Shown here: positions 1-64,000 of the stretch, piece after piece
How the letters are laid out: the number at the start of each line of letters is the position of its first letter
How positions within the stretch are numbered: the stretch's first letter is position 1
Virus record (IMG/VR): IMGVR_UViG_3300046517_002304
Location: 62,001-126,000 of that record
Length of the DNA: 64,000 bases
Reading direction: 5' to 3' (one strand)
Made by a program: the position numbers and the translations under genes
The notes under the pieces: generated by a model
The model's input: the letters and a program-made list of their open reading frames with translations, nothing else
Told to the model about the DNA's origin: nothing
The model's database searches: none

Positions 1-1577
1 TTTAACTTATTTACAGCAAGAAATGCCGCCAGATTTGTTATTCCCACACCTAGAGATCTTCTATTAACGGCAAAATTTTCTGCCGCCTTAACTGGGTATT
101 GCTGATGATCAATAACAGCGTCAAGTAATCGTACGATAATATCGCAAACTGATTCTAGTTCGTCAAAATCTTTTATTTTTAATAAATTAACTGCTGATAG
201 TATGCATACTCCAATTTCTGCATCTGGATCATCTATATGTTTTTGGGGCACTAGAGGCTGGAGAATCTCACAACACAAGTTTGTAACATTGATTTTGTCC
301 TTGAAACTATTGTGTGAATTAGCATGATCAACGTTTAGGGCATAAATTCTCCCAGTTTCCAATCGTTCGCGTACATATGCTTCCATGAACTCTTTTGCCT
401 TGACTTTTTTTCTAAATTGTAAACTTTCGTCTTTTTCGTACTTCTTATACAAATCGTCAAATTCAGGAAGACCAAATGCAGAATAAAGCCCTTTTGCCTC
501 ATGCGGAGAAAATAAGGTAATATAATCATCCGCAATTAATCTTTCATAAAATAATTTACTAAATGAAACGCAGTAGTCTAATTGTCTGACAGAGAATTCA
601 GCAGTTTTAGAATTATTTTTTAGTGTTATCATTTCCATGGATTCGTAGTGCCAGAATGGAAATGTGACGGTTGCGTTTGCTCCTCTAATTCCATTCTGGC
701 TGCATGACTTAACCGTTGCCTCAAAAATTTTAGCGTAAGGTATTACTCCAGTGTGCACTACTTCAGATTTGCGAATGGGAGATCCTATTGGGCGAATTCT
801 CCCAAGATTGATGCCAATCCCCGCTCGTTTACTGGAGTAGTAAGCGACAGACGTTGCCGCACTCATGATTCCTTCCATTGAATCATCAATATCGATTAAG
901 CAGCATGAACTGTACTGCCGAACTAGTGTTCTAACACCAGCCATTATTGGAGTTGGTAAATTAATTTTAAACTTACTGATATAATCATAGCACTTACGGA
1001 CATAATGTAGACGGCAATCTTCTGGATAATTTGCGAATAAAGTCATAGCAATTAATATGTTCGCAAACTGCGGAGTTTCGTGTAATGTTCCGGTAAGTCG
1101 GTCTTGGCACAAATATTTATCGACTAACTGCTGTAGTCCCGCATAAGTGAAATCATAATCCCTATCATGATTTACAAAGCGATTAATTTTATGAATTTCT
1201 GTTTCGGTATACTTTTCTAAAATAAACTTGTCGTAAATTCCCTTATTTACATTTTCTTGAATTTGCTCTAATAATCGGGGAGGTTCTTCGCCGCCCCAAA
1301 CTTCTTTCCTTACCCAGAATAAAAGTAAACGAGCTGCCACATATTGATATGAGGGAGCATCTTCTGATATCAAATTATTCGCTGATCGAATGAGCAAATT
1401 GTGAATTTCTTTAGTCGAAATGCCATCCACTAATTCCAACTTCGCCCCGACCTCAATTTCCGACACAGAAGTATCTGGATAACCATCACACCCCCAACTT
1501 AAAACCTTATGAATTTTCTCAATATCTAACTCTTCCAGCCGCCCATTCCTCTTCCTTACATTAATTTTTCCCGACAT
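1..1577 (-). CDS. nrdA: Ribonucleoside-diphosphate reductase class Ia alpha subunit, 3' end truncated by the window
   Basis: Not in the ORF track. Hand translation from ATG 1577 gives MSGKINVRKRNGRLEELDIEKIHKV (ATP-cone), FKINLPTPIMAGVRT, QYSSCCLID, RAGIGINLGRIR, CSQNGIRGANAT, TNLCVEI, GVCILSAVNL, RRSLGVGITNLA. The frame stays open to base 1. Confidence 0.96.
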   Translation of the reverse strand, partial: MSGKINVRKRNGRLEELDIEKIHKVLSWGCDGYPDTSVSEIEVGAKLELVDGISTKEIHNLLIRSANNLISEDAPSYQYVAARLLLFWVRKEVWGGEEPPRLLEQIQENVNKGIYDKFILEKYTETEIHKINRFVNHDRDYDFTYAGLQQLVDKYLCQDRLTGTLHETPQFANILIAMTLFANYPEDCRLHYVRKCYDYISKFKINLPTPIMAGVRTLVRQYSSCCLIDIDDSMEGIMSAATSVAYYSSKRAGIGINLGRIRPIGSPIRKSEVVHTGVIPYAKIFEATVKSCSQNGIRGANATVTFPFWHYESMEMITLKNNSKTAEFSVRQLDYCVSFSKLFYERLIADDYITLFSPHEAKGLYSAFGLPEFDDLYKKYEKDESLQFRKKVKAKEFMEAYVRERLETGRIYALNVDHANSHNSFKDKINVTNLCCEILQPLVPQKHIDDPDAEIGVCILSAVNLLKIKDFDELESVCDIIVRLLDAVIDHQQYPVKAAENFAVNRRSLGVGITNLAAFLAVNKL

Positions 1578-1681
1578 TTATTCTCAATCCTTCTTATTTT
1601 TAGATAAGGTATGTAAGTATAACATACTCAAATTTTATACTCTTGCCCGACATACATATATCGTGGATTATAGGACAACGC

Positions 1682-2515
1682 ATGAAAACTTTTTTAGAAT
1701 ATTTTCAACTATATGAAGACACATCAAATGATGTGCAGATGGCTTTCGGTGATGCCGAAAGTAAGGTAAAAAGTATATTCGCATACCTACACAAGGTTAT
1801 GATGAATACGTGGGGAAAACAGGCTCCATCGTGGGATGATCAATTAAAAAACAAGGTAATCGGTGAGCTACAAAACGTTATTGACAAGCTTAAAGGAAAA
1901 GTAAATAAAACCGAAGCATGTGATGCCGCAAAAATGGCAGTCAAAGAAAGCATTGTTTTGCTTGAAGGCGGCGCAATTCCAGATTGGATGCAAGGTATGG
2001 TGGGGCAGAATCGCACCGTTACAGTGGACCGTATGTTAAATGCGATGCAGGCCGAAGTAATTAAAATACTGCATAGTTTAAGAGACGAAGTACTAGTTCA
2101 GAAAGTTAGTAATGTTGCCGGTTCAGTTGAGAAAGTTGGCCGCAGAGTTTCTACAAATGCTTCTAAGAATATTCGCAATGTAGGAAAAAGTATTCAAAAT
2201 CAAATTTCGCAAGGCGTTAAAGTTCAGCAGAGCATGAGTGGAGCAGAAAGAAGTACCGCTAAATGGAATCTTGAACTACTTGCTTCCGCTCTACAGTCAA
2301 GGCCGGATATTAAGCTTTATTCTGGTGCATCTGGGACTAGACAGTTAAAGTTTGATCCTGCTGACCCTATACAAATGGCAAGTGTTCTAGACAAGGCTGG
2401 AAAAGAAAGAACATTTAGAATTAAAGTTAACGGAAAATATCATGACTTTGATATTACCCATGAAGGCGAAACAAGTAGGGTAATTGAAATGATTAAAGGT
2501 AACGAAGATGTTTAA
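1682..2515 (+). CDS. Hypothetical helical protein with capsid-targeting-like N-terminus (MKTFLEYFQLYE)
   Basis: ORF-track start is TTG 1643; ATG 1682 gives the N-terminal motif shared with 13 other ORFs. Confidence 0.7.
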   Translation: MKTFLEYFQLYEDTSNDVQMAFGDAESKVKSIFAYLHKVMMNTWGKQAPSWDDQLKNKVIGELQNVIDKLKGKVNKTEACDAAKMAVKESIVLLEGGAIPDWMQGMVGQNRTVTVDRMLNAMQAEVIKILHSLRDEVLVQKVSNVAGSVEKVGRRVSTNASKNIRNVGKSIQNQISQGVKVQQSMSGAERSTAKWNLELLASALQSRPDIKLYSGASGTRQLKFDPADPIQMASVLDKAGKERTFRIKVNGKYHDFDITHEGETSRVIEMIKGNEDV

Positions 2516-2738
2516 GTTATGGTTAACAGAAGATAGCGACATTCGTATATCATGGCTTAGTGGCAACGGCAATACGATTAGAATTGTGTATCCTACTGGC
2601 GTATATGAATACGAAACTGATTATGGTCCAGTGGTTTTAGCTTCTGTTCGTAAGAACAAGTTCAAAACTGGGCAACTGGCCAGCGATCTGAAAAAGATGG
2701 TTGAAAGAGGCCATGCAACAGTTAAGAAAATACAGTAG
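2508..2738 (+). CDS. Small hypothetical protein with capsid-targeting-like N-terminus (MFKLWLTE)
   Basis: 76 aa ORF overlapping the upstream stop; shared N-terminal motif. Confidence 0.65.
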   Translation: MFKLWLTEDSDIRISWLSGNGNTIRIVYPTGVYEYETDYGPVVLASVRKNKFKTGQLASDLKKMVERGHATVKKIQ

Positions 2739-2898
2739 ATTGTTTGATTATTCTGTATTTTATAAACTTATCGTTTTCTATTACACTTACTATTGCTATT
2801 CCGAAGCATTTTCTTAAAATAGGGTTTAAGAGTATTTTTAGTAAAGTCCTGTGAGCTACCGGCTTGCCATCTTCATATATTAGTCCAAGGTTAAGCAT
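2722..2898 (-). CDS. Small hypothetical protein (58 aa, MLNLGLIYEDGKPVAHRTLLKILLNPILRK...)
   Basis: Hand-translated ORF below the track cutoff; fills an otherwise empty gap. Confidence 0.4.
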   Translation of the reverse strand: MLNLGLIYEDGKPVAHRTLLKILLNPILRKCFGIAIVSVIENDKFIKYRIIKQSTVFS

Positions 2899-2907
2899 AT
2901 ATATCGC

Positions 2908-3219
2908 ATGATTCCGTTTAAGTTATTTATAAAAGAGTCTATCTCGGCCCGATTACACGCGGATCAAAAGACATCTGCTAATAAGGAATTAGATCATTTA
3001 TCATCAAAGTTATGGCCTAAAATCCCCTTCCTTATGATAGCCGAAATTTTGGGAAAGTATGAAATATCATTTGATCCTAGAAATATTACTAGGTCATTAG
3101 ATGGAGAAGTTGATTTAGACATACTGTATTCAGGACTTCCAGTTGTTAATTCAAAGTTGGTAATTGTATGGTATCATATGGGGCAAGGTTCATTTAAAAT
3201 TAGATCTTACTTGAAGTGA
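2908..3219 (+). CDS. Putative internal head protein, paralogue of 9174..9491
   Basis: MIPFKLFIKE N-terminus; TATATA-N4-ATG; shares W..IP...I..IL and LY.G.PV.NS.L...WY.M..G with 9174..9491. Confidence 0.7.
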   Translation: MIPFKLFIKESISARLHADQKTSANKELDHLSSKLWPKIPFLMIAEILGKYEISFDPRNITRSLDGEVDLDILYSGLPVVNSKLVIVWYHMGQGSFKIRSYLK

Positions 3220-3234
3220 AAAATAATTTTTGAA

Positions 3235-3396
3235 TTAGCCGTAATAATCTGGATATTGTTTTTTTAGTTCAGCATAGCGATCTGCTTCACGCTTCATCCA
3301 TTCGGGCCATGCTTCTACTTCCTTTTTGACTAAGTCCATTTGTTCTTTAAGCCATCCTGGTTTTAGTCCTTCGTTGTACTTTATTTCACTTCGCAT
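3235..3396 (-). CDS. Small hypothetical protein (53 aa, MRSEIKYNEGLKPGWLKEQM...)
   Basis: Hand-translated; start overlaps the stop of the upstream minus-strand ORF. Confidence 0.55.
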   Translation of the reverse strand: MRSEIKYNEGLKPGWLKEQMDLVKKEVEAWPEWMKREADRYAELKKQYPDYYG

Positions 3397-3637
3397 TCTT
3401 CAAGTCCTCAAAAATTACATCTTCGTAATAAATTCTATGCTCTTGCATGGTAGCATTTTTTAAAGTATGCTTTGCTATAGCCTTACGTTTATTGTCGTAA
3501 TCAATTACCTCTATATTTTTCATTCCCTTCCATAGATTAAGGTCATTGACGGTGACTGGAAGCCAATTTTTATACTTGTCTAGTTCGGGTAAATCAGCAA
3601 CCACAGATTCTACTCCATTTATTTTTATAATCAGCAT
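3386..3637 (-). CDS. Hypothetical protein
   Basis: 83 aa ORF starting 3 nt after the gp46 stop. Confidence 0.55.
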   Translation of the reverse strand: MLIIKINGVESVVADLPELDKYKNWLPVTVNDLNLWKGMKNIEVIDYDNKRKAIAKHTLKNATMQEHRIYYEDVIFEDLKNAK

Positions 3638-3640
3638 ATT

Positions 3641-5599
3641 CTATTCCTCTAATGTACTAAAGCCATCTTTCTTAGCAATAGTTATGGTTTCACAATTTTC
3701 TAATAAATCTAATAAGACTTGGTCGTGAGTGACGACAATTACCTGTCTTTCCGTGGCCAGTTCGCATATTAGCCTATACACTCCCTCAATGCCGTCTTTA
3801 TCAAAGAACGCCCCAACCTCATCTAGCATAACAATACTAGGCGAAGTTCCAGAAGATATTGACATAATATAGCTGAATGCTTGCGATATACTTAGGTCAA
3901 TCCTCTTTTTTTCTCCCCCCGACGTAGCGTTATAAGCAAATGCATCGCCGTCTGGTGGGCACCGTTCAATAACTTCATTTAGGTTATTATCAAATACAAC
4001 TTTTAACTTATCATTAATTAAAAAGTGCAGATAATATGCAATCTTATTATTAAGAGTTGGGATAATATCATCTAGAAGAACCTTTCTAATTCCATCTTCA
4101 CTAAATCCGTCTATCCAGAAATTATAGTAAGTTAACTCTTTGGTCGCGTCATCTATGTTCTGACTAATACCCGCTAGCTTTTTCTGACATTCGCTTAGTT
4201 CATTTCCTATAGTCTTAATAATTGACTTATACGGATTCCCGCCATTTAGCTCATGCTTGATAGAAAAAACTTTATCCTCTAGTGATGATATTTGTTCTTG
4301 GATTAAACGATTTTGATGACTTGTATCAGGCTTTTCTATTGAAATCAATTCTTTGATTCTTTGTTTAATAAGTAAAATTTTACCTTCTGTTGCCTTAACT
4401 TTATTCTTTATTTCTACCTGCATCGCCAATGCTTTTTGAGTATTATTTTTTGCGCCTTGGAACGTTGCTTGGCTTCCAGATAGAGCTATGCCGAGTGAGT
4501 CATTTTCATTTTCTAAGTCTTTTATGCCTTCTTTTTTATGGTTTAGAACCTTTTCGTAATTTTCTTTAGCCACAGTGCCAAAGCATATAGAGCAAGTGGC
4601 CCCTACTTGAAGGTTTTCTAACATATAAGCGTCTTTATTAATCTTTGCAATTTCTTTTCTGTTTCGCTCAATAGATGCTTCAATGGTTTTTACATGATTA
4701 TTGATGTCATTTTCTTTGCCTCTCATAATTTCTAATTTGTCATAAATTGCATTTATAGCAGTTAAACATTTTTCCTTACTGGCTTCGGCATCGGAAAGTA
4801 ATTGGCTATATTCCTTGATTTTTATTTGAGCGTTTTCGTATAACAGAATCTGATTTCCATCATCTGTTTGTAATATCTGCTGCTTCTTATTATCTAATAG
4901 CTTTTCTAATTCACTTAATTCTTGTGTTTTTTTGGTATTCCATATTGATTCTTGGTTAGTAAGTTGAGTTAACTTGTTCTGGTACGACTTTTCATTACCG
5001 AGTAGGTTTTCATAATGAATGCGCTGCTCTTTGATTGATGTGCTTACATTTTTGTATTCTTCCTTACTGATTTCGTAAAATTTATTATACTTGTCCAAAG
5101 CAAGGATGTTTTCTACAATTTTTCTTTTAGTGCTAGGTGGAGCAGAAAGAAAGTCATAGTTATTGTGCTGCCCAAAGCAAGCGATATTAACAAATGCATT
5201 ATAGCTTAATTTTATAATGTTCTCTAAGAGTTCTTGCGTAGCAGGAATACCGCCTAGAGTAAGCTCCTTGTCTTCTTTCCACAGCCTAAGAATATCGGGC
5301 TTTCTAGTTCTTAGAATTTTATAATCATCAAAACACAGTTCAACTTCTAATCCCTTTTTGTTTTTTTTGTTGATTATATCTGAATGAGATAGATTGCGAA
5401 TAGTTTTGCCGTATAAGGCGTAAACGATAGCCTCAAAGATACCGGATTTACACGAACCATTGCTGGTAGGCTCATCTTTGTCTACATCGTAATTTTTACC
5501 CTTTAGCAAGATAATATTACCGTGTTTAGTGAAGTCAACGAAAACAGGCTCTTCTCCGATAGAGAAGAAATTCTTAGCTTTAATAGATTTGATATGCAT
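3641..5599 (-). CDS. gp46: SbcC/Rad50-type recombination endonuclease ATPase subunit (T4 gp46-like)
   Basis: IKSIKAKNFFSIG start, Walker A variant NGSCKS, Q-loop FGQ, coiled coil with CSIC zinc hook, signature SGGEKKR, Walker B MLDE, H-loop VTHD. Confidence 0.95.
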   Translation of the reverse strand: MHIKSIKAKNFFSIGEEPVFVDFTKHGNIILLKGKNYDVDKDEPTSNGSCKSGIFEAIVYALYGKTIRNLSHSDIINKKNKKGLEVELCFDDYKILRTRKPDILRLWKEDKELTLGGIPATQELLENIIKLSYNAFVNIACFGQHNNYDFLSAPPSTKRKIVENILALDKYNKFYEISKEEYKNVSTSIKEQRIHYENLLGNEKSYQNKLTQLTNQESIWNTKKTQELSELEKLLDNKKQQILQTDDGNQILLYENAQIKIKEYSQLLSDAEASKEKCLTAINAIYDKLEIMRGKENDINNHVKTIEASIERNRKEIAKINKDAYMLENLQVGATCSICFGTVAKENYEKVLNHKKEGIKDLENENDSLGIALSGSQATFQGAKNNTQKALAMQVEIKNKVKATEGKILLIKQRIKELISIEKPDTSHQNRLIQEQISSLEDKVFSIKHELNGGNPYKSIIKTIGNELSECQKKLAGISQNIDDATKELTYYNFWIDGFSEDGIRKVLLDDIIPTLNNKIAYYLHFLINDKLKVVFDNNLNEVIERCPPDGDAFAYNATSGGEKKRIDLSISQAFSYIMSISSGTSPSIVMLDEVGAFFDKDGIEGVYRLICELATERQVIVVTHDQVLLDLLENCETITIAKKDGFSTLEE

Positions 5600-5635
5600 A
5601 CACTTATTATATCGCCAAAAAACGATATATAACTT

Positions 5636-5923
5636 ATGGACTTTTACAAGTTTCTTAGTTTAATAGAGGCTCCTGCTCCCATGCCTCCAGCAGGTGGCGC
5701 ACCTGGGCCAATGCCTAATGCTGGACCAATGCCAGCCGCTCCACCAGGTCAGCCACCGCAAGCAGGAGCACCCCCACCAGAGCCACCAGGACCGCCAGGC
5801 ACAGAGCCACCACCAGATGGGCAAGATCAGCCAGTTCCTGATGTAGAAGTGCCTACAATGGACGCCTGGAGCGTTTTAGACAAGTTTGTTAAAAATAGCA
5901 AGGGTAAGAAAGCTAAGCCATGA
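5636..5923 (+). CDS. Pro/Gly/Ala-rich protein with capsid-targeting-like N-terminus and basic tail
   Basis: MDFYKFLSLIE, APAPMPPAGG..., C-terminus KSKGKKAKP; TATATA-N4-ATG. Confidence 0.7.
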   Translation: MDFYKFLSLIEAPAPMPPAGGAPGPMPNAGPMPAAPPGQPPQAGAPPPEPPGPPGTEPPPDGQDQPVPDVEVPTMDAWSVLDKFVKNSKGKKAKP

Positions 5924-6774
5924 ACTTTAAGAGCTGGTTATTGACCGAAATGCCTATAACCAAGTTCCAGTTGGCTGGAGATTGGAGTGATAATGCGCCT
6001 ACTAGAAAATTTAAGAGGGCTGACATAGGAATATTGACAAGTTTAAAAGGCGTAGAAAAAATACATAAGAAATGGTCAAATACCAAAGATAATTTTGAAT
6101 TATATTTTGTTAGGTCTAAAGATGCATCAAAATACGAGCAGATAGGCGAAGTTGATCTGCAATGGGTAAAAGATAATTTGGGATTACACTTAGCTCCATC
6201 AGAAGACGCTATTACAGTTATATTTACCGGAAATGTTGGCGGCACAAATGCTATGCCTATGAGCGCTTGGATTATAGCACATCGTGTTGGCCAGGCTCTT
6301 ATGGGAAGAAAGACGACTCATGAAGTTTTTGCAGAGCATTTTGTAGAAAACGTAAAAAGAGATTTCCGGGATATTTTAGAATGTATTTATAACAGAAAAT
6401 ATGACGTAGAAAATACCCGGGATTATTCTGCTCGGAATAGAATGGAACAAAAAATACAAGATGACATAATTTTACTTGCACAATCCGTGGCAACAATGAG
6501 GTCTGCAAGAGAAAAGAAAATTAATACGTTTTATGAATTTTGCTATGAATTAGTAGCACAATATGTTATAACTGGTCACGTCAAATTTAATCCTTTGCCA
6601 AAGGAAGTTTTTACAGGAAGACTTTGGGGTAAAGAGAGATATAAGGCTAGCTCTGGAATAACCGAACAAGACATGGATGGCTGGAATCAACGTCTTAAAA
6701 CTATGTCAAGGGATTATGAATATTATCTTGATCAGACGTTTGGGAGTATGATTGGCAAAATATTTGTGATGTAA
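5920..6774 (+). CDS. Hypothetical protein with capsid-targeting-like N-terminus; degenerate zincin-like WIIAHRVGQA segment
   Basis: MNFKSWLLTE; 284 aa; ATGA overlap with the upstream gene. Confidence 0.7.
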   Translation: MNFKSWLLTEMPITKFQLAGDWSDNAPTRKFKRADIGILTSLKGVEKIHKKWSNTKDNFELYFVRSKDASKYEQIGEVDLQWVKDNLGLHLAPSEDAITVIFTGNVGGTNAMPMSAWIIAHRVGQALMGRKTTHEVFAEHFVENVKRDFRDILECIYNRKYDVENTRDYSARNRMEQKIQDDIILLAQSVATMRSAREKKINTFYEFCYELVAQYVITGHVKFNPLPKEVFTGRLWGKERYKASSGITEQDMDGWNQRLKTMSRDYEYYLDQTFGSMIGKIFVM

Positions 6775-6777
6775 TTT

Positions 6778-7605
6778 TTAATCTCTGTATCGGTCGGCAA
6801 CTCTACTAATTGGCACTTGGAATTCTACTTGCGATTTATAATAATCTTCGGTATTTTTTTCACCAGTTATCATTTCTAAAAACTCAATCCATTTATCCCC
6901 GTTCCAAGAATAAACTCTACCCCAAGAATACTCTGGTTTTTGTAATTCTTGTATTACCTTTTGATTAAACTTGTACCCTTCTTCGCCGTCAAGAATTCCG
7001 AAACTACTATGTTGCATTAAGTCATGTAGGTAATTTAATATTATGTGCTCTACATTTGGCTGTGATTGTCTTTGAAATCTAGTTGATGTTTTATTTCCTG
7101 ATGGGCTGATGTCGGGAACCTTGCCTCTATTTGCTAGATTAATAAATTTCCTAATGGGAATCTCTGCATGGCTTTCTACTGGATATATTACTCCAGTAAT
7201 ATACTTTGGGGGAATGTCGCGCTTTACCATTGTTTGCAAATGACTTTCTCTATCCCATTTTTCTCTATCGTCTACATCTGGTTCTAGCAAAGATGCAGGA
7301 ACTTCTAAAATAAAAATTATTTCTTTTCCACCGAAATTCATTACTGCTTTGTGAGAGTACATGTCAGCTCGGCCAGATGAAAAAGTAAAAAATATTCCAG
7401 GGCTTGTATTTTTATAATTCATTCTTGTCTTGTCAAATTTTAGGCCACCCTGAACAATTTCCCAGAAAAACTTTGTGCTTGTTCCGTGATAAACAACAAT
7501 TTTTTTGTTGCCTAGTGATTTCTTAAATTCAGGCTTATCAAATGGATCATGAACGATTGATAAATCAATCGGAGATTCGGAAACAAGCCATTTTCTAAAA
7601 TTCAT
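6778..7605 (-). CDS. Putative ADP-ribosyltransferase-fold protein with capsid-targeting-like N-terminus
   Basis: MNFRKWLVSE from ATG 7605; VYHGTS...GGL...PGIFFT...ADMYS...FILEV...DIPPKYI pattern typical of ART/PARP-like folds; TAAATA-N5-ATG. Confidence 0.7.
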   Translation of the reverse strand: MNFRKWLVSESPIDLSIVHDPFDKPEFKKSLGNKKIVVYHGTSTKFFWEIVQGGLKFDKTRMNYKNTSPGIFFTFSSGRADMYSHKAVMNFGGKEIIFILEVPASLLEPDVDDREKWDRESHLQTMVKRDIPPKYITGVIYPVESHAEIPIRKFINLANRGKVPDISPSGNKTSTRFQRQSQPNVEHIILNYLHDLMQHSSFGILDGEEGYKFNQKVIQELQKPEYSWGRVYSWNGDKWIEFLEMITGEKNTEDYYKSQVEFQVPISRVADRYRD

Positions 7606-7647
7606 ATAATTATTTACTGTTCCCGGCACGATAAACTAGTACATAAT

Positions 7648-8697
7648 ATGAAACAAGTTTTAATCTTCAGCGATGCTCATATTTCTTTACACAAAGGTTC
7701 TTTGGACAGAATGCAAGACTGTCTGAACGCGCTGGAGTGGGTGTTCACAACCGCTAAGCAAAAAAATATTGACACAGTTATTTTTGTTGGTGATTTGTTT
7801 CAAGACAGGCAGAAAATACAGGTTATAGCATATCAAAAGACATTTGAGATACTTGAAAAACACAAAGACATTAACCTGTATCTTTTAATCGGCAACCACG
7901 ATATGTGGAACTCTGAGAGTAGAGAAATATCTAGTATTTTTCCATTGCGCGCCTTACCAAAGGTAAAAATTATAGATCAGCCGTGTTGTCTTAATATTAA
8001 GGGCGTTAACGTAGACTTTCTTCCATACACCAAGAATCCCAAAGAATGTGTGGAAAATAACTTTAAAGAAAAGTCAGACGTTTTATTCGGCCATTTGGCG
8101 ATTGACGGAGCATACTTAAATACCTTTTATAATACCGTGTCAGAAGTATCTGTTGAATATGAGGGGGATATGGTTAAGGTAGATGTCGGCGTATTTAATG
8201 GTTGGAAGAAAGTTTTACTTGGTCATTACCACGGCGCACAAAAAGTTAATGAGATAGTAGAATACATCGGCTCCCCACTTCAGTTAAACTTTAATGAAGT
8301 GTTTCAGAAGAAACACATTATTGCGATGGACTTGGACAACCTGTTCTGCGAATATATTGAAAACACCTTCTCCCCGCGACACCTAATCGTTAAAGAAAGC
8401 GAAATTGGAAACTATAAGCTAAAAGGTAATTTTGTTAGAATTGAATCTGATAACCTAAGTTCATCTAAAATAATTGATATTAAAAATAGCCTAAGCGGAG
8501 TTGTGTCAACGCTGGAATTTAAAGAAATCAAGTCCAATAAGCACAATGAATTAAAGACAGATCTGGATAAAGCTAAAAAGATATTGTCTGAAGGTGAGAT
8601 TGTTGAGAAGTATATTTCATTAGTAGAGACTAGTCTTGAGAAAGAAAAGCTAATGTTAATCGGCAGACAAATTATTCAAAAAGGAACAAGTAGTTAG
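7648..8697 (+). CDS. gp47: SbcD/Mre11-type metallophosphoesterase nuclease subunit (T4 gp47-like)
   Basis: Motifs FSDAH, GDLF, GNHD, GHL, GHYH, YIGSP in canonical order. Confidence 0.95.
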   Translation: MKQVLIFSDAHISLHKGSLDRMQDCLNALEWVFTTAKQKNIDTVIFVGDLFQDRQKIQVIAYQKTFEILEKHKDINLYLLIGNHDMWNSESREISSIFPLRALPKVKIIDQPCCLNIKGVNVDFLPYTKNPKECVENNFKEKSDVLFGHLAIDGAYLNTFYNTVSEVSVEYEGDMVKVDVGVFNGWKKVLLGHYHGAQKVNEIVEYIGSPLQLNFNEVFQKKHIIAMDLDNLFCEYIENTFSPRHLIVKESEIGNYKLKGNFVRIESDNLSSSKIIDIKNSLSGVVSTLEFKEIKSNKHNELKTDLDKAKKILSEGEIVEKYISLVETSLEKEKLMLIGRQIIQKGTSS

Positions 8698-9140
8698 CTT
8701 TTTGGTCCAGTTTTCTGTTTTGGCGGATTTAACATCGGTAATTTAGCAGGCTCTTTTTCTAGGTTTCTCATAAATGGAACTACTTCTTTAGCAATTTCAG
8801 ATGCTGAAGTTCCAGTAATAGCCTTTGTTCCATGTACCGCGACAGATTTATTGCCGCGATTATAGAGTCCTTTAGAGATTACGAATTTACCAGTTCCTGC
8901 GTGATAAGATAGGATTCCCGCCCATTCTCCGTCGTCAAAGTGTCTAGTGGCAATTATAATTCTTTGTGGCTTCTCATCAAATACCTGTTTAATGTGAAAT
9001 CCTGCCGACTTCAGCGCCGCAGATACATACCCTAGAGTTAACTTGGCATAGCCTTCTAAAACTTCCGGAAGGGCAGTACGGTAATTAATATTGATACTAT
9101 ACCTATTTGAGTCTTCGTTTAAGAATTCGCTAAATTTCAT
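8694..9140 (-). CDS. Hypothetical protein with capsid-targeting-like N-terminus (MKFSEFLNE)
   Basis: 148 aa ORF; basic Pro-rich tail; TATATA-N2-ATG. Confidence 0.7.
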   Translation of the reverse strand: MKFSEFLNEDSNRYSININYRTALPEVLEGYAKLTLGYVSAALKSAGFHIKQVFDEKPQRIIIATRHFDDGEWAGILSYHAGTGKFVISKGLYNRGNKSVAVHGTKAITGTSASEIAKEVVPFMRNLEKEPAKLPMLNPPKQKTGPKS

Positions 9141-9173
9141 TGTATATAATATGTATAACTATAGGATTAAACA

Positions 9174-9491
9174 ATGCAATTTTCTGACTATATTTCCATT
9201 ACAGAAGCAAAAGAAAACAACATACCATCTGGTGTAAAGAAGATTGTAAATGATCAGCTTCATCAGATTGGTACTAAGTATTGGAAGTCTATTCCTATGA
9301 AAGAGATAGATGCTATATTAAAGCAGCAGGGCATCACGTATCAGGACGATGGTTTCTTTTTAACGGGAAGAGATAGTCGGGACAGCTTTGAGCTTATATA
9401 TAATGGTATGCCCGTATCTAACTCTATGCTAATTTTAACTTGGTATAAAATGCCGTCTGGTAATTGGGAAGTTGTCGCATATCTAAGCTAA
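9174..9491 (+). CDS. Putative internal head protein, paralogue of 2908..3219
   Basis: MQFSDYISITE; aligns end to end with 2908..3219; AGGA upstream. Confidence 0.7.
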   Translation: MQFSDYISITEAKENNIPSGVKKIVNDQLHQIGTKYWKSIPMKEIDAILKQQGITYQDDGFFLTGRDSRDSFELIYNGMPVSNSMLILTWYKMPSGNWEVVAYLS

Positions 9492-9492
9492 C

Positions 9493-9843
9493 ATGGACTT
9501 TAAACACTGGGTAAATGAAGTTAAAACAATTCCTTTAGGAGATTGTTTTAGGTTTGCCACTATGCGGGCAGTTGAAATGATCGGCGATGGCATTATACCG
9601 CCAAAAGATATAGTTGTAGTTCATGCTATAGTACACCCTAGATGGGGCGGAAATCCATATCCTCATGCATGGATAGAATCTAGGGGCAAGTGCTGGGATT
9701 GGCAAATGCGTCAGACTAAAACGTATTCTATACCTGTCGCTGATTTCTATAAGGAATACAATCCTACAGAAATCAAGCGTTACACTGGTAATGAAGCGTT
9801 AAGAACTATGATTAAAACTGGCCATCATGGGCCATGGAATTAA
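9493..9843 (+). CDS. Putative papain/transglutaminase-fold (Cys-His-Asp) protein with capsid-targeting-like N-terminus
   Basis: MDFKHWVNE; GDCF ... HAWIE ... WD spacing consistent with a catalytic triad. Confidence 0.6.
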   Translation: MDFKHWVNEVKTIPLGDCFRFATMRAVEMIGDGIIPPKDIVVVHAIVHPRWGGNPYPHAWIESRGKCWDWQMRQTKTYSIPVADFYKEYNPTEIKRYTGNEALRTMIKTGHHGPWN

Positions 9844-10203
9844 CTATAGAATTGTAACGCCAGAAACAGGTGCTTCTACTAATAGAACATCTTTTCCAGA
9901 CATTTGCTCATTTTGCTTAACTTGGCTCTTAACTTCACCAGTAGATGTAATTGTTGGAGGCTGCTCAAGGATAAGTGATTCCTTACCAGCGTTACTCAAA
10001 TCTTCAATTACCGAAATAGAGCCTCTCATTTGTTCGCGTAGGTAACTGTCCCCACGGAAGCACTGGCCTGGACCAATAATGCTCTTTCCGTCTGCCGAAA
10101 TTTTCGGTAGCATAATGTCTGCCTTAGTTGTGTTCTTCATAAGATACATTCCTGTTCCAATTGTTCTTGCTTTCATAGCCATAGCCTTTTCGTGTTGATT
10201 CAT
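9844..10203 (-). CDS. Late protein, possibly head core/scaffold-associated
   Basis: CTAAATA box and AGGAG upstream; LILE/LLVE motifs resemble prohead-protease sites (inference). Confidence 0.5.
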   Translation of the reverse strand: MNQHEKAMAMKARTIGTGMYLMKNTTKADIMLPKISADGKSIIGPGQCFRGDSYLREQMRGSISVIEDLSNAGKESLILEQPPTITSTGEVKSQVKQNEQMSGKDVLLVEAPVSGVTIL

Positions 10204-10287
10204 ATAGATCTCCTGTATTATTTAGGGTTCTTAACTAAAATAGTGCGAATTTTGGATATTTAATATATCAGGAGATAATATTTTACT

Positions 10288-10740
10288 ATGACAAATGTCA
10301 AGAATAATGAAAGTGCGGCCATAGCATCTCTCACCAATCATTTGGAGAATACACTTGACATAACCAACATGTTTGTTAAGATGCTACAAGAAGAAATGGT
10401 CATTAACGCAAGTTTTCGTGGAAAAGTAGACCAATCGCTCTCTAATTTAGAAGATTCATTAGAAACCATTCAAGAAGTAGTGATTGAAGGGAATGGCCAT
10501 TCGTTGGTGAGTAAAATTGAAAAACTAGAATATATCGTAGAGCAGATAGAAGACAATATTTTATCGATCAAAACTCAATTTTTGGCCGCGTCAGATGACA
10601 AAAGAGCGCATGAAGCCAAGAAAACTGAACGGTTTTGGAATATTGTAGCTACTAATAGTCCTGTGATTTTAACGTGGCTTGGTGTCGGCGGCTGGCTTCT
10701 ATTCCAGTTTTTTGCTAAAAAAGTTGAAGTTCTGCCTTGA
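10288..10740 (+). CDS. Coiled-coil protein with C-terminal transmembrane helix
   Basis: Heptad-rich body; hydrophobic VILTWLGVGGWLLFQFF near the C-terminus; GGAG upstream. Confidence 0.6.
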   Translation: MTNVKNNESAAIASLTNHLENTLDITNMFVKMLQEEMVINASFRGKVDQSLSNLEDSLETIQEVVIEGNGHSLVSKIEKLEYIVEQIEDNILSIKTQFLAASDDKRAHEAKKTERFWNIVATNSPVILTWLGVGGWLLFQFFAKKVEVLP

Positions 10741-10796
10741 TTTGATTTTGTATTTTTGCTAAAATGCGACTCCAAACTAAACACGGAGAACAAAGC

Positions 10797-11444
10797 ATGA
10801 AGTCCAAAGTACTTGTTGTAGGCGGCTCAATGAGCTATTACGAGCCATTTGAAAAATTTGGTAAAGCTGAGTCAAATATCAAGATATTGAATTATCACCC
10901 TGAACAGGTTCAGATGGCGATTTTCACAGGCGGGCAGGACGTAGACCCGCATTTTTACGGAGAAAAGAAATCGTCCCCGACGTATTCATCGCCGCAGAGA
11001 GACAGAGAAGAACTGGCTGCATTTACGAAATTGCGGGAGCTAAACATCCCTATGTTCGGCATTTGTAGAGGCTTACAGTTTTTATGTGCAATGGCTGGCG
11101 GTAAGGTTTGCCAGCATTTGGATGGGCATGGTTTTGGGAAGCATAATGCCTTGACAAATGACGGCAGAAGTATTATAGTAAATACTTTGCACCACCAGAT
11201 GATGCTTCCTGGCGATATTGAGCACATTGTTTTGGCTCATTCAGAACCACGGCTATCTAAATGTTATGTCGGCGGGAACGACGAGTTTATTGAAGTTCCA
11301 TATGAATATGAAGCTGCTTATTTCCCGGCGATTAATGCTGCTGGCGTCCAGTATCATCCAGAAATGATGCAGGATTCAAGTCCAGGATTCGCTTATGCCG
11401 TTGAACTTACAGAAAGACTTCTAGACGAAGATTTTGTTAAGTAA
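10797..11444 (+). CDS. Class I glutamine amidotransferase, peptidase C26 (gamma-glutamyl-GABA hydrolase-like)
   Basis: FTGGQDVDPHFYG, FGICRGLQ (nucleophile Cys), VNTLHHQ, GVQYHPE; GGAG before ATG 10797. Confidence 0.9.
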   Translation: MKSKVLVVGGSMSYYEPFEKFGKAESNIKILNYHPEQVQMAIFTGGQDVDPHFYGEKKSSPTYSSPQRDREELAAFTKLRELNIPMFGICRGLQFLCAMAGGKVCQHLDGHGFGKHNALTNDGRSIIVNTLHHQMMLPGDIEHIVLAHSEPRLSKCYVGGNDEFIEVPYEYEAAYFPAINAAGVQYHPEMMQDSSPGFAYAVELTERLLDEDFVK

Positions 11445-11477
11445 AAATTCGGAAACCCCAAGATAAGGAAAAACACG

Positions 11478-11969
11478 ATGAAACCATTTGGCGTAAACAA
11501 TCCCCCGAAGTGGCACAAGGTCTTCAGTAATTCTAGAGAACGAGCGTTTTTCGTTGGCTCGGACTCTAAGAGTGGCCTTGTAAGAGGTAAGTCGGGCGAA
11601 GGCAAGACTTTGACCTTCCGAAGCATCAAGATGCTTGCCAGTGAGTCTGGGTTGACCACAAAGCAGGTTGAGGAAATTATCCAGAAATATCAACCTTCTG
11701 GTATAGTTGTTAACAATCCCAAAAACCCAGAACAGTGGGGTTACTGGGAAAACGTGGAAGCGATTGAAGTGCCGAAGTCCATCGGCGACACTGATAAAGA
11801 AGACCGCGTTAAGAAGGCCGGTGGCACGACATTGAAGTCATCGGCAAACAAGCATGGTGGAGCTACCCCCGGTGCGGCTGTTCAGGGTGGCCCTGCTGGT
11901 AGCCCAACTGCTGGTGGTGCCGTTGCTCCTGCTCCGGTTGCGGCACCTGTTCCCGCTGCTGTTCCCTAA
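11478..11969 (+). CDS. Hypothetical protein with Ala/Pro/Gly low-complexity tail
   Basis: 163 aa ORF; AAGGA upstream. Confidence 0.65.
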   Translation: MKPFGVNNPPKWHKVFSNSRERAFFVGSDSKSGLVRGKSGEGKTLTFRSIKMLASESGLTTKQVEEIIQKYQPSGIVVNNPKNPEQWGYWENVEAIEVPKSIGDTDKEDRVKKAGGTTLKSSANKHGGATPGAAVQGGPAGSPTAGGAVAPAPVAAPVPAAVP

Positions 11970-11970
11970 T

Positions 11971-12204
11971 TTACTTCTTCTTACTCTTCTTCCTGCCTAG
12001 TTCAACAGCGAGTGATCCCGTTGGAGATCTAGCTGCGGAGTAGAGTGGTGGGTAAATACTGTCGTCTCCATTTGGAGCGGCAGTTTCGGGCGGGTAGCCT
12101 TTAATTCCAGGAAAAGACGAAACGGTTCTAATGGACTTCTCTGTTAGTTCTGGAAGAGCGATATCTTTGTTCTCTGTTTCTGCCCACTGACTGAATGTAA
12201 TCAT
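11971..12204 (-). CDS. Small Pro-rich protein with capsid-targeting-like N-terminus and basic tail
   Basis: MITFSQWAETE ... GRKKSKKK; TATATA-N3-ATG. Confidence 0.65.
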   Translation of the reverse strand: MITFSQWAETENKDIALPELTEKSIRTVSSFPGIKGYPPETAAPNGDDSIYPPLYSAARSPTGSLAVELGRKKSKKK

Positions 12205-12264
12205 CTTTATATAGTTCCTGTAATATGGTGGTTTACAAATTATATATCAATCTGGCAATCAAAA

Positions 12265-12981
12265 ATGCCTACGCAACTTGCCTACCCGCCGAACGATACC
12301 AAGATAGAAATCACCAAGATTAAAGGTGATTTGCTAGATAATAAAACTAGGCTAAAATGCAGATGCAGTTTTTGTGACAAGCATGTTGCCATATGTCATG
12401 AAAAAAAGACGGTTCATGACATAATAACATCAGGACGCGGATTTCACTGCTCTTTTTGCGTCAAGCATAATTTTTATACACGACAAAGCAAGCACATACT
12501 TGGCATGAGTTTTAGGGGCATAATTGCACAGTATTACTATTGTTTATATCGCAGTACGCCTACTAAGATGTACTTAAGTGAATTAAAGGAATATATTGAG
12601 CTGCACGAAAGACTTGGATCTAATAATCCCTTGTTTTTATATGATCCTGAGAGCTATTGCTGGTTTATAGATTTCTCAAAGGTCGGTCGGCATAAGAAAG
12701 AGCTGTCTCTTAAGTACGTTTTAGCCACAACAGCGGAAATATTGGCATCTTTTAATTTGTACAAATACTATCCTGATTTACAGGGATATCCACTATATCA
12801 AAAATTTCATGATGCTATTTTAGAGTTTTACTCTAAGCGTTCTAGGCCAGCAGACAAGCGAATACTTTCTCCTACGCTAATAAAGTGCGGGACTATTTTT
12901 TCTACTGAGGCTAAGGTGACCTTAGAAGATACTAGGGGTTTTTCTGCTCAAAATTTAATTCCTATGGATAAGTTTAAATGA
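12265..12981 (+). CDS. Hypothetical protein with N-terminal zinc-binding motifs
   Basis: CRCSFC ... HCSFC; 238 aa. Confidence 0.6.
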   Translation: MPTQLAYPPNDTKIEITKIKGDLLDNKTRLKCRCSFCDKHVAICHEKKTVHDIITSGRGFHCSFCVKHNFYTRQSKHILGMSFRGIIAQYYYCLYRSTPTKMYLSELKEYIELHERLGSNNPLFLYDPESYCWFIDFSKVGRHKKELSLKYVLATTAEILASFNLYKYYPDLQGYPLYQKFHDAILEFYSKRSRPADKRILSPTLIKCGTIFSTEAKVTLEDTRGFSAQNLIPMDKFK

Positions 12982-13616
12982 TTAAATCCACCGAGGTAAT
13001 TGAATTAATACAGAGTGCCAAGCATCATTCTGAACGTGCTCATAATAGTCTTAAGCATGTTAGGGAACATTATAAGTCGCAGATAGGCTTTAGTATTTTA
13101 AGTACTCATACTTTTTGTCGTGGCCAGATTGCTTTGTCCAGAAGTATTTTGCGAACTCTTATGAAGAAGATAAATGAAAGTATACCTCAAAGTACTCCAA
13201 ATCAAGAGAACGGTGGTACGATTATTTGGCGTAATAAATGCGGCCAAAAACATAGATTAGATGGTCCCGCTGTTACGTTTTTAAATGGCACTAAAGAATG
13301 GTGGGCTAACGACAAGAGGCATAGGACAAATAATCCTGCTGTTATATTTTATAATCAAGATGAAGAATGGTGGGATAATGGGGCGCTACATAGAGTAGGT
13401 GGTCCAGCTATTCTTTATTCTAGCGGTAGAGAGGAGTGGTTTAATGATGGTGTATTACATAGGGTTAATGGCCCAGCATTGATCACAGCAAACGGAGTGA
13501 AAAAATGGTATTTTCATGGATTATTACATCGTACAGATGGTCCTGCTATAGATTGGGGCGACGGGCAAAAAGAATACTGGCTTAATGGGAAGAAAACAAA
13601 GGTCTTTTGTGATTAG
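12978..13616 (+). CDS. LHRxDGPA (MORN-variant-like) repeat protein 1, 5 repeats
   Basis: ~23-aa repeats such as HRLDGPAV..NGTKEWW; ATGA overlap with the upstream gene. Confidence 0.85.
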   Translation: MIKSTEVIELIQSAKHHSERAHNSLKHVREHYKSQIGFSILSTHTFCRGQIALSRSILRTLMKKINESIPQSTPNQENGGTIIWRNKCGQKHRLDGPAVTFLNGTKEWWANDKRHRTNNPAVIFYNQDEEWWDNGALHRVGGPAILYSSGREEWFNDGVLHRVNGPALITANGVKKWYFHGLLHRTDGPAIDWGDGQKEYWLNGKKTKVFCD

Positions 13617-14418
13617 CATTACAAATACGATAACTACCTGCAAAGAACAGGTTTATACTGCACAGAGGCTTGTTAAAAATAATAGTAAATTAACAAGCTC
13701 TTTAACTAAAATACAAAGAGCCAAACAGTGTCATTTTCATATTGCGTTTGCAAGAACATCATTACTTAAATATGTACAGGCTTTAAAAGATAAGACGGAT
13801 AAGTCTAGTAAAAAAGTTGTGCATAATGACCAGAATGGAATTGAGTGGACTCTTAATGATGTTTTGCACAGAGATAATGGACCTGCTGTTGAGAATCCTG
13901 ATGGCCATCAGGAGTGGTGGTTTCATGGCGAGAGACACCGAGATAATGGTCCGGCAATTATAAGGTCCGATGGGAGCTGTGAATGGCTTATAAACAACAA
14001 AAGGCATAGGGGTGATGGATGGCCTGCTGTTACCACTGTAGATGGACATAAAGAATGGTGGATTAATGGCAGATTGCACAGAGTAGAAGGCCCAGCAGTT
14101 ATATTTGCTGACGGTGCGCAGGAATGGTATTATGGTAACAAATTACATAGAGTAGGTGGCCCTGCACGAATTACTTCTAGTAATGAAACACAATGGTTCT
14201 ACCATGGTAGGTTGCACCGAGAAGGTGGCCCTGCGATAGAACGAGAAAATGGCTATAAGGCATGGTATATGGATGGATTTTTTCATAATTTATCTGGTCC
14301 AGCTATAGAGCAGCCAGATGGATATAAAGAATGGTGGGTCAGTGGAAAACAGTTCCAAGAAAATGAATTTAATGTATTAACAAGCAAAGTTATCACAGAG
14401 GCAAAATCATGTCCATAA
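13609..14418 (+). CDS. LHRxDGPA repeat protein 2, 7 repeats
   Basis: Same repeat; probable GTG start at 13609 (track start 13585). Confidence 0.85.
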   Translation: MISITNTITTCKEQVYTAQRLVKNNSKLTSSLTKIQRAKQCHFHIAFARTSLLKYVQALKDKTDKSSKKVVHNDQNGIEWTLNDVLHRDNGPAVENPDGHQEWWFHGERHRDNGPAIIRSDGSCEWLINNKRHRGDGWPAVTTVDGHKEWWINGRLHRVEGPAVIFADGAQEWYYGNKLHRVGGPARITSSNETQWFYHGRLHREGGPAIERENGYKAWYMDGFFHNLSGPAIEQPDGYKEWWVSGKQFQENEFNVLTSKVITEAKSCP

Positions 14419-15848
14419 AAGGTAAGCTAGCCGATGTTCGTGCGATGGTACAAGCTATTAAAGATAATATTATCCTTGCAAAGCACGCAAAATTGTCTAA
14501 GGATGTAGATAGCTATTTCGCCCATAGTAGTAGCCAACTGCTTGTCCAAAGGATAGCAGTTGAAGAGATTAAAAAAGTAATTCAGAAGATGCCGATATGC
14601 TATGCATCTAAGAGCGGTGAAAAAAGATGGTTTTTAAATGGACAACTTCATAGAAAACGTGGTCCTGCTGTTTTATTAGCGAATGGCGAGCAATCATGGT
14701 ACTTACATGGCAGTCTTCACAGGCTAGATGGGCCAGCCTTAATTTATGCCGATGGAGGAAAAGAGTGGTGGTCATTTGGCAGAGAGCACAGGCTAGACGG
14801 TCCCGCTATTGAGCGTAATGGATGCGCTAAAGAGTGGTGGATAAACGGAGAGAAGTTAACCGAGTCAGAGTTTAAGTTAAGAAAAAAGGAACCCAAATAT
14901 TTAGACTGGACTTTGACTCCAACGCATATTTTAAAAATAGATGGAACTAGGGAATGGCGGTTGCATGATGAACTTCATAGGATAAACGGCCCCGCATTTA
15001 TCAGTAAAGCAGGCCACGAAGAATGGTGGCAAAAAGGGTTAAGGCATAGAGAAGACGGCCCTGCTGTTATATTTGTTTGTGGGGATAAACAGTGGTGGGT
15101 CAAAGGTCTTATGCATAGGGTAGATGGTCCAGCGGTTGAAAAGATTGATGGCACTAAAAGTTGGTACCAATATGGAGTGCTTCATAGAGAAGACGGCCCA
15201 GCTATTCAGTCCACTTGGAACAATGTCATTGTAACCAAAAATTGGTATTTAAATGGTAAGTTGTTAACAGAAGATCAGTTTAGAGCAAGAATTAAAACAA
15301 GGCCGAAAAGAAAAAGTAATGGACCGCTAATAGTTAGTGAAGAAAAGCCTACATTGAAAATTTCTGCGTTAGGCAATAAAGAGTGGCGATTGCGCAATGT
15401 GCTTCATCGTGAAGACGGTCCTGCGATAGAGCAGTTAGACGGTACTAAAAGTTGGTGGCGACATGGGAAGCTTCATCGTGAAGATGGGCCTGCATTAGAG
15501 TGCACACAGGGATTTCATGAATGGTATATTAATGGTCAGCAATTATCAGAGGAAGAGTTTAATTTAACTCTTAATCCTTGTAAAAAAGAAGTTCCGCAAG
15601 TGGGATTCTTCAGCAGAATTGCATCTACTGGTGCCACTGAGTATTATTTTAATGGAAGACTACACAGAGAGGGCGGTCGTGCGATAGAGTTTCCTGGCGG
15701 TGCTGGCGTTTGGTGCCTTTATGGTAATTGCGGGAGTAAAGAATGGTATGATAATGAAATAAAGAAAATAAAATCAGAACAACAAAAAGATGAGCAAAAC
15801 AAGAATGAATTAAACGCTATGCTTGAGAAGATCAATCAGGTTTTGTGA
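14409..15848 (+). CDS. LHRxDGPA repeat protein 3, 10 repeats in four blocks
   Basis: Blocks of 3, 4, 2 and 1 repeats; the first three end in a W..NG..L[TS]E..F cap. Confidence 0.85.
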   Translation: MSIKGKLADVRAMVQAIKDNIILAKHAKLSKDVDSYFAHSSSQLLVQRIAVEEIKKVIQKMPICYASKSGEKRWFLNGQLHRKRGPAVLLANGEQSWYLHGSLHRLDGPALIYADGGKEWWSFGREHRLDGPAIERNGCAKEWWINGEKLTESEFKLRKKEPKYLDWTLTPTHILKIDGTREWRLHDELHRINGPAFISKAGHEEWWQKGLRHREDGPAVIFVCGDKQWWVKGLMHRVDGPAVEKIDGTKSWYQYGVLHREDGPAIQSTWNNVIVTKNWYLNGKLLTEDQFRARIKTRPKRKSNGPLIVSEEKPTLKISALGNKEWRLRNVLHREDGPAIEQLDGTKSWWRHGKLHREDGPALECTQGFHEWYINGQQLSEEEFNLTLNPCKKEVPQVGFFSRIASTGATEYYFNGRLHREGGRAIEFPGGAGVWCLYGNCGSKEWYDNEIKKIKSEQQKDEQNKNELNAMLEKINQVL

Positions 15849-17255
15849 TAATTCATTCACTACATCATCCCATACACCTATACTTCGTTGCCTAAACAAT
15901 TTAAAAGAATCGTACCATATAGTGCGATCCTTACCAAGGCTCCATCGCCAGTCTGGATGGAAAGGTAGCAATAGCCAGGTTGGCTTTCCTAGTGCTCCTG
16001 CTACATGAGCTACAGCCGAATCACAAGAAATGATTAAATCCATTTCTTGTATTACCCCTGCGGTTGTGTAAAAATCTTTCATATGATCTTGAACATTCAC
16101 GATGCTTAGATCCGCTACGCCTGCGCTAAGTTCGGCCATTCCTCTTCGTGGCCAGAAGCGAGAGTATAAGTCTTTCTGTAAACTGAAGACTTTTACGTTA
16201 GGGATTTTACATATTTCTTTGAAATATAAACAATTTAAAGAACGATTATGATCATTTTGATGCGCTGGACTACCCGCCCATGTTAAGCCTATTTTAAAAT
16301 TGTTTTTATACTTATTCCAATCTAATACACTTGGCGGTGCGGACAGGTAATTTTGTTTTGTGTCTATGCCGAAATAATGCGGCAAGGATAGCGCTGATAC
16401 GTGATAGTCAAAATCGTATTGTCTGTTTTTTTTGTCTCGCACCTCGTCAACTCCATCACAGGTTTTAAGCAAATCTATTAAATTGCCGGAGCATTCTAAG
16501 ATGGTATGTGCGCCAAGTTCTTTTAACTTAGCTGCGTATCTACAGAATTGAATTAAATCTCCAGACGCTTGCTCTGAATAAATGAGAATTCTTTTGCCAT
16601 TTAGGCTTTCTCCATTCCATTTTGGTCGTCCTGTTATCGGACTAATATGAGTAAAGTATTTCCACTTCCATTCCATTTCAGCAAAACATTTTTTCCATTC
16701 ACCTAATAACCCATAAAGTATTCCTAAGTTAAAGTGCGCTTTTGGAAGGTCGTCAACAGCTATCGCATCGCCGCAGTATTTTATTGCGTTATCTATATCA
16801 TTCAAGCAACTATAGGCATGGCCGATGCTTGTAAGTACGATACTAGTTTGCTTTACTTCTTTAAAATACTTAATAGCCGTAGCATAATCTTGTTTAATTT
16901 CATAGGCCAATCCTAAGTTAACTTTAGGTACATCTGATTTAGGATTGGCTATAATTGCTAATTCAAAACATTTAATAGCGTCGTCAGTGCAGCAAGCATC
17001 CAAGTAGACCATCCCTAAGTTATTGTGAAGGTGAAAATCATCTGGAAACCTTTGTATTAAATCATCAAATATTTTAATTGATTCATCATACCTAGCGGCT
17101 TTGTGTAAGAGCATCGCAGTAAAGTGCAAAGCGATATGGTTTTCTGGCTCTACTTTTAGGACTTCGCCGAATAAATGGTAGGCATCTTCATATTCTTCAG
17201 AATTAAAGAATCCAACCGCTTTATCATTAACTTGCGCCACTAATTCTTGAAGCAT
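15810..17255 (-). CDS. TPR-repeat protein with glycosyltransferase family 9-like C-terminal domain
   Basis: N-terminal TPRs; EQASGDLIQFCRY, GLTWAGSPAH, MDLIISCDSAVAHVAGALGKPTW, PDWRW. ATG 17255 avoids overlap with the divergent gene. Confidence 0.88.
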   Translation of the reverse strand: MLQELVAQVNDKAVGFFNSEEYEDAYHLFGEVLKVEPENHIALHFTAMLLHKAARYDESIKIFDDLIQRFPDDFHLHNNLGMVYLDACCTDDAIKCFELAIIANPKSDVPKVNLGLAYEIKQDYATAIKYFKEVKQTSIVLTSIGHAYSCLNDIDNAIKYCGDAIAVDDLPKAHFNLGILYGLLGEWKKCFAEMEWKWKYFTHISPITGRPKWNGESLNGKRILIYSEQASGDLIQFCRYAAKLKELGAHTILECSGNLIDLLKTCDGVDEVRDKKNRQYDFDYHVSALSLPHYFGIDTKQNYLSAPPSVLDWNKYKNNFKIGLTWAGSPAHQNDHNRSLNCLYFKEICKIPNVKVFSLQKDLYSRFWPRRGMAELSAGVADLSIVNVQDHMKDFYTTAGVIQEMDLIISCDSAVAHVAGALGKPTWLLLPFHPDWRWSLGKDRTIWYDSFKLFRQRSIGVWDDVVNELSQNLIDLLKHSV

Positions 17256-17288
17256 AATTTGTCTTATATCTCGCCGGTATATAATAGT

Positions 17289-17435
17289 ATGTGCGGATGC
17301 AAAGGGGGAAATCCAGTTAGAGTAATAAAATCTCAAGCCGAAGTTGAGCCTAGGATAGTGCGTTCACAGCAAGAAAAGAAAGAAGACAAACCAGGGGAAG
17401 AGCCAAAACCAAAAGTTAGAAAGTTATTTCTGTAG
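17289..17435 (+). CDS. Small MCGC-start protein (48 aa)
   Basis: MCGCKGGNPVRVIKS...; TATATA-N5-ATG. Confidence 0.6.
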   Translation: MCGCKGGNPVRVIKSQAEVEPRIVRSQQEKKEDKPGEEPKPKVRKLFL

Positions 17436-17447
17436 GAGATTAGTGCC

Positions 17448-17651
17448 ATTTGCGGTTGTAATAAAAATAATAAGCCTTTTAATTTAAACAAAAGAGTTGT
17501 CTCCAGTCAGAGCAACCAAAGTTTTGTTTCTCCTCCTCGTCCACCGAATCCACAGGTTAGCGCTCAGTCTGCGGACAATCAGATGACGCCAGATAGAAGA
17601 AGAATTGAAAGGTTACAAAGAGAAGCAATCAGGAGATCATTAGGAAAATGA
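17448..17651 (+). CDS. Second CGC-start small protein (67 aa), probable ATT start
   Basis: Not in the track. AGGAG 9 nt before ATT-TGC-GGT-TGT; reads (M)CGCNKNNK...RRIERLQREAIRRSLGK; TGA overlaps the next ATG (ATGA). Confidence 0.6.
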   Translation: MCGCNKNNKPFNLNKRVVSSQSNQSFVSPPRPPNPQVSAQSADNQMTPDRRRIERLQREAIRRSLGK

Positions 17652-18418
17652 TAAAATACTTTATTTTGTTAGTTGTAATTTTTGCGGGGATTTGGTTTTG
17701 GACTCATTCAGAACAACCAAAAGCCATAGTTCCAGAAATTCCTTTTATAGAACCAGTAGTTGAGCAGGTTGTTGACACTCATATCGAAGATATAATTAAA
17801 GCAACAAATGAAAAAAGTAAACAAGTTAATTCTATAGTTGCCGAAGCTGAAGTTCAGGTTGATGGAATGAATGTCTCAGCAGAATTGTTTTATAAAAAAG
17901 AAAACAACTTTAGAATGTTGTTCTACGGAATAGTAAATTGTAATTTAGACATCGGCTCAAATGCAGATAACTTTTGGTTCTGGAGTAAGCAGTATGATAA
18001 AAATACTCTTTATTGGGCCAAGCACGAAGATTATAATAAGACAAGATTAAAAACTCCGTTCAACCCTATTTGGATTATGGAGTCCCTAGGATATCAAGAA
18101 GTTAGTGGAGATAAATTTAAAGAAGATGAAAAGTATATTAAGGTTTATAAAGACGTAGTAATTAACTTAAATCGTAAAGTTGTTAAAGCAGTTATGATTG
18201 ATAAAGCAAGATTATCCGTAGTTGGAACTTACATTTATGCTACAGATGGCTCTTTGCTTATAAGTAGCGAGTGGATTACACCCAGAAAGCTAGTCATTAA
18301 ATGGACGGAAGAAAATCAGAACATGACTATAGATTTTGGGAAGTGGCAAGAAAACGCTGCTGCCGATAATTTTAAAATGCCGTACAAGAAGAAAAAAGTA
18401 GATATGGGAAAGATGTAG
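17648..18418 (+). CDS. Membrane-anchored/exported protein, possible LolA-like fold
   Basis: Hydrophobic N-terminus; FRMLFYG...LDIGSNADNFWFWSK...PFNPIWIMESLG; beta-rich body. Confidence 0.6.
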   Translation: MIKYFILLVVIFAGIWFWTHSEQPKAIVPEIPFIEPVVEQVVDTHIEDIIKATNEKSKQVNSIVAEAEVQVDGMNVSAELFYKKENNFRMLFYGIVNCNLDIGSNADNFWFWSKQYDKNTLYWAKHEDYNKTRLKTPFNPIWIMESLGYQEVSGDKFKEDEKYIKVYKDVVINLNRKVVKAVMIDKARLSVVGTYIYATDGSLLISSEWITPRKLVIKWTEENQNMTIDFGKWQENAAADNFKMPYKKKKVDMGKM

Positions 18419-18469
18419 TTAAAGTCCCTGTCTTAATCATACGATAAAGTATTATTAAGGAGACATCGT

Positions 18470-18589
18470 ATGAAAACATTTTTAAAATTAGCTGCTGTTA
18501 TGATCATTATTTTTGCCGCCTTATTTGGCCTTTATGCCGCGCTCATGTTTACTATAGCAAGCAACATTGGTTGGCAGCTTCTAAATTAG
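18470..18589 (+). CDS. Small single-pass membrane peptide (39 aa)
   Basis: AAGGAG RBS; MKTFLKLAAVMIIIFAALFGLYAALMFTIASNIGWQLLN. Confidence 0.6.
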   Translation: MKTFLKLAAVMIIIFAALFGLYAALMFTIASNIGWQLLN

Positions 18590-18615
18590 GATGATAATAT
18601 GACACTAGAAGAAGG

Positions 18616-19131
18616 CTAGTCGCCGTCCCAGTCCCGGTCCATTCCCATAGTTTTTCCCTGTACCATTCGTTTCCAGTAATCTTCACTAGATTCATGGTCT
18701 TGGAAGTCTAGCGGATTACTGGTTCCAACTTCATCTTTGACCCTTCTTACCATATCTTGATAATTAGTGAACGTAAATTTTATGTCAGGGTCATTCCGGT
18801 CCTCTTTGGTGTCCATTCCATAGATTGCAGCTTCAAGTTCTTCTAATTGCGTGTATGCGTCCGAGTCCATTTCTGCATATAGATCAACTTGGCATGATCT
18901 TTCATGATAACTGCCCCAAGACGTATCTCTAAGAATGATTTGCTTGCCCTTTAGTAATTCCCATGTTTTAGGATTTTTAACATACCATTCCCATTTAGCT
19001 ACTGTACGCGGGTCTTTGGCAGGAACTTCTGGCATGTCTCCATATCCATGGTGGCCAGAAGTAAATCCTCTAATTTTTAGAAGATGTACATAGAAGGGCG
19101 TAGCTGATTCTAAAAACGTTCGGAAATTCAT
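18616..19131 (-). CDS. Hypothetical protein with capsid-targeting-like N-terminus (MNFRTFLE)
   Basis: 171 aa; ATGA overlap with the upstream gene. Confidence 0.7.
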   Translation of the reverse strand: MNFRTFLESATPFYVHLLKIRGFTSGHHGYGDMPEVPAKDPRTVAKWEWYVKNPKTWELLKGKQIILRDTSWGSYHERSCQVDLYAEMDSDAYTQLEELEAAIYGMDTKEDRNDPDIKFTFTNYQDMVRRVKDEVGTSNPLDFQDHESSEDYWKRMVQGKTMGMDRDWDGD

Positions 19132-19400
19132 GATAATTCTTTATTGCTCTTAATTTTTTCTATAATTTCCTGTAGTAAAGCGATTGTAACCGGGCTAACA
19201 TGCCCATTGCTACCAGCAATACGTAAAGCGTCAGTAAGTTCCTGTAGTGCGTTTTTTGCTTTCTTCCTAAGTTGTATTCCGGTTTGGGAGGACATAAGAT
19301 TGACATTCCAAAAATCTTGGTCGTTACTGGGTTGACGGGGCCTAGGCGGGGGAGGAATCTGAAAATCGGCTTCTTGTAGGTGTTGTTGGAATGTTTTCAT
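19128..19400 (-). CDS. Hypothetical protein with capsid-targeting-like N-terminus (MKTFQQHLQE)
   Basis: Closest match to the T4 IP peptide MKTYQEFIAE; TAAATA-N4-ATG; PPPPRP tract. Confidence 0.72.
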   Translation of the reverse strand: MKTFQQHLQEADFQIPPPPRPRQPSNDQDFWNVNLMSSQTGIQLRKKAKNALQELTDALRIAGSNGHVSPVTIALLQEIIEKIKSNKELS

Positions 19401-19417
19401 AATGTATTTATGGTTTT

Positions 19418-19723
19418 ATGACGATAAAGTACTGTATGAGAAATAAATGGCCTAAACCCAACTCATGGACGGAGTTTTTCTTTGGCTGGTTTGTGCGTCT
19501 TTCCCTTATAGCCGTTATTGGCGGCAGCATATGGGGCCTGAAGATAGCAGCGGATGCGGTATATCCTGAAACTGAAATGAGTAGAATTACCGAGCATATT
19601 GAGCGGTACGGCGGCCATTATGGCCAGTTAATTAGGACAGAAATAGCTTTTAGTAAAACTCGGGGAAGATATGTTATCAAGTATTATGAAATTGGTTATG
19701 AAATTGATGAATTAGAAAGGTAA
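19418..19723 (+). CDS. Hypothetical membrane protein
   Basis: Hydrophobic stretch LSLIAVIGGSIWGL. Confidence 0.55.
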   Translation: MTIKYCMRNKWPKPNSWTEFFFGWFVRLSLIAVIGGSIWGLKIAADAVYPETEMSRITEHIERYGGHYGQLIRTEIAFSKTRGRYVIKYYEIGYEIDELER

Positions 19724-19727
19724 TAAT

Positions 19728-20162
19728 ATGACGCTACCAACAAAAGAACAGTTGGATACGATTAGACAAGATGCAATTCGCAAAGAAGCAGAAGAAAAAC
19801 AACGTAAATTAGACGAGCAGAAACTTGCGGTTGAGTTAGCAAGGCAGGAAATAATTATATCGGCCAGTAAAGATGCTCCCCTTAGAGCAGCGAAGTTGCC
19901 TGATTTAATTATTTCAGCGGCAGCTAAGGGCGATAAAAGTGTAGAATTAATTATAGATCAATCGGATAAAGGATGGACGGAGTATAGTGAGTTGGTCGCC
20001 GAATTAGTTAAAGAAGAGTTTAAATCCGAAACCGAATATAAGTTTGAAAATATTTTGGGAAATTATAGTTACAAAGATTATAAGATTGACGGCGATGGAG
20101 GACAAGGCGATGATTACGTTCGTGTTCGTTATTGGCCATGTTTGAAAGTTAGTTGGGAGTGA
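19728..20162 (+). CDS. Hypothetical protein
   Basis: 144 aa ORF with AAGG upstream; helical N-terminus. Confidence 0.6.
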   Translation: MTLPTKEQLDTIRQDAIRKEAEEKQRKLDEQKLAVELARQEIIISASKDAPLRAAKLPDLIISAAAKGDKSVELIIDQSDKGWTEYSELVAELVKEEFKSETEYKFENILGNYSYKDYKIDGDGGQGDDYVRVRYWPCLKVSWE

Positions 20163-20165
20163 GGG

Positions 20166-21827
20166 ATGATAAGAGAAGATTTATTAAGTAAGCCATATGC
20201 TGAATATAAGGCCAGTAATTATATTCAGTACGAGTGTGATTATTGCGGGAAGGTATTTGAGCGTGATAAGAAGTATAGAGAGCGCTCAGTTGCGTATGTA
20301 AATAAGGATAGTTGCGGAGACAAACCGTGTACGCAGAAGAAAAAAGAAGACGTATCTATGTTTAGATACGGTACTAAAAGCCCAGGCCAATCTCAAGAAG
20401 TTAAAGATAGGATAAAACAATCTAACATAGAAAAATTTGGCTGTGGATCTTATTTTGAAACTGATAAATTTAAAGAAAAAAGGAAAGAAACTCTAATAGA
20501 AAATTTTGGTGTAGATAGTCCGCTTAAATCGCCAGAGATTAGAAAAAAGATTGAAAAAACTTGCCTTGAGAAGTATGGTACAGAAAATTATTTCCAGACT
20601 GATGAATTTAAAAATAAGTCTAAAGAATCAAGCCAAGAAAAATATGGCACGGACTCACCTATGCAGCACCCAGATGTTCTGGCAAAAAGAGACGAAACAT
20701 GTATTGAAAAATACGGGGTGAAAAATTATACTCAAACCGATGAGTATTGGGAAAAAAGAAAAGCCAGTTCATTAGAAAAGTATGGGGTAGAGCATACCCA
20801 CCAACTTCCAGAAGTACAAGAGAAGATGAAGAAAACCTGTCTAGAAAGGTATGGTTTTACTAATTATGCGATGAGCGAAGAATCTAAACAAAGGTACATT
20901 AAAACATGTATGGAAAAGTATGGCGTTCCTAATCCTTTATGTTTAGAAGAAAATCAAGTTTATGGAAAAGCACAAAAGGAAATACAGGATTGGCTCCAAG
21001 CACTGGGATTAGTCTTTAAAAGTGATTACAGTGTCTTAAAGAAGAAGCAAATTGATTTATTTAATGATGATTTAAAATTGGGCATTGAATATTGTGGATT
21101 ATTTTGGCATAATGAAGTTTCCCCTACTCCGAGAGATAGCCGATATCATTATCGTAAATATAAGGCATGTAATGAAAACGGAGTTTCTTTGATTACTATT
21201 TTTGAGGATGAGTGGACTCTTAATAAAAATAAATGCAAAGATATATTAAAAGGAATACTTGGCATTTATGATATTCGCTTGTATGCTAGAAAATGCTCTG
21301 TATCTCTTATTGATAAAAAACAACTAAGAGATTTTTGTGAAGCAAATCACATACAAGGCTCTAACAAAAGGGCGATAGTTTGCTTCGGCTTATTTTATGA
21401 TCAAGAATTAATGGGCGTTATGTCTTTAGGTTATCACCCACGAAATACAATTAAGGATGTTATTGTACTAGACAGAATGTGTTTTAAGAACGGCATTCAA
21501 GTAGTTGGTGGAGCCAGTAAGTTATTTAAACAGTGCGCAACATGGGCTGTTAATAATAGTTATAAATCTATTGTCACATGGAGTGACAATAGATGGAGTG
21601 ATGGTAAGGTGTATGATATTTTGGGATTTGATTTAGATAAGAAGCTTCCTCCCGATTATAGTTATGTAAACTTACACAATGTTAGACCTGGAAGAACAAG
21701 CAAGCAATCGCAGAGAAAGCTTTTAACTGGATGCCCTAAAGATAAAACAGAGCACGAGTTTGCTTTGGAAAATGGCTTTGCCAGGATATGGGATTGTGGT
21801 AAGAAAAGATGGATTTTTAATCTTTAG
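20166..21827 (+). mobile_element. Homing-endonuclease-like protein: EKYG repeats, PD-(D/E)xK-like nuclease and C-terminal GNAT/Mom-like domain
   Basis: Multiple [CS][LI]EKYG-type repeats; IDLF...IEYCGLFWH...YKAC...LITIFEDEW; then NHIQG...LDRMCF...GGASKLF...TWSDNRWSDGKVY..LGF. Confidence 0.7.
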
Positions 21828-22714
21828 CCCACGAATACGCCCATAATATCACCGAAGCGATTCATCAATCTTTCTTCCCATGCTCTTTTCGCCTCTATAC
21901 CTTCTTGAAGCATAGATTGTCCGTTTAACATCATGCCGCCATTAGGGCCTGGTGGGCTTGGAAACTTGGACCAAATTCTTCCTAGCATAATCTGAGCAAA
22001 AGCCAGTGCTCCTTCTTGCATAGAAATTTGTACTTCTCTCCAGTCTTTACATTTTTGAATGTAATGAACTATGACTTGTTGAGTATGGCAAGGAATCGGA
22101 TATATCTTGAGGTGCCCTTGATCTCCTATAAATTCCCAAGAACCTATAGAAGAGCTAACTCTATTATACATTTGTTCGTATTGCTTATATAACACCCATT
22201 CGCTAGTATTACCCCAAACAGGGAACTGTGGTGTAAGAAACCCGAACGTACTATAAGATCCATACATAAATTCTAAAGGTACCGATCCCCCCAAATCTGT
22301 AGATGTATTAGATGGATTGCTTAGTTGTCTAAAAAATACATTTCTAACAAATCCTATGTCCGCTGGAAGCTCATATACTGATTTGCCAGGCATCGTCTGA
22401 AAGACGTAATATTGGAAAAACTCTCTTGGTGCCCATTCTTCTACGATTCTTAGAGACTCATCAACAGCTAAATCTAACTGCTGATCGCTCAACTCAATAC
22501 GAATTACTGGCGCTCCAAGCATTAAGAGCACGTAATCTTTAATTTGCTCCCTTACCTTATCTCGGTTTGGTCTTGCTGTAATATTTGTAGGACAAGGAAC
22601 TGGACTACCTACGCACCCTGGTCCGAACTCCATTTCTATATCACTAGGGCATTTGGCCGTATTACTACTAGATGGCATTGCAATGTAAAATAAGTTATCA
22701 GTACAGTTGGGCAT
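21824..22714 (-). CDS. gp13: Neck protein (T4 gp13-like)
   Basis: IKDYVLLMLGAPVIRIELSDQQLDLAVDESL; EGALAFAQIMLGRIWSKF...GGMMLNGQSMLQEG. Confidence 0.9.
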   Translation of the reverse strand: MPNCTDNLFYIAMPSSSNTAKCPSDIEMEFGPGCVGSPVPCPTNITARPNRDKVREQIKDYVLLMLGAPVIRIELSDQQLDLAVDESLRIVEEWAPREFFQYYVFQTMPGKSVYELPADIGFVRNVFFRQLSNPSNTSTDLGGSVPLEFMYGSYSTFGFLTPQFPVWGNTSEWVLYKQYEQMYNRVSSSIGSWEFIGDQGHLKIYPIPCHTQQVIVHYIQKCKDWREVQISMQEGALAFAQIMLGRIWSKFPSPPGPNGGMMLNGQSMLQEGIEAKRAWEERLMNRFGDIMGVFVG

Positions 22715-22734
22715 GTTACTAATATATATTCAGC

Positions 22735-23040
22735 ATGAACACGCATTACATCAAAACCAAAAATAGTATTGCTCCTACTGATAATTTACATAAACTTACG
22801 TATGATATTCTCCAAACTGAAAGTCTAATGGATTTAGAAGTTGTTTATGTTGAAATGAGCAAATACTGTTGGCATAACAACTTGGTGTGTCCTTCGTATA
22901 TATCGGTTAAAGAATCGCTAGAGCGCCTTGTAGAGAGCGGTGTTACAGAACAGCTAACTCAACAGGATATTAAAGCCATGCTGTTAAACAAGAAAATAGC
23001 TATGTTTGATGACCCTTTAGATGCTTGGGGCGGGGTTTAA
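22735..23040 (+). CDS. Hypothetical protein
   Basis: 101 aa ORF divergent from gp13 across a shared AATATATATT. Confidence 0.5.
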   Translation: MNTHYIKTKNSIAPTDNLHKLTYDILQTESLMDLEVVYVEMSKYCWHNNLVCPSYISVKESLERLVESGVTEQLTQQDIKAMLLNKKIAMFDDPLDAWGGV

Positions 23041-23201
23041 ACTGTATAAACAGGACATGGCCTGCCACATTTAGGGCATTTGACCTTTTTGCCATTACAA
23101 GTTTCGCATCCATCCGCTTTAGTAAAGCTGTCAATATTCTGATGCACTTCTTTAAATCCACAATAATGGCAATGGACGATATAATTTTTATTCTCTTGCA
23201 T
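23037..23201 (-). CDS. Small Cys-rich zinc-ribbon protein (54 aa)
   Basis: Hand-translated: CHYC...CETC...CPKCGRPC; start overlaps the upstream stop. Confidence 0.6.
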   Translation of the reverse strand: MQENKNYIVHCHYCGFKEVHQNIDSFTKADGCETCNGKKVKCPKCGRPCPVYTV

Positions 23202-23637
23202 TGATTAGCTTCTTTAGAACGTATTCTTTACTAACAATTTGGATATCATCTAGGCTAGCTTTATCAAAAATTCTTTGATATGTTTTGCCGTGAAATAGTC
23301 CGTTTAAATTAGCTGCAAAAAAGTGCTTATACTTCATCATATCTGGACTAGGATTAATCATATTTGCGTAAATTACTCTACTGTTGTCTCCAGCTCCGTA
23401 AATATCGCCCTTCCACACAAAAAACATAGCAAATTGTTCGCTATCAACGATACTTCTAATTTGATTAACTCTATCATTGTCATGATATTCGTGTAAGGCG
23501 TCAATTTCATCAGACGTTTTACCAGCAATGCTTAAATTTGTAGGAACAATCATTTTTTTAACCGTAAGATGTCCCGAAGTTTTACTAAGAATTGGCCCTA
23601 GTTTGTCTGCATCACTTCCCATCGCCTTGCCGTCCAT
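23188..23637 (-). CDS. Hypothetical protein; its frame stays open upstream to the A9 tract at 23760..23768
   Basis: 149 aa from ATG 23637; ~40 further in-frame codons upstream lack an ATG. Confidence 0.65.
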   Translation of the reverse strand: MDGKAMGSDADKLGPILSKTSGHLTVKKMIVPTNLSIAGKTSDEIDALHEYHDNDRVNQIRSIVDSEQFAMFFVWKGDIYGAGDNSRVIYANMINPSPDMMKYKHFFAANLNGLFHGKTYQRIFDKASLDDIQIVSKEYVLKKLINARE

Positions 23638-23753
23638 GCCGAAATAAACGTTAATAGGGCCGGTTGTAAAATCTAATGGAGTCTTTTTTGTAGAATTTCT
23701 AGAGCCCGAAATAGAAGTAGTTATACTAGGAGCGTTTGGGAGAACGTCTTCCT

Positions 23754-23924
23754 TTAAACTTTTTTTTTATGTTTTCTAGGGAAAAAGTCTCCCCTAGCGA
23801 CAAACATTGCGGGTCTTGGGAATGTTGCAATCGCGGCCGTAGTAGTTGTCCCGGCAGAAACGCCGGCAGGAGCAGCTCCTGCATCTTCTTTTAACTTTTT
23901 ATCTAACCATTCAGAAAACTTCAT
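23754..23924 (-). CDS. Small protein with capsid-targeting-like N-terminus (56 aa, MKFSEWLDKKLKE...RKHKKKV)
   Basis: Hand-translated; TATATA-N6-ATG; ends just after an A9 run. Confidence 0.65.
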   Translation of the reverse strand: MKFSEWLDKKLKEDAGAAPAGVSAGTTTTAAIATFPRPAMFVARGDFFPRKHKKKV

Positions 23925-23973
23925 ACAAGGTATATATGAAACGGTTGATTCGGATTTTGGATATAGACATAAA

Positions 23974-24005
23974 AAAACAGCCGTGTAAATTTACACGGCT
24001 GTTTT
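23974..24005 (-). terminator. Intrinsic terminator (perfect 32-bp palindrome)
   Basis: AAAACAGCCGTGTAAA/TTTACACGGCTGTTTT just downstream of 24025..25263; U-run on the minus strand. Confidence 0.85.
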
Positions 24006-24024
24006 AATTCTAACAATTTACTTA

Positions 24025-25263
24025 TTATAGGTCCGCACTTACTTCAAGGGCAGCGCTGGTAGCGTTACCGCTGTCAGCAAGATGAGCGCCGTGACCCGTT
24101 GTGAGTCCGGAAGCTACTGTGACGGCAATTAGCGCAGCAGTTTGACTGCCGGCCGAGCCGCTTACTGCTGTTGCAGCAGCCGAAGCTGACGCATCTGTTT
24201 GAACTGTCATATCAGCAACTAAGCCTTGGAACGCAACCGTTCCAGCGGCGATTTTATGCGAATATGGTAGTATAATTCTAGCAACTGTGGTTGAGTTAGC
24301 ATAACCGGCAGCATACACTTGGCTTGCGGCTGTTACACCAAATCGTTCAAAGAATCGCTTGCACATTGATAGTTCGGCGAAGTGAGGGCGAGGATACCAG
24401 TTAACTTCAACCGGTGAATTAAATAGTCCAGCCTGAGTAACCTTCATGGCAAATCCAGTTGCAGCAGTGTCCTGTGTCCAAACGAACACCATTAGGTTAT
24501 TGGCTGTTGCACCGACTTGTCCACCAACGATTAGATCGGTCCATGTATTTACGGCCGTTGGGGTTACTGCGGCAGAAACAGCGGTGACAGTTAGTGTAGT
24601 TCCAGAGAAAAATCCGCCGGAAGTATAGCTAGCTGAAGTCCAAGTATTAACGAAAGCAGAAGTGGCCGCGTCAGCAGTGCCTGTCCACTCAAGGATGGCA
24701 GCGCGAACTGGCTGAAGATTTGTAGCTTGGAAGCGGCACTGAAACGTAACGTAGTTACCGCGCATGTCAACGGTATCTTTGTTCTCAACAATCTGAGCGA
24801 CACCAAATCGCTGATTTGCGCCTGTTCCGATTGCGTTCTGTGTGACTAAGCAGCCGTACTCTGCGGCATCTCCAGTTGTTCGTGCAGCAGCAACACCGGT
24901 TGTCTGCGTAAGAACATACCAACGGTCAGCAATGTAAGTGTCTGTTGGGTTGCCGAATGCAACTGTGGCAGCAGCAGATGACAGCGTAGTGCCAGTAGAG
25001 CTGTTTAGAACGATAGCTGTATTAGATGTTAAGGATGAGACTGTTTTACCAGTGCTCACAGTAGTTCCGGTAACTGTCATGCCAGGACGAACGGTCGCCA
25101 CGACGTTTGTTAGAGTGCTTACTGCGGTGCTTGTAGTACCGGTTGTTACACCAGTTTGCGTGCCGCCTAGTGTAGTTCCGCGCTGCCATACATCAAATCC
25201 GCCGTTATGGAGAATGTTATTTGGTAGCATGCCGCGAGGATTGCTTAGAATTGTATTTGCCAT
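24025..25263 (-). CDS. Virion fibre/decoration protein with carbohydrate-binding-like domain
   Basis: NILHNGGFDVWQRG...ADRW pattern of phage fibre proteins; Thr/Ala/Gly-rich; CTAAATA box plus AGGA leader. Confidence 0.7.
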   Translation of the reverse strand: MANTILSNPRGMLPNNILHNGGFDVWQRGTTLGGTQTGVTTGTTSTAVSTLTNVVATVRPGMTVTGTTVSTGKTVSSLTSNTAIVLNSSTGTTLSSAAATVAFGNPTDTYIADRWYVLTQTTGVAAARTTGDAAEYGCLVTQNAIGTGANQRFGVAQIVENKDTVDMRGNYVTFQCRFQATNLQPVRAAILEWTGTADAATSAFVNTWTSASYTSGGFFSGTTLTVTAVSAAVTPTAVNTWTDLIVGGQVGATANNLMVFVWTQDTAATGFAMKVTQAGLFNSPVEVNWYPRPHFAELSMCKRFFERFGVTAASQVYAAGYANSTTVARIILPYSHKIAAGTVAFQGLVADMTVQTDASASAAATAVSGSAGSQTAALIAVTVASGLTTGHGAHLADSGNATSAALEVSADL

Positions 25264-25321
25264 TCTGTTTATTTCCTATAAAATGTTAGACTTAAATTAT
25301 TTAGTGTGATCAGATCAAATT

Positions 25322-25726
25322 TTATCGTAGTGGCGGTGAATTTCCACCTAATCCGCCTAATCCTCCACTTGACATACCCCCCATACCTCCCATACCACCT
25401 CCGCTATCTGACATTCCTGGTGGAGGCTTTAAGAATAAGTCCATATTACTGCCGGTTATTGTGTAGATTTTTCCAGCATTTGAACTCTTTTCTTCATATG
25501 GGAAATGTCCAAACCCTAAGTCCTTAATTCTTAAAAAGTTTTTACCATAACCAATTATTTTGAATCTAGTAGGAGATTTAATTTCATCTATCTCTCCATT
25601 TGCGCTCTTAAGTTTCATTGGTGGGTTGATTACAATAAATTGTCTTAAAAAGTCAGATGGCGATACTTGTAGCTTTTTTTGAAAAGTGCCAAGCATGCTC
25701 TCATATAAAAACTGTTTAAATCCCAT
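25322..25726 (-). CDS. Protein with capsid-targeting-like N-terminus (MGFKQFLYE) and Gly/Met-rich tail
   Basis: ATG 25726; TATATA-N4-ATG; GGMGGMGG tail. Confidence 0.7.
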   Translation of the reverse strand: MGFKQFLYESMLGTFQKKLQVSPSDFLRQFIVINPPMKLKSANGEIDEIKSPTRFKIIGYGKNFLRIKDLGFGHFPYEEKSSNAGKIYTITGSNMDLFLKPPPGMSDSGGGMGGMGGMSSGGLGGLGGNSPPLR

Positions 25727-25740
25727 ATGATATATATTGT

Positions 25741-26400
25741 ATGACGCTACCCTTTGAGAATGATAGTAAAAGAAAATATACTTGCTTCTGTTGTGGTGTG
25801 GCATTTAACTTTAATGAGTTCGCTGATTATAAAGAACACATTATAAGTGAGCATGAAGAAGGCCGAGAATGGATTAAATGCCCTCTGGCACGGTGCGGAG
25901 CACCGGTAAGAGATATTCGTTCGCACTTTAAAATTTGTCATCCTGCTGATAAAATACCACATGATATGCAAATGAAAGTTATGGTATGGCGCGATTTTGG
26001 CAGCAAGAAGAGAAAGAAAATGCAGTTTGAGGAGGGATATTTAATATCGATCAAGAATCATGGGGCTGCAATGCATTACCGATCATCTTATGAAAAAAAG
26101 ATATATGAATGCCTAGAACAGTTGCCCAGAGTTGTATCTTATCAAGTAGAGCCATTTTATGTCGGCTATTTTTTTGGCTCTAAGAACAGGAAGTATTATC
26201 CAGACATACAAGTAAATTTTGCAGATAATTCCACAGAGATATGGGAGGTTAAGCCTAGTAAGCAAACCAGCTCAAAGCAAAACAGGGCGAAATGGGAAGC
26301 CTGCGAAGCCTATTGCTTGGTGAAGGGATGGAAGTTTGTTGTAAAAACAGAAAAAGGTATCGCAAACCTATTAATTGAAGTTGCGGATAATCAGGCGTAA
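25741..26400 (+). CDS. gp4: Head completion nuclease (T4 gp4/TnsA-like) with two N-terminal C2H2-type fingers
   Basis: YRSSYEKK...YYPDIQV...EVKP...AKWEA; N-terminal CxxC...HxxxxH twice. Confidence 0.8.
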   Translation: MTLPFENDSKRKYTCFCCGVAFNFNEFADYKEHIISEHEEGREWIKCPLARCGAPVRDIRSHFKICHPADKIPHDMQMKVMVWRDFGSKKRKKMQFEEGYLISIKNHGAAMHYRSSYEKKIYECLEQLPRVVSYQVEPFYVGYFFGSKNRKYYPDIQVNFADNSTEIWEVKPSKQTSSKQNRAKWEACEAYCLVKGWKFVVKTEKGIANLLIEVADNQA

Positions 26401-27362
26401 TCCCAAAGCTTTAGATCATCTATGAAGTATGGAGACCTAATGACTAGTTCATCTGTTGTTAAGTTTTCACATTCTATAGCGTCTTTGAATTTTTTAACTT
26501 TGTCGGATAGAACAATGCTAAATTGTTTTTTGCCATGTGATTTAGTAATTTTGCCATCTTTAATTACTTCCTGAAACCATTTTGTAGATTCTTCTGTCTT
26601 TGTTAGAAATAATCCGTTATATTCTGTATCTGGTTCATTAATTAAATATGCATCTTTCATTGCTTTGACGTACTTAACCGAATAGCCAAGTATCTTAGCC
26701 GCTGCGGTTATATTAAATTTTGTTGCTTCTAGGACGGTCAGTATATCCTTGCGACATAGATCAAATTTGCCTATTCCATTTATCAATTTATTAAACGTTT
26801 TAATAAATTTTCCTTTAGTACCGTTATTGACAATAACGTATTCAAATTGACTTCGCTTTAAGTTTGTTTCGCTGTCGTGGTTATAATAGATATCAAAATC
26901 CGGCCGTATTACGAATAAACACATGGCTCCTAGCTCTTTAAGCGTTTCATGTTCATTGACAAATCTAGCATCATCACACGTCCATAAGTCTTTATCATTA
27001 ATTTGTTTGGCAAATTCCTTGACATGAAAATTATTATCGTATTTACGGAGTATTTCGGTGCCTATAATTTGCATGGCATCTCTGATACTATTAAACGTTT
27101 TATCTTCATGATAAAGGGATTTTGTTGCTTTGACCATTTTAGCTAATTTATCTGCCGTTACCTTGTTCCATATTAACGGTTGAGCTAACTTCTGTTCCTT
27201 TTTCACTACATCTGTTAAATCCTTAGGATTTAGCTTATAGAGTTCACTGACTAAGGATTTTAGTTTATCGGCGAAACTAATTTTTTTATAGCCGAGTGGG
27301 ACTAACTGGTCTGCGAGGGTTGTTTTGCCAGCTTTGCATCTGGCAGATATGGAGATAATCAT
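26391..27362 (-). CDS. Deoxynucleoside monophosphate kinase with C-terminal HTH extension
   Basis: AGKTT P-loop, SFADKLK, RDAMQIIGTEILR, DDARFVNE; then VLEATKFNITAAAKILG. Confidence 0.85.
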   Translation of the reverse strand: MIISISARCKAGKTTLADQLVPLGYKKISFADKLKSLVSELYKLNPKDLTDVVKKEQKLAQPLIWNKVTADKLAKMVKATKSLYHEDKTFNSIRDAMQIIGTEILRKYDNNFHVKEFAKQINDKDLWTCDDARFVNEHETLKELGAMCLFVIRPDFDIYYNHDSETNLKRSQFEYVIVNNGTKGKFIKTFNKLINGIGKFDLCRKDILTVLEATKFNITAAAKILGYSVKYVKAMKDAYLINEPDTEYNGLFLTKTEESTKWFQEVIKDGKITKSHGKKQFSIVLSDKVKKFKDAIECENLTTDELVIRSPYFIDDLKLWDYA

Positions 27363-27393
27363 GATAATATAATCGTCATTACTATTATAGCAC

Positions 27394-27588
27394 ATGAAAC
27401 AAATTTGCGGAAATTGCCCTCTGTACAACAAAAAAGAAAAGACCTGCGAGGTGAGTGTAGTGCATAGAGGAGTGGTTTTAGAACTTATGTGCGAAGCGGC
27501 AGATGAATGCTACTGGATTAAAAATGACATTGCAATTAGTCAGATAAAAGTAGATTATGACGGGAATAAGCGAATTATTGCAGATTAG
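27394..27588 (+). CDS. Small Cys-rich hypothetical protein
   Basis: CGNCPLY...C...C...C. Confidence 0.55.
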   Translation: MKQICGNCPLYNKKEKTCEVSVVHRGVVLELMCEAADECYWIKNDIAISQIKVDYDGNKRIIAD

Positions 27589-28328
27589 ACGAAAATCTCT
27601 AGTGGTCCACGCTTGCTTTTTTGAGTAGTATCACCAAAAACCATAGTAAAACTTACATCATAAATGCCGCAATCCATTTCAGTTGTGTCCAATAAGTAAT
27701 ATCCTGTATTTCTATCTTTGAATGTCATAGCTGCGCTGTCAACTACAGTTCTTAAGTCTTCTTCTCTTGGAATACATTTTCCGCATCTTTGTACAATTGT
27801 AATCGTTATATCTGATACGATTGCCAAATTTTCGTAATACTGCTCTAATATGGTGCCTTTTGGGACATTTGGCTTAATTTCTACTGTAACATACTTAACT
27901 GAGCCTTTAGTAATTCTATTAGGCGAAAACCTGAAGTCAAAATCATAGACAAGAGGTTTGTCGGCAACCACCCATAAATTTGGATAAACAGTAAAGTTGT
28001 TTTCTATGGTAGCAGGACAATTACTAGTGTCATCGTAAATAACGCTCCATTGATCAATGTAATCACCGATAACGAATTGTGGTGTGGTGATGGCCAAAGG
28101 GATAGAGTATTTTCCTGTGTCGTCAAGAGATATGGTATTAACGTCTAAAGATGCGAATAGTGTGCGTCCATCCGGATTAATATCCGAAATAGCGGTTGGG
28201 TCTAAGTAGTAAACCTTTACCGCTTCAATTGACTTAAGATTAGTATATTGGTTTGAGTTGAAAACAAAAATTCTTAATTCAACTGTGTCGCCGATTACCA
28301 GATTTTGATTACGCTCTTTTGTAGCCAT
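27585..28328 (-). CDS. Probable virion structural protein (two beta-sandwich-like halves)
   Basis: TAAATA-N4-ATG; beta-rich with GKY/GDY/GYY/GIY motifs. Confidence 0.55.
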   Translation of the reverse strand: MATKERNQNLVIGDTVELRIFVFNSNQYTNLKSIEAVKVYYLDPTAISDINPDGRTLFASLDVNTISLDDTGKYSIPLAITTPQFVIGDYIDQWSVIYDDTSNCPATIENNFTVYPNLWVVADKPLVYDFDFRFSPNRITKGSVKYVTVEIKPNVPKGTILEQYYENLAIVSDITITIVQRCGKCIPREEDLRTVVDSAAMTFKDRNTGYYLLDTTEMDCGIYDVSFTMVFGDTTQKSKRGPLEIFV

Positions 28329-28344
28329 ACCATATTTACTATGG

Positions 28345-28500
28345 TTACTTCTTATTCATGGCTGCGATTTTCTTTTCTTCTTGGTCAATGAATTTCTTGA
28401 TTAGATATTTTCTCTTATAAATCGGCAAAAACATCATTTCGCTCGGCTGTATATGTAAATTAGAGGAGAAGAATAGCATTTCATCAAGAAGCTCATACAT
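28345..28500 (-). CDS. Baseplate hub/tail assembly small subunit (gp51-like, 51 aa)
   Basis: Not in the track. MYELLDEMLFFSSNLHIQPSEMMFLPIYKRKYLIKKFIDQEEKK, immediately after the gp26-like gene and in its -1 frame. Confidence 0.7.
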   Translation of the reverse strand: MYELLDEMLFFSSNLHIQPSEMMFLPIYKRKYLIKKFIDQEEKKIAAMNKK

Positions 28501-28505
28501 CAAGC

Positions 28506-29570
28506 TTATGCTAGCGGAGTCATCTTCTTCCCCTTTGGGAAGAAAAAACTTAAATCCAATGGCAAATCAGATTCAAAATCTGATGTACATAATGGGCATT
28601 GAACTTTAACCTTAGTATTAACTCCAAATGGGGGGGTGAACACTAAATCTCTAATGAAATTAAAATCATTAGCGGGCAGATTTTTGATTAATGTATGAAT
28701 ACTAACCTGATCATTTATACCTTCAATATCTTGGATGTACAATGATAGCTTGAATGTCACTGTATCGGTTCCCGCAGCATTCCCGAATCCTTGCATTTTG
28801 CGGCTTTTATAGCTAGCAATAGATAGTTCATCTGAAATTCTAGGAAAACGATATGTAAATTTATATCCAGTTACTGGCAGAACTTCATTTAAAGACGCGG
28901 CAGTAAAATTATCTGGACACATTGTAAGCTGAACGTCTTGATCAAGGTCAATAGTTGTTGGAAATTTTTCACTACAAACGGCACAGGTCATTTCTGCATC
29001 CCAGTCCACGCCTAAAGAAATACCGCGTAAGAATATCATCAAGTAATAACGATCTTCCTGTAGGAAATTATCTGTGTTATACTTTTCTCTAAGACATCTT
29101 GTGAAAATCTCTGATAAGGCTGATCCTTTTCGTGCGATTCTTGGATTTGCTAGAATGTCTTCTTCGTCACCGGTCATAGAGCGAATGTTTAGAACGCCAT
29201 CGGTCGGACCATCTGTCCCATTATAAAATCGCCCTAGAGACGGCAGTGTAATTTTTTCGTATTTATGTGTATATTTTTGAGCACCAGCCAGTAGTTCTTG
29301 AAGCTTAGTTGTTCCTACCATTCCGGCCATTTGCGGACTGATTCCAGCTTGTGCAGCCTGCTCTACACTTAGTCCAGAAGTTGGCTGTGGCTGGCCTTGA
29401 TTAGCCATGTCCATTAGTTCACGAACCTGAGGGGGAATATTTCCCGACATTTTTGGCATGCCCCCAGCATGACTGTCTACTGATGAAAGTGACTTTTGAA
29501 AATTCTGTATAGCCTCAAAGTTAGGCACGCTACTTGATGGGATTTGTGGTTTAAATGTTTCGATAGGCAT
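28506..29570 (-). CDS. Baseplate hub subunit / tail assembly chaperone (gp26-like)
   Basis: ITLPSLG...IRSMTGDEEDIL...DRYYLMIFLRGIS..CAVC...CPLC...LPLDLSFFFP; long Pro/Gln-rich N-terminus. Confidence 0.8.
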   Translation of the reverse strand: MPIETFKPQIPSSSVPNFEAIQNFQKSLSSVDSHAGGMPKMSGNIPPQVRELMDMANQGQPQPTSGLSVEQAAQAGISPQMAGMVGTTKLQELLAGAQKYTHKYEKITLPSLGRFYNGTDGPTDGVLNIRSMTGDEEDILANPRIARKGSALSEIFTRCLREKYNTDNFLQEDRYYLMIFLRGISLGVDWDAEMTCAVCSEKFPTTIDLDQDVQLTMCPDNFTAASLNEVLPVTGYKFTYRFPRISDELSIASYKSRKMQGFGNAAGTDTVTFKLSLYIQDIEGINDQVSIHTLIKNLPANDFNFIRDLVFTPPFGVNTKVKVQCPLCTSDFESDLPLDLSFFFPKGKKMTPLA

Positions 29571-29602
29571 ATGAGTTTATCTTTCTTAAACTAAATTAGT
29601 TA

Positions 29603-29968
29603 ATGATTATTAATTTGTCAAACATAGAAGAAAAAATCTTACTTAATCATGAATTATTGAAATTGTTGGATGATGACTTTAGTAAAGTAATTAAAACATG
29701 GAAATTAAGCAGGACTTATAATAAGAATTTAGAGAAACAAGAGTCTCTAATTCAGTTTTTAAATCTGCTTAATGACAAGCATAAAAAAATACTATCTAAC
29801 TATTTTAATGATGTGGTGGATGTGGAACGAATAAGTAAAAATTTGACTTATGACGATAAAGTATCTATTGATGATTTGAGCGATTATTTCACAGAAAATA
29901 AGTTCCCGACCCGAGATTTCGCTATGTATAGAAACAAAGAACAAGTTTTTTTAACTTTTTGGAGGTAG
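29603..29968 (+). CDS. Hypothetical protein
   Basis: 121 aa ORF, first of a tightly packed plus-strand run. Confidence 0.55.
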   Translation: MIINLSNIEEKILLNHELLKLLDDDFSKVIKTWKLSRTYNKNLEKQESLIQFLNLLNDKHKKILSNYFNDVVDVERISKNLTYDDKVSIDDLSDYFTENKFPTRDFAMYRNKEQVFLTFWR

Positions 29969-29969
29969 C

Positions 29970-30308
29970 ATGAATCTAGTATTATTTGTCTTAGCCGTAG
30001 TCGGGCTTACCAACATTATTGTGGAAAGTGAATTGTTTAGTGGATTAAAGGCATGGCTTCATGCTAGAGCAGAAAAATCTGTTATTATAGCTAAAATTGA
30101 TTACATGACTAATTGCTATCAGTGCAGCGGGTTTTGGTCTGGTTTTATTATATCCTTGCTATCTTTGGGATTTGATATAGTTCCCCATAATTTGTCTTAC
30201 TGCGGTATGTTTTTTATGTCTGTTATTGCTGGATGGGCCGGATCTTTGTGTGCGGTAGTGGGATTTTATGTTGTTAATAAATTAGAGAAATGGTGGGCAA
30301 AACCCTGA
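29970..30308 (+). CDS. Multi-pass membrane protein with CYQC motif (DUF1360-like)
   Basis: GGAGG RBS; three hydrophobic segments; CYQCSGFW. Confidence 0.65.
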   Translation: MNLVLFVLAVVGLTNIIVESELFSGLKAWLHARAEKSVIIAKIDYMTNCYQCSGFWSGFIISLLSLGFDIVPHNLSYCGMFFMSVIAGWAGSLCAVVGFYVVNKLEKWWAKP

Positions 30309-30679
30309 AATATCTAACTACACAAGATGTAAAACAAGCTCTTAAATCTGATTTTAGATTTAGAGAGCTGTTCCAAGAATATCAAGGCGAGATTAATGAG
30401 TTTATTCACAATCCATCTTGCCCATGTCATGCTCCATTACTAGATAAGATCATGAAGGAAAAAGGCAGACTGGAAAAATACTTTCCTGGTAAAATTATAG
30501 TTGCATATAATAATGTTCAGCCAAAAGTAGAAGAATTATGGAATGTAATTAATTGTAGCGTTTCAGAACTAGACGAAAAACTAAGGCGCTTACCACCGGG
30601 TCGCAAACAACTCACAATGGCAAGATATGAAGACCAAATAACGGTTGTGGTGAATATGTTAATTTCTATGCCGGTTTAA
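30290..30679 (+). CDS. Hypothetical protein
   Basis: 129 aa; NPSCPC motif. Confidence 0.55.
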   Translation: MVGKTLKYLTTQDVKQALKSDFRFRELFQEYQGEINEFIHNPSCPCHAPLLDKIMKEKGRLEKYFPGKIIVAYNNVQPKVEELWNVINCSVSELDEKLRRLPPGRKQLTMARYEDQITVVVNMLISMPV

Positions 30680-30693
30680 GCCGATTAATATGT

Positions 30694-31572
30694 ATGAGTG
30701 AAATTCTACACATAGATGCACTAAAAGGATTCAAGAATTTGGCCGATGAATCCTTTGATATTGTTTTAACAGATCCTCCGTACAATATTGGGAAAGACTT
30801 TGGCAACAACAAGGATGATTTGAGCTTTGAAGATTACTTGGTATGGAGTAAAAAATGGCTAGATGAATCCGTGCGGTGTCTCAAGCAATCTGGCACCATG
30901 TACATTTATGGCTTTGATGAAATCCTTGCTCATATTTCTGTTATGCTGCCGGTTAGCAATGTCCGTTGGCTAACATGGTTTTACACCAATAAGACAGTCC
31001 CCCGCTGCAAATGGTTTAATAGAAGCCATGAAAGCATTATATGTTTTTGGAAGGACAAGGACCAACGTGTTTTTAATTTAGATAATGTACGCGAGCCATA
31101 TACAGATATATTTCTTAAAAACGCTGCTGGTAAAGTTAGAAAAAACACTAAGGGGAGATTTGGTACATCAGAAGGAACTATTTACACGGCCAATGAAAAA
31201 GGCGCAATGCCGCGTGATGTTCTAAGAATTGATGACGTGATTGAATGCGGTGCGTTAGCAGGAGGAAAGGGCAAAAGCGAAAGATGGTTTTACTCTAAGA
31301 GCAAACAAGAGGCTTTTCCAGGTACAGAAATGAAGCATTTTACTTCCGATGATATAATTCAACATCCAACTCAAAAACCATATGATTTAACAGAACGATT
31401 ATTAAAGGCCGCTATGCCTAAAGACGGGAACGTTTTAATTCCGTTCTTTGGAAGCGGGTCTGAAGGTGCGGTTTGTGATGATTTAAAATTAAACTATACC
31501 GCTTTTGAAATGAATGGCGATTACGTGGCTATGGCCAAGTCATTTTTGAGTAAAAGAACTAAGAAACATTAA
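30694..31572 (+). CDS. DNA N6-adenine/N4-cytosine methyltransferase (beta class)
   Basis: DPPY before HPTQKP and PFFGSGS. Confidence 0.92.
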   Translation: MSEILHIDALKGFKNLADESFDIVLTDPPYNIGKDFGNNKDDLSFEDYLVWSKKWLDESVRCLKQSGTMYIYGFDEILAHISVMLPVSNVRWLTWFYTNKTVPRCKWFNRSHESIICFWKDKDQRVFNLDNVREPYTDIFLKNAAGKVRKNTKGRFGTSEGTIYTANEKGAMPRDVLRIDDVIECGALAGGKGKSERWFYSKSKQEAFPGTEMKHFTSDDIIQHPTQKPYDLTERLLKAAMPKDGNVLIPFFGSGSEGAVCDDLKLNYTAFEMNGDYVAMAKSFLSKRTKKH

Positions 31573-31598
31573 TCTAATCACGCTAACCTAAATATAGT

Positions 31599-32237
31599 AT
31601 GAGTACCGGAATGGGCCTTGGCCCTGTATTAAATCGAAATGATATAGAATTAAAGCGACAATTTCGCTGGATGCTTGAAGTTGGACAAGGTGGCAATGAC
31701 TCGGGCGGAATTGGCGGCATTGTAGGCAACGCAGTGAATGTTCTTCCTCCACTGGCATCTGAAAGACCATCTTTAAGTTTTAAAGAAATTGAGATTGAGC
31801 ATACTTCTGAAACTATCTTCATGCCTACTAAGGCTCAGTGGAAGCCATTAAAAGTTAAGGTATATGATGTAGCTACCAATCTAAAGAACAATATGGTCTT
31901 TGATTGGGTCGTTAGATTTTATAATGCTCAAAAAGCATCCTACAACTTTGTTTCTGCTCAGTTTGCGCAAAATTTTAAGAAGACAGTTAATCTTAGCCTA
32001 TACAGTGGACAAGGGTGTTGCCTTGAAAGTTGGCAGTTAGATGGCGCATGGCCTCGTGAAATTAACTTTGGCGAGTTAAATATGGAAAGCTCAGCAATTG
32101 TTACGATTGACATGGAGCTAAGATTTGATAGAGCATACGTCACAACGTTTAATGAAAATGGACAATATGTATCTGCTGGTAAGGGGTGCCTAGATTATAG
32201 AACCGGCGCTAATTGCCAGAATGGGTTTACTCAGTAG
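31599..32237 (+). CDS. Second tail-tube-like protein (gp19 family)
   Basis: KRQFRWML, RPSLSF, GAWPREINFGELNMESS..VTIDMELRFDRA; CTAAATA-N4-ATG. Confidence 0.85.
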   Translation: MSTGMGLGPVLNRNDIELKRQFRWMLEVGQGGNDSGGIGGIVGNAVNVLPPLASERPSLSFKEIEIEHTSETIFMPTKAQWKPLKVKVYDVATNLKNNMVFDWVVRFYNAQKASYNFVSAQFAQNFKKTVNLSLYSGQGCCLESWQLDGAWPREINFGELNMESSAIVTIDMELRFDRAYVTTFNENGQYVSAGKGCLDYRTGANCQNGFTQ

Positions 32238-33172
32238 TTATAAGTTTTCTTATTAACTAAATCTAATTCACATGCAGCGACCATCGCGGCTGGATATTCT
32301 TTATATTTTGATGTTTCTATAGGATATTCGTCTCTAATATCTCTTTTTGATCCATATGTTATCGCATTAACATAACATTCTTTTGCTTTTTCAAACCGAA
32401 AGAGCTTAAAGTAAAATATATCTCCTAAGTGGCACCAGTATTCGGCCATGTCTTGTTTTAAAGATAAACATGCCTGAATTTCTTCGGCTGACTTTTTGGG
32501 GCTATCCATATCATAAAAAACTTGCGCTCTACAATACCGAATTACTGCTAGAGAAAGCGGCTTGCCCTTCTCAAAAAATAAATACTTATCCGACATAGCG
32601 ATAAAATCGTTATATTTTTTATCCGATAGTGAAAGCATCGCAGAATAATAATAAGCGGAAGGCAGCAATGGTTTTTCACGACACCATTCATTTGCTATAT
32701 CTTTATATTCATAGTAATCACTTTCCCCGCCAGCAACCACACAATCAATAGTGTTCTTAACCGGAACATCTAGATGTTCAAATATAGGGTTTATAAATTT
32801 ATAATCTTTTTTCTTGTTCCATAATCTAACTGACTTGCTAAATGTTTTTTGATAAGCTATAAAAAAACTAGCATAATCATTTTCTAATTTTATATTTTCT
32901 ATTCCTGATTTTACATACTCATAAGGCTCAATATACATTTGCCAATCAGTCATAGTGCATTGTGATACCAAGTAGTTTCTAGCATCGCTGCGAGTAGGAA
33001 AATGTAAATCTATAACAGCAATATTATTATTTTTGCATATTTCCGTAGTGGCATCTTCGCTGCGTAAATCTCCGACCAACACTTCAATATCATCCATATT
33101 TACGGACTTTATTGCTCTTTCTATGGTTTTTTCATTATTATGCGTTAGTATTTGACAGGTAATTTTTTTCAT
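32231..33172 (-). CDS. Glycosyltransferase family 2-like protein with C-terminal TPRs
   Basis: ILTHNNEKTIERAI...DLRSEDAT...RSDARN; TPR-like AEYWCHLGD. Confidence 0.75.
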   Translation of the reverse strand: MKKITCQILTHNNEKTIERAIKSVNMDDIEVLVGDLRSEDATTEICKNNNIAVIDLHFPTRSDARNYLVSQCTMTDWQMYIEPYEYVKSGIENIKLENDYASFFIAYQKTFSKSVRLWNKKKDYKFINPIFEHLDVPVKNTIDCVVAGGESDYYEYKDIANEWCREKPLLPSAYYYSAMLSLSDKKYNDFIAMSDKYLFFEKGKPLSLAVIRYCRAQVFYDMDSPKKSAEEIQACLSLKQDMAEYWCHLGDIFYFKLFRFEKAKECYVNAITYGSKRDIRDEYPIETSKYKEYPAAMVAACELDLVNKKTYNY

Positions 33173-33289
33173 TATTTGCAGTATTTTAATAAATATCTAA
33201 CTCTATGCTCCATAACCGTACTATACTAGTTGGTAATTGTAAGAATTGAGCGAAAGAATTGACGGTTTCTCTAATTAAGGAATAATAAC

Positions 33290-33760
33290 TTGGCAGTAGA
33301 GTACTTAAAGAATTCTGAATTTGAAGCAATTATAAAAAGATTTCGTGCAGCAACAAGAACTAGGAAAAAAAAGAAGAAAGAATTTGAAGAGGCAAAAGCC
33401 AATCTTGCTAAAGCTTTTTTTCTTTTAAGTGAAAGATTATTTAAAGGATTTAAATTTCAATTAATTGATGTTGACGATGCCTTGCAAGAAGGGGTGATGA
33501 TAGGATTTGAAAAATTACATCATTTTGACAGCAGCAAAGGTAAAGCGTTTAGTTTTTTTACACAGATTATATTAAACCATTTTAAACAATTGTTCAGAGG
33601 CGCCAAGGGATACAATGAACTAAAGTTAAAGTATCAAGAACATTTGAAATCTAAAGATAAAAATATAATAAGTAGAAATGTTAAAGGCAAGCAGAAGTAT
33701 TATTACAAAGGCGACGGACTGTACAACCCACAAGACCATAATCCTAACGAAGAAGGATAA
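33290..33760 (+). CDS. gp55: Late-transcription sigma factor (T4 gp55-like)
   Basis: YLKNSEF...DDALQEGVMIGFEKLHHFDSSKGKAFSFFTQIILNHFKQ; AAGGA before a TTG start. Confidence 0.85.
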   Translation: MAVEYLKNSEFEAIIKRFRAATRTRKKKKKEFEEAKANLAKAFFLLSERLFKGFKFQLIDVDDALQEGVMIGFEKLHHFDSSKGKAFSFFTQIILNHFKQLFRGAKGYNELKLKYQEHLKSKDKNIISRNVKGKQKYYYKGDGLYNPQDHNPNEEG

Positions 33761-33762
33761 GA

Positions 33763-34029
33763 ATGCCAAGAATAGATAAGAATTTGAACCAGATTGAAGT
33801 TCAGGAGTTAATTCAGAAGTTGATTGATAATGGTATGAAAGATTTTATAGACATGATGCTTCTTCAAGAGCATGCTGTCTATACCCGTAAGGGAAGAATC
33901 AATAAAAGCTCTTGCGTAAGAGAGATGTCTAAGCATTCTAAAAAGCCGTTTAGGTCCAAGGACTTGGAAGATATTTTTATGAAGTGTCAGGAAATCCTAT
34001 TTAAAGACGTTATTGACACTTCAGAGTGA
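33763..34029 (+). CDS. Hypothetical protein downstream of gp55
   Basis: 88 aa ORF 2 nt after the gp55 stop. Confidence 0.6.
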   Translation: MPRIDKNLNQIEVQELIQKLIDNGMKDFIDMMLLQEHAVYTRKGRINKSSCVREMSKHSKKPFRSKDLEDIFMKCQEILFKDVIDTSE

Positions 34030-35065
34030 TGGGGCCGGTAATCTTGTTGATTTCTATTTTTACTTTGGGAATTTGAATATTGTTCTTATTTAGATAATCT
34101 ATGAAGGCATCGTAATCATAATGATCTTGTTTAAGTAGGTTATCTTTTGCGCTTAATGGCTGAATATTGTCAAGGGCATTGACTATTTTGGGATCAAATA
34201 TACCGATATCTAAAAATGCTACAACCGGAAAAATATGGTCAACGTGCCATTTATCGTTTTTGACGTTTGGCCAGTTGGGATGATTGGTTATATGATCCAC
34301 GAAATCTTGTCTAGTGTATCCTAAAATTTCAGCGGTTTTTCTACTGTCGCTATTCTTCATTTTATTAAAGAAGTGGCGAAATAGCTTGCGGTAACGGTTG
34401 ATTATGGTTCTTTTGAGTTTTACGGATTCTCTATCCGGGTTCCAAGTCCAGTGATTTTCTCCTTTAGTTTTTTCACCGGCTCTTTTTAAACCACATTTTC
34501 TACAACGATAGCCTCGTTTAAAATCATTTAGTCTTATTTCGGCTTTATTGCCACAAGAACATAGGTATGGCATTTTAGTCTGGGAATTTTTATATTCCGT
34601 AGCTAATAGAGTGCAGCCGTTGTCTAAGAAAAATTGTTGGGCGTGCTCCAGAGTACATCTTTGTTTGCCGGATCCTTTTTCAGTCCCGCATTTTTTACAC
34701 CTATGACCTTGTTGGAAATGTCCAAGTGTTATGGATGATTGGTTTCCGCAGGAGCAGATATAAGGCATGCTTTTTGTAGTATTAACATATTCGGTAGCGA
34801 GTAGTTTTCCGCCACCATCAGAAAATACTTTTTGTGCTTCTTCTAAAGTTCTTCTATTTGATGTCTCTCTTTTCTTTTGAGCACATTCTGAGCAACGCTG
34901 GCCTCTTAAGAAATTCCTCAATGTGATCTCAGATTCTTCGCCACATGTACATATGTACCACATATTCGTAGAGCTGTTTACATAGAAGTCAGCTAGTAAA
35001 GTACATCCTGCATCGCTGAATATTGATTGTACTTGTTCTAAATTGTATGTATTTCGTCTACCCAT
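34010..35065 (-). mobile_element. HNH homing endonuclease with three zinc-ribbon repeats
   Basis: 3x F...G..LLA..Y.N....M.Y.C.CG...RC..C; C-terminal WHVDHIFPV...NIQPLSAKDNLLK. Confidence 0.85.
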
Positions 35066-35094
35066 GTAGGTACTAATCGGCAATATACAAATAA

Positions 35095-35132
35095 AAAAAG
35101 AGTAATAAATATAAAAATTTATTACTCTTTTT
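35095..35132 (-). terminator. 16-bp-stem AT-rich hairpin downstream of the tail tube gene
   Basis: AAAAAGAGTAATAAAT-ATAAAA-ATTTATTACTCTTTTT. Confidence 0.7.
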
Positions 35133-35163
35133 CACAAAATTTGCTAAAGTTTTTGTTGCCGCA

Positions 35164-35730
35164 TCATGAACATGGGCTACAGGTTCCAACTGGAATAAAA
35201 CCTGGGCAATGAGATATGAATACGACGTTGCTGTATCTCATCGTCATTTCAATGTCTACGGTGTCGGATGATGCATAATCTACGTCACCAAAGTTGATGG
35301 ATTCTGGCCACATATTACCTAATCTCCACTCCTGTAAAATTTGTCCGCACCCATCGTAAAGATAAATTATTGCGGTGCCTTGATAGTCAGATGCTCGGCT
35401 TCCCATCGTTCTGCTAGCGTTCGTGAAATTATAGATCGACGCAAGCCACGAAAACATGGGGAACATATCGCTTACAGCCGCGTCAATGTAAGTTACGCTA
35501 ATTGGTTCCCAGCTCGCCTTACCTGAAATCCATGTCTTTTCATTTAGGTAATTAAGCTCCGTGGGTTCGATAGAAATATTGGGTAAGCCAGCAAGTCTAA
35601 CAAATGACGGGGGAACAACTGCGCCACCTGGTGCAATGACCGACATTTCAAATCTAAACTTCCTCGCAATGATTACGTCTGGTGAACCAAGTCTACCGAT
35701 GCCCATACCGGGCACGCCTAGTGCTGCCAT
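35164..35730 (-). CDS. gp19: Major tail tube protein (gp19-like)
   Basis: RKFRFEM, GLPNISIEPTEL, WEPISVTYID, NMWPESINFGDVDYASSD..IEMTMRY; directly after the sheath gene with AGGAG. Confidence 0.92.
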   Translation of the reverse strand: MAALGVPGMGIGRLGSPDVIIARKFRFEMSVIAPGGAVVPPSFVRLAGLPNISIEPTELNYLNEKTWISGKASWEPISVTYIDAAVSDMFPMFSWLASIYNFTNASRTMGSRASDYQGTAIIYLYDGCGQILQEWRLGNMWPESINFGDVDYASSDTVDIEMTMRYSNVVFISHCPGFIPVGTCSPCS

Positions 35731-35762
35731 ATTTTACTCTCCTAATTTAAAAATTTTTAAAA

Positions 35763-38072
35763 CTAAAAACTACCTGTTCTATTTACTGTGATGGTTGTGA
35801 AAATAAACTCTGCCGTTGGGGTTGGCTGAATTCCAATATTTGCACGTAACTCATGTCGGTCAATTACGTCAGGTGTGTTAAGCGTACTATCGCACTGCAC
35901 GAAGAATTTGCTAATTCCTGACTGTAGCTGAATGTTTGTAAGAATTCCGGTTGCAATTATTGTAAATCTGGTCTCAAGTTTCGCGTCATGCTGTTCAAAC
36001 AGTAGAACGCCCGCTTGCGCTTGTATTTGCTTCTTTGCGAAGAACAACATTCTGGTCGCGTTAATGCGGTTCAAGGCTGTTGGAAGTCGCTGTAGCGTCT
36101 TGTTTCCCCAGATAGCGAAGCCAACACCATTTCTGTTGATGATTGGATTAACCGCGTTCTGATTGCCATACATTGCGTTTCGTTCCGTTAGTGATGGGAA
36201 TGAGAACACGTCTTCAATGGAATCAACTCGGCCTCTAGTTTCACCAGCAGCCGCGTCCCAAGGACCATTGCCGACGTTGTCCGAAAACGCAAAAGTGCCA
36301 AGTGCTGGACCTGATGGGGGAACCCATACGTCAACGCCATTACTTAAGTCTGCGTATTTGCACCAAGGATAAAACAATGCAGCAGACTTGCTGTCAAATC
36401 TGTCACCATTTAATGGGTGAGCGCCGTTTTGCCATTGGACGATTTCTGTTGGTGATAGACCGAATGGAGGATCAACAAAGGCCATGCAGTCATCTCTGCC
36501 CTCTGCAACAGCAATAAGAGCGGTCGCGATTGATGTTGATGTGTGGCCAGGAACTGCTAGAAGATCAACGTTAACCTGATCTGCATCAGAGAATAACTGT
36601 AGTCCTGTTCCGGCTCCCGCGTCCCCGATCAGTAGAAGGTCTTGATTTTCTGGATCAGCAGGAATACCGTCTGTGCCGCCTGATAGATCATATGTGCCTG
36701 GTAGTGGAAGCGCGGCGACAGCCGTATTGTCCGTGACCGTAACATAATTACTAACCTGAGGAAGGTATGTGCCGATATAGAAATCACTTGTTGAATCTTT
36801 TGTTAGATTGCCGTAAGATTCAACTTGATTTCCGTTAGTATAAACTGTAAACGAGAAAGTTCCGTCACCGTTAGCGTTGTTCGCAATGGTAACGGATGTT
36901 AGGTTGCCCTCAATACCTGGCGAGTCAGCCTGTAGCGTGAAAGTTACATCACCGCTGGAGTTTGAGCTACCAGTGACGATACCATCAGTATAAGTGTTGT
37001 TATCTGTGGATGTTCCGCTTGGGCTGGTTCCATAAGCAGTTGTGTTAGAAAAACCAAAAATTGTATCGGTTGTGCTAGCAGATTTGACGAGAATAGCAGC
37101 ATCTCTACCAGAATGATTAGTAGTTAGCTTTAAGCTGTTGCTTACGGCACTTGCTGTAAAGCCGCCTGGGATATCTCCGTTGGTTATTGCGTCATTAATA
37201 AGCGTAACTATATCAGTAAGAGCGTTGTCCATTCCTTCAATGGAAGAGAAATCAATTACTTGAACAATGCCGTCAATAGCAGTGCTGTCTGTTCCGTCAA
37301 CTACAACCAGTAGATTAAGACCCGTTAATCCTGTAAAATCATAATCCCCATCAGTTGTGTAAACATTGTTTGGGTATTTTGTTGCGGTACCAGTAAGTGA
37401 CGCTGCTGTCATTAGGGTTCCCAGTCCGGTAACCGATGCTGGACCATACATTGAATTCTTAATAGAAACTAACTCTAGTGATGCTCCTATCCCATAAGAG
37501 AAAGTCGTTTGAACTGAAATTTTATTTGAGCCATTGACATAAAATTCAATTCCGTCTTGTGGAACTAGTTGTGAATTAAGGCTAAGCATTAGCTCACTTA
37601 CATTATAAGTTCCGGCTAGAGCAACTATGGTTTTAGAAGCCAGAATACCGTTTAAGCGCCATCTGAAAAATGAATCTACTGCGAAAACGTATGAACCAGC
37701 AGTGTTAGACTGAATTTGGACTTGGCCACCGGCCGCGTCAACGCTTACGCCAGCTAGTTGTGCTGATTCACCCGATACTGAGTTGTTATCTGCAACTCTG
37801 ACTAATATTACCGAGCTTGCGTTTTGCAAAACTATCTCGGCAGCATAAATCATGTGTGGGTCGCCAGACGCTGGGTAAGGATGACCAAACTTTGTGTATA
37901 AGTCAGCCCGCGAAGTCACAACTGTAGGCCGATTAATCGGACCCTTGGATGCGAAGCCTACCAACCCAATGTTATGAGGATTAGTGGTTGGCGGGAGTAA
38001 AGAATTATCAACTTCCCGCACGATAACTTGCGGACTGATTGTGTTGCTATCTGGAAATCCTGTTTGAGCCAT
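35763..38072 (-). CDS. gp18: Contractile tail sheath protein (gp18-like)
   Basis: ISPQVIVREVD, GFASKGP, C-terminal VPPSG, AAGETRG, NAVNPI, WGNKTL, RINATRM. Confidence 0.95.
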   Translation of the reverse strand: MAQTGFPDSNTISPQVIVREVDNSLLPPTTNPHNIGLVGFASKGPINRPTVVTSRADLYTKFGHPYPASGDPHMIYAAEIVLQNASSVILVRVADNNSVSGESAQLAGVSVDAAGGQVQIQSNTAGSYVFAVDSFFRWRLNGILASKTIVALAGTYNVSELMLSLNSQLVPQDGIEFYVNGSNKISVQTTFSYGIGASLELVSIKNSMYGPASVTGLGTLMTAASLTGTATKYPNNVYTTDGDYDFTGLTGLNLLVVVDGTDSTAIDGIVQVIDFSSIEGMDNALTDIVTLINDAITNGDIPGGFTASAVSNSLKLTTNHSGRDAAILVKSASTTDTIFGFSNTTAYGTSPSGTSTDNNTYTDGIVTGSSNSSGDVTFTLQADSPGIEGNLTSVTIANNANGDGTFSFTVYTNGNQVESYGNLTKDSTSDFYIGTYLPQVSNYVTVTDNTAVAALPLPGTYDLSGGTDGIPADPENQDLLLIGDAGAGTGLQLFSDADQVNVDLLAVPGHTSTSIATALIAVAEGRDDCMAFVDPPFGLSPTEIVQWQNGAHPLNGDRFDSKSAALFYPWCKYADLSNGVDVWVPPSGPALGTFAFSDNVGNGPWDAAAGETRGRVDSIEDVFSFPSLTERNAMYGNQNAVNPIINRNGVGFAIWGNKTLQRLPTALNRINATRMLFFAKKQIQAQAGVLLFEQHDAKLETRFTIIATGILTNIQLQSGISKFFVQCDSTLNTPDVIDRHELRANIGIQPTPTAEFIFTTITVNRTGSF

Positions 38073-38192
38073 GTGTATATTATCTCCAACTCAATAAATG
38101 TGCTATAGAGTATGTAGTTTTGAGCTATTTAATTTGTTGAAGATTAACTTGATGTGGGATAAAGGTATTTAGAGGATTTGTGCTATGAAATT

Positions 38193-38426
38193 CTAAACAT
38201 GCCTGATCTTAATTAATTTTTTGGCCTCAAGCTGCTTGATGTGATCCGTCATTTTTTCGTCTGGAATAGTAATAACGTTTAATCCACCACCTATGCCGGG
38301 GATGTTAAGTGATTTAAAGGCCCTAGTAGTATTAACACACGCCTGTTGCTTTTTATTATAACTTCCTTGAGTAGATTTAACTAAAATTTGAATTGGCCCT
38401 TTGGTTTTATTGGTGATTTCTAGCAA
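38193..38426 (-). CDS. Small hypothetical protein between gp15 and gp18
   Basis: 77 aa; overlaps the gp15 stop. Confidence 0.6.
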   Translation of the reverse strand: MLEITNKTKGPIQILVKSTQGSYNKKQQACVNTTRAFKSLNIPGIGGGLNVITIPDEKMTDHIKQLEAKKLIKIRHV

Positions 38427-39367
38427 TTTTTTAGCTCCTCTACTGATTTAATGTCTGTTGAAATTACTGCCTTAATGTCGTTTGGATCTACGGCATCTAC
38501 CATGTCTACTACCGTTTTAAGAACTGCCTTCTTGCGAATAATAGGTTGCGGTAGGTATGTTTCTGCCATAAGTGAAAACTGGTATTTAATTGTACGAAAC
38601 TCTGTATCTCCCACGTCTACGTTTAAGTTATTACTTATACTAGTCATGGTAACCGGGATTTCCCAATGTACGCCAGACACCTTAATATAAGTCATTTTAG
38701 GAATTATTAGTTTAATTTGTGTTAAAATTTGCATCATATCAGCGATATACGTGGTCCAAGCAGTTAATGTATACCCGATGTTAAGAGGAATACCTCTAGA
38801 AAAACTTAAAACTGTGTCTCGCTCAAACTGCTCATTAACAGTAGACCCTGGTTTGCCGTCTGGCCTAGGAAATGACCTAGTAACTTCTTCATAAGTATAT
38901 CTTTTTTCATCAAAGGTATACTCTGATGCATAAATTGACATGATAGGCAAAGGTATTCTATCGGCAATTAGAGAATTATCTTTTCTTACACTTGCTTGCA
39001 GAATTGCCGCCACTGCCTTTTCTTGCGTTCCCCAAATTATCGGCACCGTATGATCTTTGCCTTCTACATCTAAAACTATAATACTGGAGAATAAATCCTT
39101 CATTGCCATATCTGTACCGCGTAATGATTGAGGATAGCGATTAATCACACCACGGTCAGGGTCACTTGTATCGTTGATAATTTTACCAGACTGCATTGGC
39201 GAGCAATTTGCTCTTTTGCCTAATGAATCATCTTCAGTTGAATCTAAGAATGGAACGTTATTTAGATTTGGTCTGTTTAAAGGATCAGCAGGACTACATT
39301 TATTACGAAGCGGATCAGTTATAAATGATGGGATATCTGAAGGAAATTGACAAGGATTATCAGGCAT
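38420..39367 (-). CDS. gp15: Tail terminator / sheath stabiliser (gp15-like)
   Basis: VPIIWGTQEK, IPLPIMSI, PLNIGYTLTAWT...QILTQI, IKYQFSLMAETYL; TAAATA-N4-ATG. Confidence 0.8.
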   Translation of the reverse strand: MPDNPCQFPSDIPSFITDPLRNKCSPADPLNRPNLNNVPFLDSTEDDSLGKRANCSPMQSGKIINDTSDPDRGVINRYPQSLRGTDMAMKDLFSSIIVLDVEGKDHTVPIIWGTQEKAVAAILQASVRKDNSLIADRIPLPIMSIYASEYTFDEKRYTYEEVTRSFPRPDGKPGSTVNEQFERDTVLSFSRGIPLNIGYTLTAWTTYIADMMQILTQIKLIIPKMTYIKVSGVHWEIPVTMTSISNNLNVDVGDTEFRTIKYQFSLMAETYLPQPIIRKKAVLKTVVDMVDAVDPNDIKAVISTDIKSVEELKNC

Positions 39368-39403
39368 AATGTATTTACTGCTATTTGACGATAATATAGT
39401 GCT

Positions 39404-40153
39404 ATGATACTCAATACTTCGTGCGAAAAAGCATTTCCTATTTTTAAAGATAAAGCAGTGCAGTGCGTGATTACATCACCGCCATATTGCACAGGTAAAA
39501 AATATGAGGTCAAACAAACTTTAGATGAGTACCTTTCTTTTTATCCTCCGATAATAAAGCAGCTTAAAAGGATATTACATGAAACTGGAAGTATATTTTG
39601 GCAAGTCGGGAACTTTGTAGAAAATGGCGAGATATTCCCTTTAGATATTTATTTTTATAATATGTTTAAAGCAGAAGGTTTTCAGCTAAGAAATAGAATC
39701 ATCTGGCATTTTGGACACGGATTGCACTGCAAACATAGGTTTAGTGGTAGATACGAAACCATTTTGTTTTTTACTAAGTCAGATAATTACATTTTTAATT
39801 TGGACTCAGTAAGGATTCCGTCTAAGTATCCTAATAAAAAGCACTATAAGGGAGAAAAAAAGGGTCAACTATCAGGAAATCCCCTTGGTAAAAATCCATC
39901 TGATGTCTGGAGTATTTGTAACGTGAAGCATAATCATCCAGAAAAGACAATTCATCCCTGTAGCTTCCCAATGGAATTATGCCGTAGGTGTATTTTAGTC
40001 AGCACAAACCCAGGCGACATTGTTTTAGATCCATTTTGTGGCACCGGAGCAGCATGTATGGCCGCTAAAGGTCTTTATAGGGAATATTATGGTATTGATA
40101 CTTGTGAAGAATATTGCACAGTAGCAAAAGAAAGATTGGGCGAAACATGTTAG
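39404..40153 (+). CDS. DNA methyltransferase, probably N4-cytosine (beta class)
   Basis: TSPPY, HPCSFP, DPFCGTG. Confidence 0.92.
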   Translation: MILNTSCEKAFPIFKDKAVQCVITSPPYCTGKKYEVKQTLDEYLSFYPPIIKQLKRILHETGSIFWQVGNFVENGEIFPLDIYFYNMFKAEGFQLRNRIIWHFGHGLHCKHRFSGRYETILFFTKSDNYIFNLDSVRIPSKYPNKKHYKGEKKGQLSGNPLGKNPSDVWSICNVKHNHPEKTIHPCSFPMELCRRCILVSTNPGDIVLDPFCGTGAACMAAKGLYREYYGIDTCEEYCTVAKERLGETC

Positions 40154-40353
40154 TAAGAATTGGAAATGAAAGAGTTTCTTTGATCAACGATATTAAATTA
40201 CACGTTAATCAAGTTAGATTAGCGCGCATGGTAGACGCCGCGGTATCCGCAAGAAAACCACTTTATATCGACAATGTTGAACTAAGTGAATATGAACTTA
40301 AAATTATGCAGTGTGAATGGAAGGAAATAAATGAAACCACAAAAATTAATTAA
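40147..40353 (+). CDS. Hypothetical protein
   Basis: ATG 40147 overlaps the MTase stop. Confidence 0.5.
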   Translation: MLVRIGNERVSLINDIKLHVNQVRLARMVDAAVSARKPLYIDNVELSEYELKIMQCEWKEINETTKIN

Positions 40354-40471
40354 GGCAACATCTTCAAAAAAGAAGGACTACGTATTTGTTTCGCCACCTT
40401 TAGCCGAGGAAAAGGAAAAAGTTAAAGTTCCTCTAGTGTTATTGCCAGTTAAAGAAAAGGAAGAAAAATAA
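40331..40471 (+). CDS. Small Lys/Glu/Pro-rich protein (46 aa)
   Basis: Hand-translated MKPQKLIKATSSKKKDYVFVSPPLAEEKEK...; AAGGA upstream. Confidence 0.45.
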   Translation: MKPQKLIKATSSKKKDYVFVSPPLAEEKEKVKVPLVLLPVKEKEEK

Positions 40472-40483
40472 GCTACCTTAGAG

Positions 40484-40843
40484 TTATTGTTTGCTTTTGT
40501 TTTCTAGATGCTGACGATACCGCTCCTTTAACTCTGTATAGCTCTCATTTTTCTGCTTTCTTCTTACCTGACACAACTGGCAAAGCGCGATATGCGCTAT
40601 AAATGAATAAGCAAAGAATGGCGTAGCTTTTCCTCTTAGAGATTTAGATTCATAATACTCTATTTTTTCCATGCATACATTAATAATTTTTTCATAATCA
40701 TCTCGGCCAATGATCATTCTCTTATATTCCACCATGGATTCTGCTATTTCTTTTATGGCTTTTCTAAGGTTAGTATCATCATCTTTGTTGAAGTATGCTT
40801 TTATGTAATTTTTAAGCTGCCGCTCGGTTGGTGATCTTTTCAT
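40484..40843 (-). CDS. Degenerate gp55-like sigma factor paralogue
   Basis: ATPFFAYSFI...SYTELKERYRQHLENKSK aligns with KAFSFFTQII...GYNELKLKYQEHLKSKDK of 33290..33760. Confidence 0.6.
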   Translation of the reverse strand: MKRSPTERQLKNYIKAYFNKDDDTNLRKAIKEIAESMVEYKRMIIGRDDYEKIINVCMEKIEYYESKSLRGKATPFFAYSFIAHIALCQLCQVRRKQKNESYTELKERYRQHLENKSKQ

Positions 40844-40845
40844 AT

Positions 40846-41886
40846 TTATTTCCTGATATAAAGGTTTTGGGTTGTCTCAAGACATTGTTTTCTATTCACT
40901 ATTCTGCTAATGCCGCTACGATCCATCCCGGTAATTTTTGCTATTTTTCTTGCCGAATTGCCTTCATTCCATAAATTGATTACCTGTATAATATTATCTT
41001 TTGTAAATTTTCTTTTTGTTTTTAACTTACTATTAGGGTTATTGTTCTTACTACGAACAATCCGATGAATCGTTGTTCTACTAATAGAAAACTTTTGAGC
41101 CAGATCCTTGCATAGCATAGATTTTTTATTATATGCGTCAACAATAAAAGCAATTTGCTCTTGTTTTAAAGTAATGGGATCGTACTTATCTTTATTTATG
41201 ACCCCAGCATTTTCTATGCTTAGCTTACGGCTGAAACATTGAATTTTGCAGATAAATGGATGGATTCCAGAAATAAATGCCAAGTAATCTTTTTGTGATA
41301 TGTTGAGTGTTGGGTGGCCTAATTTATCTATGTGTATCGTAAAAGTTAAATTTAAGGATGATTTCAATTTTTCCGATAGAAATTTTACCTCGGAAACCTG
41401 AAAGCCATTGGTTGATATTCTAATCGCTTTTTTCCTTGGATTATTCGTTCCATCATCCATATACCAGTAAGATAAAACTTCCCAGTTCATCGGAATATCA
41501 GCGGGTACTATTTTTATTCTGCGACCCTGTTTATTATAAGCGTAATTTCCATCTGAATTTCGTAAGTACCATTTTTTCTCTAATTTAGTAAATTCTTCGT
41601 GGCATTTAGTTCTAAATCGCACAGAATAGAATGATTTGCTATAGTCTTTTCCTATTATTCCTAATCCAGGTTTATTTAAAACGCCCGGTACAGTTTCGTA
41701 GGACAGTTTACCATTAAAATCAGAAAAAGCAAGCTGTGCGTTCAAAACATATTCTTCGTGTTGTATACATTGTTTAAAGCTAAAATGAGAGTTCCATTTT
41801 GAATTTAGGACTTTTTCTAACATTCCATCGCCTAACATATGTCCAGTAATTCTATTAAGCTGCGATTCGGTTAATTTACTGTCCAT
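40846..41886 (-). mobile_element. LAGLIDADG homing endonuclease with two C-terminal HTH domains
   Basis: ITGHMLGDG and LSYWYMDDG motifs; CKDLAQKFSISRTTI and SARKIAKITGMDRSGI. Confidence 0.88.
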
Positions 41887-41917
41887 ATATATTTATCGGT
41901 TAAATATAGACAAATAC

Positions 41918-41932
41918 TTACTAAATAGTTTA
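41918..41932 (+). promoter_or_regulatory. Late-promoter-like element TTACTAAATAGTTTA (copy 1)
   Basis: Exact 15-nt match to 50929..50943; followed by AGGAA and ATG 41954. Confidence 0.6.
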
Positions 41933-41953
41933 TATTCTTATTAGGAAATTACG

Positions 41954-42352
41954 ATGACGTTAGTGAGTCCTTTCCAAGGCCAAATTGCTCTTATGCAAAC
42001 TGCTTTGAATTATCAAGCAGGCAGCAACCTTACCTGCCATTTGTTTACTAACAATCATACTGTTGCAGATGCAGATACACTGGCGTCTTATACGGAAAGC
42101 AGTGCAGCCGGATACAGCCAAATTACGTTGACAGGCACGTCCTGGACAATTTCGAATATCAGCGGGACCGTTACGGCGACTTATCCAGCCGTTACATTTA
42201 GTTATAGCGCAGGGGAAACCGCTTACGGATATTACATCCTTCAAGACGTCATTCCTGTAATATCAGAGAACTTCTCTAGTAGCTTTGTAATACCGTCGGG
42301 CGGCGGAGCCATAGTTGTTGGTCCACGTATAACTTCAGCAGACCACTGCTAA
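41954..42352 (+). CDS. Small virion structural protein (tail fibre-associated type)
   Basis: HLFTNN..V...DTLASYTE...GY..ITL...SW; late box plus AGGAA. Confidence 0.7.
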   Translation: MTLVSPFQGQIALMQTALNYQAGSNLTCHLFTNNHTVADADTLASYTESSAAGYSQITLTGTSWTISNISGTVTATYPAVTFSYSAGETAYGYYILQDVIPVISENFSSSFVIPSGGGAIVVGPRITSADHC

Positions 42353-42355
42353 TTT

Positions 42356-42457
42356 TTAATTATTAAAAAAGCAAAAATATATTAGCATAATTACTTGGAC
42401 TGCCCAAAATCCTACTGCTATCGATGTCATGATTATATCAGACCGGTCAAGCTTCAT
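42356..42457 (-). CDS. Putative 33-aa membrane peptide
   Basis: Hand-translated MKLDRSDIIMTSIAVGFWAVQVIMLIYFCFFNN. Confidence 0.35.
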   Translation of the reverse strand: MKLDRSDIIMTSIAVGFWAVQVIMLIYFCFFNN

Positions 42458-42488
42458 ATTAACTATATCGTCATTTCGTAAGAATATC

Positions 42489-45400
42489 TTAAACTTGTTT
42501 GCCGCATTCTATATTGGGAAGCGGGTCTGTAAAAGAACACCTGCCGGCCCGACGTTCGGCATCAACAACTTGTTCCTCTAGATATGCGGTTGCAATGGCT
42601 AGCGCATTAGATGGTGTGCATAGATCGTACTCATTCCAATTTCTGTTAAACGTATCGACATACATAATTAACCCTGCATCGTTGACGATTCTTACTTTTT
42701 TAATTGCCACTTTGTCTAGAACTCCAACTCTGGCCTGCCGGCAATCGTAAACAACAGAGCCAACCATGTATTTGGCGAAGTATCCATAGAAAACATCTAT
42801 GTCAGCACACCCACCGAAAATTAATCCACCAGTTCCATTAACTAATCTAAGAACGATTAGAATACACTCGCATGTCATATCGCAAAAAGCATTACGGACA
42901 ATTTGTCCAGATGAATGAATATTAGATGCACAAATTATGCTACATTGGTCTAATTCGCCTTCTTTACCTGATGCAGATAAGCCACAAGTACATGTAACAT
43001 GACAAGTTGCCATATGTTGAACATTAAAAGATATTGCAACAGCGGACGAGCAAGGCAAAACAAGAGCAATCTTATGGTCAACGTGACCTGTCGCATTGAA
43101 TGAACAAACATTCGTAAATGTTGCGGTTTCAACCAAGGGAAGAAATTGTTGTAAAGTGATTTGGCCCGATGGAACGAACGATCCTAACCCTAAGCCAAAC
43201 AATACGCTGTTAGTTGTAGTGTCATAAATTCCCTGAGTCTCAATTATTTCACCATATGTAAATGTGCTGTTGTAGCTGTAATAAAAGGATTCAGTTGACC
43301 ATGTTGTACCTCCGTCATTTGAATAGCTAAATGCCGGCTGTTGTGCACCAAATCTCCCAAAAAACATCAGTCGGCCAGTAGGCGTAATAATTAATGATGC
43401 TTCGCTTGGTAACGGAACATGAGTATTATTAAAGATTTGAATGGGCGACGACCATGTTGCTCCATTGTCAGTTGACACGGTTGTCCAGTAGCCCTTGTCT
43501 GCCGTAGTTAACGAATCGCCTCTAAGAACGCCGAAGATATTTCCATTAGCCTTCTGAACGAAAGCCATGAATCCAAATCTTTTGCCACTAGCAGAAGTAA
43601 CAATATGTTCATTCCCCCAGGTGGCTCCGTTATCCGAGCTGGTAACGACAGTAATTGCATCGTTAAGAGCTGTTAGGCCGATCAATAGATTGCCGTTTTG
43701 CAGCCTTAATGCCGGACCACATGGTGCGGCATCAGCAAATACACCACTAGTTATAGTAGCTAGAGCTGACCATGTTATAGAAAGATCATTATTGACAATG
43801 CCCTTAACGATCTTTGCGGTGTTATTGGAACCAGAATTTAACTGATCCACATATGAAACAAGAATGGTGCCATCAGTTAAGACCGCCACTCTGCCGTAGT
43901 CAAAGCTACGGCCGGTTGTAGGCGTTAAAATTGTGGTGGCTGCTGACCACGTTAGACCATTGTCTGACGACGTTCTAAATACTAGATTTGCACTAATTCC
44001 AGTGCCGTCACCGATATGATAGGTGCAAAGTAATCGCCCATCTAATAGTCGGCCCAGGCCAGCGCCATAATTATTCGCTCCGTCATTAACAGCATCTGAT
44101 GTATATCCGAATCTAATTTCTGGCCTGATACTAAAGATATCATTAAGATAATTTTGTATATAGACGTTTAAGTTGCGAACATCAGCCCCAGTCATACCCC
44201 TTCCAATGGATATCGCCGATACAGTAGATGTTGTTACGGAACTAGCCGAAGCCCCGGAACCCACTGTGCGGAATACTTCTGATGGCATTGATGCTGCGCC
44301 AGTGCTATGTAGAAGTGGTATGCCCGCATAATAGCCATAAACACTATTGCTAGCTACTCTAGTTGCTCCGAAAAGTCCTGTTTTTGTTACTAATCCAGTT
44401 GGCTCTAATGATGATGTTGAACTATCGCCAGCATTACAAGCCCATTGATACCTCGGCCCAGGAGTGTATACTTGGATATAATTTTTATCATCTAATGATG
44501 TGCCTAGAAGAAGCCCGTTATCACCACCGGGGGCCGTGGCACGCCATGCAAAAACTGACGCGCTGTTTAAGGCAAAATTTGGCGTGCCTACGGTTGGATT
44601 AAATGTTGTATTAATATATGAGCTATTTGTACCACTGCCAACGTATCCTGAATTAGTAGTGAACGTCAAACTTCCTACAACGCTTGAATTGAAAGAACTT
44701 TGTATTAGGTTTGTCAAAGCAGTTGCCGTATCTGCGGCGGCGTAGATATTTAAAATATCTATTTTAGACCAAACACCATCGGCATATAGTCCATCTATAA
44801 GTGTACTATATGCTGCTGCACGATTGGTATCTGGATAAGTGGCAAGACGATTAAGAAATTGTAAAGATTGCGGGGATGGTAAAGTAGCACTAATGCTAAG
44901 AGGAATAAATTGTTGGAACACAATTTGAGCCGCATTAAAATCGCCAACGGCTATAGCATACATCAGGGTCTGCGTAGATGCGTCGTAAAATCCTTGAGAA
45001 TATACGTAAGACCCAGTGAAAAATTGCCCTATTGTATAAATGGTGATTGGAGTGGACCATGTAATTCCACCGTCGTGAGAATAGACATACCCGACTGATG
45101 TATTTGGCGTATTTGAAACACTCGCAAAACGACTTACAAAAAACAAGTCGCCATTTGGCTCTCTTAATAATGCCGGCCTAGCTGGCTCTGGGGCGATAGT
45201 ATTATTGAAAATTTGAACTGGTATTGCCCAGGTGGCTCCATTATCTTTAGATGATGTCCTCCAGTATCCCTTACGAGATGGAGTACCTCCGTTATCATTG
45301 CGAATAATTCCGTAAATTATACCATTTGAAAATTGTATAAAATTTGATTCACTCCAGTCATCACCAGTTCCGTTCGATGTAATCTGAACATCGCCACCCC

Positions 45401-46664
45401 ATGTTAGTCCATCGTCAGCGCTGAAGGCTACATATGTTCCAGTAGACCCGGTAAACACATAGTAGGGGCACATCAGAGTTCCATTTGCTAGTTGCAAAAT
45501 TACTGATGTTGTATCTTTGTTAGTCCCTGAGCTAATAGCAATTCTAGATCCCCAGGTAATGGATAGATCGCCGTGAACCGTGCCTCGTATGACGTATGGA
45601 GTAGCCGTAGCTCCACTATTTGGCTGATCATTAAATGTCAGCAAAACTGTTTTAGCCGTACTAACCATGACTTCTATATCAATTAATGTTCTGCCGGATG
45701 CCGGTGTCATGATCGTTATTGGCCCAGACCATGTTACTCCGTTATCTGACGAAGTACGATATGCGACATATGCGTCCAGCCCGCCAGATCCGCCAGTTGA
45801 ATAAGCCATGAACAATCTGTTATCAGGAGCGGCTAAGCGGCACATACCAGGGGATTCATTGTTAGCTCCGTCATTAATAATGTCAGAACTAAATCCACGC
45901 TGAGGTATCGTACCGCAACCGATAATATCTGCCATATAATTGTTAACAGCAGAATACAGATTTCTCCAATCTGCACCAGTTAAGCTACTACCGCAACCAG
46001 CAACAGATACCTGACTGCTAGTACCGGCACCATTATCCGATAGAATTTTTACGGTTTGACCGGAAGTAAAACCAGTATTTGTTCCCGTAAACTGATTTGA
46101 GGCTACTCCATTTAAGTAAGCGTGACCATGCGTTGAGTCCTCAAGGTTTACTCCAAATAAACCTATATTAGACGCCATGTTAAATGTGCCGGTATTATCG
46201 GCGACATTCGCTATTCCATAATTAAATCTATGACTTGAGGTTGGGGTGCCAATGTAGGTGTTGCTTGGGGGGATGCCTATTAATCCACCGTTATCGCTAA
46301 CCGGGATTGTATTTTTCCAAACAAATAATGATGCACTACTTGTTTTGAAATTAGGCGAGCCAACTGTAGGATCAAAATTAGAATTAATGTAATCAACTGG
46401 AGTTGTCGCTGAGTTTGTGCCAGTATAACCAGCATCGGTAGCAAATGTAGGTGACCCTACTTTAGTTGCTCCGTAAGAGTTTTGAACTAAATTCGTTAAT
46501 GCGGTAGCTTCGTCTGCGGCAGAAAATACATAAAGAGCATCTAATTTTTGCCATACACCAGCATAGTACAAAGCGTCTATTAACTTTGCGTAAGCAGTTG
46601 AGCGCGGCAAATTTGGCTGTGTTGCCAGTCGGACAAGAAATTGATTAACTTGAGGCGATGTCAT
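42489..46664 (-). CDS. Large virion protein: two tandem modules each ending in a BNR/Asp-box (sialidase-like) propeller, then 20-aa Cys repeats and a C-terminal domain
   Basis: Eight Asp boxes (SSDNGVTW, ADDGLTW, KDNGATW, HDGGITW, SSDNGLTW, SSDNGATW, TDNGATW, NDGGTTW); duplicated FL.RLAT.P...AY..LID.LY..GVW.K.D. Confidence 0.85.
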   Translation of the reverse strand: MTSPQVNQFLVRLATQPNLPRSTAYAKLIDALYYAGVWQKLDALYVFSAADEATALTNLVQNSYGATKVGSPTFATDAGYTGTNSATTPVDYINSNFDPTVGSPNFKTSSASLFVWKNTIPVSDNGGLIGIPPSNTYIGTPTSSHRFNYGIANVADNTGTFNMASNIGLFGVNLEDSTHGHAYLNGVASNQFTGTNTGFTSGQTVKILSDNGAGTSSQVSVAGCGSSLTGADWRNLYSAVNNYMADIIGCGTIPQRGFSSDIINDGANNESPGMCRLAAPDNRLFMAYSTGGSGGLDAYVAYRTSSDNGVTWSGPITIMTPASGRTLIDIEVMVSTAKTVLLTFNDQPNSGATATPYVIRGTVHGDLSITWGSRIAISSGTNKDTTSVILQLANGTLMCPYYVFTGSTGTYVAFSADDGLTWGGDVQITSNGTGDDWSESNFIQFSNGIIYGIIRNDNGGTPSRKGYWRTSSKDNGATWAIPVQIFNNTIAPEPARPALLREPNGDLFFVSRFASVSNTPNTSVGYVYSHDGGITWSTPITIYTIGQFFTGSYVYSQGFYDASTQTLMYAIAVGDFNAAQIVFQQFIPLSISATLPSPQSLQFLNRLATYPDTNRAAAYSTLIDGLYADGVWSKIDILNIYAAADTATALTNLIQSSFNSSVVGSLTFTTNSGYVGSGTNSSYINTTFNPTVGTPNFALNSASVFAWRATAPGGDNGLLLGTSLDDKNYIQVYTPGPRYQWACNAGDSSTSSLEPTGLVTKTGLFGATRVASNSVYGYYAGIPLLHSTGAASMPSEVFRTVGSGASASSVTTSTVSAISIGRGMTGADVRNLNVYIQNYLNDIFSIRPEIRFGYTSDAVNDGANNYGAGLGRLLDGRLLCTYHIGDGTGISANLVFRTSSDNGLTWSAATTILTPTTGRSFDYGRVAVLTDGTILVSYVDQLNSGSNNTAKIVKGIVNNDLSITWSALATITSGVFADAAPCGPALRLQNGNLLIGLTALNDAITVVTSSDNGATWGNEHIVTSASGKRFGFMAFVQKANGNIFGVLRGDSLTTADKGYWTTVSTDNGATWSSPIQIFNNTHVPLPSEASLIITPTGRLMFFGRFGAQQPAFSYSNDGGTTWSTESFYYSYNSTFTYGEIIETQGIYDTTTNSVLFGLGLGSFVPSGQITLQQFLPLVETATFTNVCSFNATGHVDHKIALVLPCSSAVAISFNVQHMATCHVTCTCGLSASGKEGELDQCSIICASNIHSSGQIVRNAFCDMTCECILIVLRLVNGTGGLIFGGCADIDVFYGYFAKYMVGSVVYDCRQARVGVLDKVAIKKVRIVNDAGLIMYVDTFNRNWNEYDLCTPSNALAIATAYLEEQVVDAERRAGRCSFTDPLPNIECGKQV

Positions 46665-46670
46665 GTTTTA

Positions 46671-47762
46671 TTATTTAAACTTTTTATATACCTCTTTATA
46701 AATTACCGTAGACTGCGGATCAGGCTCTACAGTAGTATTTAGTATGCGATTCAATCTATCTAAAGGAACTTTAATTGTTGGAATTCTACTTATTTCGTTT
46801 GAAGTGACAGTAATTTTTTTATCTAAGATATAATGTATATTATCGCCAAGATATTCGGTAATTAAATGCTTTACTGGTCCAGTTCCCTTGATATAAACTG
46901 TTTCTCCGATGTGGAACCGTACGTAAACCAAATGATGGGCTATATTTTCATGAAGACGCAAAACACAGAAGCAGCTAATATTAAGCGATGCTCTGTACAC
47001 TATTTTTGCGGAAACTTCTATGAACGAAGATTCTGATAAATGGCAAGTACTTTTACTTATGTTTCTACCGGAAGAACTAAAATTAGACAAGCATATAATA
47101 TGATTAGTGCCTATGTGTGACACTTTTGAAGATGTTGTGATATTAGAATTACATAATACCCTACATGTATCATTATTTGCATTTTTTCCTAATGCCACAA
47201 TGTTGGAATTACAATTTATACTATTTGCCGCAACATGAGCCACGCCTGAAGATGTCGCGATATTAGAATTACACAACAATCTACATGTATCATTATTTGT
47301 ATTTTTACCCGATGCATTGATATTAGAGATACAAACTATATGGTCAGTGCCTATGTGTGATACTCTTGAAGATGACGCGATAATTGAGGAACAAGGTATA
47401 TTGGATGTTAAGCCGCGCAATATTCTGCTATTTCCGCTAATATTAGAAGTACATATAGCATTAGTTGAATCTAGATGAGCTACTTTTGCATTAGCGATTA
47501 TTGTAGAGTCACACCGTACATTAAGGCTAACTATGTAAACAACTTTTGTAGATAGAGTTATGTTAGAGCTGCAAACTATGTGGCAAGTTGCATTATGCAC
47601 AACGGCACAAGATGATGTAACATTAGAAGCGCTTATTTCATTTGTGGTCGTAATGCACGTTAGTTTAGCACTAGCATTAATATTAGATGAACAGACTAAG
47701 TTGGTGTTTCCAGCTTGAAGTAAGCCATTCTTAAAGAAAAATTGATAACGGTAACCTAACAT
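46671..47762 (-). CDS. Protein of ~20-aa Cys/Ser/Asn repeats with a small C-terminal beta domain
   Basis: C.SNI repeat with 20-aa period (DTCRLLCNSNIATSSGVAHV / DTCRVLCNSNITTSSKVSHI). Confidence 0.75.
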   Translation of the reverse strand: MLGYRYQFFFKNGLLQAGNTNLVCSSNINASAKLTCITTTNEISASNVTSSCAVVHNATCHIVCSSNITLSTKVVYIVSLNVRCDSTIIANAKVAHLDSTNAICTSNISGNSRILRGLTSNIPCSSIIASSSRVSHIGTDHIVCISNINASGKNTNNDTCRLLCNSNIATSSGVAHVAANSINCNSNIVALGKNANNDTCRVLCNSNITTSSKVSHIGTNHIICLSNFSSSGRNISKSTCHLSESSFIEVSAKIVYRASLNISCFCVLRLHENIAHHLVYVRFHIGETVYIKGTGPVKHLITEYLGDNIHYILDKKITVTSNEISRIPTIKVPLDRLNRILNTTVEPDPQSTVIYKEVYKKFK

Positions 47763-50700
47763 TATTCTGTACCTACAATCAATCCTCTATCTCCAGCCAC
47801 AGGGGCAGTAGGTAGAGAAATATTAGTTGCAAAGGCTCCTCCTCCTGTATAGGAATTTAGTTTAATAGAAATGCCTTTTAGCGATCCTGTTGTAAATGCG
47901 AGTACTGATTTATTCCAGAACCCAGATGTTTCAGTTCTATTTGTGTTAACGGTATTTGTTGTGCTGCCAGCCGTGACAATAAATTCTGTAAATGCTCCGT
48001 CATCTCCTTGTGCGTTTCCGAATTGAAATTCTTTCACAACCCAAGATGGACTAGCGTTACTGTTATTAATTTGCGTTAAATATACTGTTCCTGGTGTTAG
48101 TGCAGTTGGATTTGTTAAGGCATAAGTCCATAAGCCGGTTGCTAGCGTTCCCCCAGCCGCCATTTGTTGTGACATAGTTGCCGATGGAGATACTAGTGAA
48201 TTAACCGTAAATTGATTTCTGGTAAAATCATACGCTCTAATTCCCCCGTCATTTTGTAGTTCGTATAGGTAAATGCTAGTTGGGCCTGCCGTTACGATGT
48301 TTCCGCTACTGTCAGTAAGCATTTGCCTGAATACAATCTGATTGGCTGTTTGCCTAACATCAACTCCCTTAAGATTGGTATTCGTAGGATTCGGGGTAAT
48401 TCCAAATTGAGCATAATTACTTAATCTTTTATTTTCTTCATTCAACGTCTTCTGGTAGCCAGACAATGAATCTAGGTAAACCTGCTGAATCTCTTGTGCA
48501 GATAAAGCCCTATTCCAGATTCTTACGTCATCTACGCTTGCCTGTATAACATTGCCACCAGTTTCAAATCCGATATTAAATGCTGAGTAGACAGGTACAA
48601 CAGTTGTTTGATCTGTAACTGGTGTTGCCGCAGACTTGCCGTTGTAATAAAGTAACAGTTTATTGGTTGCTCTATCTCTTACAAATACCACTTGCTGCCA
48701 TTGTCCTGTTATTATATTAGGTGCCGCAGATTGAACTGACGGATTTTGTGTGCCGTCATATAGTGACGCTCTCCATTTATTGTTATTAAGCGATGATATG
48801 GTGGCCCAGTAATCACTTAATGCAGCCACATTTGACGCAATTAGAATCATATTGTTAGCTATAGCAATAGGATTCACCCAGACAGACATAGTGAAGGAGT
48901 TTGATAGGCCAGTATTTATCGTACTAGTGATATAGCCAGCAGCACTACCCAGCCTCATTCTTCCAAAGCCACCTTGTCTAGTGTTAGATCTGAACCCATC
49001 ATCTATCCTAGACATATTAGTAAATGTGCCATGCTTATTATTGCCTGATATGTCAAACCAATTAATGCTACCTGCTCTACTTGGTGTGCAAAGGTACCAT
49101 GCTAGTAAGCCTTTATTAAGGGGGTTTCTTTGATTAATTAATTGTGTCTGACGTAGATTGTTTCTAATAGAAGTTTGGCTTGTGTTAGGTCCGTTTGTAT
49201 ATTTAACAATTTCCGATATAGCGACACCGAAATTAAGAGGATCTGTTATTCGTCGGTTTAATGTTTTTTGGTAGCCAGATAGGGCGTCTAAGTACACCTG
49301 CTGAATTTCTTGAGCAACGAGGGGGCGATTCCAGATTCTTACGTCATCAATGTAGCCGTTGAAGAAATTGCCTCCAGTAGGGTTCACTCCATTGCCGCCT
49401 TCTCCTATGAAAAAGTTATCCGCCTCTCCAGTAATCACTCCTGGCTGTACATTAAGTGGCGTTGATGCGAGTACCCCATCAATGAATAAGCTAAGTTTGG
49501 CTCCATCCATAACAGTAACGGCGTTGTGCCATTTATTATCATTAACGGTATTTTGACTAGTTACATCGGTATAGTTTGAGCCTGCTGTAGAAAAAATTTC
49601 AGCAGTTAACTTTTGAGATGTGCCTTTCCCGCCGACGACACCAATAATCAAGCGAAATTTATCAACAGTTGCTCCATTAGAATCTGTAATAAACATATTA
49701 TTTCCATTTGTTTTAAACCATACAGAAATTGTATAAATTCCTATGTTAAAACTTTGAGAAAATGGCACCGTTACATAACTGGTAAAGTTAGAATTAAATA
49801 ACATAGATCCAAAGCCACCTTGTCGTATGTTAGGTCTGAATCCTGCATTGACTAAACCTGCTCCGGCTGATACTAGTGTTCCATGATTTTTTCCGGCGAT
49901 GTCTTGCCATAGGGGTCCAGACATTCTGCTCGGCACACAAAGCCACCAGCTCACTAGCCCCTTATTAAGAGTACTTCGTGGATTTACTAATTGTGTTTGC
50001 TTTAAGTTATTTTTTATGGTCGGTTGGCTGGTGTTTGGGCCGTTAGGGTAATTGACAATGTTAACTGATCCATTCCAGATTCGCTTTGTTGTGCGATTGA
50101 TTAAGTTTGGATAGCCCTGCTGGCTGTTTTGATACATTTGATTAATTTCATTAGCATTTAATGCACGATTATAAACACGAACATCGTCAACGTATCCAGG
50201 AAACCAGGCGTTACTTGCCCCATAGATACCTATGTTAAATGGCGTTCCCACTGCTGGCGATGGACTACCAGTAGTACTGGATTTAACTGGCGTCTTTCCG
50301 TCTACGGAAATAAAGGTATTGCCACCGTCAAATCCAGCGGCAATAAAATGCCATCCGTTATTTAATCCAGAACTACCCCATGTGATGTTAGCCGGCGTAA
50401 GCCCATAGCAAAAGAATTGCGGTGCCAGGCTTTGACTGCCGAAGTAAATCATATAGCCATTTGTACCAGCTACTACTTTGCTGAATGGCACTAAGTTTGC
50501 TCCAGTTCCAGTAAGGTTACACCAGCAACTAATTGTGAATGGTCCAGCTAAATCTAGGTTTGGCTTTGCCCCCACCGAAACGCTTCCAGCGATACCATCC
50601 AGTAACATTGAGCCGAATCCGCCCTTACGGCTACTACCACGAAATCCATTTGTGGCTTGTGGCATTGTAGTAAGGGTTCCGTGATTACTTCCTATTAAGT

Positions 50701-50848
50701 CATACCATTTCACGCTCCCCGACCTGCTAGGCAACACTAACCACCAGCTAATTAATCCATTGGCAAGAGAATGCTTGCGATTGACTGGGTTTGGGAAGTC
50801 AATATTATTATTAGATATGGAGAATAACTGTGAGCTAATTAGGGGCAT
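47762..50848 (-). CDS. LamG/concanavalin A-like virion protein A (3 LamG domains plus conserved C-terminal module)
   Basis: 3x WH/WQ-type strand...DG...DDVR[VI][YW]NR.L; shared C-terminal EFQFGNAQGDDGAF; TAAATA-N4-ATG. Confidence 0.88.
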   Translation of the reverse strand: MPLISSQLFSISNNNIDFPNPVNRKHSLANGLISWWLVLPSRSGSVKWYDLIGSNHGTLTTMPQATNGFRGSSRKGGFGSMLLDGIAGSVSVGAKPNLDLAGPFTISCWCNLTGTGANLVPFSKVVAGTNGYMIYFGSQSLAPQFFCYGLTPANITWGSSGLNNGWHFIAAGFDGGNTFISVDGKTPVKSSTTGSPSPAVGTPFNIGIYGASNAWFPGYVDDVRVYNRALNANEINQMYQNSQQGYPNLINRTTKRIWNGSVNIVNYPNGPNTSQPTIKNNLKQTQLVNPRSTLNKGLVSWWLCVPSRMSGPLWQDIAGKNHGTLVSAGAGLVNAGFRPNIRQGGFGSMLFNSNFTSYVTVPFSQSFNIGIYTISVWFKTNGNNMFITDSNGATVDKFRLIIGVVGGKGTSQKLTAEIFSTAGSNYTDVTSQNTVNDNKWHNAVTVMDGAKLSLFIDGVLASTPLNVQPGVITGEADNFFIGEGGNGVNPTGGNFFNGYIDDVRIWNRPLVAQEIQQVYLDALSGYQKTLNRRITDPLNFGVAISEIVKYTNGPNTSQTSIRNNLRQTQLINQRNPLNKGLLAWYLCTPSRAGSINWFDISGNNKHGTFTNMSRIDDGFRSNTRQGGFGRMRLGSAAGYITSTINTGLSNSFTMSVWVNPIAIANNMILIASNVAALSDYWATISSLNNNKWRASLYDGTQNPSVQSAAPNIITGQWQQVVFVRDRATNKLLLYYNGKSAATPVTDQTTVVPVYSAFNIGFETGGNVIQASVDDVRIWNRALSAQEIQQVYLDSLSGYQKTLNEENKRLSNYAQFGITPNPTNTNLKGVDVRQTANQIVFRQMLTDSSGNIVTAGPTSIYLYELQNDGGIRAYDFTRNQFTVNSLVSPSATMSQQMAAGGTLATGLWTYALTNPTALTPGTVYLTQINNSNASPSWVVKEFQFGNAQGDDGAFTEFIVTAGSTTNTVNTNRTETSGFWNKSVLAFTTGSLKGISIKLNSYTGGGAFATNISLPTAPVAGDRGLIVGTE
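50055..50098. repeat. 44-nt identical segment shared with 58813..58856
   Basis: ACAATGTTAACTGATCCATTCCAGATTCGCTTTGTTGTGCGATT present in both LamG genes A and D. Confidence 0.9.
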
Positions 50849-50928
50849 ACTTTATTTAATGTTTATATCAATAATTGCCGAACATATATATTTTTGTATT
50901 TATCGTTGTTTCAAATTTACCTTTATAG

Positions 50929-50943
50929 TTACTAAATAGTTTA
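50929..50943 (+). promoter_or_regulatory. Late-promoter-like element TTACTAAATAGTTTA (copy 2)
   Basis: Exact match to 41918..41932; followed by AGGAA and ATG 50972. Confidence 0.6.
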
Positions 50944-50971
50944 GAACATAGTCTTATAGGAATGATATTTA

Positions 50972-51364
50972 ATGGCTACTAATAGTACACCACAGATTGC
51001 TTATATTTCAACAATTCAAGCTTTAACCGGCATTGCTGGTTCAAGCGCAATTACAGCCACATTGGTCAACGCGACTGCTGCCTGGGAAATTAGAGTACCG
51101 TTTCAGGGAGTTCAGGCATCAAACGTTTCTGCTGGACCAGAACTATGGGTCTACGAAGCGGTTGCGGGCGCGTCAGGTGCGGCACCTTTGTGGACGACTT
51201 TGCCACTTGTGTTCCCGATTCCCTTCCGAAGCTCAGGGAACGACACTCAAATTATTCGTTTGGACACTGGCTTATACCTCTTCGCCTTGTGTAGTGGTGG
51301 CCCAAACACCAGCAGTTGCGGTTGCTTGACTGCCCAAGTCATTACCGGCGTGCTTAACCAGTAA
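50972..51364 (+). CDS. Small beta-rich probable virion protein
   Basis: 130 aa; own late box, RBS and terminator. Confidence 0.7.
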   Translation: MATNSTPQIAYISTIQALTGIAGSSAITATLVNATAAWEIRVPFQGVQASNVSAGPELWVYEAVAGASGAAPLWTTLPLVFPIPFRSSGNDTQIIRLDTGLYLFALCSGGPNTSSCGCLTAQVITGVLNQ

Positions 51365-51385
51365 GTTATTTATTATAAATTCATC

Positions 51386-51412
51386 AAAAAGCCCACAAAT
51401 TGTGGGCTTTTT
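51386..51412. terminator. Bidirectional intrinsic terminator
   Basis: AAAAAGCCCACAAATTGTGGGCTTTTT. Confidence 0.88.
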
Positions 51413-51520
51413 GCATTTATGCATACTTTTCAATATTTTACTCATGTTATTCTGCTGTTTGCCGATAAGTACTGTTACAATATGTAAAAGCAATTAGTAT
51501 TTTAAAACAGAAAGAAAATC

Positions 51521-52891
51521 ATGCCATTTAAAGACCCAGATAAACGTAAAGAATACAACCGATTATACGAACTTAAGAATAAAGAAAAGCAAAACGAATA
51601 CAGAAAAAATTGGGGAGCCGCTAAAAGAAGGGCAGAAGGGAAACAGCAAAATGGCCTAAAGTCTTTAGCCGACTTTCCAGAAGTTGTGGCTAAATATTGG
51701 CATCCATTTAAGAATGGCACAAATAAACCAGAAGACTTTACGTCAGGCACTAGAACTAAAGTATGGTGTCAATGTAAAGAAGGGAAGTGGCCAGATGGCA
51801 CTCCTGCCGACGATCACGTATTTGACATGGAAGTACAAAAACTAACATCTGGATACGGTTGTCCATATTGCTGTGGTAAACGAGTTTGTAAATCTAACTC
51901 TTTTGGGGAATGTTGTCCAGAAGCAGCAGTATTTTTTGATGTTAATAAGAATGAAGGTAAAACACCATTTGATTTTACATATGGTTCAGGTCAAAAAATA
52001 CATTGTAAGTGTAATGCTGGAACTTGGCCAGACGGATCATATGCAGATGATCATGAATGGATAAGTACTCCATGCGATTTAAGAGCCGGATATTGGTGTC
52101 CTTGTTGTACGGGTAATAAAATAGTTTTGTCAAATTGTTTGGCAACTACGCATCCCGAAGTATCAAAAATGTTACATCCTACACTTAATGGAAATACGTC
52201 TGCTAAAGACATAACAAATGGTTCAGATAAGTTAATATGGTGGAAATGTCCTGATAAAGACCATGCTTGGGAAGCCACAATTAATTCTGTAGTACAAGGA
52301 CATGGTTGCGGGATATGTGGTGGTAAAAAAGTAGATAATACAAATTCGCTCGCAGCACTATATCCAGACGTAGCTAAAGAATGGCATCCTATTTTAAATG
52401 GAGACAGTAAACCAGAACATTTTACTTATGCTAGTGGCAAAAAGGCTTGGTGGGCATGTCCAAAAGACAAATGTGGATATGAATGGAGTGCTCAAATAGA
52501 CAGGAGAACAAGGAGAGGAGACGGTTGTCCTAAGTGCAATCAGTCGCATGGTGAAAAGGCCGTTGCCAAGCACTTAGATTTTCTAAAAATTAAATATGAA
52601 GTGGGATATAGAATTAAAGAATGTAAACTTATTAAATGCCTTCCATTTGATTTTTATTTACCTGATTTCAATATCTTAATTGAATACCATGGAAGACAAC
52701 ATTATGAACCATCGGCCTTCGGATCTAAACAAGAAAATGCGGCGGAATTAATGTTTGAAGCGGGCCAAAAAAGAGACGAAGCTAAAGAAAAATACTGTCG
52801 GGATAACAAAATTCCACTACTGATAATCCCATTTTGGGAATTTAATATTATCCCTAATGTAATCGATAACTTCCTAAAATCCAAAAATTAA
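51521..52891 (+). mobile_element. Zinc-ribbon-repeat PD-(D/E)xK nuclease (homing-endonuclease-like)
   Basis: 4x PE....[WF]...NG...P.....G...[WH]..C...GCP.C; C-terminal LPFDFYL...IEYHGRQHY...YCRDNKIPLLIIPFW. Confidence 0.8.
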
Positions 52892-55090
52892 TCCAGTATC
52901 GTTTCTAGACGGAGCAACTGGCAAAGCCGAACTTACCGTAAATGTGCCATTGCTAAAGGCAGAAACATGAGCAGACAACCCTTTACACGCTCCCGAAGTA
53001 AACCCTATAACCGATCCTACCCAGAAAGATGTAGCATCAGTTCTGTTGGTCGTTATTGACGTTGTGCTACTCCCTAGCCCCACTACAAACTCTGTAAATG
53101 CACCATCATCACCTTGTGCATTTCCAAACTGAAATTCTCTAGTCTGTGGAATACCCCCAGTAACGGAATTAGATACTTGGCTGATATAGATTGATCCAAC
53201 CGTAAATGCCGAAAGCTGATTGATAGCATAGGTCCAAATTCCAGTAGCCGTCGTTGCATTATTAATGGTCTGATGCTTCATATTATCTGTGGATTTAACA
53301 GGGGTTCCGACAATAAAGGCATTTGTACTAAAATCATAATTTCTTAAAGATCCATCGCTTTGTAGCTCAAATATAGAAATTGTAGTTGTGCCTGAAGAAG
53401 CTGGATTCCCACTGTCTATAAAAAAGTTACGGAATATAATTGCTTTGCTTGTTTGTCTAACGTCAATCCCCTTAACTCCAGAGTTAGATGAAATATAAAA
53501 GGGAAAATTTCTTTTTTCCACAACACGGTTTAATGTCTTCTGATAGCCAAGCAAAGAATCAAGATAAATCTGCTTAATTTCTTGTGCAGTTAATGGACGA
53601 TTCCATATTCTTGCGTCATCTACTAAGCCATTAAAAAAGTTAGATGCAGTGCCGCTAGCATTCGCGCCAATGCGTATCGGTAGACCTGCTGCTGTCGGAT
53701 CTACCGATTGCGGAGTTGATGCTATTTGGTTCCCATTTACATAGAGGTATAGATTGAGTCCATCCCATACCATACCGATATGCGCCCATTTACCTACTGC
53801 CCATCCATCGGGAAACTGTGTGTGGTTAGCCGATCCGGTATTATTCAATTCTACTTGCCACCGTGAAGCATTAGAAATAATGCCGAAACAATTTATGTCA
53901 TTCCAGATATTTCCCTTAGCAAATACTACGCCTCCTGTTGTCGATAGTGGTTTAGCCCATATTGATAAAGATCCAACGTGCGTAAGGTTAAGCGATGCTT
54001 TATCTGCTATTTCAACGTATGTCGCACTGCCGTCTAGTTGAATATACCCAAATCCGCCCTGTCTCATATTGGATTTAAATCCAGTTGTAGCTTGCGCCAC
54101 TCCAGAGAGCGTTCCGTGGTTCTGGTTAAGTAGGTCAAGCCACTTTGGCCCACCTATTTTGTTGGGTAAACATAACCACCATGCTATTAGTCCTTTGTTT
54201 AGCGGATTACGTTGATTTATTAACTGTGTTTGGCGTAAATTATTTATAATGCTTGGCTGGCTAGTGTTAGGGCCGTTAGGATAGTTAACAATGTTGTTGT
54301 TTCCGATATTGATTTTCTTAGTTGTGCGATTAATTAGATTAGGATAACCCTGTATTGAATTCTGATAGACTTGACTTATTTCCCTCGCCATCAACGCACG
54401 GTTATAGATGCGACAATCGTCTAATTGTCCACCGAAATTCCTGAGGTTTGAATTTCTGCCGAATGCTCCAGCCGTTTGTAGCGTTACATTTTTTCCAGCA
54501 TAACTAAATATGCCACTGTCGCTTTTGCCATTCAGGTAATAGATTACATTTAATCCAGCGTCCATTGTTACAGCAACGTGGTACCAGATACCTACCGTTA
54601 TTGCCGTTCTGCTAATGCCAACTGGATTGTAATCGCCTGATCGGCCCAGTGAAATAAAAGCTGAATTGCTGCCACCGCCGCCGTTATTCCCAAACTCCAT
54701 TCCCGCGTCACCGATACTATCTGCCGCGCAAAACCACGATTGTATTGTTGCCTCAGGAACTACCGAACGCTTAACCCAACAGCATAGCGTATAGATAGAC
54801 AATGCTGGAAATGTAACATTTATTGCGTCATCTACGCCGTCAAACTGAACGGCACCGAATGCACCGCGGCGAGTAGAGCCGCGAAAGCCACTTGCCCCAG
54901 TTGCCATGCTGGTGAGGGTGCCGTGATTAGCTCCTACTATGTCATACCATTTCACGCTGCCCGCCTTACTTGGTAGACAAAGGTACCAGGCCACTAGGCC
55001 AGACATAAGGGGATTCTTGCTGTTAATTAAGCTAGTTTGATTTATATTGTTGCTGGATACAACGAATGGTTTAGAATTTTTTAACAGCAT
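52874..55090 (-). CDS. LamG virion protein B (2 LamG domains plus conserved C-terminal module)
   Basis: Paralogue of 47762..50848; TAAATA-N4-ATG. Confidence 0.88.
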   Translation of the reverse strand: MLLKNSKPFVVSSNNINQTSLINSKNPLMSGLVAWYLCLPSKAGSVKWYDIVGANHGTLTSMATGASGFRGSTRRGAFGAVQFDGVDDAINVTFPALSIYTLCCWVKRSVVPEATIQSWFCAADSIGDAGMEFGNNGGGGSNSAFISLGRSGDYNPVGISRTAITVGIWYHVAVTMDAGLNVIYYLNGKSDSGIFSYAGKNVTLQTAGAFGRNSNLRNFGGQLDDCRIYNRALMAREISQVYQNSIQGYPNLINRTTKKINIGNNNIVNYPNGPNTSQPSIINNLRQTQLINQRNPLNKGLIAWWLCLPNKIGGPKWLDLLNQNHGTLSGVAQATTGFKSNMRQGGFGYIQLDGSATYVEIADKASLNLTHVGSLSIWAKPLSTTGGVVFAKGNIWNDINCFGIISNASRWQVELNNTGSANHTQFPDGWAVGKWAHIGMVWDGLNLYLYVNGNQIASTPQSVDPTAAGLPIRIGANASGTASNFFNGLVDDARIWNRPLTAQEIKQIYLDSLLGYQKTLNRVVEKRNFPFYISSNSGVKGIDVRQTSKAIIFRNFFIDSGNPASSGTTTISIFELQSDGSLRNYDFSTNAFIVGTPVKSTDNMKHQTINNATTATGIWTYAINQLSAFTVGSIYISQVSNSVTGGIPQTREFQFGNAQGDDGAFTEFVVGLGSSTTSITTNRTDATSFWVGSVIGFTSGACKGLSAHVSAFSNGTFTVSSALPVAPSRNDTGLIFGF
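54903..54962. repeat. 60-nt near-identical segment (1 mismatch) shared with 59461..59520
   Basis: GCCATGCTGGTGAGGGTGCCGTGATTAG[C/T]TCCTACTATGTCATACCATTTCACGCTGCCC in LamG genes B and D. Confidence 0.9.
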
Positions 55091-55097
55091 ATAGTAT

Positions 55098-57335
55098 TTA
55101 CTGCACGCTTATGATAATCCCTCTATCCCCTACATTTGGTGTACTTGGCAAACTAGCCGATAATGTAAATGATCCCCCTGAATATGAAGATACTTTTGCA
55201 CTTTTACCTTTAAGGCTTCCTGTAGTAAATGCTATTTCAGCACTATTCCAGTAGCCTGATGCTTCGGTGCGATTAGTGTTTAATACCGTCAAGCTATTGT
55301 TTGGTTTGGCGACAAACTCTTGAAAGAATCCATCGTCACCCGGTTGGTTTCCGAATTGAAATTCTTGTGCCTGCCACATTGGGGACGCATTAGAATTGTT
55401 AAACTCAGCTATGTACATGGCTCCATTTGTAAACGCTTGTGTATTAAATAAAGCATAGGTCCACATGCCAGTATTGCCTTGTTGCTTTGCCGTTATCGAT
55501 GGACTACTTAATGTTCCGTAAGAAAAAGTGTTGGTAGACCAATCATATTGTTTTAAATCGCCATCAGATTGAATTTCAAAAAGATAAATTTGTGTTGATC
55601 CTGTTGTGACGGCCGCACCACTATTGTTTAGCATACATGATCTTAAAACAAGTTCAGTATTAGTTTGAACAATATCAATGCCTTTGAATCCTGAATTTTT
55701 GTTCGCAGGAAAATAGCCAAACCTAGATGTATGGTTTAGTAAACCTGGATAGCCTTGTAATGAATTAAGGTACATTGCCTGAATTTCGCTTATATTTAGC
55801 TTACGATTATAAAAGCGAACGTCATTAATATTGCCTTTAAAGAAATAGTTTGCATTACCTGAACTTTGTGCTGCCCCGATCATGGTTGGTGTTGTAAAAC
55901 TATTAATATTTGCGAATGTTCCAGCAGTCACATTTGAATCGTCTACACGAGCGCCATTTAAATATACTTGAATCGCTGCTGTTGTAGTTCCTCCGTTGTA
56001 GGATGCCGCAACATGATGCCATTTGTTTGTCGGTAGAGTGCCGCTGTAGTAACGTCCTATAAATGCTCCATTAGCATCGTCGTAGCAGATCAATGCCAGT
56101 TGTGAACCATTATTTGCATTGAAGTTAAAAATATACTCTTTTGCCACGCCAACGCTATCTTTATATTTTGCAAGAATGGTAGGTGCTCCGCCAGTAGTAT
56201 TAAAAGAGCTGGCATTGACCCATGCCGATACTGTGAATGCTCCACTGGGATGTAGAACATTTCCAGCATTAGCATTGAACGCAGTGTTGTCAAATAGTAA
56301 TGAACCAAATCCACCTTGATGTGTAGTAGGTCTAAATCCATTAGCGGTAGAATTAACTCTCACTAATGCAGCATGATTCTGTCCTACTATATCTAAGAAT
56401 GCGCTGCTGCCCAGTTTACTCGGTAAGGCTAGCCACCAAGCCGATAAGCCATTTGCCAAAGCATGTTTTCGGTTTACTAATTGTGTATGCCTTAGATTAT
56501 TCTTGATTGTTGGTTGACTAGTGCTAGGGCCATTCGGTGATTGGACAACGGCAAGAGGCCCAATGTTCATTTTGCGAATCGTACGATTGATCAATCCGGG
56601 GTATCCCTGTTGGCTGTTGTGATACATTTGAGCAATTTCTATTGCGCTTAATCCGCGATTATAAACTCGTACATCATCCATATTGCCATTAAAATGATTA
56701 GTGGCACTCCCTCCCTGGAAATAACCAAGCTGATAGTCTAATCCACTAGAGTAGGTTCGTGTAATAGTAACAGAGGTATCTTGTTTTCCGTTTACATACA
56801 AAGTCATGGTTGTAGATAAATATGTAACGGCGACATGATACCATTGATTTAAAACGAAAACTGTATTTGATATTATATCATCAGCGACGTTTACTTTGCC
56901 GAAATGTAGTTTTGAGTCAGATCCGGCAACGTAAAATTCATAACCATTAGCAGGCCCGGAAATAATATTATTGTTTCTAGCGACTATTACTGTTTGATAA
57001 ATCCATGCAGATATAGTTAATGGTGCTCCAGTAATATTAAGAATGGCAGGACTACCAAGATCTGCTGCCGTAGTTACACCGTCAAATAGTAGTGAGCCAA
57101 AACCGCCAGGGCGACTACTACCACGGAATCCGTTAGAAGATGGAAACACACCAGTAAGCGCTCCATTATTTCTATATCCAGAAATATCATGCCACTTAGC
57201 ACTTCCCATTCTGTGTGGCAAACATAACCACCATCCCACAAGACCCTTTGCTAGAGGATGCTTGCGATTAACTGGATCGGATTGATTGACGTTGTTTTGA
57301 GCAACGGCAAAAGGATTAGATATCGTTATCGGCAT
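55098..57335 (-). CDS. LamG virion protein C (2 LamG domains plus conserved C-terminal module)
   Basis: Paralogue; TACATA-N4-ATG. Confidence 0.88.
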   Translation of the reverse strand: MPITISNPFAVAQNNVNQSDPVNRKHPLAKGLVGWWLCLPHRMGSAKWHDISGYRNNGALTGVFPSSNGFRGSSRPGGFGSLLFDGVTTAADLGSPAILNITGAPLTISAWIYQTVIVARNNNIISGPANGYEFYVAGSDSKLHFGKVNVADDIISNTVFVLNQWYHVAVTYLSTTMTLYVNGKQDTSVTITRTYSSGLDYQLGYFQGGSATNHFNGNMDDVRVYNRGLSAIEIAQMYHNSQQGYPGLINRTIRKMNIGPLAVVQSPNGPSTSQPTIKNNLRHTQLVNRKHALANGLSAWWLALPSKLGSSAFLDIVGQNHAALVRVNSTANGFRPTTHQGGFGSLLFDNTAFNANAGNVLHPSGAFTVSAWVNASSFNTTGGAPTILAKYKDSVGVAKEYIFNFNANNGSQLALICYDDANGAFIGRYYSGTLPTNKWHHVAASYNGGTTTAAIQVYLNGARVDDSNVTAGTFANINSFTTPTMIGAAQSSGNANYFFKGNINDVRFYNRKLNISEIQAMYLNSLQGYPGLLNHTSRFGYFPANKNSGFKGIDIVQTNTELVLRSCMLNNSGAAVTTGSTQIYLFEIQSDGDLKQYDWSTNTFSYGTLSSPSITAKQQGNTGMWTYALFNTQAFTNGAMYIAEFNNSNASPMWQAQEFQFGNQPGDDGFFQEFVAKPNNSLTVLNTNRTEASGYWNSAEIAFTTGSLKGKSAKVSSYSGGSFTLSASLPSTPNVGDRGIIISVQ

Positions 57336-57347
57336 ATTATATGTATT

Positions 57348-59648
57348 TTATTGACTACCTATTATGACGCCGCTATCGCCGATAGATGGAGTGCTTGGAA
57401 GACTTGTTTTTAAAGTAAACGACCCGCTTGTGTAAGATAGTACTCTTGCCGATATGCCTCTTAAAGATCCGGTAGAAAATGCTATTAAAGAGTTGTTCCA
57501 AAAACTTGTCGCTTCTGATCGGTTTGTCTTAATAGTTAAATTGGTTGAGCCTGGAGTAATAATAAATTTTACGAATGCTCCGTCATCGCCCTGAGCATCG
57601 CCGTATTGGAATTCTTTTGCTTGTACAGCAGGAAAGGCGTTTGTATTTGTGATCTGCGAAATATAAACAGACCCTACATTAAATCCTTGTAGCTGAGCCA
57701 AAGAATATGTCCAGATACCCGTGTTAAATGTTCTATTATTAGTGGTCCTATGAACCATATTAGCTTGTGATTTAACTACTGATCCAGTGGTAAATGCATT
57801 ATTATTAAAGTCAAAAGTTTTGATAGATCCATCTGATTGAACCTCATAAATAGACATCAAGGTATTGCCTGATGTGACCTGATTGCCATTTAGATCCACT
57901 AAGAGTGTTCGTATTACTAATTGTTTAGATGTTTGCTTGACATCTATGCCCTTGATACCTAGGTTAATCGGGGGTGAAATAAATCCTGAATTTGCGTATG
58001 TATTTAATCTTGTGCTGATTTTGCCTAACGTCTTCTGATAGCCAGATAAGCTGTCTAGATAAACCTGCTGAATCTCTTTAGGTACCAGATCCCTCCCGTA
58101 AATTCTAACGTCGTCAATTCTTCCGCTGAATGTACTAGCTTCATTGAAAGCAAACGCACCGATTCTGATATTTCCCGATGTTGTGTCTATTGCTCCCATT
58201 GATGCATTAGAGTTACTCGCGTTGAATACACCATTGATATATAACTCGCCGCTAGTCCCCCGCTTGATTAATGCAACGTGATACCAAGTATTCGGATTAA
58301 TGATCGTTTGAGACTGAGGTACAGTTGAGTTGCCAGAACCGTCTCGCAGCACAGCAGATAATTTATTAAAACCCCCGCCGCTCTGGCCTAAGCCAAGATC
58401 TAATCGTGCGGTTCCACCAGCGCTCGCCATTGCAAATATACATTGTCCTGCACCTATAGCACTTGAATTAAACCAAGCCATTGCGGTGATATTGCCGTTT
58501 GTATTATTAGCTGGCGATAGCTTCGCCATATTTCCGCCGATTAAAACATCGTGCAATACTGTTGCGTCAAATTGCACAGAGCCAAAGCCGCCTTGTCTAG
58601 TGTTAGGTTTGAATACTAAAGCAGGATCTCCGAATTTGCCATGAAACGTATTGAGTAAGTCAAACCATTTGCCTGCGCCCATTCTGCCGGGCACACATAA
58701 CCACCAGGCGAGCAATCCATTATTCAGACTGCTACGCCGATTGACTAACTGATTCTGCTTTAGGTTATTCCTGATTATTGGCTGGCTGGTGTTAGGACCA
58801 TTCGGATAATTCACAATGTTAACTGATCCATTCCAGATTCGCTTTGTTGTGCGATTAATTAAATTAGGATAGCCTTGTTGGCTATTTTGATACAGTTGAT
58901 TTATTTCATTAGCAGACAGTGCGCGATTGTAAAACCGCACATCGTCAACATTGCCGGCTAAGAAGGAATCTGCGATAACTCCACCTCTTTGCCTTGCTCC
59001 AATTGTTACATTGTCCCGATTAATAGGACCGCTTAACCATAGCCCATCATTAGAGTTTGTGACTGCTGTCGCTATTTCTTGCTTGCCGTCTACAAATAAT
59101 AAATACGCAGAACCGTTAGACATAACTGCAACGTGGTGCCATTTGCCATCGCCTATATTTGTTCCGCCTCTTACTCGCCTGTATCCATTTAGCGTGCTTT
59201 CCGCCTCAACTGTTATATTAGTGGTACTGACACCCGTAACAGCAAGCATGTAGAGATAGTTTGCGTTTCCCCCCTCATCTGCCGTTCCGCAGATATATCC
59301 TGATGCCGTGGAAGTATTGATCCATGCCGTTATTGTGCCGGTAAGCGTAGTTCCGCCAAAGTTAGCGATTGATTCGTATACGTAACCAGCCGTTCCATCC
59401 AGTAACATTGAGCCAAATCCACCCTTACGACTACTGCCACGAAATCCATTAGTGGCCTGAGCCATGCTGGTGAGGGTGCCGTGATTAGTTCCTACTATGT
59501 CATACCATTTCACGCTGCCCATTCTGGTAGGCAGGCAGAGCCACCAGGCGAGCAACCCATTTGCAAGATTATGCTTACGATTGACTGGATTAGGGTAATC
59601 AATATTATTAGCAGATATAGAAAACAACTGTGAGCTAATTAATGGCAT
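57348..59648 (-). CDS. LamG virion protein D (2 LamG domains plus conserved C-terminal module)
   Basis: Paralogue; N-terminus MPLISSQLFSIS identical to protein A; TACATA-N4-ATG. Confidence 0.88.
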   Translation of the reverse strand: MPLISSQLFSISANNIDYPNPVNRKHNLANGLLAWWLCLPTRMGSVKWYDIVGTNHGTLTSMAQATNGFRGSSRKGGFGSMLLDGTAGYVYESIANFGGTTLTGTITAWINTSTASGYICGTADEGGNANYLYMLAVTGVSTTNITVEAESTLNGYRRVRGGTNIGDGKWHHVAVMSNGSAYLLFVDGKQEIATAVTNSNDGLWLSGPINRDNVTIGARQRGGVIADSFLAGNVDDVRFYNRALSANEINQLYQNSQQGYPNLINRTTKRIWNGSVNIVNYPNGPNTSQPIIRNNLKQNQLVNRRSSLNNGLLAWWLCVPGRMGAGKWFDLLNTFHGKFGDPALVFKPNTRQGGFGSVQFDATVLHDVLIGGNMAKLSPANNTNGNITAMAWFNSSAIGAGQCIFAMASAGGTARLDLGLGQSGGGFNKLSAVLRDGSGNSTVPQSQTIINPNTWYHVALIKRGTSGELYINGVFNASNSNASMGAIDTTSGNIRIGAFAFNEASTFSGRIDDVRIYGRDLVPKEIQQVYLDSLSGYQKTLGKISTRLNTYANSGFISPPINLGIKGIDVKQTSKQLVIRTLLVDLNGNQVTSGNTLMSIYEVQSDGSIKTFDFNNNAFTTGSVVKSQANMVHRTTNNRTFNTGIWTYSLAQLQGFNVGSVYISQITNTNAFPAVQAKEFQYGDAQGDDGAFVKFIITPGSTNLTIKTNRSEATSFWNNSLIAFSTGSLRGISARVLSYTSGSFTLKTSLPSTPSIGDSGVIIGSQ

Positions 59649-59658
59649 ACAGTATGTA

Positions 59659-61086
59659 TTATAGGTTACCGCCAGTTAGTATGCCGCGATTTATAGATGG
59701 ATTAGAATGTTGAAATACGCCCATATCTGGAAAACCAGTTTGAGTTAGACCAGGCATAGATCCCGGTATACCATGTCCACGAATTGCGGTCCCTTGATTA
59801 ACTATATTGTTTAGCGTAAAGTCGCCTGTAGACGCACTAGTAAATGGTGTCCCTGCTGTAATTACAATGTCAAGAGTATTAGTGTATGGTGAAACTCCAT
59901 TTATTGTATTGGTTGTTGTATCGTCAACGTTATTTCTATTAGCGGTTGTATTGCTATAATAAGCATTGCCGTCCCAGCCCCTGTCTGCCGAAGTGCCTGC
60001 TCCGATTGAGAAATTAAGACCATAACGACCGTTGTTTGCAAGAATATTGTTTTTTATAATTGTTCCGATTCCGGTATCAGTAGAGCCATAATTAATTCCG
60101 TCTTGTCCGCTTCCGTAAACCGTATTTCCTATAATTAAAGTATTGTCGGTGTCGGCAATCTGTATTCCATCTGTAGGTGATCCAGTATTATTTGTAACAA
60201 GATTACCTATTACTCGCCCGCGGGCTGACGCCACTCGTATACCCGCGCAAACGTTGTCGTGTACATAGCAGTTCATACAAGTATTCGCTGTTCCACCGAG
60301 AAGAATGGCTCTACCACCTCCTGAAGTTCCTCCTGTCACCTCGCAATCGCTACAACTAGCATCAGAACTAGTCATATTAATTCCAGTATTAATAAAATTA
60401 GAAACTTTGCAATTTCTTGCTCGGCAGTAAGCATTTAAAGTTATTCCGACAGAAGTCGCAAGAGATGAGCAGTTAACATTAAAATTATCAAACCATACAC
60501 CGGTACCTGTTGCATTTAATCCTGTTAATCCTGAGCTTGTGGATAAAACAATTGACACTATGCCCTTGTCGTTACGAGCAGAAGTATATCCTATTACTTT
60601 TGCTGCTGGCGCGGCGTTTGTCGGTGTAGTAGATGTAGCAAAAGTAAAACTGGCAGTGGTGGTGATTGCTCCCTCTGCCTTGACAAATATTTTATTAGAA
60701 GCGACATAGTTTGTGGCTGCTTGAGTTATTGTACGAAGTGCACCGCCGATTCTGAGTGTAACTCCGGTTCCTGTAGTTAGTCCTGTTGACCTGTCTACAG
60801 TAATAGATGTGGCCGAATTTCGTACGGTTATTTGATACCACGCGGCAACAACGTTTCCGGTGCCTCCGGTAACATACATTATGTTTCCGACTACATCTGT
60901 GCCGAAATTAGCTGTGCCACTAGTAATAGTAGTAGTTCCTGCCGTAACTCCATCCACTACATTGTATTGTGGGTTTGTTTGCTGGCTCCAATCAGTTCCG
61001 GTAGCTCCAGCAACGAAACCCCCGCCATTTATGTCGCTTCCTGTAACAGGGCGTACTTCCCATGCTGTATTTGCGCTAACTGCCAT
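59659..61086 (-). CDS. Right-handed parallel beta-helix (pectate-lyase-fold) virion protein
   Basis: Repeating xxNxVxxN...GI pattern (GNLVTNNTG..DGI, GNTVYGSGQDGI, NNILANNGRYG); C-terminal PDMGVFQH; TATATA-N4-ATG. Confidence 0.8.
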   Translation of the reverse strand: MAVSANTAWEVRPVTGSDINGGGFVAGATGTDWSQQTNPQYNVVDGVTAGTTTITSGTANFGTDVVGNIMYVTGGTGNVVAAWYQITVRNSATSITVDRSTGLTTGTGVTLRIGGALRTITQAATNYVASNKIFVKAEGAITTTASFTFATSTTPTNAAPAAKVIGYTSARNDKGIVSIVLSTSSGLTGLNATGTGVWFDNFNVNCSSLATSVGITLNAYCRARNCKVSNFINTGINMTSSDASCSDCEVTGGTSGGGRAILLGGTANTCMNCYVHDNVCAGIRVASARGRVIGNLVTNNTGSPTDGIQIADTDNTLIIGNTVYGSGQDGINYGSTDTGIGTIIKNNILANNGRYGLNFSIGAGTSADRGWDGNAYYSNTTANRNNVDDTTTNTINGVSPYTNTLDIVITAGTPFTSASTGDFTLNNIVNQGTAIRGHGIPGSMPGLTQTGFPDMGVFQHSNPSINRGILTGGNL

Positions 61087-61102
61087 ACTTTATATATGAA
61101 TC

Positions 61103-61867
61103 TTAAAAATTCATATATAACACCTCAGTTTTTTTCTTAGCCTTAGTATTATGAGCGCCAGTTCTGCATGTGCCGACACATTCCCGCTCTACTCTTCTCC
61201 ATTTAGAAAAATATTTATCCGCTTCTGGGTATTCTGATAAAATAACATTAGATGTTGCATCCATTAAAACAGCGACCATTTGCTGATAATTTACGCCAAA
61301 TTTGTACTCTTTTTCATGGCCCAAATACGGAGGGTCTACGTAAATTAATGTTTTTTCTTGCTGGTAAACTCTAAGTATAGTTTTTATTGCATCTTCTTGT
61401 AATATCTCACAAGATCTTAATCTAGCAGCGGCAGGAAGCACCCTTAGAAACCAATCCGCCCAAACCTCTTGTTTAGGCTTATGTGGGCAAGGAGATTTGT
61501 CTACAGCCCACGTAGACGTGTTACCATTGCCACAGTAAAACTGAACGCTTTTGGCCATGAATAATCTAGCATCTTCTAAGGTCTCCGGATCAACAAAGTC
61601 TCTCCAATTAGTATTACAGTATGGTGTAGCCCATAACATTGCAGCTAACTTTTCTGGCTCTTCTCTTATTTTTTTAAACACATTAATAATTTGACCGTCC
61701 ATATCATTTATAATTTCTATAAATGACCTTGGTTTCTCAAATAATACTGAACAAGATCCTACGAATGGCTCACAGTACGTTCTGTGTTCTGGAAAATGAC
61801 TCACAATCCATTTTGCTAGAGTGGATTTTCCACCATATTGCTTAACTGCGATTTTAATTTTTGGCAT
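61103..61867 (-). CDS. dam: DNA adenine methyltransferase (Dam/D12 family)
   Basis: YGGKS, YCEPFVGS, INDMD, YVDPPY. Confidence 0.92.
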   Translation of the reverse strand: MPKIKIAVKQYGGKSTLAKWIVSHFPEHRTYCEPFVGSCSVLFEKPRSFIEIINDMDGQIINVFKKIREEPEKLAAMLWATPYCNTNWRDFVDPETLEDARLFMAKSVQFYCGNGNTSTWAVDKSPCPHKPKQEVWADWFLRVLPAAARLRSCEILQEDAIKTILRVYQQEKTLIYVDPPYLGHEKEYKFGVNYQQMVAVLMDATSNVILSEYPEADKYFSKWRRVERECVGTCRTGAHNTKAKKKTEVLYMNF

Positions 61868-61868
61868 T

Positions 61869-62564
61869 TTATCCTAATGAAAGTCCACAAACTTCTGTTT
61901 TTTCGCTTAGCTTTATCGCCGATTGATCGTAGTCTTTCAGAGATAGTTTTTTAATAGCCAGATGGTGCGTTTCAATCCTAGGATCAAAGTAAGCTTTTAC
62001 GCCGACCTGTTTGCAACGCCTAAAGAAAGAATGGTCCTCTGATAATGGATGAAGAATTGAAAAAGGCTCTTCATCTAGTTCTTTCTTGATTTTATCAAAC
62101 ACGCATCGCCTAACCATTAAGGCACCCGCTCCAGCAGATCCGATTTCCATAATTTCTGCATCGCCATCCCAGCCACCTACGGGTTGATAAAGATGATTTG
62201 TTGGATCTTCTAAGTACAATAATGGAGAATGTGGTGGACTTTTATAAGTATAAACGCCAACGATTACGTCAACTTTATGTGAGTCCATACGATGCAATAA
62301 TCTAGCACAAAGATCTGGATCAAACGCATGATCGCAGTCAGTGAAGAACAACCAATCTCCTTTAAAGTTTTTTGCTATTTCATTTCGCGCGGCGCAATGA
62401 TAGCTCATTCTGGTTCTCATATAATTGACATACTCGCCTTGCCTGCAAAGCATTTCTTGATTATATTGAATTAGATTTCCCCATGAATAGCAGAAATCCT
62501 CTAGAACAGCGGGTACGCCGCCCATATAAGCACAAGTTCCCAGACATTTATTTTTAAATAGCAT
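61869..62564 (-). CDS. Glycosyltransferase family 2-like protein
   Basis: ARNEIA, FTDCDH (DxD), GAGALMVRR.VF, SEDHSFF. Confidence 0.85.
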   Translation of the reverse strand: MLFKNKCLGTCAYMGGVPAVLEDFCYSWGNLIQYNQEMLCRQGEYVNYMRTRMSYHCAARNEIAKNFKGDWLFFTDCDHAFDPDLCARLLHRMDSHKVDVIVGVYTYKSPPHSPLLYLEDPTNHLYQPVGGWDGDAEIMEIGSAGAGALMVRRCVFDKIKKELDEEPFSILHPLSEDHSFFRRCKQVGVKAYFDPRIETHHLAIKKLSLKDYDQSAIKLSEKTEVCGLSLG

Positions 62565-62607
62565 TAATTAATTATCCTTAAATTAAAAGTAATTTCTTAC
62601 TAGTGGT

Positions 62608-64000
62608 TTAGCGTATTTTTTTAAATTTTTCTTTTAGGTCTTCGTTAGAAACAGCGATTTCTCCGATCCAAGCTTCATATTCATCTACAAACTTTTCCCA
62701 ATCAAAGTATTTTCTTGCCCAAGGCATTGACTTCTGTCTGATTGCTTCTTGCATTTGCGGATTATTTGCTAAATTCACAATAGCATGAGCATATCTTAAA
62801 CGAACTAACATATCTGACATAGGATCGCCCTCAATAATTATGCCGTTAGCAATGTTAGCTTCTAAAGCCCATAAATTATTTGTAACCGGGATTGCTCCTA
62901 AAGCTTGTACTTCCATGCACGAAATACACGATGTCTCCGTAAAGGTTGAACTATAGCACCAAATTCCACTCTTCGCTATTTCGCCCCAAAGGGTTGGCTG
63001 ATTAGTTCTTCCGTGAAAGTAAACGCCGCCTTGCTTTGACAAGTCAACAATTGTTTTCTTCATTGTTTCTTGAACACAAGATGGCTTACCAAATTTAAAT
63101 TCAAGTAAATCTGTGTCTAAAAACTCATCCATCGCTACGGTTTCTGTAGAAATTGCTTTTTTAGTTTTTTTCTGTTCGCCACCTATAACTTTGTTCCAGT
63201 TATCAAAACCATAATAAATATGAAGGCTTAGTTTTGGTTCGTATTCTTTCGCTCTGTTAAAAATATGAAGTAGTGCTTCCAACCCTCTGTCTGGTGAACT
63301 CATCCATATAATCCTATATGGATCTCTATTAGGCATATTGTCCACGGGAAAACTTTCATCTATAGCATCTGTCTTAATTCCATTAGAACTTAGAAAAACT
63401 CTATCAGCCATAAATGGGAAAGATGTTTTTAAATAATCCATGTGAACCGGACACAGTGCAAGAACTTTGCTTAGCTTATTAGTTCGCTCTGGCCGATAAG
63501 CGCCACCTGCTCCATCCCAATAAACAACGTCCTGTGCCACCATCCACAAAGTTTGGTTTCTTTGTTCTTTTAAATCTTTATCTGTGCTATAGGAAAGAAT
63601 GGCATCAAATCCCGCTTCTTTAACAGCGTTTAAAATTGCTGGCTGGTCGTCATAAATGATAGCGCATCCTAGCTCTTTCATTTTTTCTACTTTTCTAGTA
63701 GCAGCTTCATCCCAGCTTTTCCCGAACAAAACAACGTTAATGCTCGTATAAGGAACATTTGCTTCTTTTAACATCTTTTCATATTGTTCATTTGGCGGGA
63801 CTTCTTTTTCGCCAGCGGCGGCAATAATGTGAACTCCCTTTCCAGCGGCATAGGCATTTCTTGCCATTTGCCTAAGCTCTTCATTACATTCTAATGAACC
63901 GCCCCAGTCAAATGCTATATGGCTATGATTCGGGACTTCAATCGGCAAATTAAATTTATCCGCAGCACCAGGTGATCTGAATATAATCCACAGCCCCGGC
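62608..64000 (-). CDS. Glycosyltransferase family 4-like protein with inserted HAD-like domain; 5' end truncated by the window
   Basis: Frame is open past 64000 (PGLWIIFRSPG...); SSPDRGLE, FHGRTNQ, FTETSCISCMEVQALGAIPV. Confidence 0.88.
   Translation of the reverse strand, partial: PGLWIIFRSPGAADKFNLPIEVPNHSHIAFDWGGSLECNEELRQMARNAYAAGKGVHIIAAAGEKEVPPNEQYEKMLKEANVPYTSINVVLFGKSWDEAATRKVEKMKELGCAIIYDDQPAILNAVKEAGFDAILSYSTDKDLKEQRNQTLWMVAQDVVYWDGAGGAYRPERTNKLSKVLALCPVHMDYLKTSFPFMADRVFLSSNGIKTDAIDESFPVDNMPNRDPYRIIWMSSPDRGLEALLHIFNRAKEYEPKLSLHIYYGFDNWNKVIGGEQKKTKKAISTETVAMDEFLDTDLLEFKFGKPSCVQETMKKTIVDLSKQGGVYFHGRTNQPTLWGEIAKSGIWCYSSTFTETSCISCMEVQALGAIPVTNNLWALEANIANGIIIEGDPMSDMLVRLRYAHAIVNLANNPQMQEAIRQKSMPWARKYFDWEKFVDEYEAWIGEIAVSNEDLKEKFKKIR

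Follow-up and report, generated by a model that had tools for sequence, protein, structure and literature searches.

Our data indicate that a 511-kb soil phage probably produces a short and a long tail-hub assembly chaperone from a single gene by a programmed -1 ribosomal frameshift at a TTTTTTC site, although this rests on comparative evidence in the absence of RNA or protein data for the locus. The site is conserved in about 140 related huge phages and marine cyanophages, where the two parts are annotated as separate genes. The locus lies on the minus strand of a 64,000-nucleotide stretch of the phage genome, referred to here as the window, and its features are collected in the table below. 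The 354-aa zero-frame ORF belongs to Pfam PF12322, the T4 gp26/gp51 hub-assembly chaperone family, and the -1 frame is open through its 3' end into a 51-aa ORF. We found no paper describing this arrangement.

Coordinates of the recoding locus and related features within the window
Feature	Coordinates	Strand	Description
Zero-frame ORF (short form)	28506..29570	-	354 aa; gp26-like architecture (PF12322 domain only); residues 1-100 predicted disordered and hypervariable; ends with the invariant FFFP motif, a 10-aa basic tail and TAA
Last upstream stop of the -1 frame	28569..28567	-	TGA; the -1 frame is open from 28566
First heptamer	28542..28548	-	T_TTT_TTC (U_UUU_UUC); in phase with the zero frame; proposed -1 shift site
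T6 run	28548..28543	-	Homopolymer within the first heptamer
Second heptamer	28533..28539	-	C_CCA_AAG; in phase; lineage-specific; possible auxiliary slip site
Third heptamer	28530..28536	-	A_AAG_GGG; in phase; lineage-specific
Zero-frame stop	28506..28508	-	TAA; closes the 36-nt interval (28542..28509) within which a shift must occur
-1-frame extension	28345..28542	-	65 aa (LPKGEEDD...NKK) plus a stop at 28347..28345; acidic linker followed by a predicted Gp51_C-like three-helix domain
Long form	complement(join(28345..28542,28542..29570))	-	343 + 65 = 408 aa
51-aa ORF	28345..28500	-	ATG at 28500, TTG at 28503; the Met sits at the position of the family's conserved Trp, so conserved residues (ASISL, matching PSLxL) lie upstream of it
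Tube gene	31599..32237	other strand	About 2 kb from the zero-frame ORF

We first confirmed the arrangement directly from the sequence. The zero-frame ORF ends ...DLSFFFPKGKKMTPLA, its last codons are AGT TTT TTC TTC CCA AAG GGG AAG AAG, and all three heptamers are therefore in phase as X_XXY_YYZ. The -1 frame reads ...FFLPKGEEDDSASISLMYELLDE... through the ATG of the 51-aa ORF to its stop, and no Shine-Dalgarno-like sequence is present in the roughly 15 nt before this ATG. A shift at T_TTT_TTC would yield a junction peptide of ...SFFLPKGEEDDSASISL.... TTTTTTC alone is common in this AT-rich window (49 copies against about 31 expected), and the heptamer on its own is therefore not remarkable. 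What exceeds chance is its conservation at synonymous sites in about 140 independent relatives.

We next questioned whether the heptamer is conserved beyond what the encoded protein requires. In 76 distinct related metagenome loci (37-47% protein identity, gene GC 33-58%) the codons NNT TTT TTC are invariant and the site reads NNT TTT TTC TTC CCN, with one TTT at the third Phe. The wobble base before the Phe run is always T (AAT never AAC; GGT, AGT, GAT), while elsewhere in the same genes Phe is 610 TTT / 395 TTC (61% TTT) and Asn is 917 AAT / 487 AAC (65% AAT), and the flanking invariant L, P, L, P codons use all synonymous codons. The FFFP/FFLP amino acids are conserved in both frames, which accounts for part, though not all, of the nucleotide conservation; the wobble T before the run is not explained by either protein. 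In contrast, the second heptamer is absent from the closest phage record, which has C_CCA_CGC, and from most of the 76 loci, and the third is likewise not conserved. Both are peculiar to this phage and a few relatives.

The extension lies in the -1 frame and is open for 68-83 codons wherever the contig reaches that far, while the +1 frame is short and variable. The zero-frame stop in relatives lies 21-63 nt after the heptamer, embedded in the -1-frame codons for S-[L/I]. None of 120 called homologues carries the extension in frame; all stop 6-18 aa after FFFP, as do all of the 229 homologues identified. We found that 34/76 loci have no ATG between the heptamer and the conserved EExFFF motif, that 17/76 have no ATG/GTG/TTG anywhere before this motif, and that 46/76 have no ATG/GTG/TTG upstream of the conserved LW. 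In many loci the -1 frame has a stop one or two codons before the heptamer. The conserved peptide can therefore only be reached by shifting between the heptamer and the zero-frame stop. Codon-position entropy of the extension was 0.81/0.42/1.35, and an alignment of 54 sequences contains invariant or near-invariant S13, L20, E22, E23, F25-27, Y29, H30, R46 and Q56, indicating purifying selection. Frame-by-frame amino-acid identity in the overlap (0.52 against 0.48) was not discriminating because the zero frame ends inside the block.

The zero-frame protein matches PF12322 with 53.4 bits against a cut-off of 24.5 (residues 122-333 to profile positions 14-208/219) and phrog_150 'baseplate hub' at 1.7e-17. 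A scan of the complete 511-kb genome found only one significant PF12322 gene (54.1 bits). The AF2 model of the zero-frame protein has a pLDDT of 83.8, and a fold search of the PF12322 domain against PDB gave no match. The AF2 model of the extension has a pLDDT of 87.5, with predicted helices at 11-30, 35-38 and 43-66. Neither the 51-aa ORF nor the 73-aa -1 segment had a Pfam or PHROG hit on its own, and a word search with the 67-aa extension gave no candidates, which is uninformative since the sequence is too divergent for shared 5-mers. In the ESM Atlas, however, 27/30 of the nearest clusters to the extension carry PF28602 Gp51_C, the C-terminal domain of T4 gp51 (score 0.94, 194/256 shared features).

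T4-like cyanophages show the same design. Prochlorococcus phage P-HM1 gp26 ends GAT TTT TTC GTA TAG, and its small 'gp51' is in the -1 frame, which opens exactly at the heptamer (gene pair PHM1_017/018); the corresponding P-HM1 junction peptide would be ...GLSDFFRIALFHEGIMTFYQ.... About 65 of 70 distinct related contigs have NNT TTT TTC/A, and some lack the Met. The cyanophage linker is only about 9 codons and the zero-frame tail only one residue, and protein identity to the window is low and detectable only profile-to-profile. These are annotated as two genes, and we found no paper proposing a frameshift for them. The conceptual P-HM1 fusion aligns with T4 gp51 in one HSP across the junction, including the linker (E 4e-7), while T4 gp26 aligns only up to the FF motif. 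Huge-phage long forms align with cyanophage long forms through the junction (hhalign Prob 96.2, E 2.2e-9; extension alone E 2.7e-4). Direct comparison of the extension with Tevenvirinae gp51 tails, by hhalign, hmmsearch and a gp51-tail HMM searched against 8641 ORF pieces, was not significant, such that the link to T4 gp51 runs through the cyanophage intermediates and the language-model search.

These data suggest that most ribosomes read the zero frame and make a protein with the architecture of T4 gp26, while a fraction slip back one base with tRNA-Phe on UUU in the P site and tRNA-Phe on UUC in the A site, both re-pairing with UUU, and continue into the extension. The long product would have the architecture of T4 gp51. 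T4 gp26 and gp51 are baseplate hub assembly chaperones (Leiman et al. 2010, PMC3004832, Table 2); gp26 is PF12322 only, while gp51 is PF12322 plus a 48-aa tail, and its homologues are labelled PF12322+PF28602. T4 encodes the two forms as two divergently transcribed paralogous genes with no slippery run (gp26 ends GAG TTC TTT GAG) and also makes an internal-start product, gp26'. The phage studied here has one gene, probably with recoding, and its protein has an extra predicted disordered N-terminal region of about 100 aa. By inference from T4 genetics, both forms may act as non-structural chaperones in assembling the baseplate hub and tape-measure complex, with the slip rate setting their ratio.

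The preliminary description proposed that a -1 frameshift at three adjacent slippery heptamers fuses the gp26-like and gp51-like ORFs, giving a short and a long chaperone in a fixed ratio, and noted that lambda G/GT-type chaperones use -1 frameshifting. Our data support the core of this reading with four corrections. Only T_TTT_TTC is conserved. The likeness to lambda G/GT is one of organisation and inferred logic rather than detected homology. The fixed ratio and chaperone role are inferred. Independent initiation at the ATG of the 51-aa ORF, which the preliminary description did not exclude, remains possible as an additional route in this phage but cannot explain the family-wide pattern.

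Lambda gpG/gpGT, and the conserved -1 frameshift of tail assembly chaperone genes in long-tailed phages (Xu, Hendrix and Duda 2004; also P2 E/E+E'), appear to share with this locus two overlapping ORFs joined by a slippery X_XXY_YYZ heptamer, no obvious stimulatory structure, short and long proteins with a common N-terminal part, and a downstream ORF that often has no start of its own. Both lambda products probably act in tail morphogenesis. No Pfam TAC family was hit by the gene studied here, and a fold search of the extension against BFVD gave only weak hits, the best to an annotated tail assembly chaperone (E 0.037). In this phage and in cyanophages the gene is not next to a tape-measure gene; in the window its flanks are a divergent 121-aa ORF and a 247-aa ORF. 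In the distant PF12322 relatives SP-15, LIS04 and HSE3, however, the gene pair sits exactly between the tail tube and tape-measure genes.

We also asked whether a stimulatory element accompanies the heptamer. RNAalifold on 76 downstream regions gave an empty consensus, the mean per-sequence z-scores were 0.06 / -0.51, a scan of Rfam gave nothing, and no upstream SD-like stimulator was found. A 10-bp hairpin in the window includes the slip site itself and is not significant (z -0.81). Such an element is not obligatory, and lambda G/GT probably has none.

An alternative, which we consider unlikely but do not exclude, is transcriptional slippage, in which the RNA polymerase adds one extra U on the T6 run and a subset of mRNAs encodes the identical 408-aa fusion. 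Consistent with this, the conserved element is a homopolymer held at exactly six T in about 140 loci, the next base being C or A and never T, and no ribosomal stimulator was found. Furthermore, Ralstonia phage RsoM2USA has a T9 run at the same place with an extension-like ORF in the -1 frame, and Bacillus phage SP-15 and Listeria phage LIS04 keep a T6 run although the extension lies in the +1 frame, which a one-U deletion would reach. However, six U is probably short for efficient slippage by bacterial or phage RNA polymerases, for which runs of about 8-9 or more appear to be typical, and the run is always in the canonical X_XXY_YYZ phase. Distant relatives whose extension is in the +1 frame (HSE3, GXN1: TTC TTT CGT; LR756508: AAC TTT CTA) have no homopolymer at all, so polymerase slippage cannot be the family-wide mechanism.

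Less likely still is that two separate proteins are made without recoding, the 51-aa protein by initiation or termination-reinitiation at its ATG five bases after the TAA, with the heptamer conserved only because FFFP is an essential protein motif. The window does have an ATG and a TTG just after the stop, the nearest phage record has a TAATG stop-start overlap, about 42/76 loci and most cyanophages have a Met near the start of the domain, GenBank annotates cyanophage gp26 and gp51 as separate genes, and overlapping stop-start coupling also tends to give a -1 relation. Against this reading stand the missing Shine-Dalgarno sequence, the loci without start codons, the invariant wobble T and the colinearity of T4 gp51 with the fusion. 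In addition, several cyanophages replace the Met (LARFY), and stop-to-ATG spacing varies from overlap to tens of bases, yet the frame is always -1. A homopolymer sequencing or assembly error, or a recent frameshift mutation splitting one gp51-like gene, is for practical purposes refuted, although the break lies at a classic site of indel errors, since the same T6 and frame relation occur in an identical IMG/VR contig, in contigs of two other soil/rhizosphere runs without difference or indel, and in 76 + ~65 independent divergent assemblies, and both frames downstream show purifying selection.

A broader hypothesis, which we regard as about equally likely to be right or wrong, is that recoding at the C-terminal Phe-Phe motif is an ancient, general property of the PF12322 hub/tape-measure chaperone family of contractile-tailed phages. 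It would take the -1 form (T_TTT_TTC) in huge phages and T4-like cyanophages and a +1 form (TTT-C/A) in SP-15-, HSE3- and GXN1-like phages, and would have been replaced by gene duplication (26 and 51) in T4 itself. The roles of gp26 and gp51, core T4-like genes, in hub assembly have stayed obscure for decades. If the two are the short and long products of one ancestral recoded gene, T4's hub chaperones would be the functional counterpart of lambda G/GT and fall under its logic of ratio-controlled tail assembly, and a frameshift and a gene duplication would be alternative solutions to the same stoichiometry problem. The small 'gp51' core gene of marine cyanophages would then be a trans-frame extension rather than a free-standing gene, and the annotation of the core gene pair would need correcting in hundreds of cyanophage and huge-phage genomes. 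An alternative genetic code is not needed to account for the locus, as all ORFs are long under table 11 and the stop in question is TAA.

We first examined the 3' end of the minus-strand ORF of 354 aa, whose last codons are AGT TTT TTC TTC CCA AAG GGG AAG AAG ATG ACT CCG CTA GCA TAA. Three X_XXY_YYZ heptamers (T_TTT_TTC, C_CCA_AAG, and A_AAG_GGG) are therefore in phase. Downstream of a TGA the -1 frame is open through FFLPKGEEDDSASISL and the ATG at 28500, which is not preceded by a Shine-Dalgarno-like sequence, down to its own stop. The preliminary description, which had noted these three heptamers and the open -1 frame, is accurate, although taken alone the observation is not beyond chance because TTTTTTC occurs 49 times in this AT-rich window against 30.9 expected (no shuffle reached 49). 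The coordinates of the features considered here are collected in the table below.

Coordinates of the features in the window and in related phages (L-numbers are our labels for the sequences named beside them)
Sequence	Coordinates	Strand	Feature
Window	28506..29570	-	Zero-frame ORF, 354 aa
Window	29270-29570	-	Residues 1-100 of the 354-aa protein
Window	28587-28985	-	Cys196, Cys199, Cys325, and Cys328 of the 354-aa protein
Window	28569..28567	-	TGA in the -1 frame
Window	28548..28542	-	T_TTT_TTC
Window	28539..28533	-	C_CCA_AAG
Window	28536..28530	-	A_AAG_GGG
Window	28509-28541	-	Overlap of the zero-frame tail and the -1 frame
Window	28500	-	ATG of the small ORF
Window	28347..28345	-	Stop of the -1 frame
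Window	complement(join(28345..28542,28542..29570))	-	Proposed trans-frame protein, 408 aa
Window	27585-28328	-	247-aa ORF directly downstream of the pair
Window	26391-27431	-	346-aa protein with a deoxynucleotide monophosphate kinase domain
L001 (uncultured 595-kb phage)	3855-4601		ORF of 248 aa, syntenic with the 247-aa ORF
L002 (Bacillus phage SP-15)	2680-2960		Extension in the +1 frame; Phe-Phe site GAA TTT TTT CAC
L003 (Listeria phage LIS04)	2640-2945		Extension in the +1 frame; Phe-Phe site GAG TTT TTT AGT
L087 (Bacillus phage vB_BceM-HSE3)	3176-3450		Extension in the +1 frame; Phe-Phe site GAG TTC TTT CGT
L088 (Streptococcus phage GXN1)	3155-3480		Extension in the +1 frame; Phe-Phe site GAA TTC TTT CGT
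L089 (uncultured 484-kb phage LR756508)	3173-3450		Extension in the +1 frame; Phe-Phe site AAC TTT CTA
L086 (Ralstonia phage RsoM2USA, RsoM2USA_375)	3163-3500		PF12322 homologue ending in a T9 run; extension-like peptide in the -1 frame
L097 (Prochlorococcus phage P-HM1)	2178-3058		End of gp26 with the small 'gp51' in the -1 frame

We next asked what the two ORFs encode. The 354-aa protein matches Pfam PF12322 (T4_baseplate) at 53.4 bits against a cut-off of 24.5, and it also matches phrog_150 'baseplate hub'. PF12322 is the family of T4 gp26 and gp51, which are listed as 'hub assembly chaperones' in a review of the T4 tail (PMC3004832). The PF12322 part is predicted to fold well (pLDDT 83.8) and has no solved relative. 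The N-terminal region of about 100 residues is predicted to be disordered (pLDDT 46-72), is hypervariable in length and sequence among homologues, and has no counterpart in T4 gp26/gp51 or in the cyanophage proteins. Two CxxC pairs form a likely zinc ribbon in this protein and in T4 gp26/gp51, but many huge-phage homologues have lost them (for example CPFT..DKKF and SPFTLEDF), and the metal site is therefore not essential to the family. The small ORF has no Pfam or PHROG hit in the local libraries. However, 27 of its 30 nearest clusters in the ESM Atlas are small viral proteins carrying PF28602 'Gp51_C' (score 0.94, 194/256 features). T4 gp51 homologues are labelled PF12322+PF28602, while T4 gp26 is PF12322 from end to end. 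The window lies in a complete 511,233-bp phage genome with direct terminal repeats, from soil and rhizosphere metagenomes, which contains only one significant PF12322 gene. Tail tube and sheath genes are nearby. The 247-aa ORF directly downstream of the pair is syntenic in the 595-kb phage and in other huge-phage contigs (241-245 aa; L090 and L092). It has no family match, so it may be a further tail or hub assembly component.

We then questioned whether this arrangement is conserved in other huge phages. The nearest phage record, an uncultured 595-kb phage at 39% identity, has the same two ORFs in the same -1 relation. The 14 nucleotides GTTTTTTCTTCCCA are identical in this record, but the second and third heptamers are not conserved there. 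A word search found 229 homologues, all of which end in FFFP plus a short basic tail, and a metagenome scan supplied 80 loci with their DNA, which together with the phage record make 76 distinct sequences. In every case the codons are NNT TTT TTC TTC CCN, with a single TTT at the third Phe, and the preceding codon always ends in T (AAT 64 times and never AAC; also GGT, AGT, and GAT). These genes span 33-58% GC, and elsewhere in them Phe is encoded by 610 TTT and 395 TTC and Asn by 917 AAT and 487 AAC, while the invariant Leu, Pro, Leu, and Pro codons around the site use all synonymous codons. The -1 frame is open for 68-83 codons in every locus that reaches that far, whereas the +1 frame is short and erratic, and in many loci the -1 frame carries a stop one or two codons before the heptamer.

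The extension in the -1 frame encodes a conserved domain with the consensus FFLPxxxEEGxDPSLxLWxxLxEExFFFxYHLxxxxxxxMxLPINERKWxIxRFIxQKEKENEAME, and its codon-position entropy is typical of coding sequence (0.81/0.42/1.35). We found that 34/76 loci have no ATG between the heptamer and the EExFFF motif, 17/76 have no ATG, GTG, or TTG there, and 46/76 have no possible start upstream of the conserved LW. In the window, the Met at 28500 occupies the position of the conserved Trp, and the upstream ASISL matches the conserved PSLxL. None of the 120 called homologues carries the extension in frame. The conserved domain can thus be reached only by ribosomes that change frame between the heptamer and the zero-frame stop (RNA-polymerase slippage, considered below, cannot be excluded), and the only invariant slippery motif in that interval is T_TTT_TTC. 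In the overlap of the window and the homologous overlap in the loci labelled L005-L084, the recurrent zero-frame tail ...K-T-Q-A-stop appears to be a by-product of the conserved -1-frame D-P-S-[L/I], with the stop TAG/TAA formed inside the Leu/Ile codon plus the next G. The basic zero-frame tail (RRKK) and the acidic -1 linker (EEG) are two readings of the same purine-rich run.

To link the pair to T4, we turned to the T4-like cyanophages. In Prochlorococcus phage P-HM1, gp26 ends TCT GAT TTT TTC GTA TAG, and the annotated 53-aa 'gp51' lies in the -1 frame, which opens exactly at the heptamer. Among 70 distinct related viral contigs, about 65 show NNT TTT TTC or NNT TTT TTA followed by G-N-N and a stop. 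The -1 peptide FFRIALFxEG... is conserved upstream of the annotated Met, and several contigs lack that Met (LARFY). The 'gp51' core gene of cyanomyoviruses may be mis-annotated as free-standing. The conceptual P-HM1 -1 fusion aligns with T4 gp51 in a single HSP that runs through the junction without a gap there (residues 183-281 against 147-249, E 4e-7), while T4 gp26 aligns only up to the FF motif. Furthermore, a profile of the huge-phage long forms aligns by hhalign with a profile of the cyanophage long forms in one stretch through the junction to the end of the extension (Prob 96.2, E 2.2e-9; extension alone E 2.7e-4). The short product therefore has the architecture of gp26 and the trans-frame product that of gp51. 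T4 itself encodes the two as separate, divergently transcribed genes with no slippery run.

In the absence of transcript or protein evidence, the best explanation of these data is a canonical tandem -1 slip of two tRNA-Phe on U_UUU_UUC, which would yield a 408-aa protein alongside the 354-aa protein. The extension is confidently predicted as three helices after an acidic linker (pLDDT 87.5). We found no conserved stimulatory structure or Rfam element, which also appears to be true of lambda G/GT and suggests a low-efficiency shift. C_CCA_AAG and A_AAG_GGG could add to the flux in this phage, where they would give ...FFFPKGEEDD... rather than ...FFLPKGEEDD..., but they are not conserved. RNA-polymerase slippage on the T6 run would give the same protein and cannot be excluded, although six T is probably short for that and relatives without any run argue against it as a general mechanism. 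Independent initiation or reinitiation at the ATG at 28500 may occur in addition, but it cannot account for the family-wide pattern. Assembly error is excluded by identical contigs from other samples and by the comparative data.

The function of the pair is inferred from T4 genetics, which make gp26 and gp51 hub-assembly chaperones (PMC3004832). In Bacillus phages SP-15 and vB_BceM-HSE3 and Listeria phage LIS04, the PF12322 gene lies between the tail tube and tape-measure genes, the classical slot of the G/GT-type chaperones, and is followed by an extension domain that our extension HMM recognises (E 3e-9 to 1.5e-6). The extension's best hit among predicted viral structures is an annotated tail assembly chaperone, but only at E 0.037. 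In this phage the gene is not adjacent to a tape-measure gene. The likeness to G/GT is therefore one of organisation and inferred logic, and homology to gpG/gpT is not supported. Programmed frameshifting is already known in tail assembly chaperone genes; what differs here is that it would operate in a T4-core family without supported homology to gpG/gpT. We found no paper proposing recoding in this family, although our literature search was incomplete and a prior description elsewhere cannot be excluded, and comparative papers treat cyanophage gp26 and gp51 as two core genes.

In SP-15, LIS04, vB_BceM-HSE3, Streptococcus phage GXN1, and LR756508, the homologous extension domain lies in the +1 frame, not the -1 frame, and is open back across the hub stop and the Phe-Phe codons (TTT TTT C/A, or TTC TTT CGT CCC, or AAC TTT CTA). 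The annotated small ORFs (SP15_046 and HSE3_gp075) begin well inside the conserved domain. This suggests a +1 recoding variant of the same system. In Ralstonia phage RsoM2USA, the PF12322 homologue ends GTT TTT TTT TCC GAG TAA, and the -1 frame then reads an extension-like peptide (...ALEISFYSKG...SAAERELAVEFLTKKRE...) that is not annotated and that did not reach significance with our extension HMM. Elsewhere in the window, a 346-aa protein combines a deoxynucleotide monophosphate kinase domain (PF21448, phrog_139) with a weak C-terminal Fis-type helix-turn-helix match, which is an unusual fusion for a phage dNMP kinase.

What the first reader, a model, noticed from the sequence alone, without database searches (positions are those of the whole stretch)
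47762..59648. Four-gene LamG array (nine domains) with patchwork DNA identity: a recombination-diversified adhesin family
Seen: four paralogues share one architecture, (linker-LamG)x2-3 plus a ~190-aa C-terminal module with EFQ[FY]G..[AP]GDDG.F. The LamG cores diverge strongly, while the borders are near-identical in a mosaic way: B and D share 60 nt with 1 mismatch (54903/59461), A and D share 44 identical nt (50055/58813) and the N-terminal MPLISSQLFSIS, and A and B share NNLRQTQLINQRNPLNKGL. Inference: conserved linkers act as crossover points that swap glycan-binding cassettes, and the shared C-terminus anchors them to a common virion site.
Basis: partly seen in the sequence, partly recalled or inferred. 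Interest (0 to 1): 0.6.

Follow-up and report, generated by a model that had tools for sequence, protein, structure and literature searches.

The report
Four LamG lectin fibre genes, megaphage
A 511-kb soil phage carries four old paralogous genes, each stringing two or three very different lectin-like (LamG) domains onto one shared end module that other phages use at the start of their tail fibres; recombination has left two clear footprints in the array, but most of the shared borders are kept alike by selection.

Summary
Four minus-strand genes (A 1028, B 738, C 745, D 766 aa) carry 3+2+2+2 LamG_3 domains and a ~200-aa C-terminal module. The 60-nt (1 mismatch) B/D match and the 44-nt exact A/D match are real.

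- The paralogues are old. Synonymous sites are saturated for every unit pair except the A1/D1 flanks (dS ~0.9).
- The "borders" are not passive linkers. They are the first four strands, the last strand and the helix of the LamG fold, plus a ~40-aa linker. Purifying selection mostly keeps them alike; for example, 19 identical residues shared by A and B use only 6 identical codons.
- Two recombination footprints are significant: a 60-nt B1/D1 conversion tract, and A1/D1 flanks younger than their core (identical codons 64% against 29%, p = 0.003).
- No two of the nine cores are alike (13-26% identity). Contigs from four other soil and rhizosphere runs show no chimeras.

The first domain of the C-terminal module is homologous to the N-terminal domain of hundreds of modular phage fibre or spike proteins. 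It also occurs as a stand-alone ~210-aa protein. A ~460-aa beta-helix-like gene sits directly upstream of it in three lineages. An anchor role is therefore plausible but unproven.

Verdict: a new variant of modular receptor-binding proteins, of moderate interest.

The parts
47762..50848 (-). Gene A, 1028 aa. LamG units A1 (50051-50848), A2 (49202-50050), A3 (48371-49201); C-terminal module 47765-48370.
   Evidence: ORF, translation, 3 PF13385 stretches, unit borders from motifs.
52874..55090 (-). Gene B, 738 aa. LamG units B1 (54284-55090), B2 (53474-54283); C-terminal module 52877-53473.
   Evidence: Module folded with pLDDT 88.
55098..57335 (-). Gene C, 745 aa. LamG units C1 (56541-57335), C2 (55686-56540); C-terminal module 55101-55685.
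   Evidence: Closest outside relative is P0036: 45% overall, 65% in the module.
57348..59648 (-). Gene D, 766 aa. LamG units D1 (58809-59648), D2 (57954-58808); C-terminal module 57351-57953.
   Evidence: D1 fold model.
59461..59520 (-). Gene-conversion tract in D1. Its partner in B1 is 54903-54962; 59/60 nt identical. It encodes GSVKWYDIVG(T/A)NHGTLTSMA.
   Evidence: Site support for A1=D1 against B1=D1 is 41:11 to the left, 1:10 inside and 27:3 to the right. Fisher p = 4e-13 for B1/D1 differences inside against outside the tract. Synonymous run p = 0.0002.
54903..54962 (-). Partner copy, in B1, of the B1/D1 conversion tract.
59386..59648 (-). D1 N-flank. It is 81% nt identical to the A1 N-flank (50586-50848) and younger than the core (dS 0.90).
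   Evidence: BLASTN, dN/dS, identical-codon test, sliding profile.
58680..58949 (-). D1 C-flank, linker and start of D2. It is 80% nt identical to A 49922-50191 and contains the 44-nt exact match (58813-58856 = 50055-50098). Only the unit-1 part is young (dS 0.87); the start of unit 2 is saturated.
58950..59385 (-). D1 core (436 nt), with no detectable nt similarity to the A1 core (50192-50585, 394 nt). 23% aa identity; synonymous sites at background.
51521..52891 (+). Free-standing HNH homing-endonuclease gene (456 aa, 3x DUF4379 treble-clef fingers). It splits the array between A and B, is convergent with B and overlaps it by 18 nt.
   Evidence: phrog_559 E 4e-54; PF14311 E 4e-44.
50972..51364 (+). 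130-aa ORF of unknown function in the same insertion, followed by a 29-nt palindrome at 51385-51413.
59659..61086 (-). 475-aa beta-helix-like protein directly upstream of D. It is the conserved upstream neighbour of module-bearing genes in other phages.
   Evidence: Homologous to L001:1813-3198 (E 6e-47; N-terminal 118 aa about 75% identical) and to L094:6661-8004 (E 2e-18). Both lie directly upstream of a module gene. A 473-aa gene holds the same place next to P0036.
46671..47762 (-). 363-aa protein made of ~40-aa Cys-containing repeats. It overlaps the end of A by 1 nt.
   Evidence: The repeats are shared with the giant LamG proteins E and F and with the tail of the 1391-aa protein.
42489..46664 (-). 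1391-aa BNR/sialidase-like propeller protein, the last gene of the putative receptor-binding cluster.
   Evidence: PF13088 E 1.5e-29.

Best explanation
The four genes are an old, tandemly duplicated family of peripheral tail proteins (receptor-binding or adhesion) in a 511-kb soil myovirus. Each protein is a string of two or three LamG (concanavalin-A-like lectin) domains. It ends in a two-domain beta-sandwich module, and that module is the family's constant part. Its first, FN3-like domain is the same domain that hundreds of other phage fibre or spike proteins carry at their N-terminus, ahead of variable receptor-binding parts. It most likely docks the protein onto the tail, probably next to or onto the ~460-aa beta-helix-like protein encoded directly upstream (inferred). 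The nine LamG cores are all different, so the particle would display nine distinct binding surfaces (inferred).

The conserved 'borders' are the first four strands, the last strand and the closing helix of each LamG fold, plus a ~40-aa flexible linker. Purifying selection mainly keeps them alike. Because they stay alike, they occasionally act as substrates for homologous recombination. Two events are shown: a 60-nt conversion between B1 and D1, and an A1/D1 mosaic whose two flanks share a younger ancestor than the core between them. A mosaic of that kind is what a core replacement by double crossover in the flanks would leave.

On population timescales such exchange is rare. The locus is identical in the contigs from four other samples.
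For: Architecture and LamG assignment.

Tail context: tail sheath, tube, sheath stabiliser and baseplate hub lie within 10-20 kb on the same strand. The LamG parts hit phrog_8510 'virion structural protein' and the S-PM2 virion structural protein.

Module:
- Confident two-domain beta model, with generic FN3/macroglobulin matches. The small domain resembles hub/Dit-type domains of siphophage tail tips, Z 8.4-9.9, and Phage_BR0599, TM 0.64.
- 30 homologues carry it at residues 4-129, followed by beta-helix, propeller or SU10-adaptor parts.
- An exhaustive search found 807 clusters. Almost all have the module N-terminal, seven are stand-alone ~210-aa proteins, and it is C-terminal only in this phage and in one related sample.
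- The upstream ~460-aa neighbour is conserved in three lineages.

Age and selection:
- dS is saturated except for the A1/D1 flanks (0.90 and 0.87).
- The background identical-codon fraction is 0.39, against 0.376 expected from codon usage.
- The 19-aa A/B identity uses 6/19 identical codons.

Recombination:
- B1/D1 tract.
- A1/D1 flank 0.64 against core 0.29 identical codons, p = 0.003, with abrupt steps in the identity profile.

Control: LamG units of the same subfamily in giant proteins E and F keep 74% core identity at dS 1.17, and 39-49% even where dS is saturated.

Fold: strands start at residue 32 of D1, the helix is at 246-257, and the linker 267-302 is disordered.
Against: - No experiment or proteome places A-D in the virion.
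- The anchor role rests only on homology of position and on synteny. The one complex prediction, between the N-terminus of the 475-aa protein and the D module, gave no verdict.
- The module is C-terminal here. That is the reverse of all other long homologues, so it might play a different role in this context.
- No donor for any core was found, so core replacement cannot be told apart from two separate flank conversions.
- The core synonymous test rests on only 24 aligned same-residue codons in a poorly alignable region.
- The D1 model is of modest confidence (pLDDT 65).
- Glycan binding by these LamG domains is assumed from the superfamily only.
Confidence: 0.6

Rival explanations
1. Duplication and divergence only. 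The array grew by old tandem duplications. Flanks stay alike because they are structurally constrained, and cores diverged in place under diversifying selection from host receptors. Recombination is limited to trivial short conversions and never moved a core.
For: Nearly all flank similarity has saturated synonymous sites. All nine cores are equally distant and none is shared between units. No chimeric contigs were seen in four other samples. The cores of the orthologue-like P0036 are also the most diverged part: 26-30% against 65% in the module. With flank dS ~0.9, a core dN of 1.33 needs an omega of only about 1.5.
Against: At residues conserved between the A1 and D1 cores, synonymous identity is at background (7/24), while the flanks show 70/110 (p = 0.003). 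Selection on amino acids should not erase synonymous identity at conserved codons. The identity profile falls abruptly from about 0.8 to about 0.25 at both junctions, and the cores differ in length by indels. E/F units at a similar dS keep 74% core identity.
Confidence: 0.25
2. Active cassette shuffling. Crossovers in the conserved borders frequently swap whole glycan-binding cassettes among the four genes and between co-infecting phages. The homing endonuclease between A and B may help by supplying double-strand breaks.
For: Two recombination footprints have junctions in the flanks. An HNH homing-endonuclease gene is inserted in the array. In the related sample the gene next to the 473-aa protein is C-like rather than D-like, so array content differs between relatives.
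Against: No core occurs twice. The footprints are few: the A1/D1 one is old (dS ~0.9) and the B1/D1 one covers only 60 nt. Contigs from four independent soil and rhizosphere runs are identical to the window, and every apparent joint or variant is gene A cross-laid on D. DNA identity in most borders is too low (60-75%, with synonymous sites saturated) to be an efficient substrate for homologous recombination.
Confidence: 0.1
3. These are not receptor-binding proteins. The LamG arrays could be capsid or sheath decoration, or non-structural proteins such as secreted or lysis-released lectins or glucanase-like enzymes, and the C-terminal module could be just another Ig-like decoration domain.
For: FN3/Ig-like domains are common passive decorations. 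Fold matches for the first module domain are generic. In L093 the module gene lies between the capsid and tail-tube genes. No Pfam or PHROG family names the module.
Against: The module heads proteins whose remainder is a beta-helix, propeller or adaptor domain typical of spikes and fibres. The array lies between a beta-helix-like protein and a BNR propeller protein in a tail gene module. The upstream partner is conserved. No catalytic family was detected in the LamG units.
Confidence: 0.05

Closest known systems
T-even long-tail-fibre adhesin loci (gp37/gp38), where recombination between conserved motifs swaps adhesin specificity. The work of Tetart, Desplats and Krisch (1998) is cited from my own knowledge; the review of gp38 modularity is PMC3157838 and that of T4-related genomes is PMC2993671 (both only listed, not read).
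   Same: Variable binding segments are flanked by conserved sequence that can act as recombination sites. The locus lies in the tail module of a T4-like contractile-tail phage, and homing endonuclease genes are scattered in the same region.
   Different: Here the variable segments are the middles of LamG folds, not glycine-rich or His-box delimited loops. There are four paralogues in tandem. Most flank identity is at protein level only, and no swapped segment was actually found twice.
Multi-tailspike, branched receptor-binding complexes with conserved N-terminal anchor domains (CBA120 TSP1-4, G7C gp63.1/gp66, Klebsiella jumbo phage PhiK64-1). Cited from my own knowledge; tailspike modularity is covered in PMC10408124 (only listed, not read).
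   Same: Several receptor-binding proteins are encoded side by side. Each combines a family-wide conserved attachment domain with a different binding part, which would give one particle several specificities.
   Different: The conserved domain is at the C-terminus here and at the N-terminus there. The binding parts are non-enzymatic lectin-like domains in series rather than one beta-helix depolymerase. The attachment domain belongs to no described family.
Laminin_G_3 virion proteins of large phages (phrog_8510; the Synechococcus phage S-PM2 virion structural protein).
   Same: LamG_3 domains in tandem within virion-annotated proteins. Another uncultivated phage (L004) also has two tandem multi-LamG genes with its own conserved linker.
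   Different: Identity is only 27-30% and confined to the LamG fold. None of these proteins carries the C-terminal module.
Streptomyces umbrella toxin particles with sets of diversified lectins (PMC13274773; bioRxiv 10.1101/2025.04.24.650519; abstracts listed).
   Same: One particle carries several paralogous, strongly diverged lectin domains on a common scaffold, read there as bet hedging over surface glycopolymers.
   Different: That is a bacterial toxin complex, not a phage. It has no sequence relation to these genes and is only a functional analogy.

Membership tests
Laminin_G_3 / concanavalin-A-like lectin domain (PF13385) | Match to the Pfam model above the gathering score | tested here: met
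   216.8, 146, 165.1 and 144.2 bits against a cut-off of 27.6, with 3+2+2+2 stretches.
Laminin_G_3 / concanavalin-A-like lectin domain (PF13385) | Beta-sandwich (jelly-roll) fold | tested here: inconclusive
   The D1 model is all-beta with 14 strands and a closing helix, but its mean pLDDT is only 65 and it was not put through a fold search.
Laminin_G_3 / concanavalin-A-like lectin domain (PF13385) | Carbohydrate or other ligand binding | not testable with these tools
   Needs glycan arrays or cell-binding assays.
Modular phage receptor-binding proteins (conserved anchor plus variable binding part) | Encoded in the tail or baseplate gene module | tested here: met
   Sheath, tube, sheath stabiliser and baseplate hub lie on the same strand nearby. 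A beta-helix-like gene and a BNR propeller gene flank the array.
Modular phage receptor-binding proteins (conserved anchor plus variable binding part) | A conserved domain shared with proteins whose binding parts differ | tested here: met
   807 clusters share the module, with downstream beta-helix, propeller, SU10-adaptor or unknown parts.
Modular phage receptor-binding proteins (conserved anchor plus variable binding part) | The conserved anchor domain is N-terminal | tested here: not met
   In A-D and P0036 the module is the last ~200 residues. In about 135 of the best 150 hits it starts at residues 3-9.
Modular phage receptor-binding proteins (conserved anchor plus variable binding part) | Physical presence in the virion and binding to a tail partner | tested here: inconclusive
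   The complex prediction with the upstream 475-aa protein gave no verdict. Proteomics or EM are not available.
Motif-mediated adhesin cassette exchange (T-even gp37/gp38 type) | Segments of one gene with conflicting ancestry | tested here: met
   The B1/D1 tract lies inside an A1-like D1 flank. The A1/D1 flanks are younger than the core.
Motif-mediated adhesin cassette exchange (T-even gp37/gp38 type) | The same variable cassette found between different flanks | tested here: not met
   All cores of A-D are 13-26% identical to each other, and 12-30% to the E, F and P0036 units.
Motif-mediated adhesin cassette exchange (T-even gp37/gp38 type) | Chimeric alleles in natural populations | tested here: not met
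   Contigs of four runs are identical to the window. The joints are paralogue cross-mapping. Contigs drop rare variants, so this is weak evidence.
Diversity-generating retroelement targets | A reverse transcriptase and a template repeat | tested here: not met
   No PF00078 match in the complete 511-kb genome. Differences between cores are not confined to adenine positions.
Invertase-switched tail fibre genes (Mu Gin / P1 Cin type) | Inverted repeats flanking alternative fibre segments, plus a site-specific invertase | tested here: not met
   All four genes are co-oriented. The only inverted self-match in the region is a 29-nt palindrome at 51385-51413.

The most novel reading that the evidence does not exclude
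The ~125-aa FN3-like domain, alone or with its ~75-aa companion domain, would be a widespread and so far undescribed phage docking module (at least 807 clusters at 50% identity). It would work together with a conserved ~460-aa beta-helix-like partner. This megaphage lineage has turned the usual topology around: arrays of LamG lectin domains are fused in front of a stand-alone module protein, and the fusion was then multiplied four-fold. One particle would thus carry nine unrelated lectin surfaces, a 'lectin bouquet' for broad or bet-hedged adsorption in soil. New cores would be acquired by double crossovers inside the LamG fold, at the conserved strand-coding flanks.
Probability: 0.3. Interest if true: 0.6.

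Novelty: new variant of a known kind. Interest (0 to 1): 0.4.

Why it matters
Host recognition by huge soil phages is almost unknown. This locus offers a concrete, testable set of candidate adhesins. It also defines an unannotated attachment module found in hundreds of phage lineages, with a candidate partner protein. Finally, it is a worked example of how to separate selection from recombination in 'mosaic' paralogues by using synonymous sites. If the anchor module and its partner are confirmed, they could be used to predict which genes are receptor-binding proteins in many uncultivated phages.

Tried and rejected
- Megablast of the locus against 50,697 phage records found no match. A tblastn of D found only distant LamG hits of 27-32%.
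- Pfam and PHROGs gave nothing for the C-terminal module, even at E = 10.
- Foldseek against the PDB found nothing at E <= 1e-3.
- Complex prediction of residues 1-130 of the 475-aa protein with the D module returned 'no answer'. It is not evidence either way.
- A DGR is rejected, because the genome has no reverse transcriptase.
- Invertase switching is rejected: there are no inverted repeats and the genes are co-oriented.
- Promoter and terminator scans found no more sites than shuffled sequence.
- The metagenome-contig scan returned only seven short, distant loci.
- The viral-contig scan returned one fragment of this same phage (L003) and otherwise only distant LamG proteins.
- DNA of the one related sample (JGI 3300047160) could not be fetched because the file is too large. 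The orthologous array could therefore be compared only at protein level, and only in part.
- The read 'joints', 'loose ends' and six 'other letters' at 58857-58884 were rejected as variants. All of them match gene A exactly.
- The 44-nt exact A/D run was considered as a separate recent conversion. It is only marginal (p about 0.03).
- No alternative genetic code was used.
Full report
**Setting.**
The window is bases 62001-126000 of a 511,233-bp virus record with direct terminal repeats, rated complete. It has 39% G+C and only four tRNA genes. A contractile-tail module lies in the window:
- baseplate hub, 28506-29570
- tail tube, 35164-35730
- tail sheath, 35763-38072
- sheath stabiliser, 38420-39367

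Three homing-endonuclease genes are scattered through this module. No phage in the reference collection is close. The same sequence occurs in soil and rhizosphere metagenomes from six coded studies. It is therefore an uncultivated soil megaphage of the myovirus type.

**The observation.**
Four co-oriented minus-strand genes fill 47762-59648: A (1028 aa), B (738), C (745) and D (766). D, C and B are separated by 12 and 7 nt. An insertion on the opposite strand separates B from A. It holds a 130-aa ORF and an HNH homing-endonuclease gene at 51521-52891. Pfam finds 3+2+2+2 Laminin_G_3 stretches.

Motif positions divide the proteins into nine units of 265-285 aa plus a 195-202-aa C-terminal module. 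The A/B peptide NNLRQTQLINQRNPLNKGL, however, is identical only as protein, with 43/57 nt and 6/19 codons the same. The C-terminal motif should read EFQ[FY]G[ND][AQ][QP]GDDG[AF]F.

**What the borders are.**
A model of D residues 1-310 (mean pLDDT 65, so used only for secondary structure) puts beta-strands at 32-37, 47-50, 59-62 and 80-84. All of these lie inside the conserved N-flank. The last strand is at 231-240, a helix at 246-257, and a low-confidence stretch at 267-302. The conserved borders are therefore mostly integral parts of the LamG fold, and only about 40 residues form a true linker. The variable core is the middle of the fold, about 130 residues.

**Selection or recombination?**
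I aligned the nine units by codon and used synonymous sites to tell the two apart.

Evidence for old paralogues under purifying selection:
- Across all unit pairs other than A1/D1 and B1/D1, the fraction of identical codons at identical degenerate residues is 0.39. Codon usage alone predicts 0.376.
- NG86 dS is saturated (above 1.5 or not computable) for nearly every pair and segment, while flank dN is 0.3-0.4.
- The paralogues are therefore old, and purifying selection maintains the flank similarity.

Exception 1, the B1/D1 tract:
- It has 16 consecutive synonymously identical codons (permutation p = 0.0002; about 0.008 after correcting for 42 pairs).
- Informative sites switch from A1=D1 (41 against 11) to B1=D1 (10 against 1) and back (27 against 3).
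- This is a gene-conversion tract of about 60 nt.

Exception 2, the A1/D1 flanks:
- dS is 0.90 and 0.87, with dN 0.11 and 0.04. Their cores are 23% identical, with dN 1.33 and saturated dS.
- At residues that remain identical, 70/110 codons are identical in the flanks but only 7/24 in the core (Fisher p = 0.003).
- The nucleotide identity profile steps from about 0.8 to about 0.25 and back at both junctions.
- Diversifying selection in place would not erase synonymous identity at conserved codons. Flanks and core therefore have different ages: the unit is a recombinant mosaic.
- The equal dS of the two flanks favours a single history, meaning unit duplication followed by core replacement, over two separate flank conversions. 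This is inference.

The 44-nt exact run is only marginally longer than the flank's general identity predicts (p about 0.03).

**Limits on the cassette-swap idea.**
- All nine cores are 13-26% identical to one another. They are no closer to the four LamG units of the same subfamily embedded in two giant proteins elsewhere in the genome (E, 2580 aa; F, 1645 aa), or to the two units of the only outside relative, P0036. No core is seen twice, so exchange among the present paralogues is not shown and any donor is unknown.
- The E/F units are a useful control. At dS 1.17 the E1 and F1 cores keep 74% identity, and even saturated E/F pairs keep 39-49%. The A-D cores are thus unusually diverged for this domain in this genome.
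- Contigs from four other soil and rhizosphere runs cover the locus with no differences. Every joint, loose end and variant reported is gene A cross-laid on D. Contigs hide rare variants, so this argues only against common chimeric alleles.
- There is no reverse transcriptase in the genome, so a DGR is excluded.

**The C-terminal module.**
- It folds confidently (pLDDT 88) into an FN3/macroglobulin-like sandwich of about 115 residues plus a small beta domain of about 75 residues.
- Fold matches for the first domain are generic.
- The small domain resembles a domain of hub or distal-tail proteins in siphophage tail tips (Z 8.4-9.9, near the noise level the tool quotes). It also resembles Phage_BR0599 models (TM 0.64).
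- No Pfam or PHROG family covers the module.

By sequence the first domain is common.
- A word-based search found 30 proteins with 36-52% identity. All carry it at residues 4-129, followed by beta-helix, beta-propeller, SU10-adaptor or unknown parts.
- An exhaustive profile search found 807 cluster representatives, 203 of them below 1e-30.
- In the best 150, the module is N-terminal in about 135 and is a stand-alone ~210-aa two-domain protein in seven.
- It is C-terminal only in fragments of this phage and in two proteins from one other sample: P0036, which is C-like, and P0045, which is 77% identical to the end of A.
- A-D therefore look like LamG arrays fused in front of a stand-alone module protein.
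- One phage contig (L093) has a 251-aa LamG gene directly upstream of a module gene. That is a possible unfused state.

**A conserved neighbour.**
The 475-aa gene directly upstream of D has homologues in two other phages. It matches the 461-aa gene directly upstream of module gene P0023 in an ~80-kb phage contig (E 6e-47; the first 118 residues are about 75% identical). It also matches the 447-aa gene directly upstream of the stand-alone module gene P0046 in a 136-kb contig (E 2e-18). A 473-aa gene holds the same place next to P0036.

The pairing is not universal, since searches show other neighbours. Even so, it recurs across very distant phages and points to a working partnership. A structure-based test of the pair gave no verdict.

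Downstream of A lie a 363-aa protein built of Cys-containing repeats, which are shared with E, F and the next gene, and a 1391-aa BNR propeller protein. The whole stretch from 42.5 to 61.1 kb reads as a receptor-binding gene cluster beside the tail genes. In T4 (from my own knowledge) the corresponding position next to the neck and sheath genes holds the whisker, short-fibre and baseplate-periphery genes.

**Conclusion.**
The family is best read as four old paralogous tail-peripheral proteins that display nine different LamG lectin-like domains on a common docking module. Recombination at the conserved flanks is demonstrated twice. It is a minor and slow contributor, however, compared with old duplication, purifying selection on the flanks and strong divergence or replacement of the cores.

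The anchoring idea gains support from homology and synteny, but with an unusual reversed topology, and it is not proven. The kind of system is known: modular receptor-binding proteins with mosaic evolution. The new elements are the variant itself, the unannotated module and its conserved partner.

Noticed in passing
window 51521-52891 (+), 34010-35083 (-), 40846-41886 (-): Three homing-endonuclease genes (two HNH, one LAGLIDADG with a C-terminal HTH) are interspersed in the tail and fibre gene module. One of them splits the LamG array between A and B. Their double-strand breaks could promote co-conversion of neighbouring fibre genes during mixed infection, but this is speculative.
   Followed up: partly
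window 59659-61086 (-); L001:1813-3198; L094:6661-8004: A ~450-475-aa beta-helix-like protein with a highly conserved N-terminal ~118 residues lies directly upstream of module-bearing genes in three distant phage lineages. No Pfam or PHROG family covers it.
   Followed up: partly
window 46671-47762 (-); G000:C1:127085-134827 (L090); G000:C1:459148-464085 (L091); window 42849-43190: A ~40-aa Cys-containing repeat (C.SNI...KV.H...) builds the 363-aa protein. It recurs many times in two giant proteins (2580 and 1645 aa), each of which also embeds two LamG units of the same subfamily, and in the C-terminal part of the 1391-aa BNR protein.
   Followed up: partly
window 12978-15848 (+): Three consecutive ORFs are filled with a 69-nt (23-aa) tandem repeat, WWxxGxxHRxxGPA. 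The only family hit is a weak DUF6745 match.
   Followed up: partly
window 51385-51413: A 29-nt near-perfect palindrome lies between the 130-aa ORF and the HNH gene. It could be a terminator or an endonuclease-related site.
   Followed up: no
L004:4190-8442 (IMGVR_UViG_3300047369_000677): An unrelated phage contig has two tandem multi-LamG genes (678 aa with three units; 737 aa with two units plus another domain). They have their own highly conserved inter-domain linker. Tandem LamG arrays with conserved junctions therefore recur in phages.
   Followed up: partly
L093:5242-7239: A 251-aa single-LamG gene sits 4 nt upstream of a gene whose product starts with the module. The pair lies between the capsid and tail-tube genes. 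It may be an unfused counterpart of the A-D architecture.
   Followed up: partly
window 39404-40153 (+) and 61103-61867 (-); 61869-63948 (-): There are two DNA adenine methyltransferase genes. Two glycosyltransferase-like genes lie just upstream of the fibre cluster.
   Followed up: no
JGI sample 3300047160 (P0036, P0045): A related phage has an A-like gene (77% identity in its last 136 aa) but only a 45%-identical C-like gene next to the 473-aa protein. Members of the array have thus diverged at very different rates, or array content differs between relatives. The DNA could not be fetched.
   Followed up: partly
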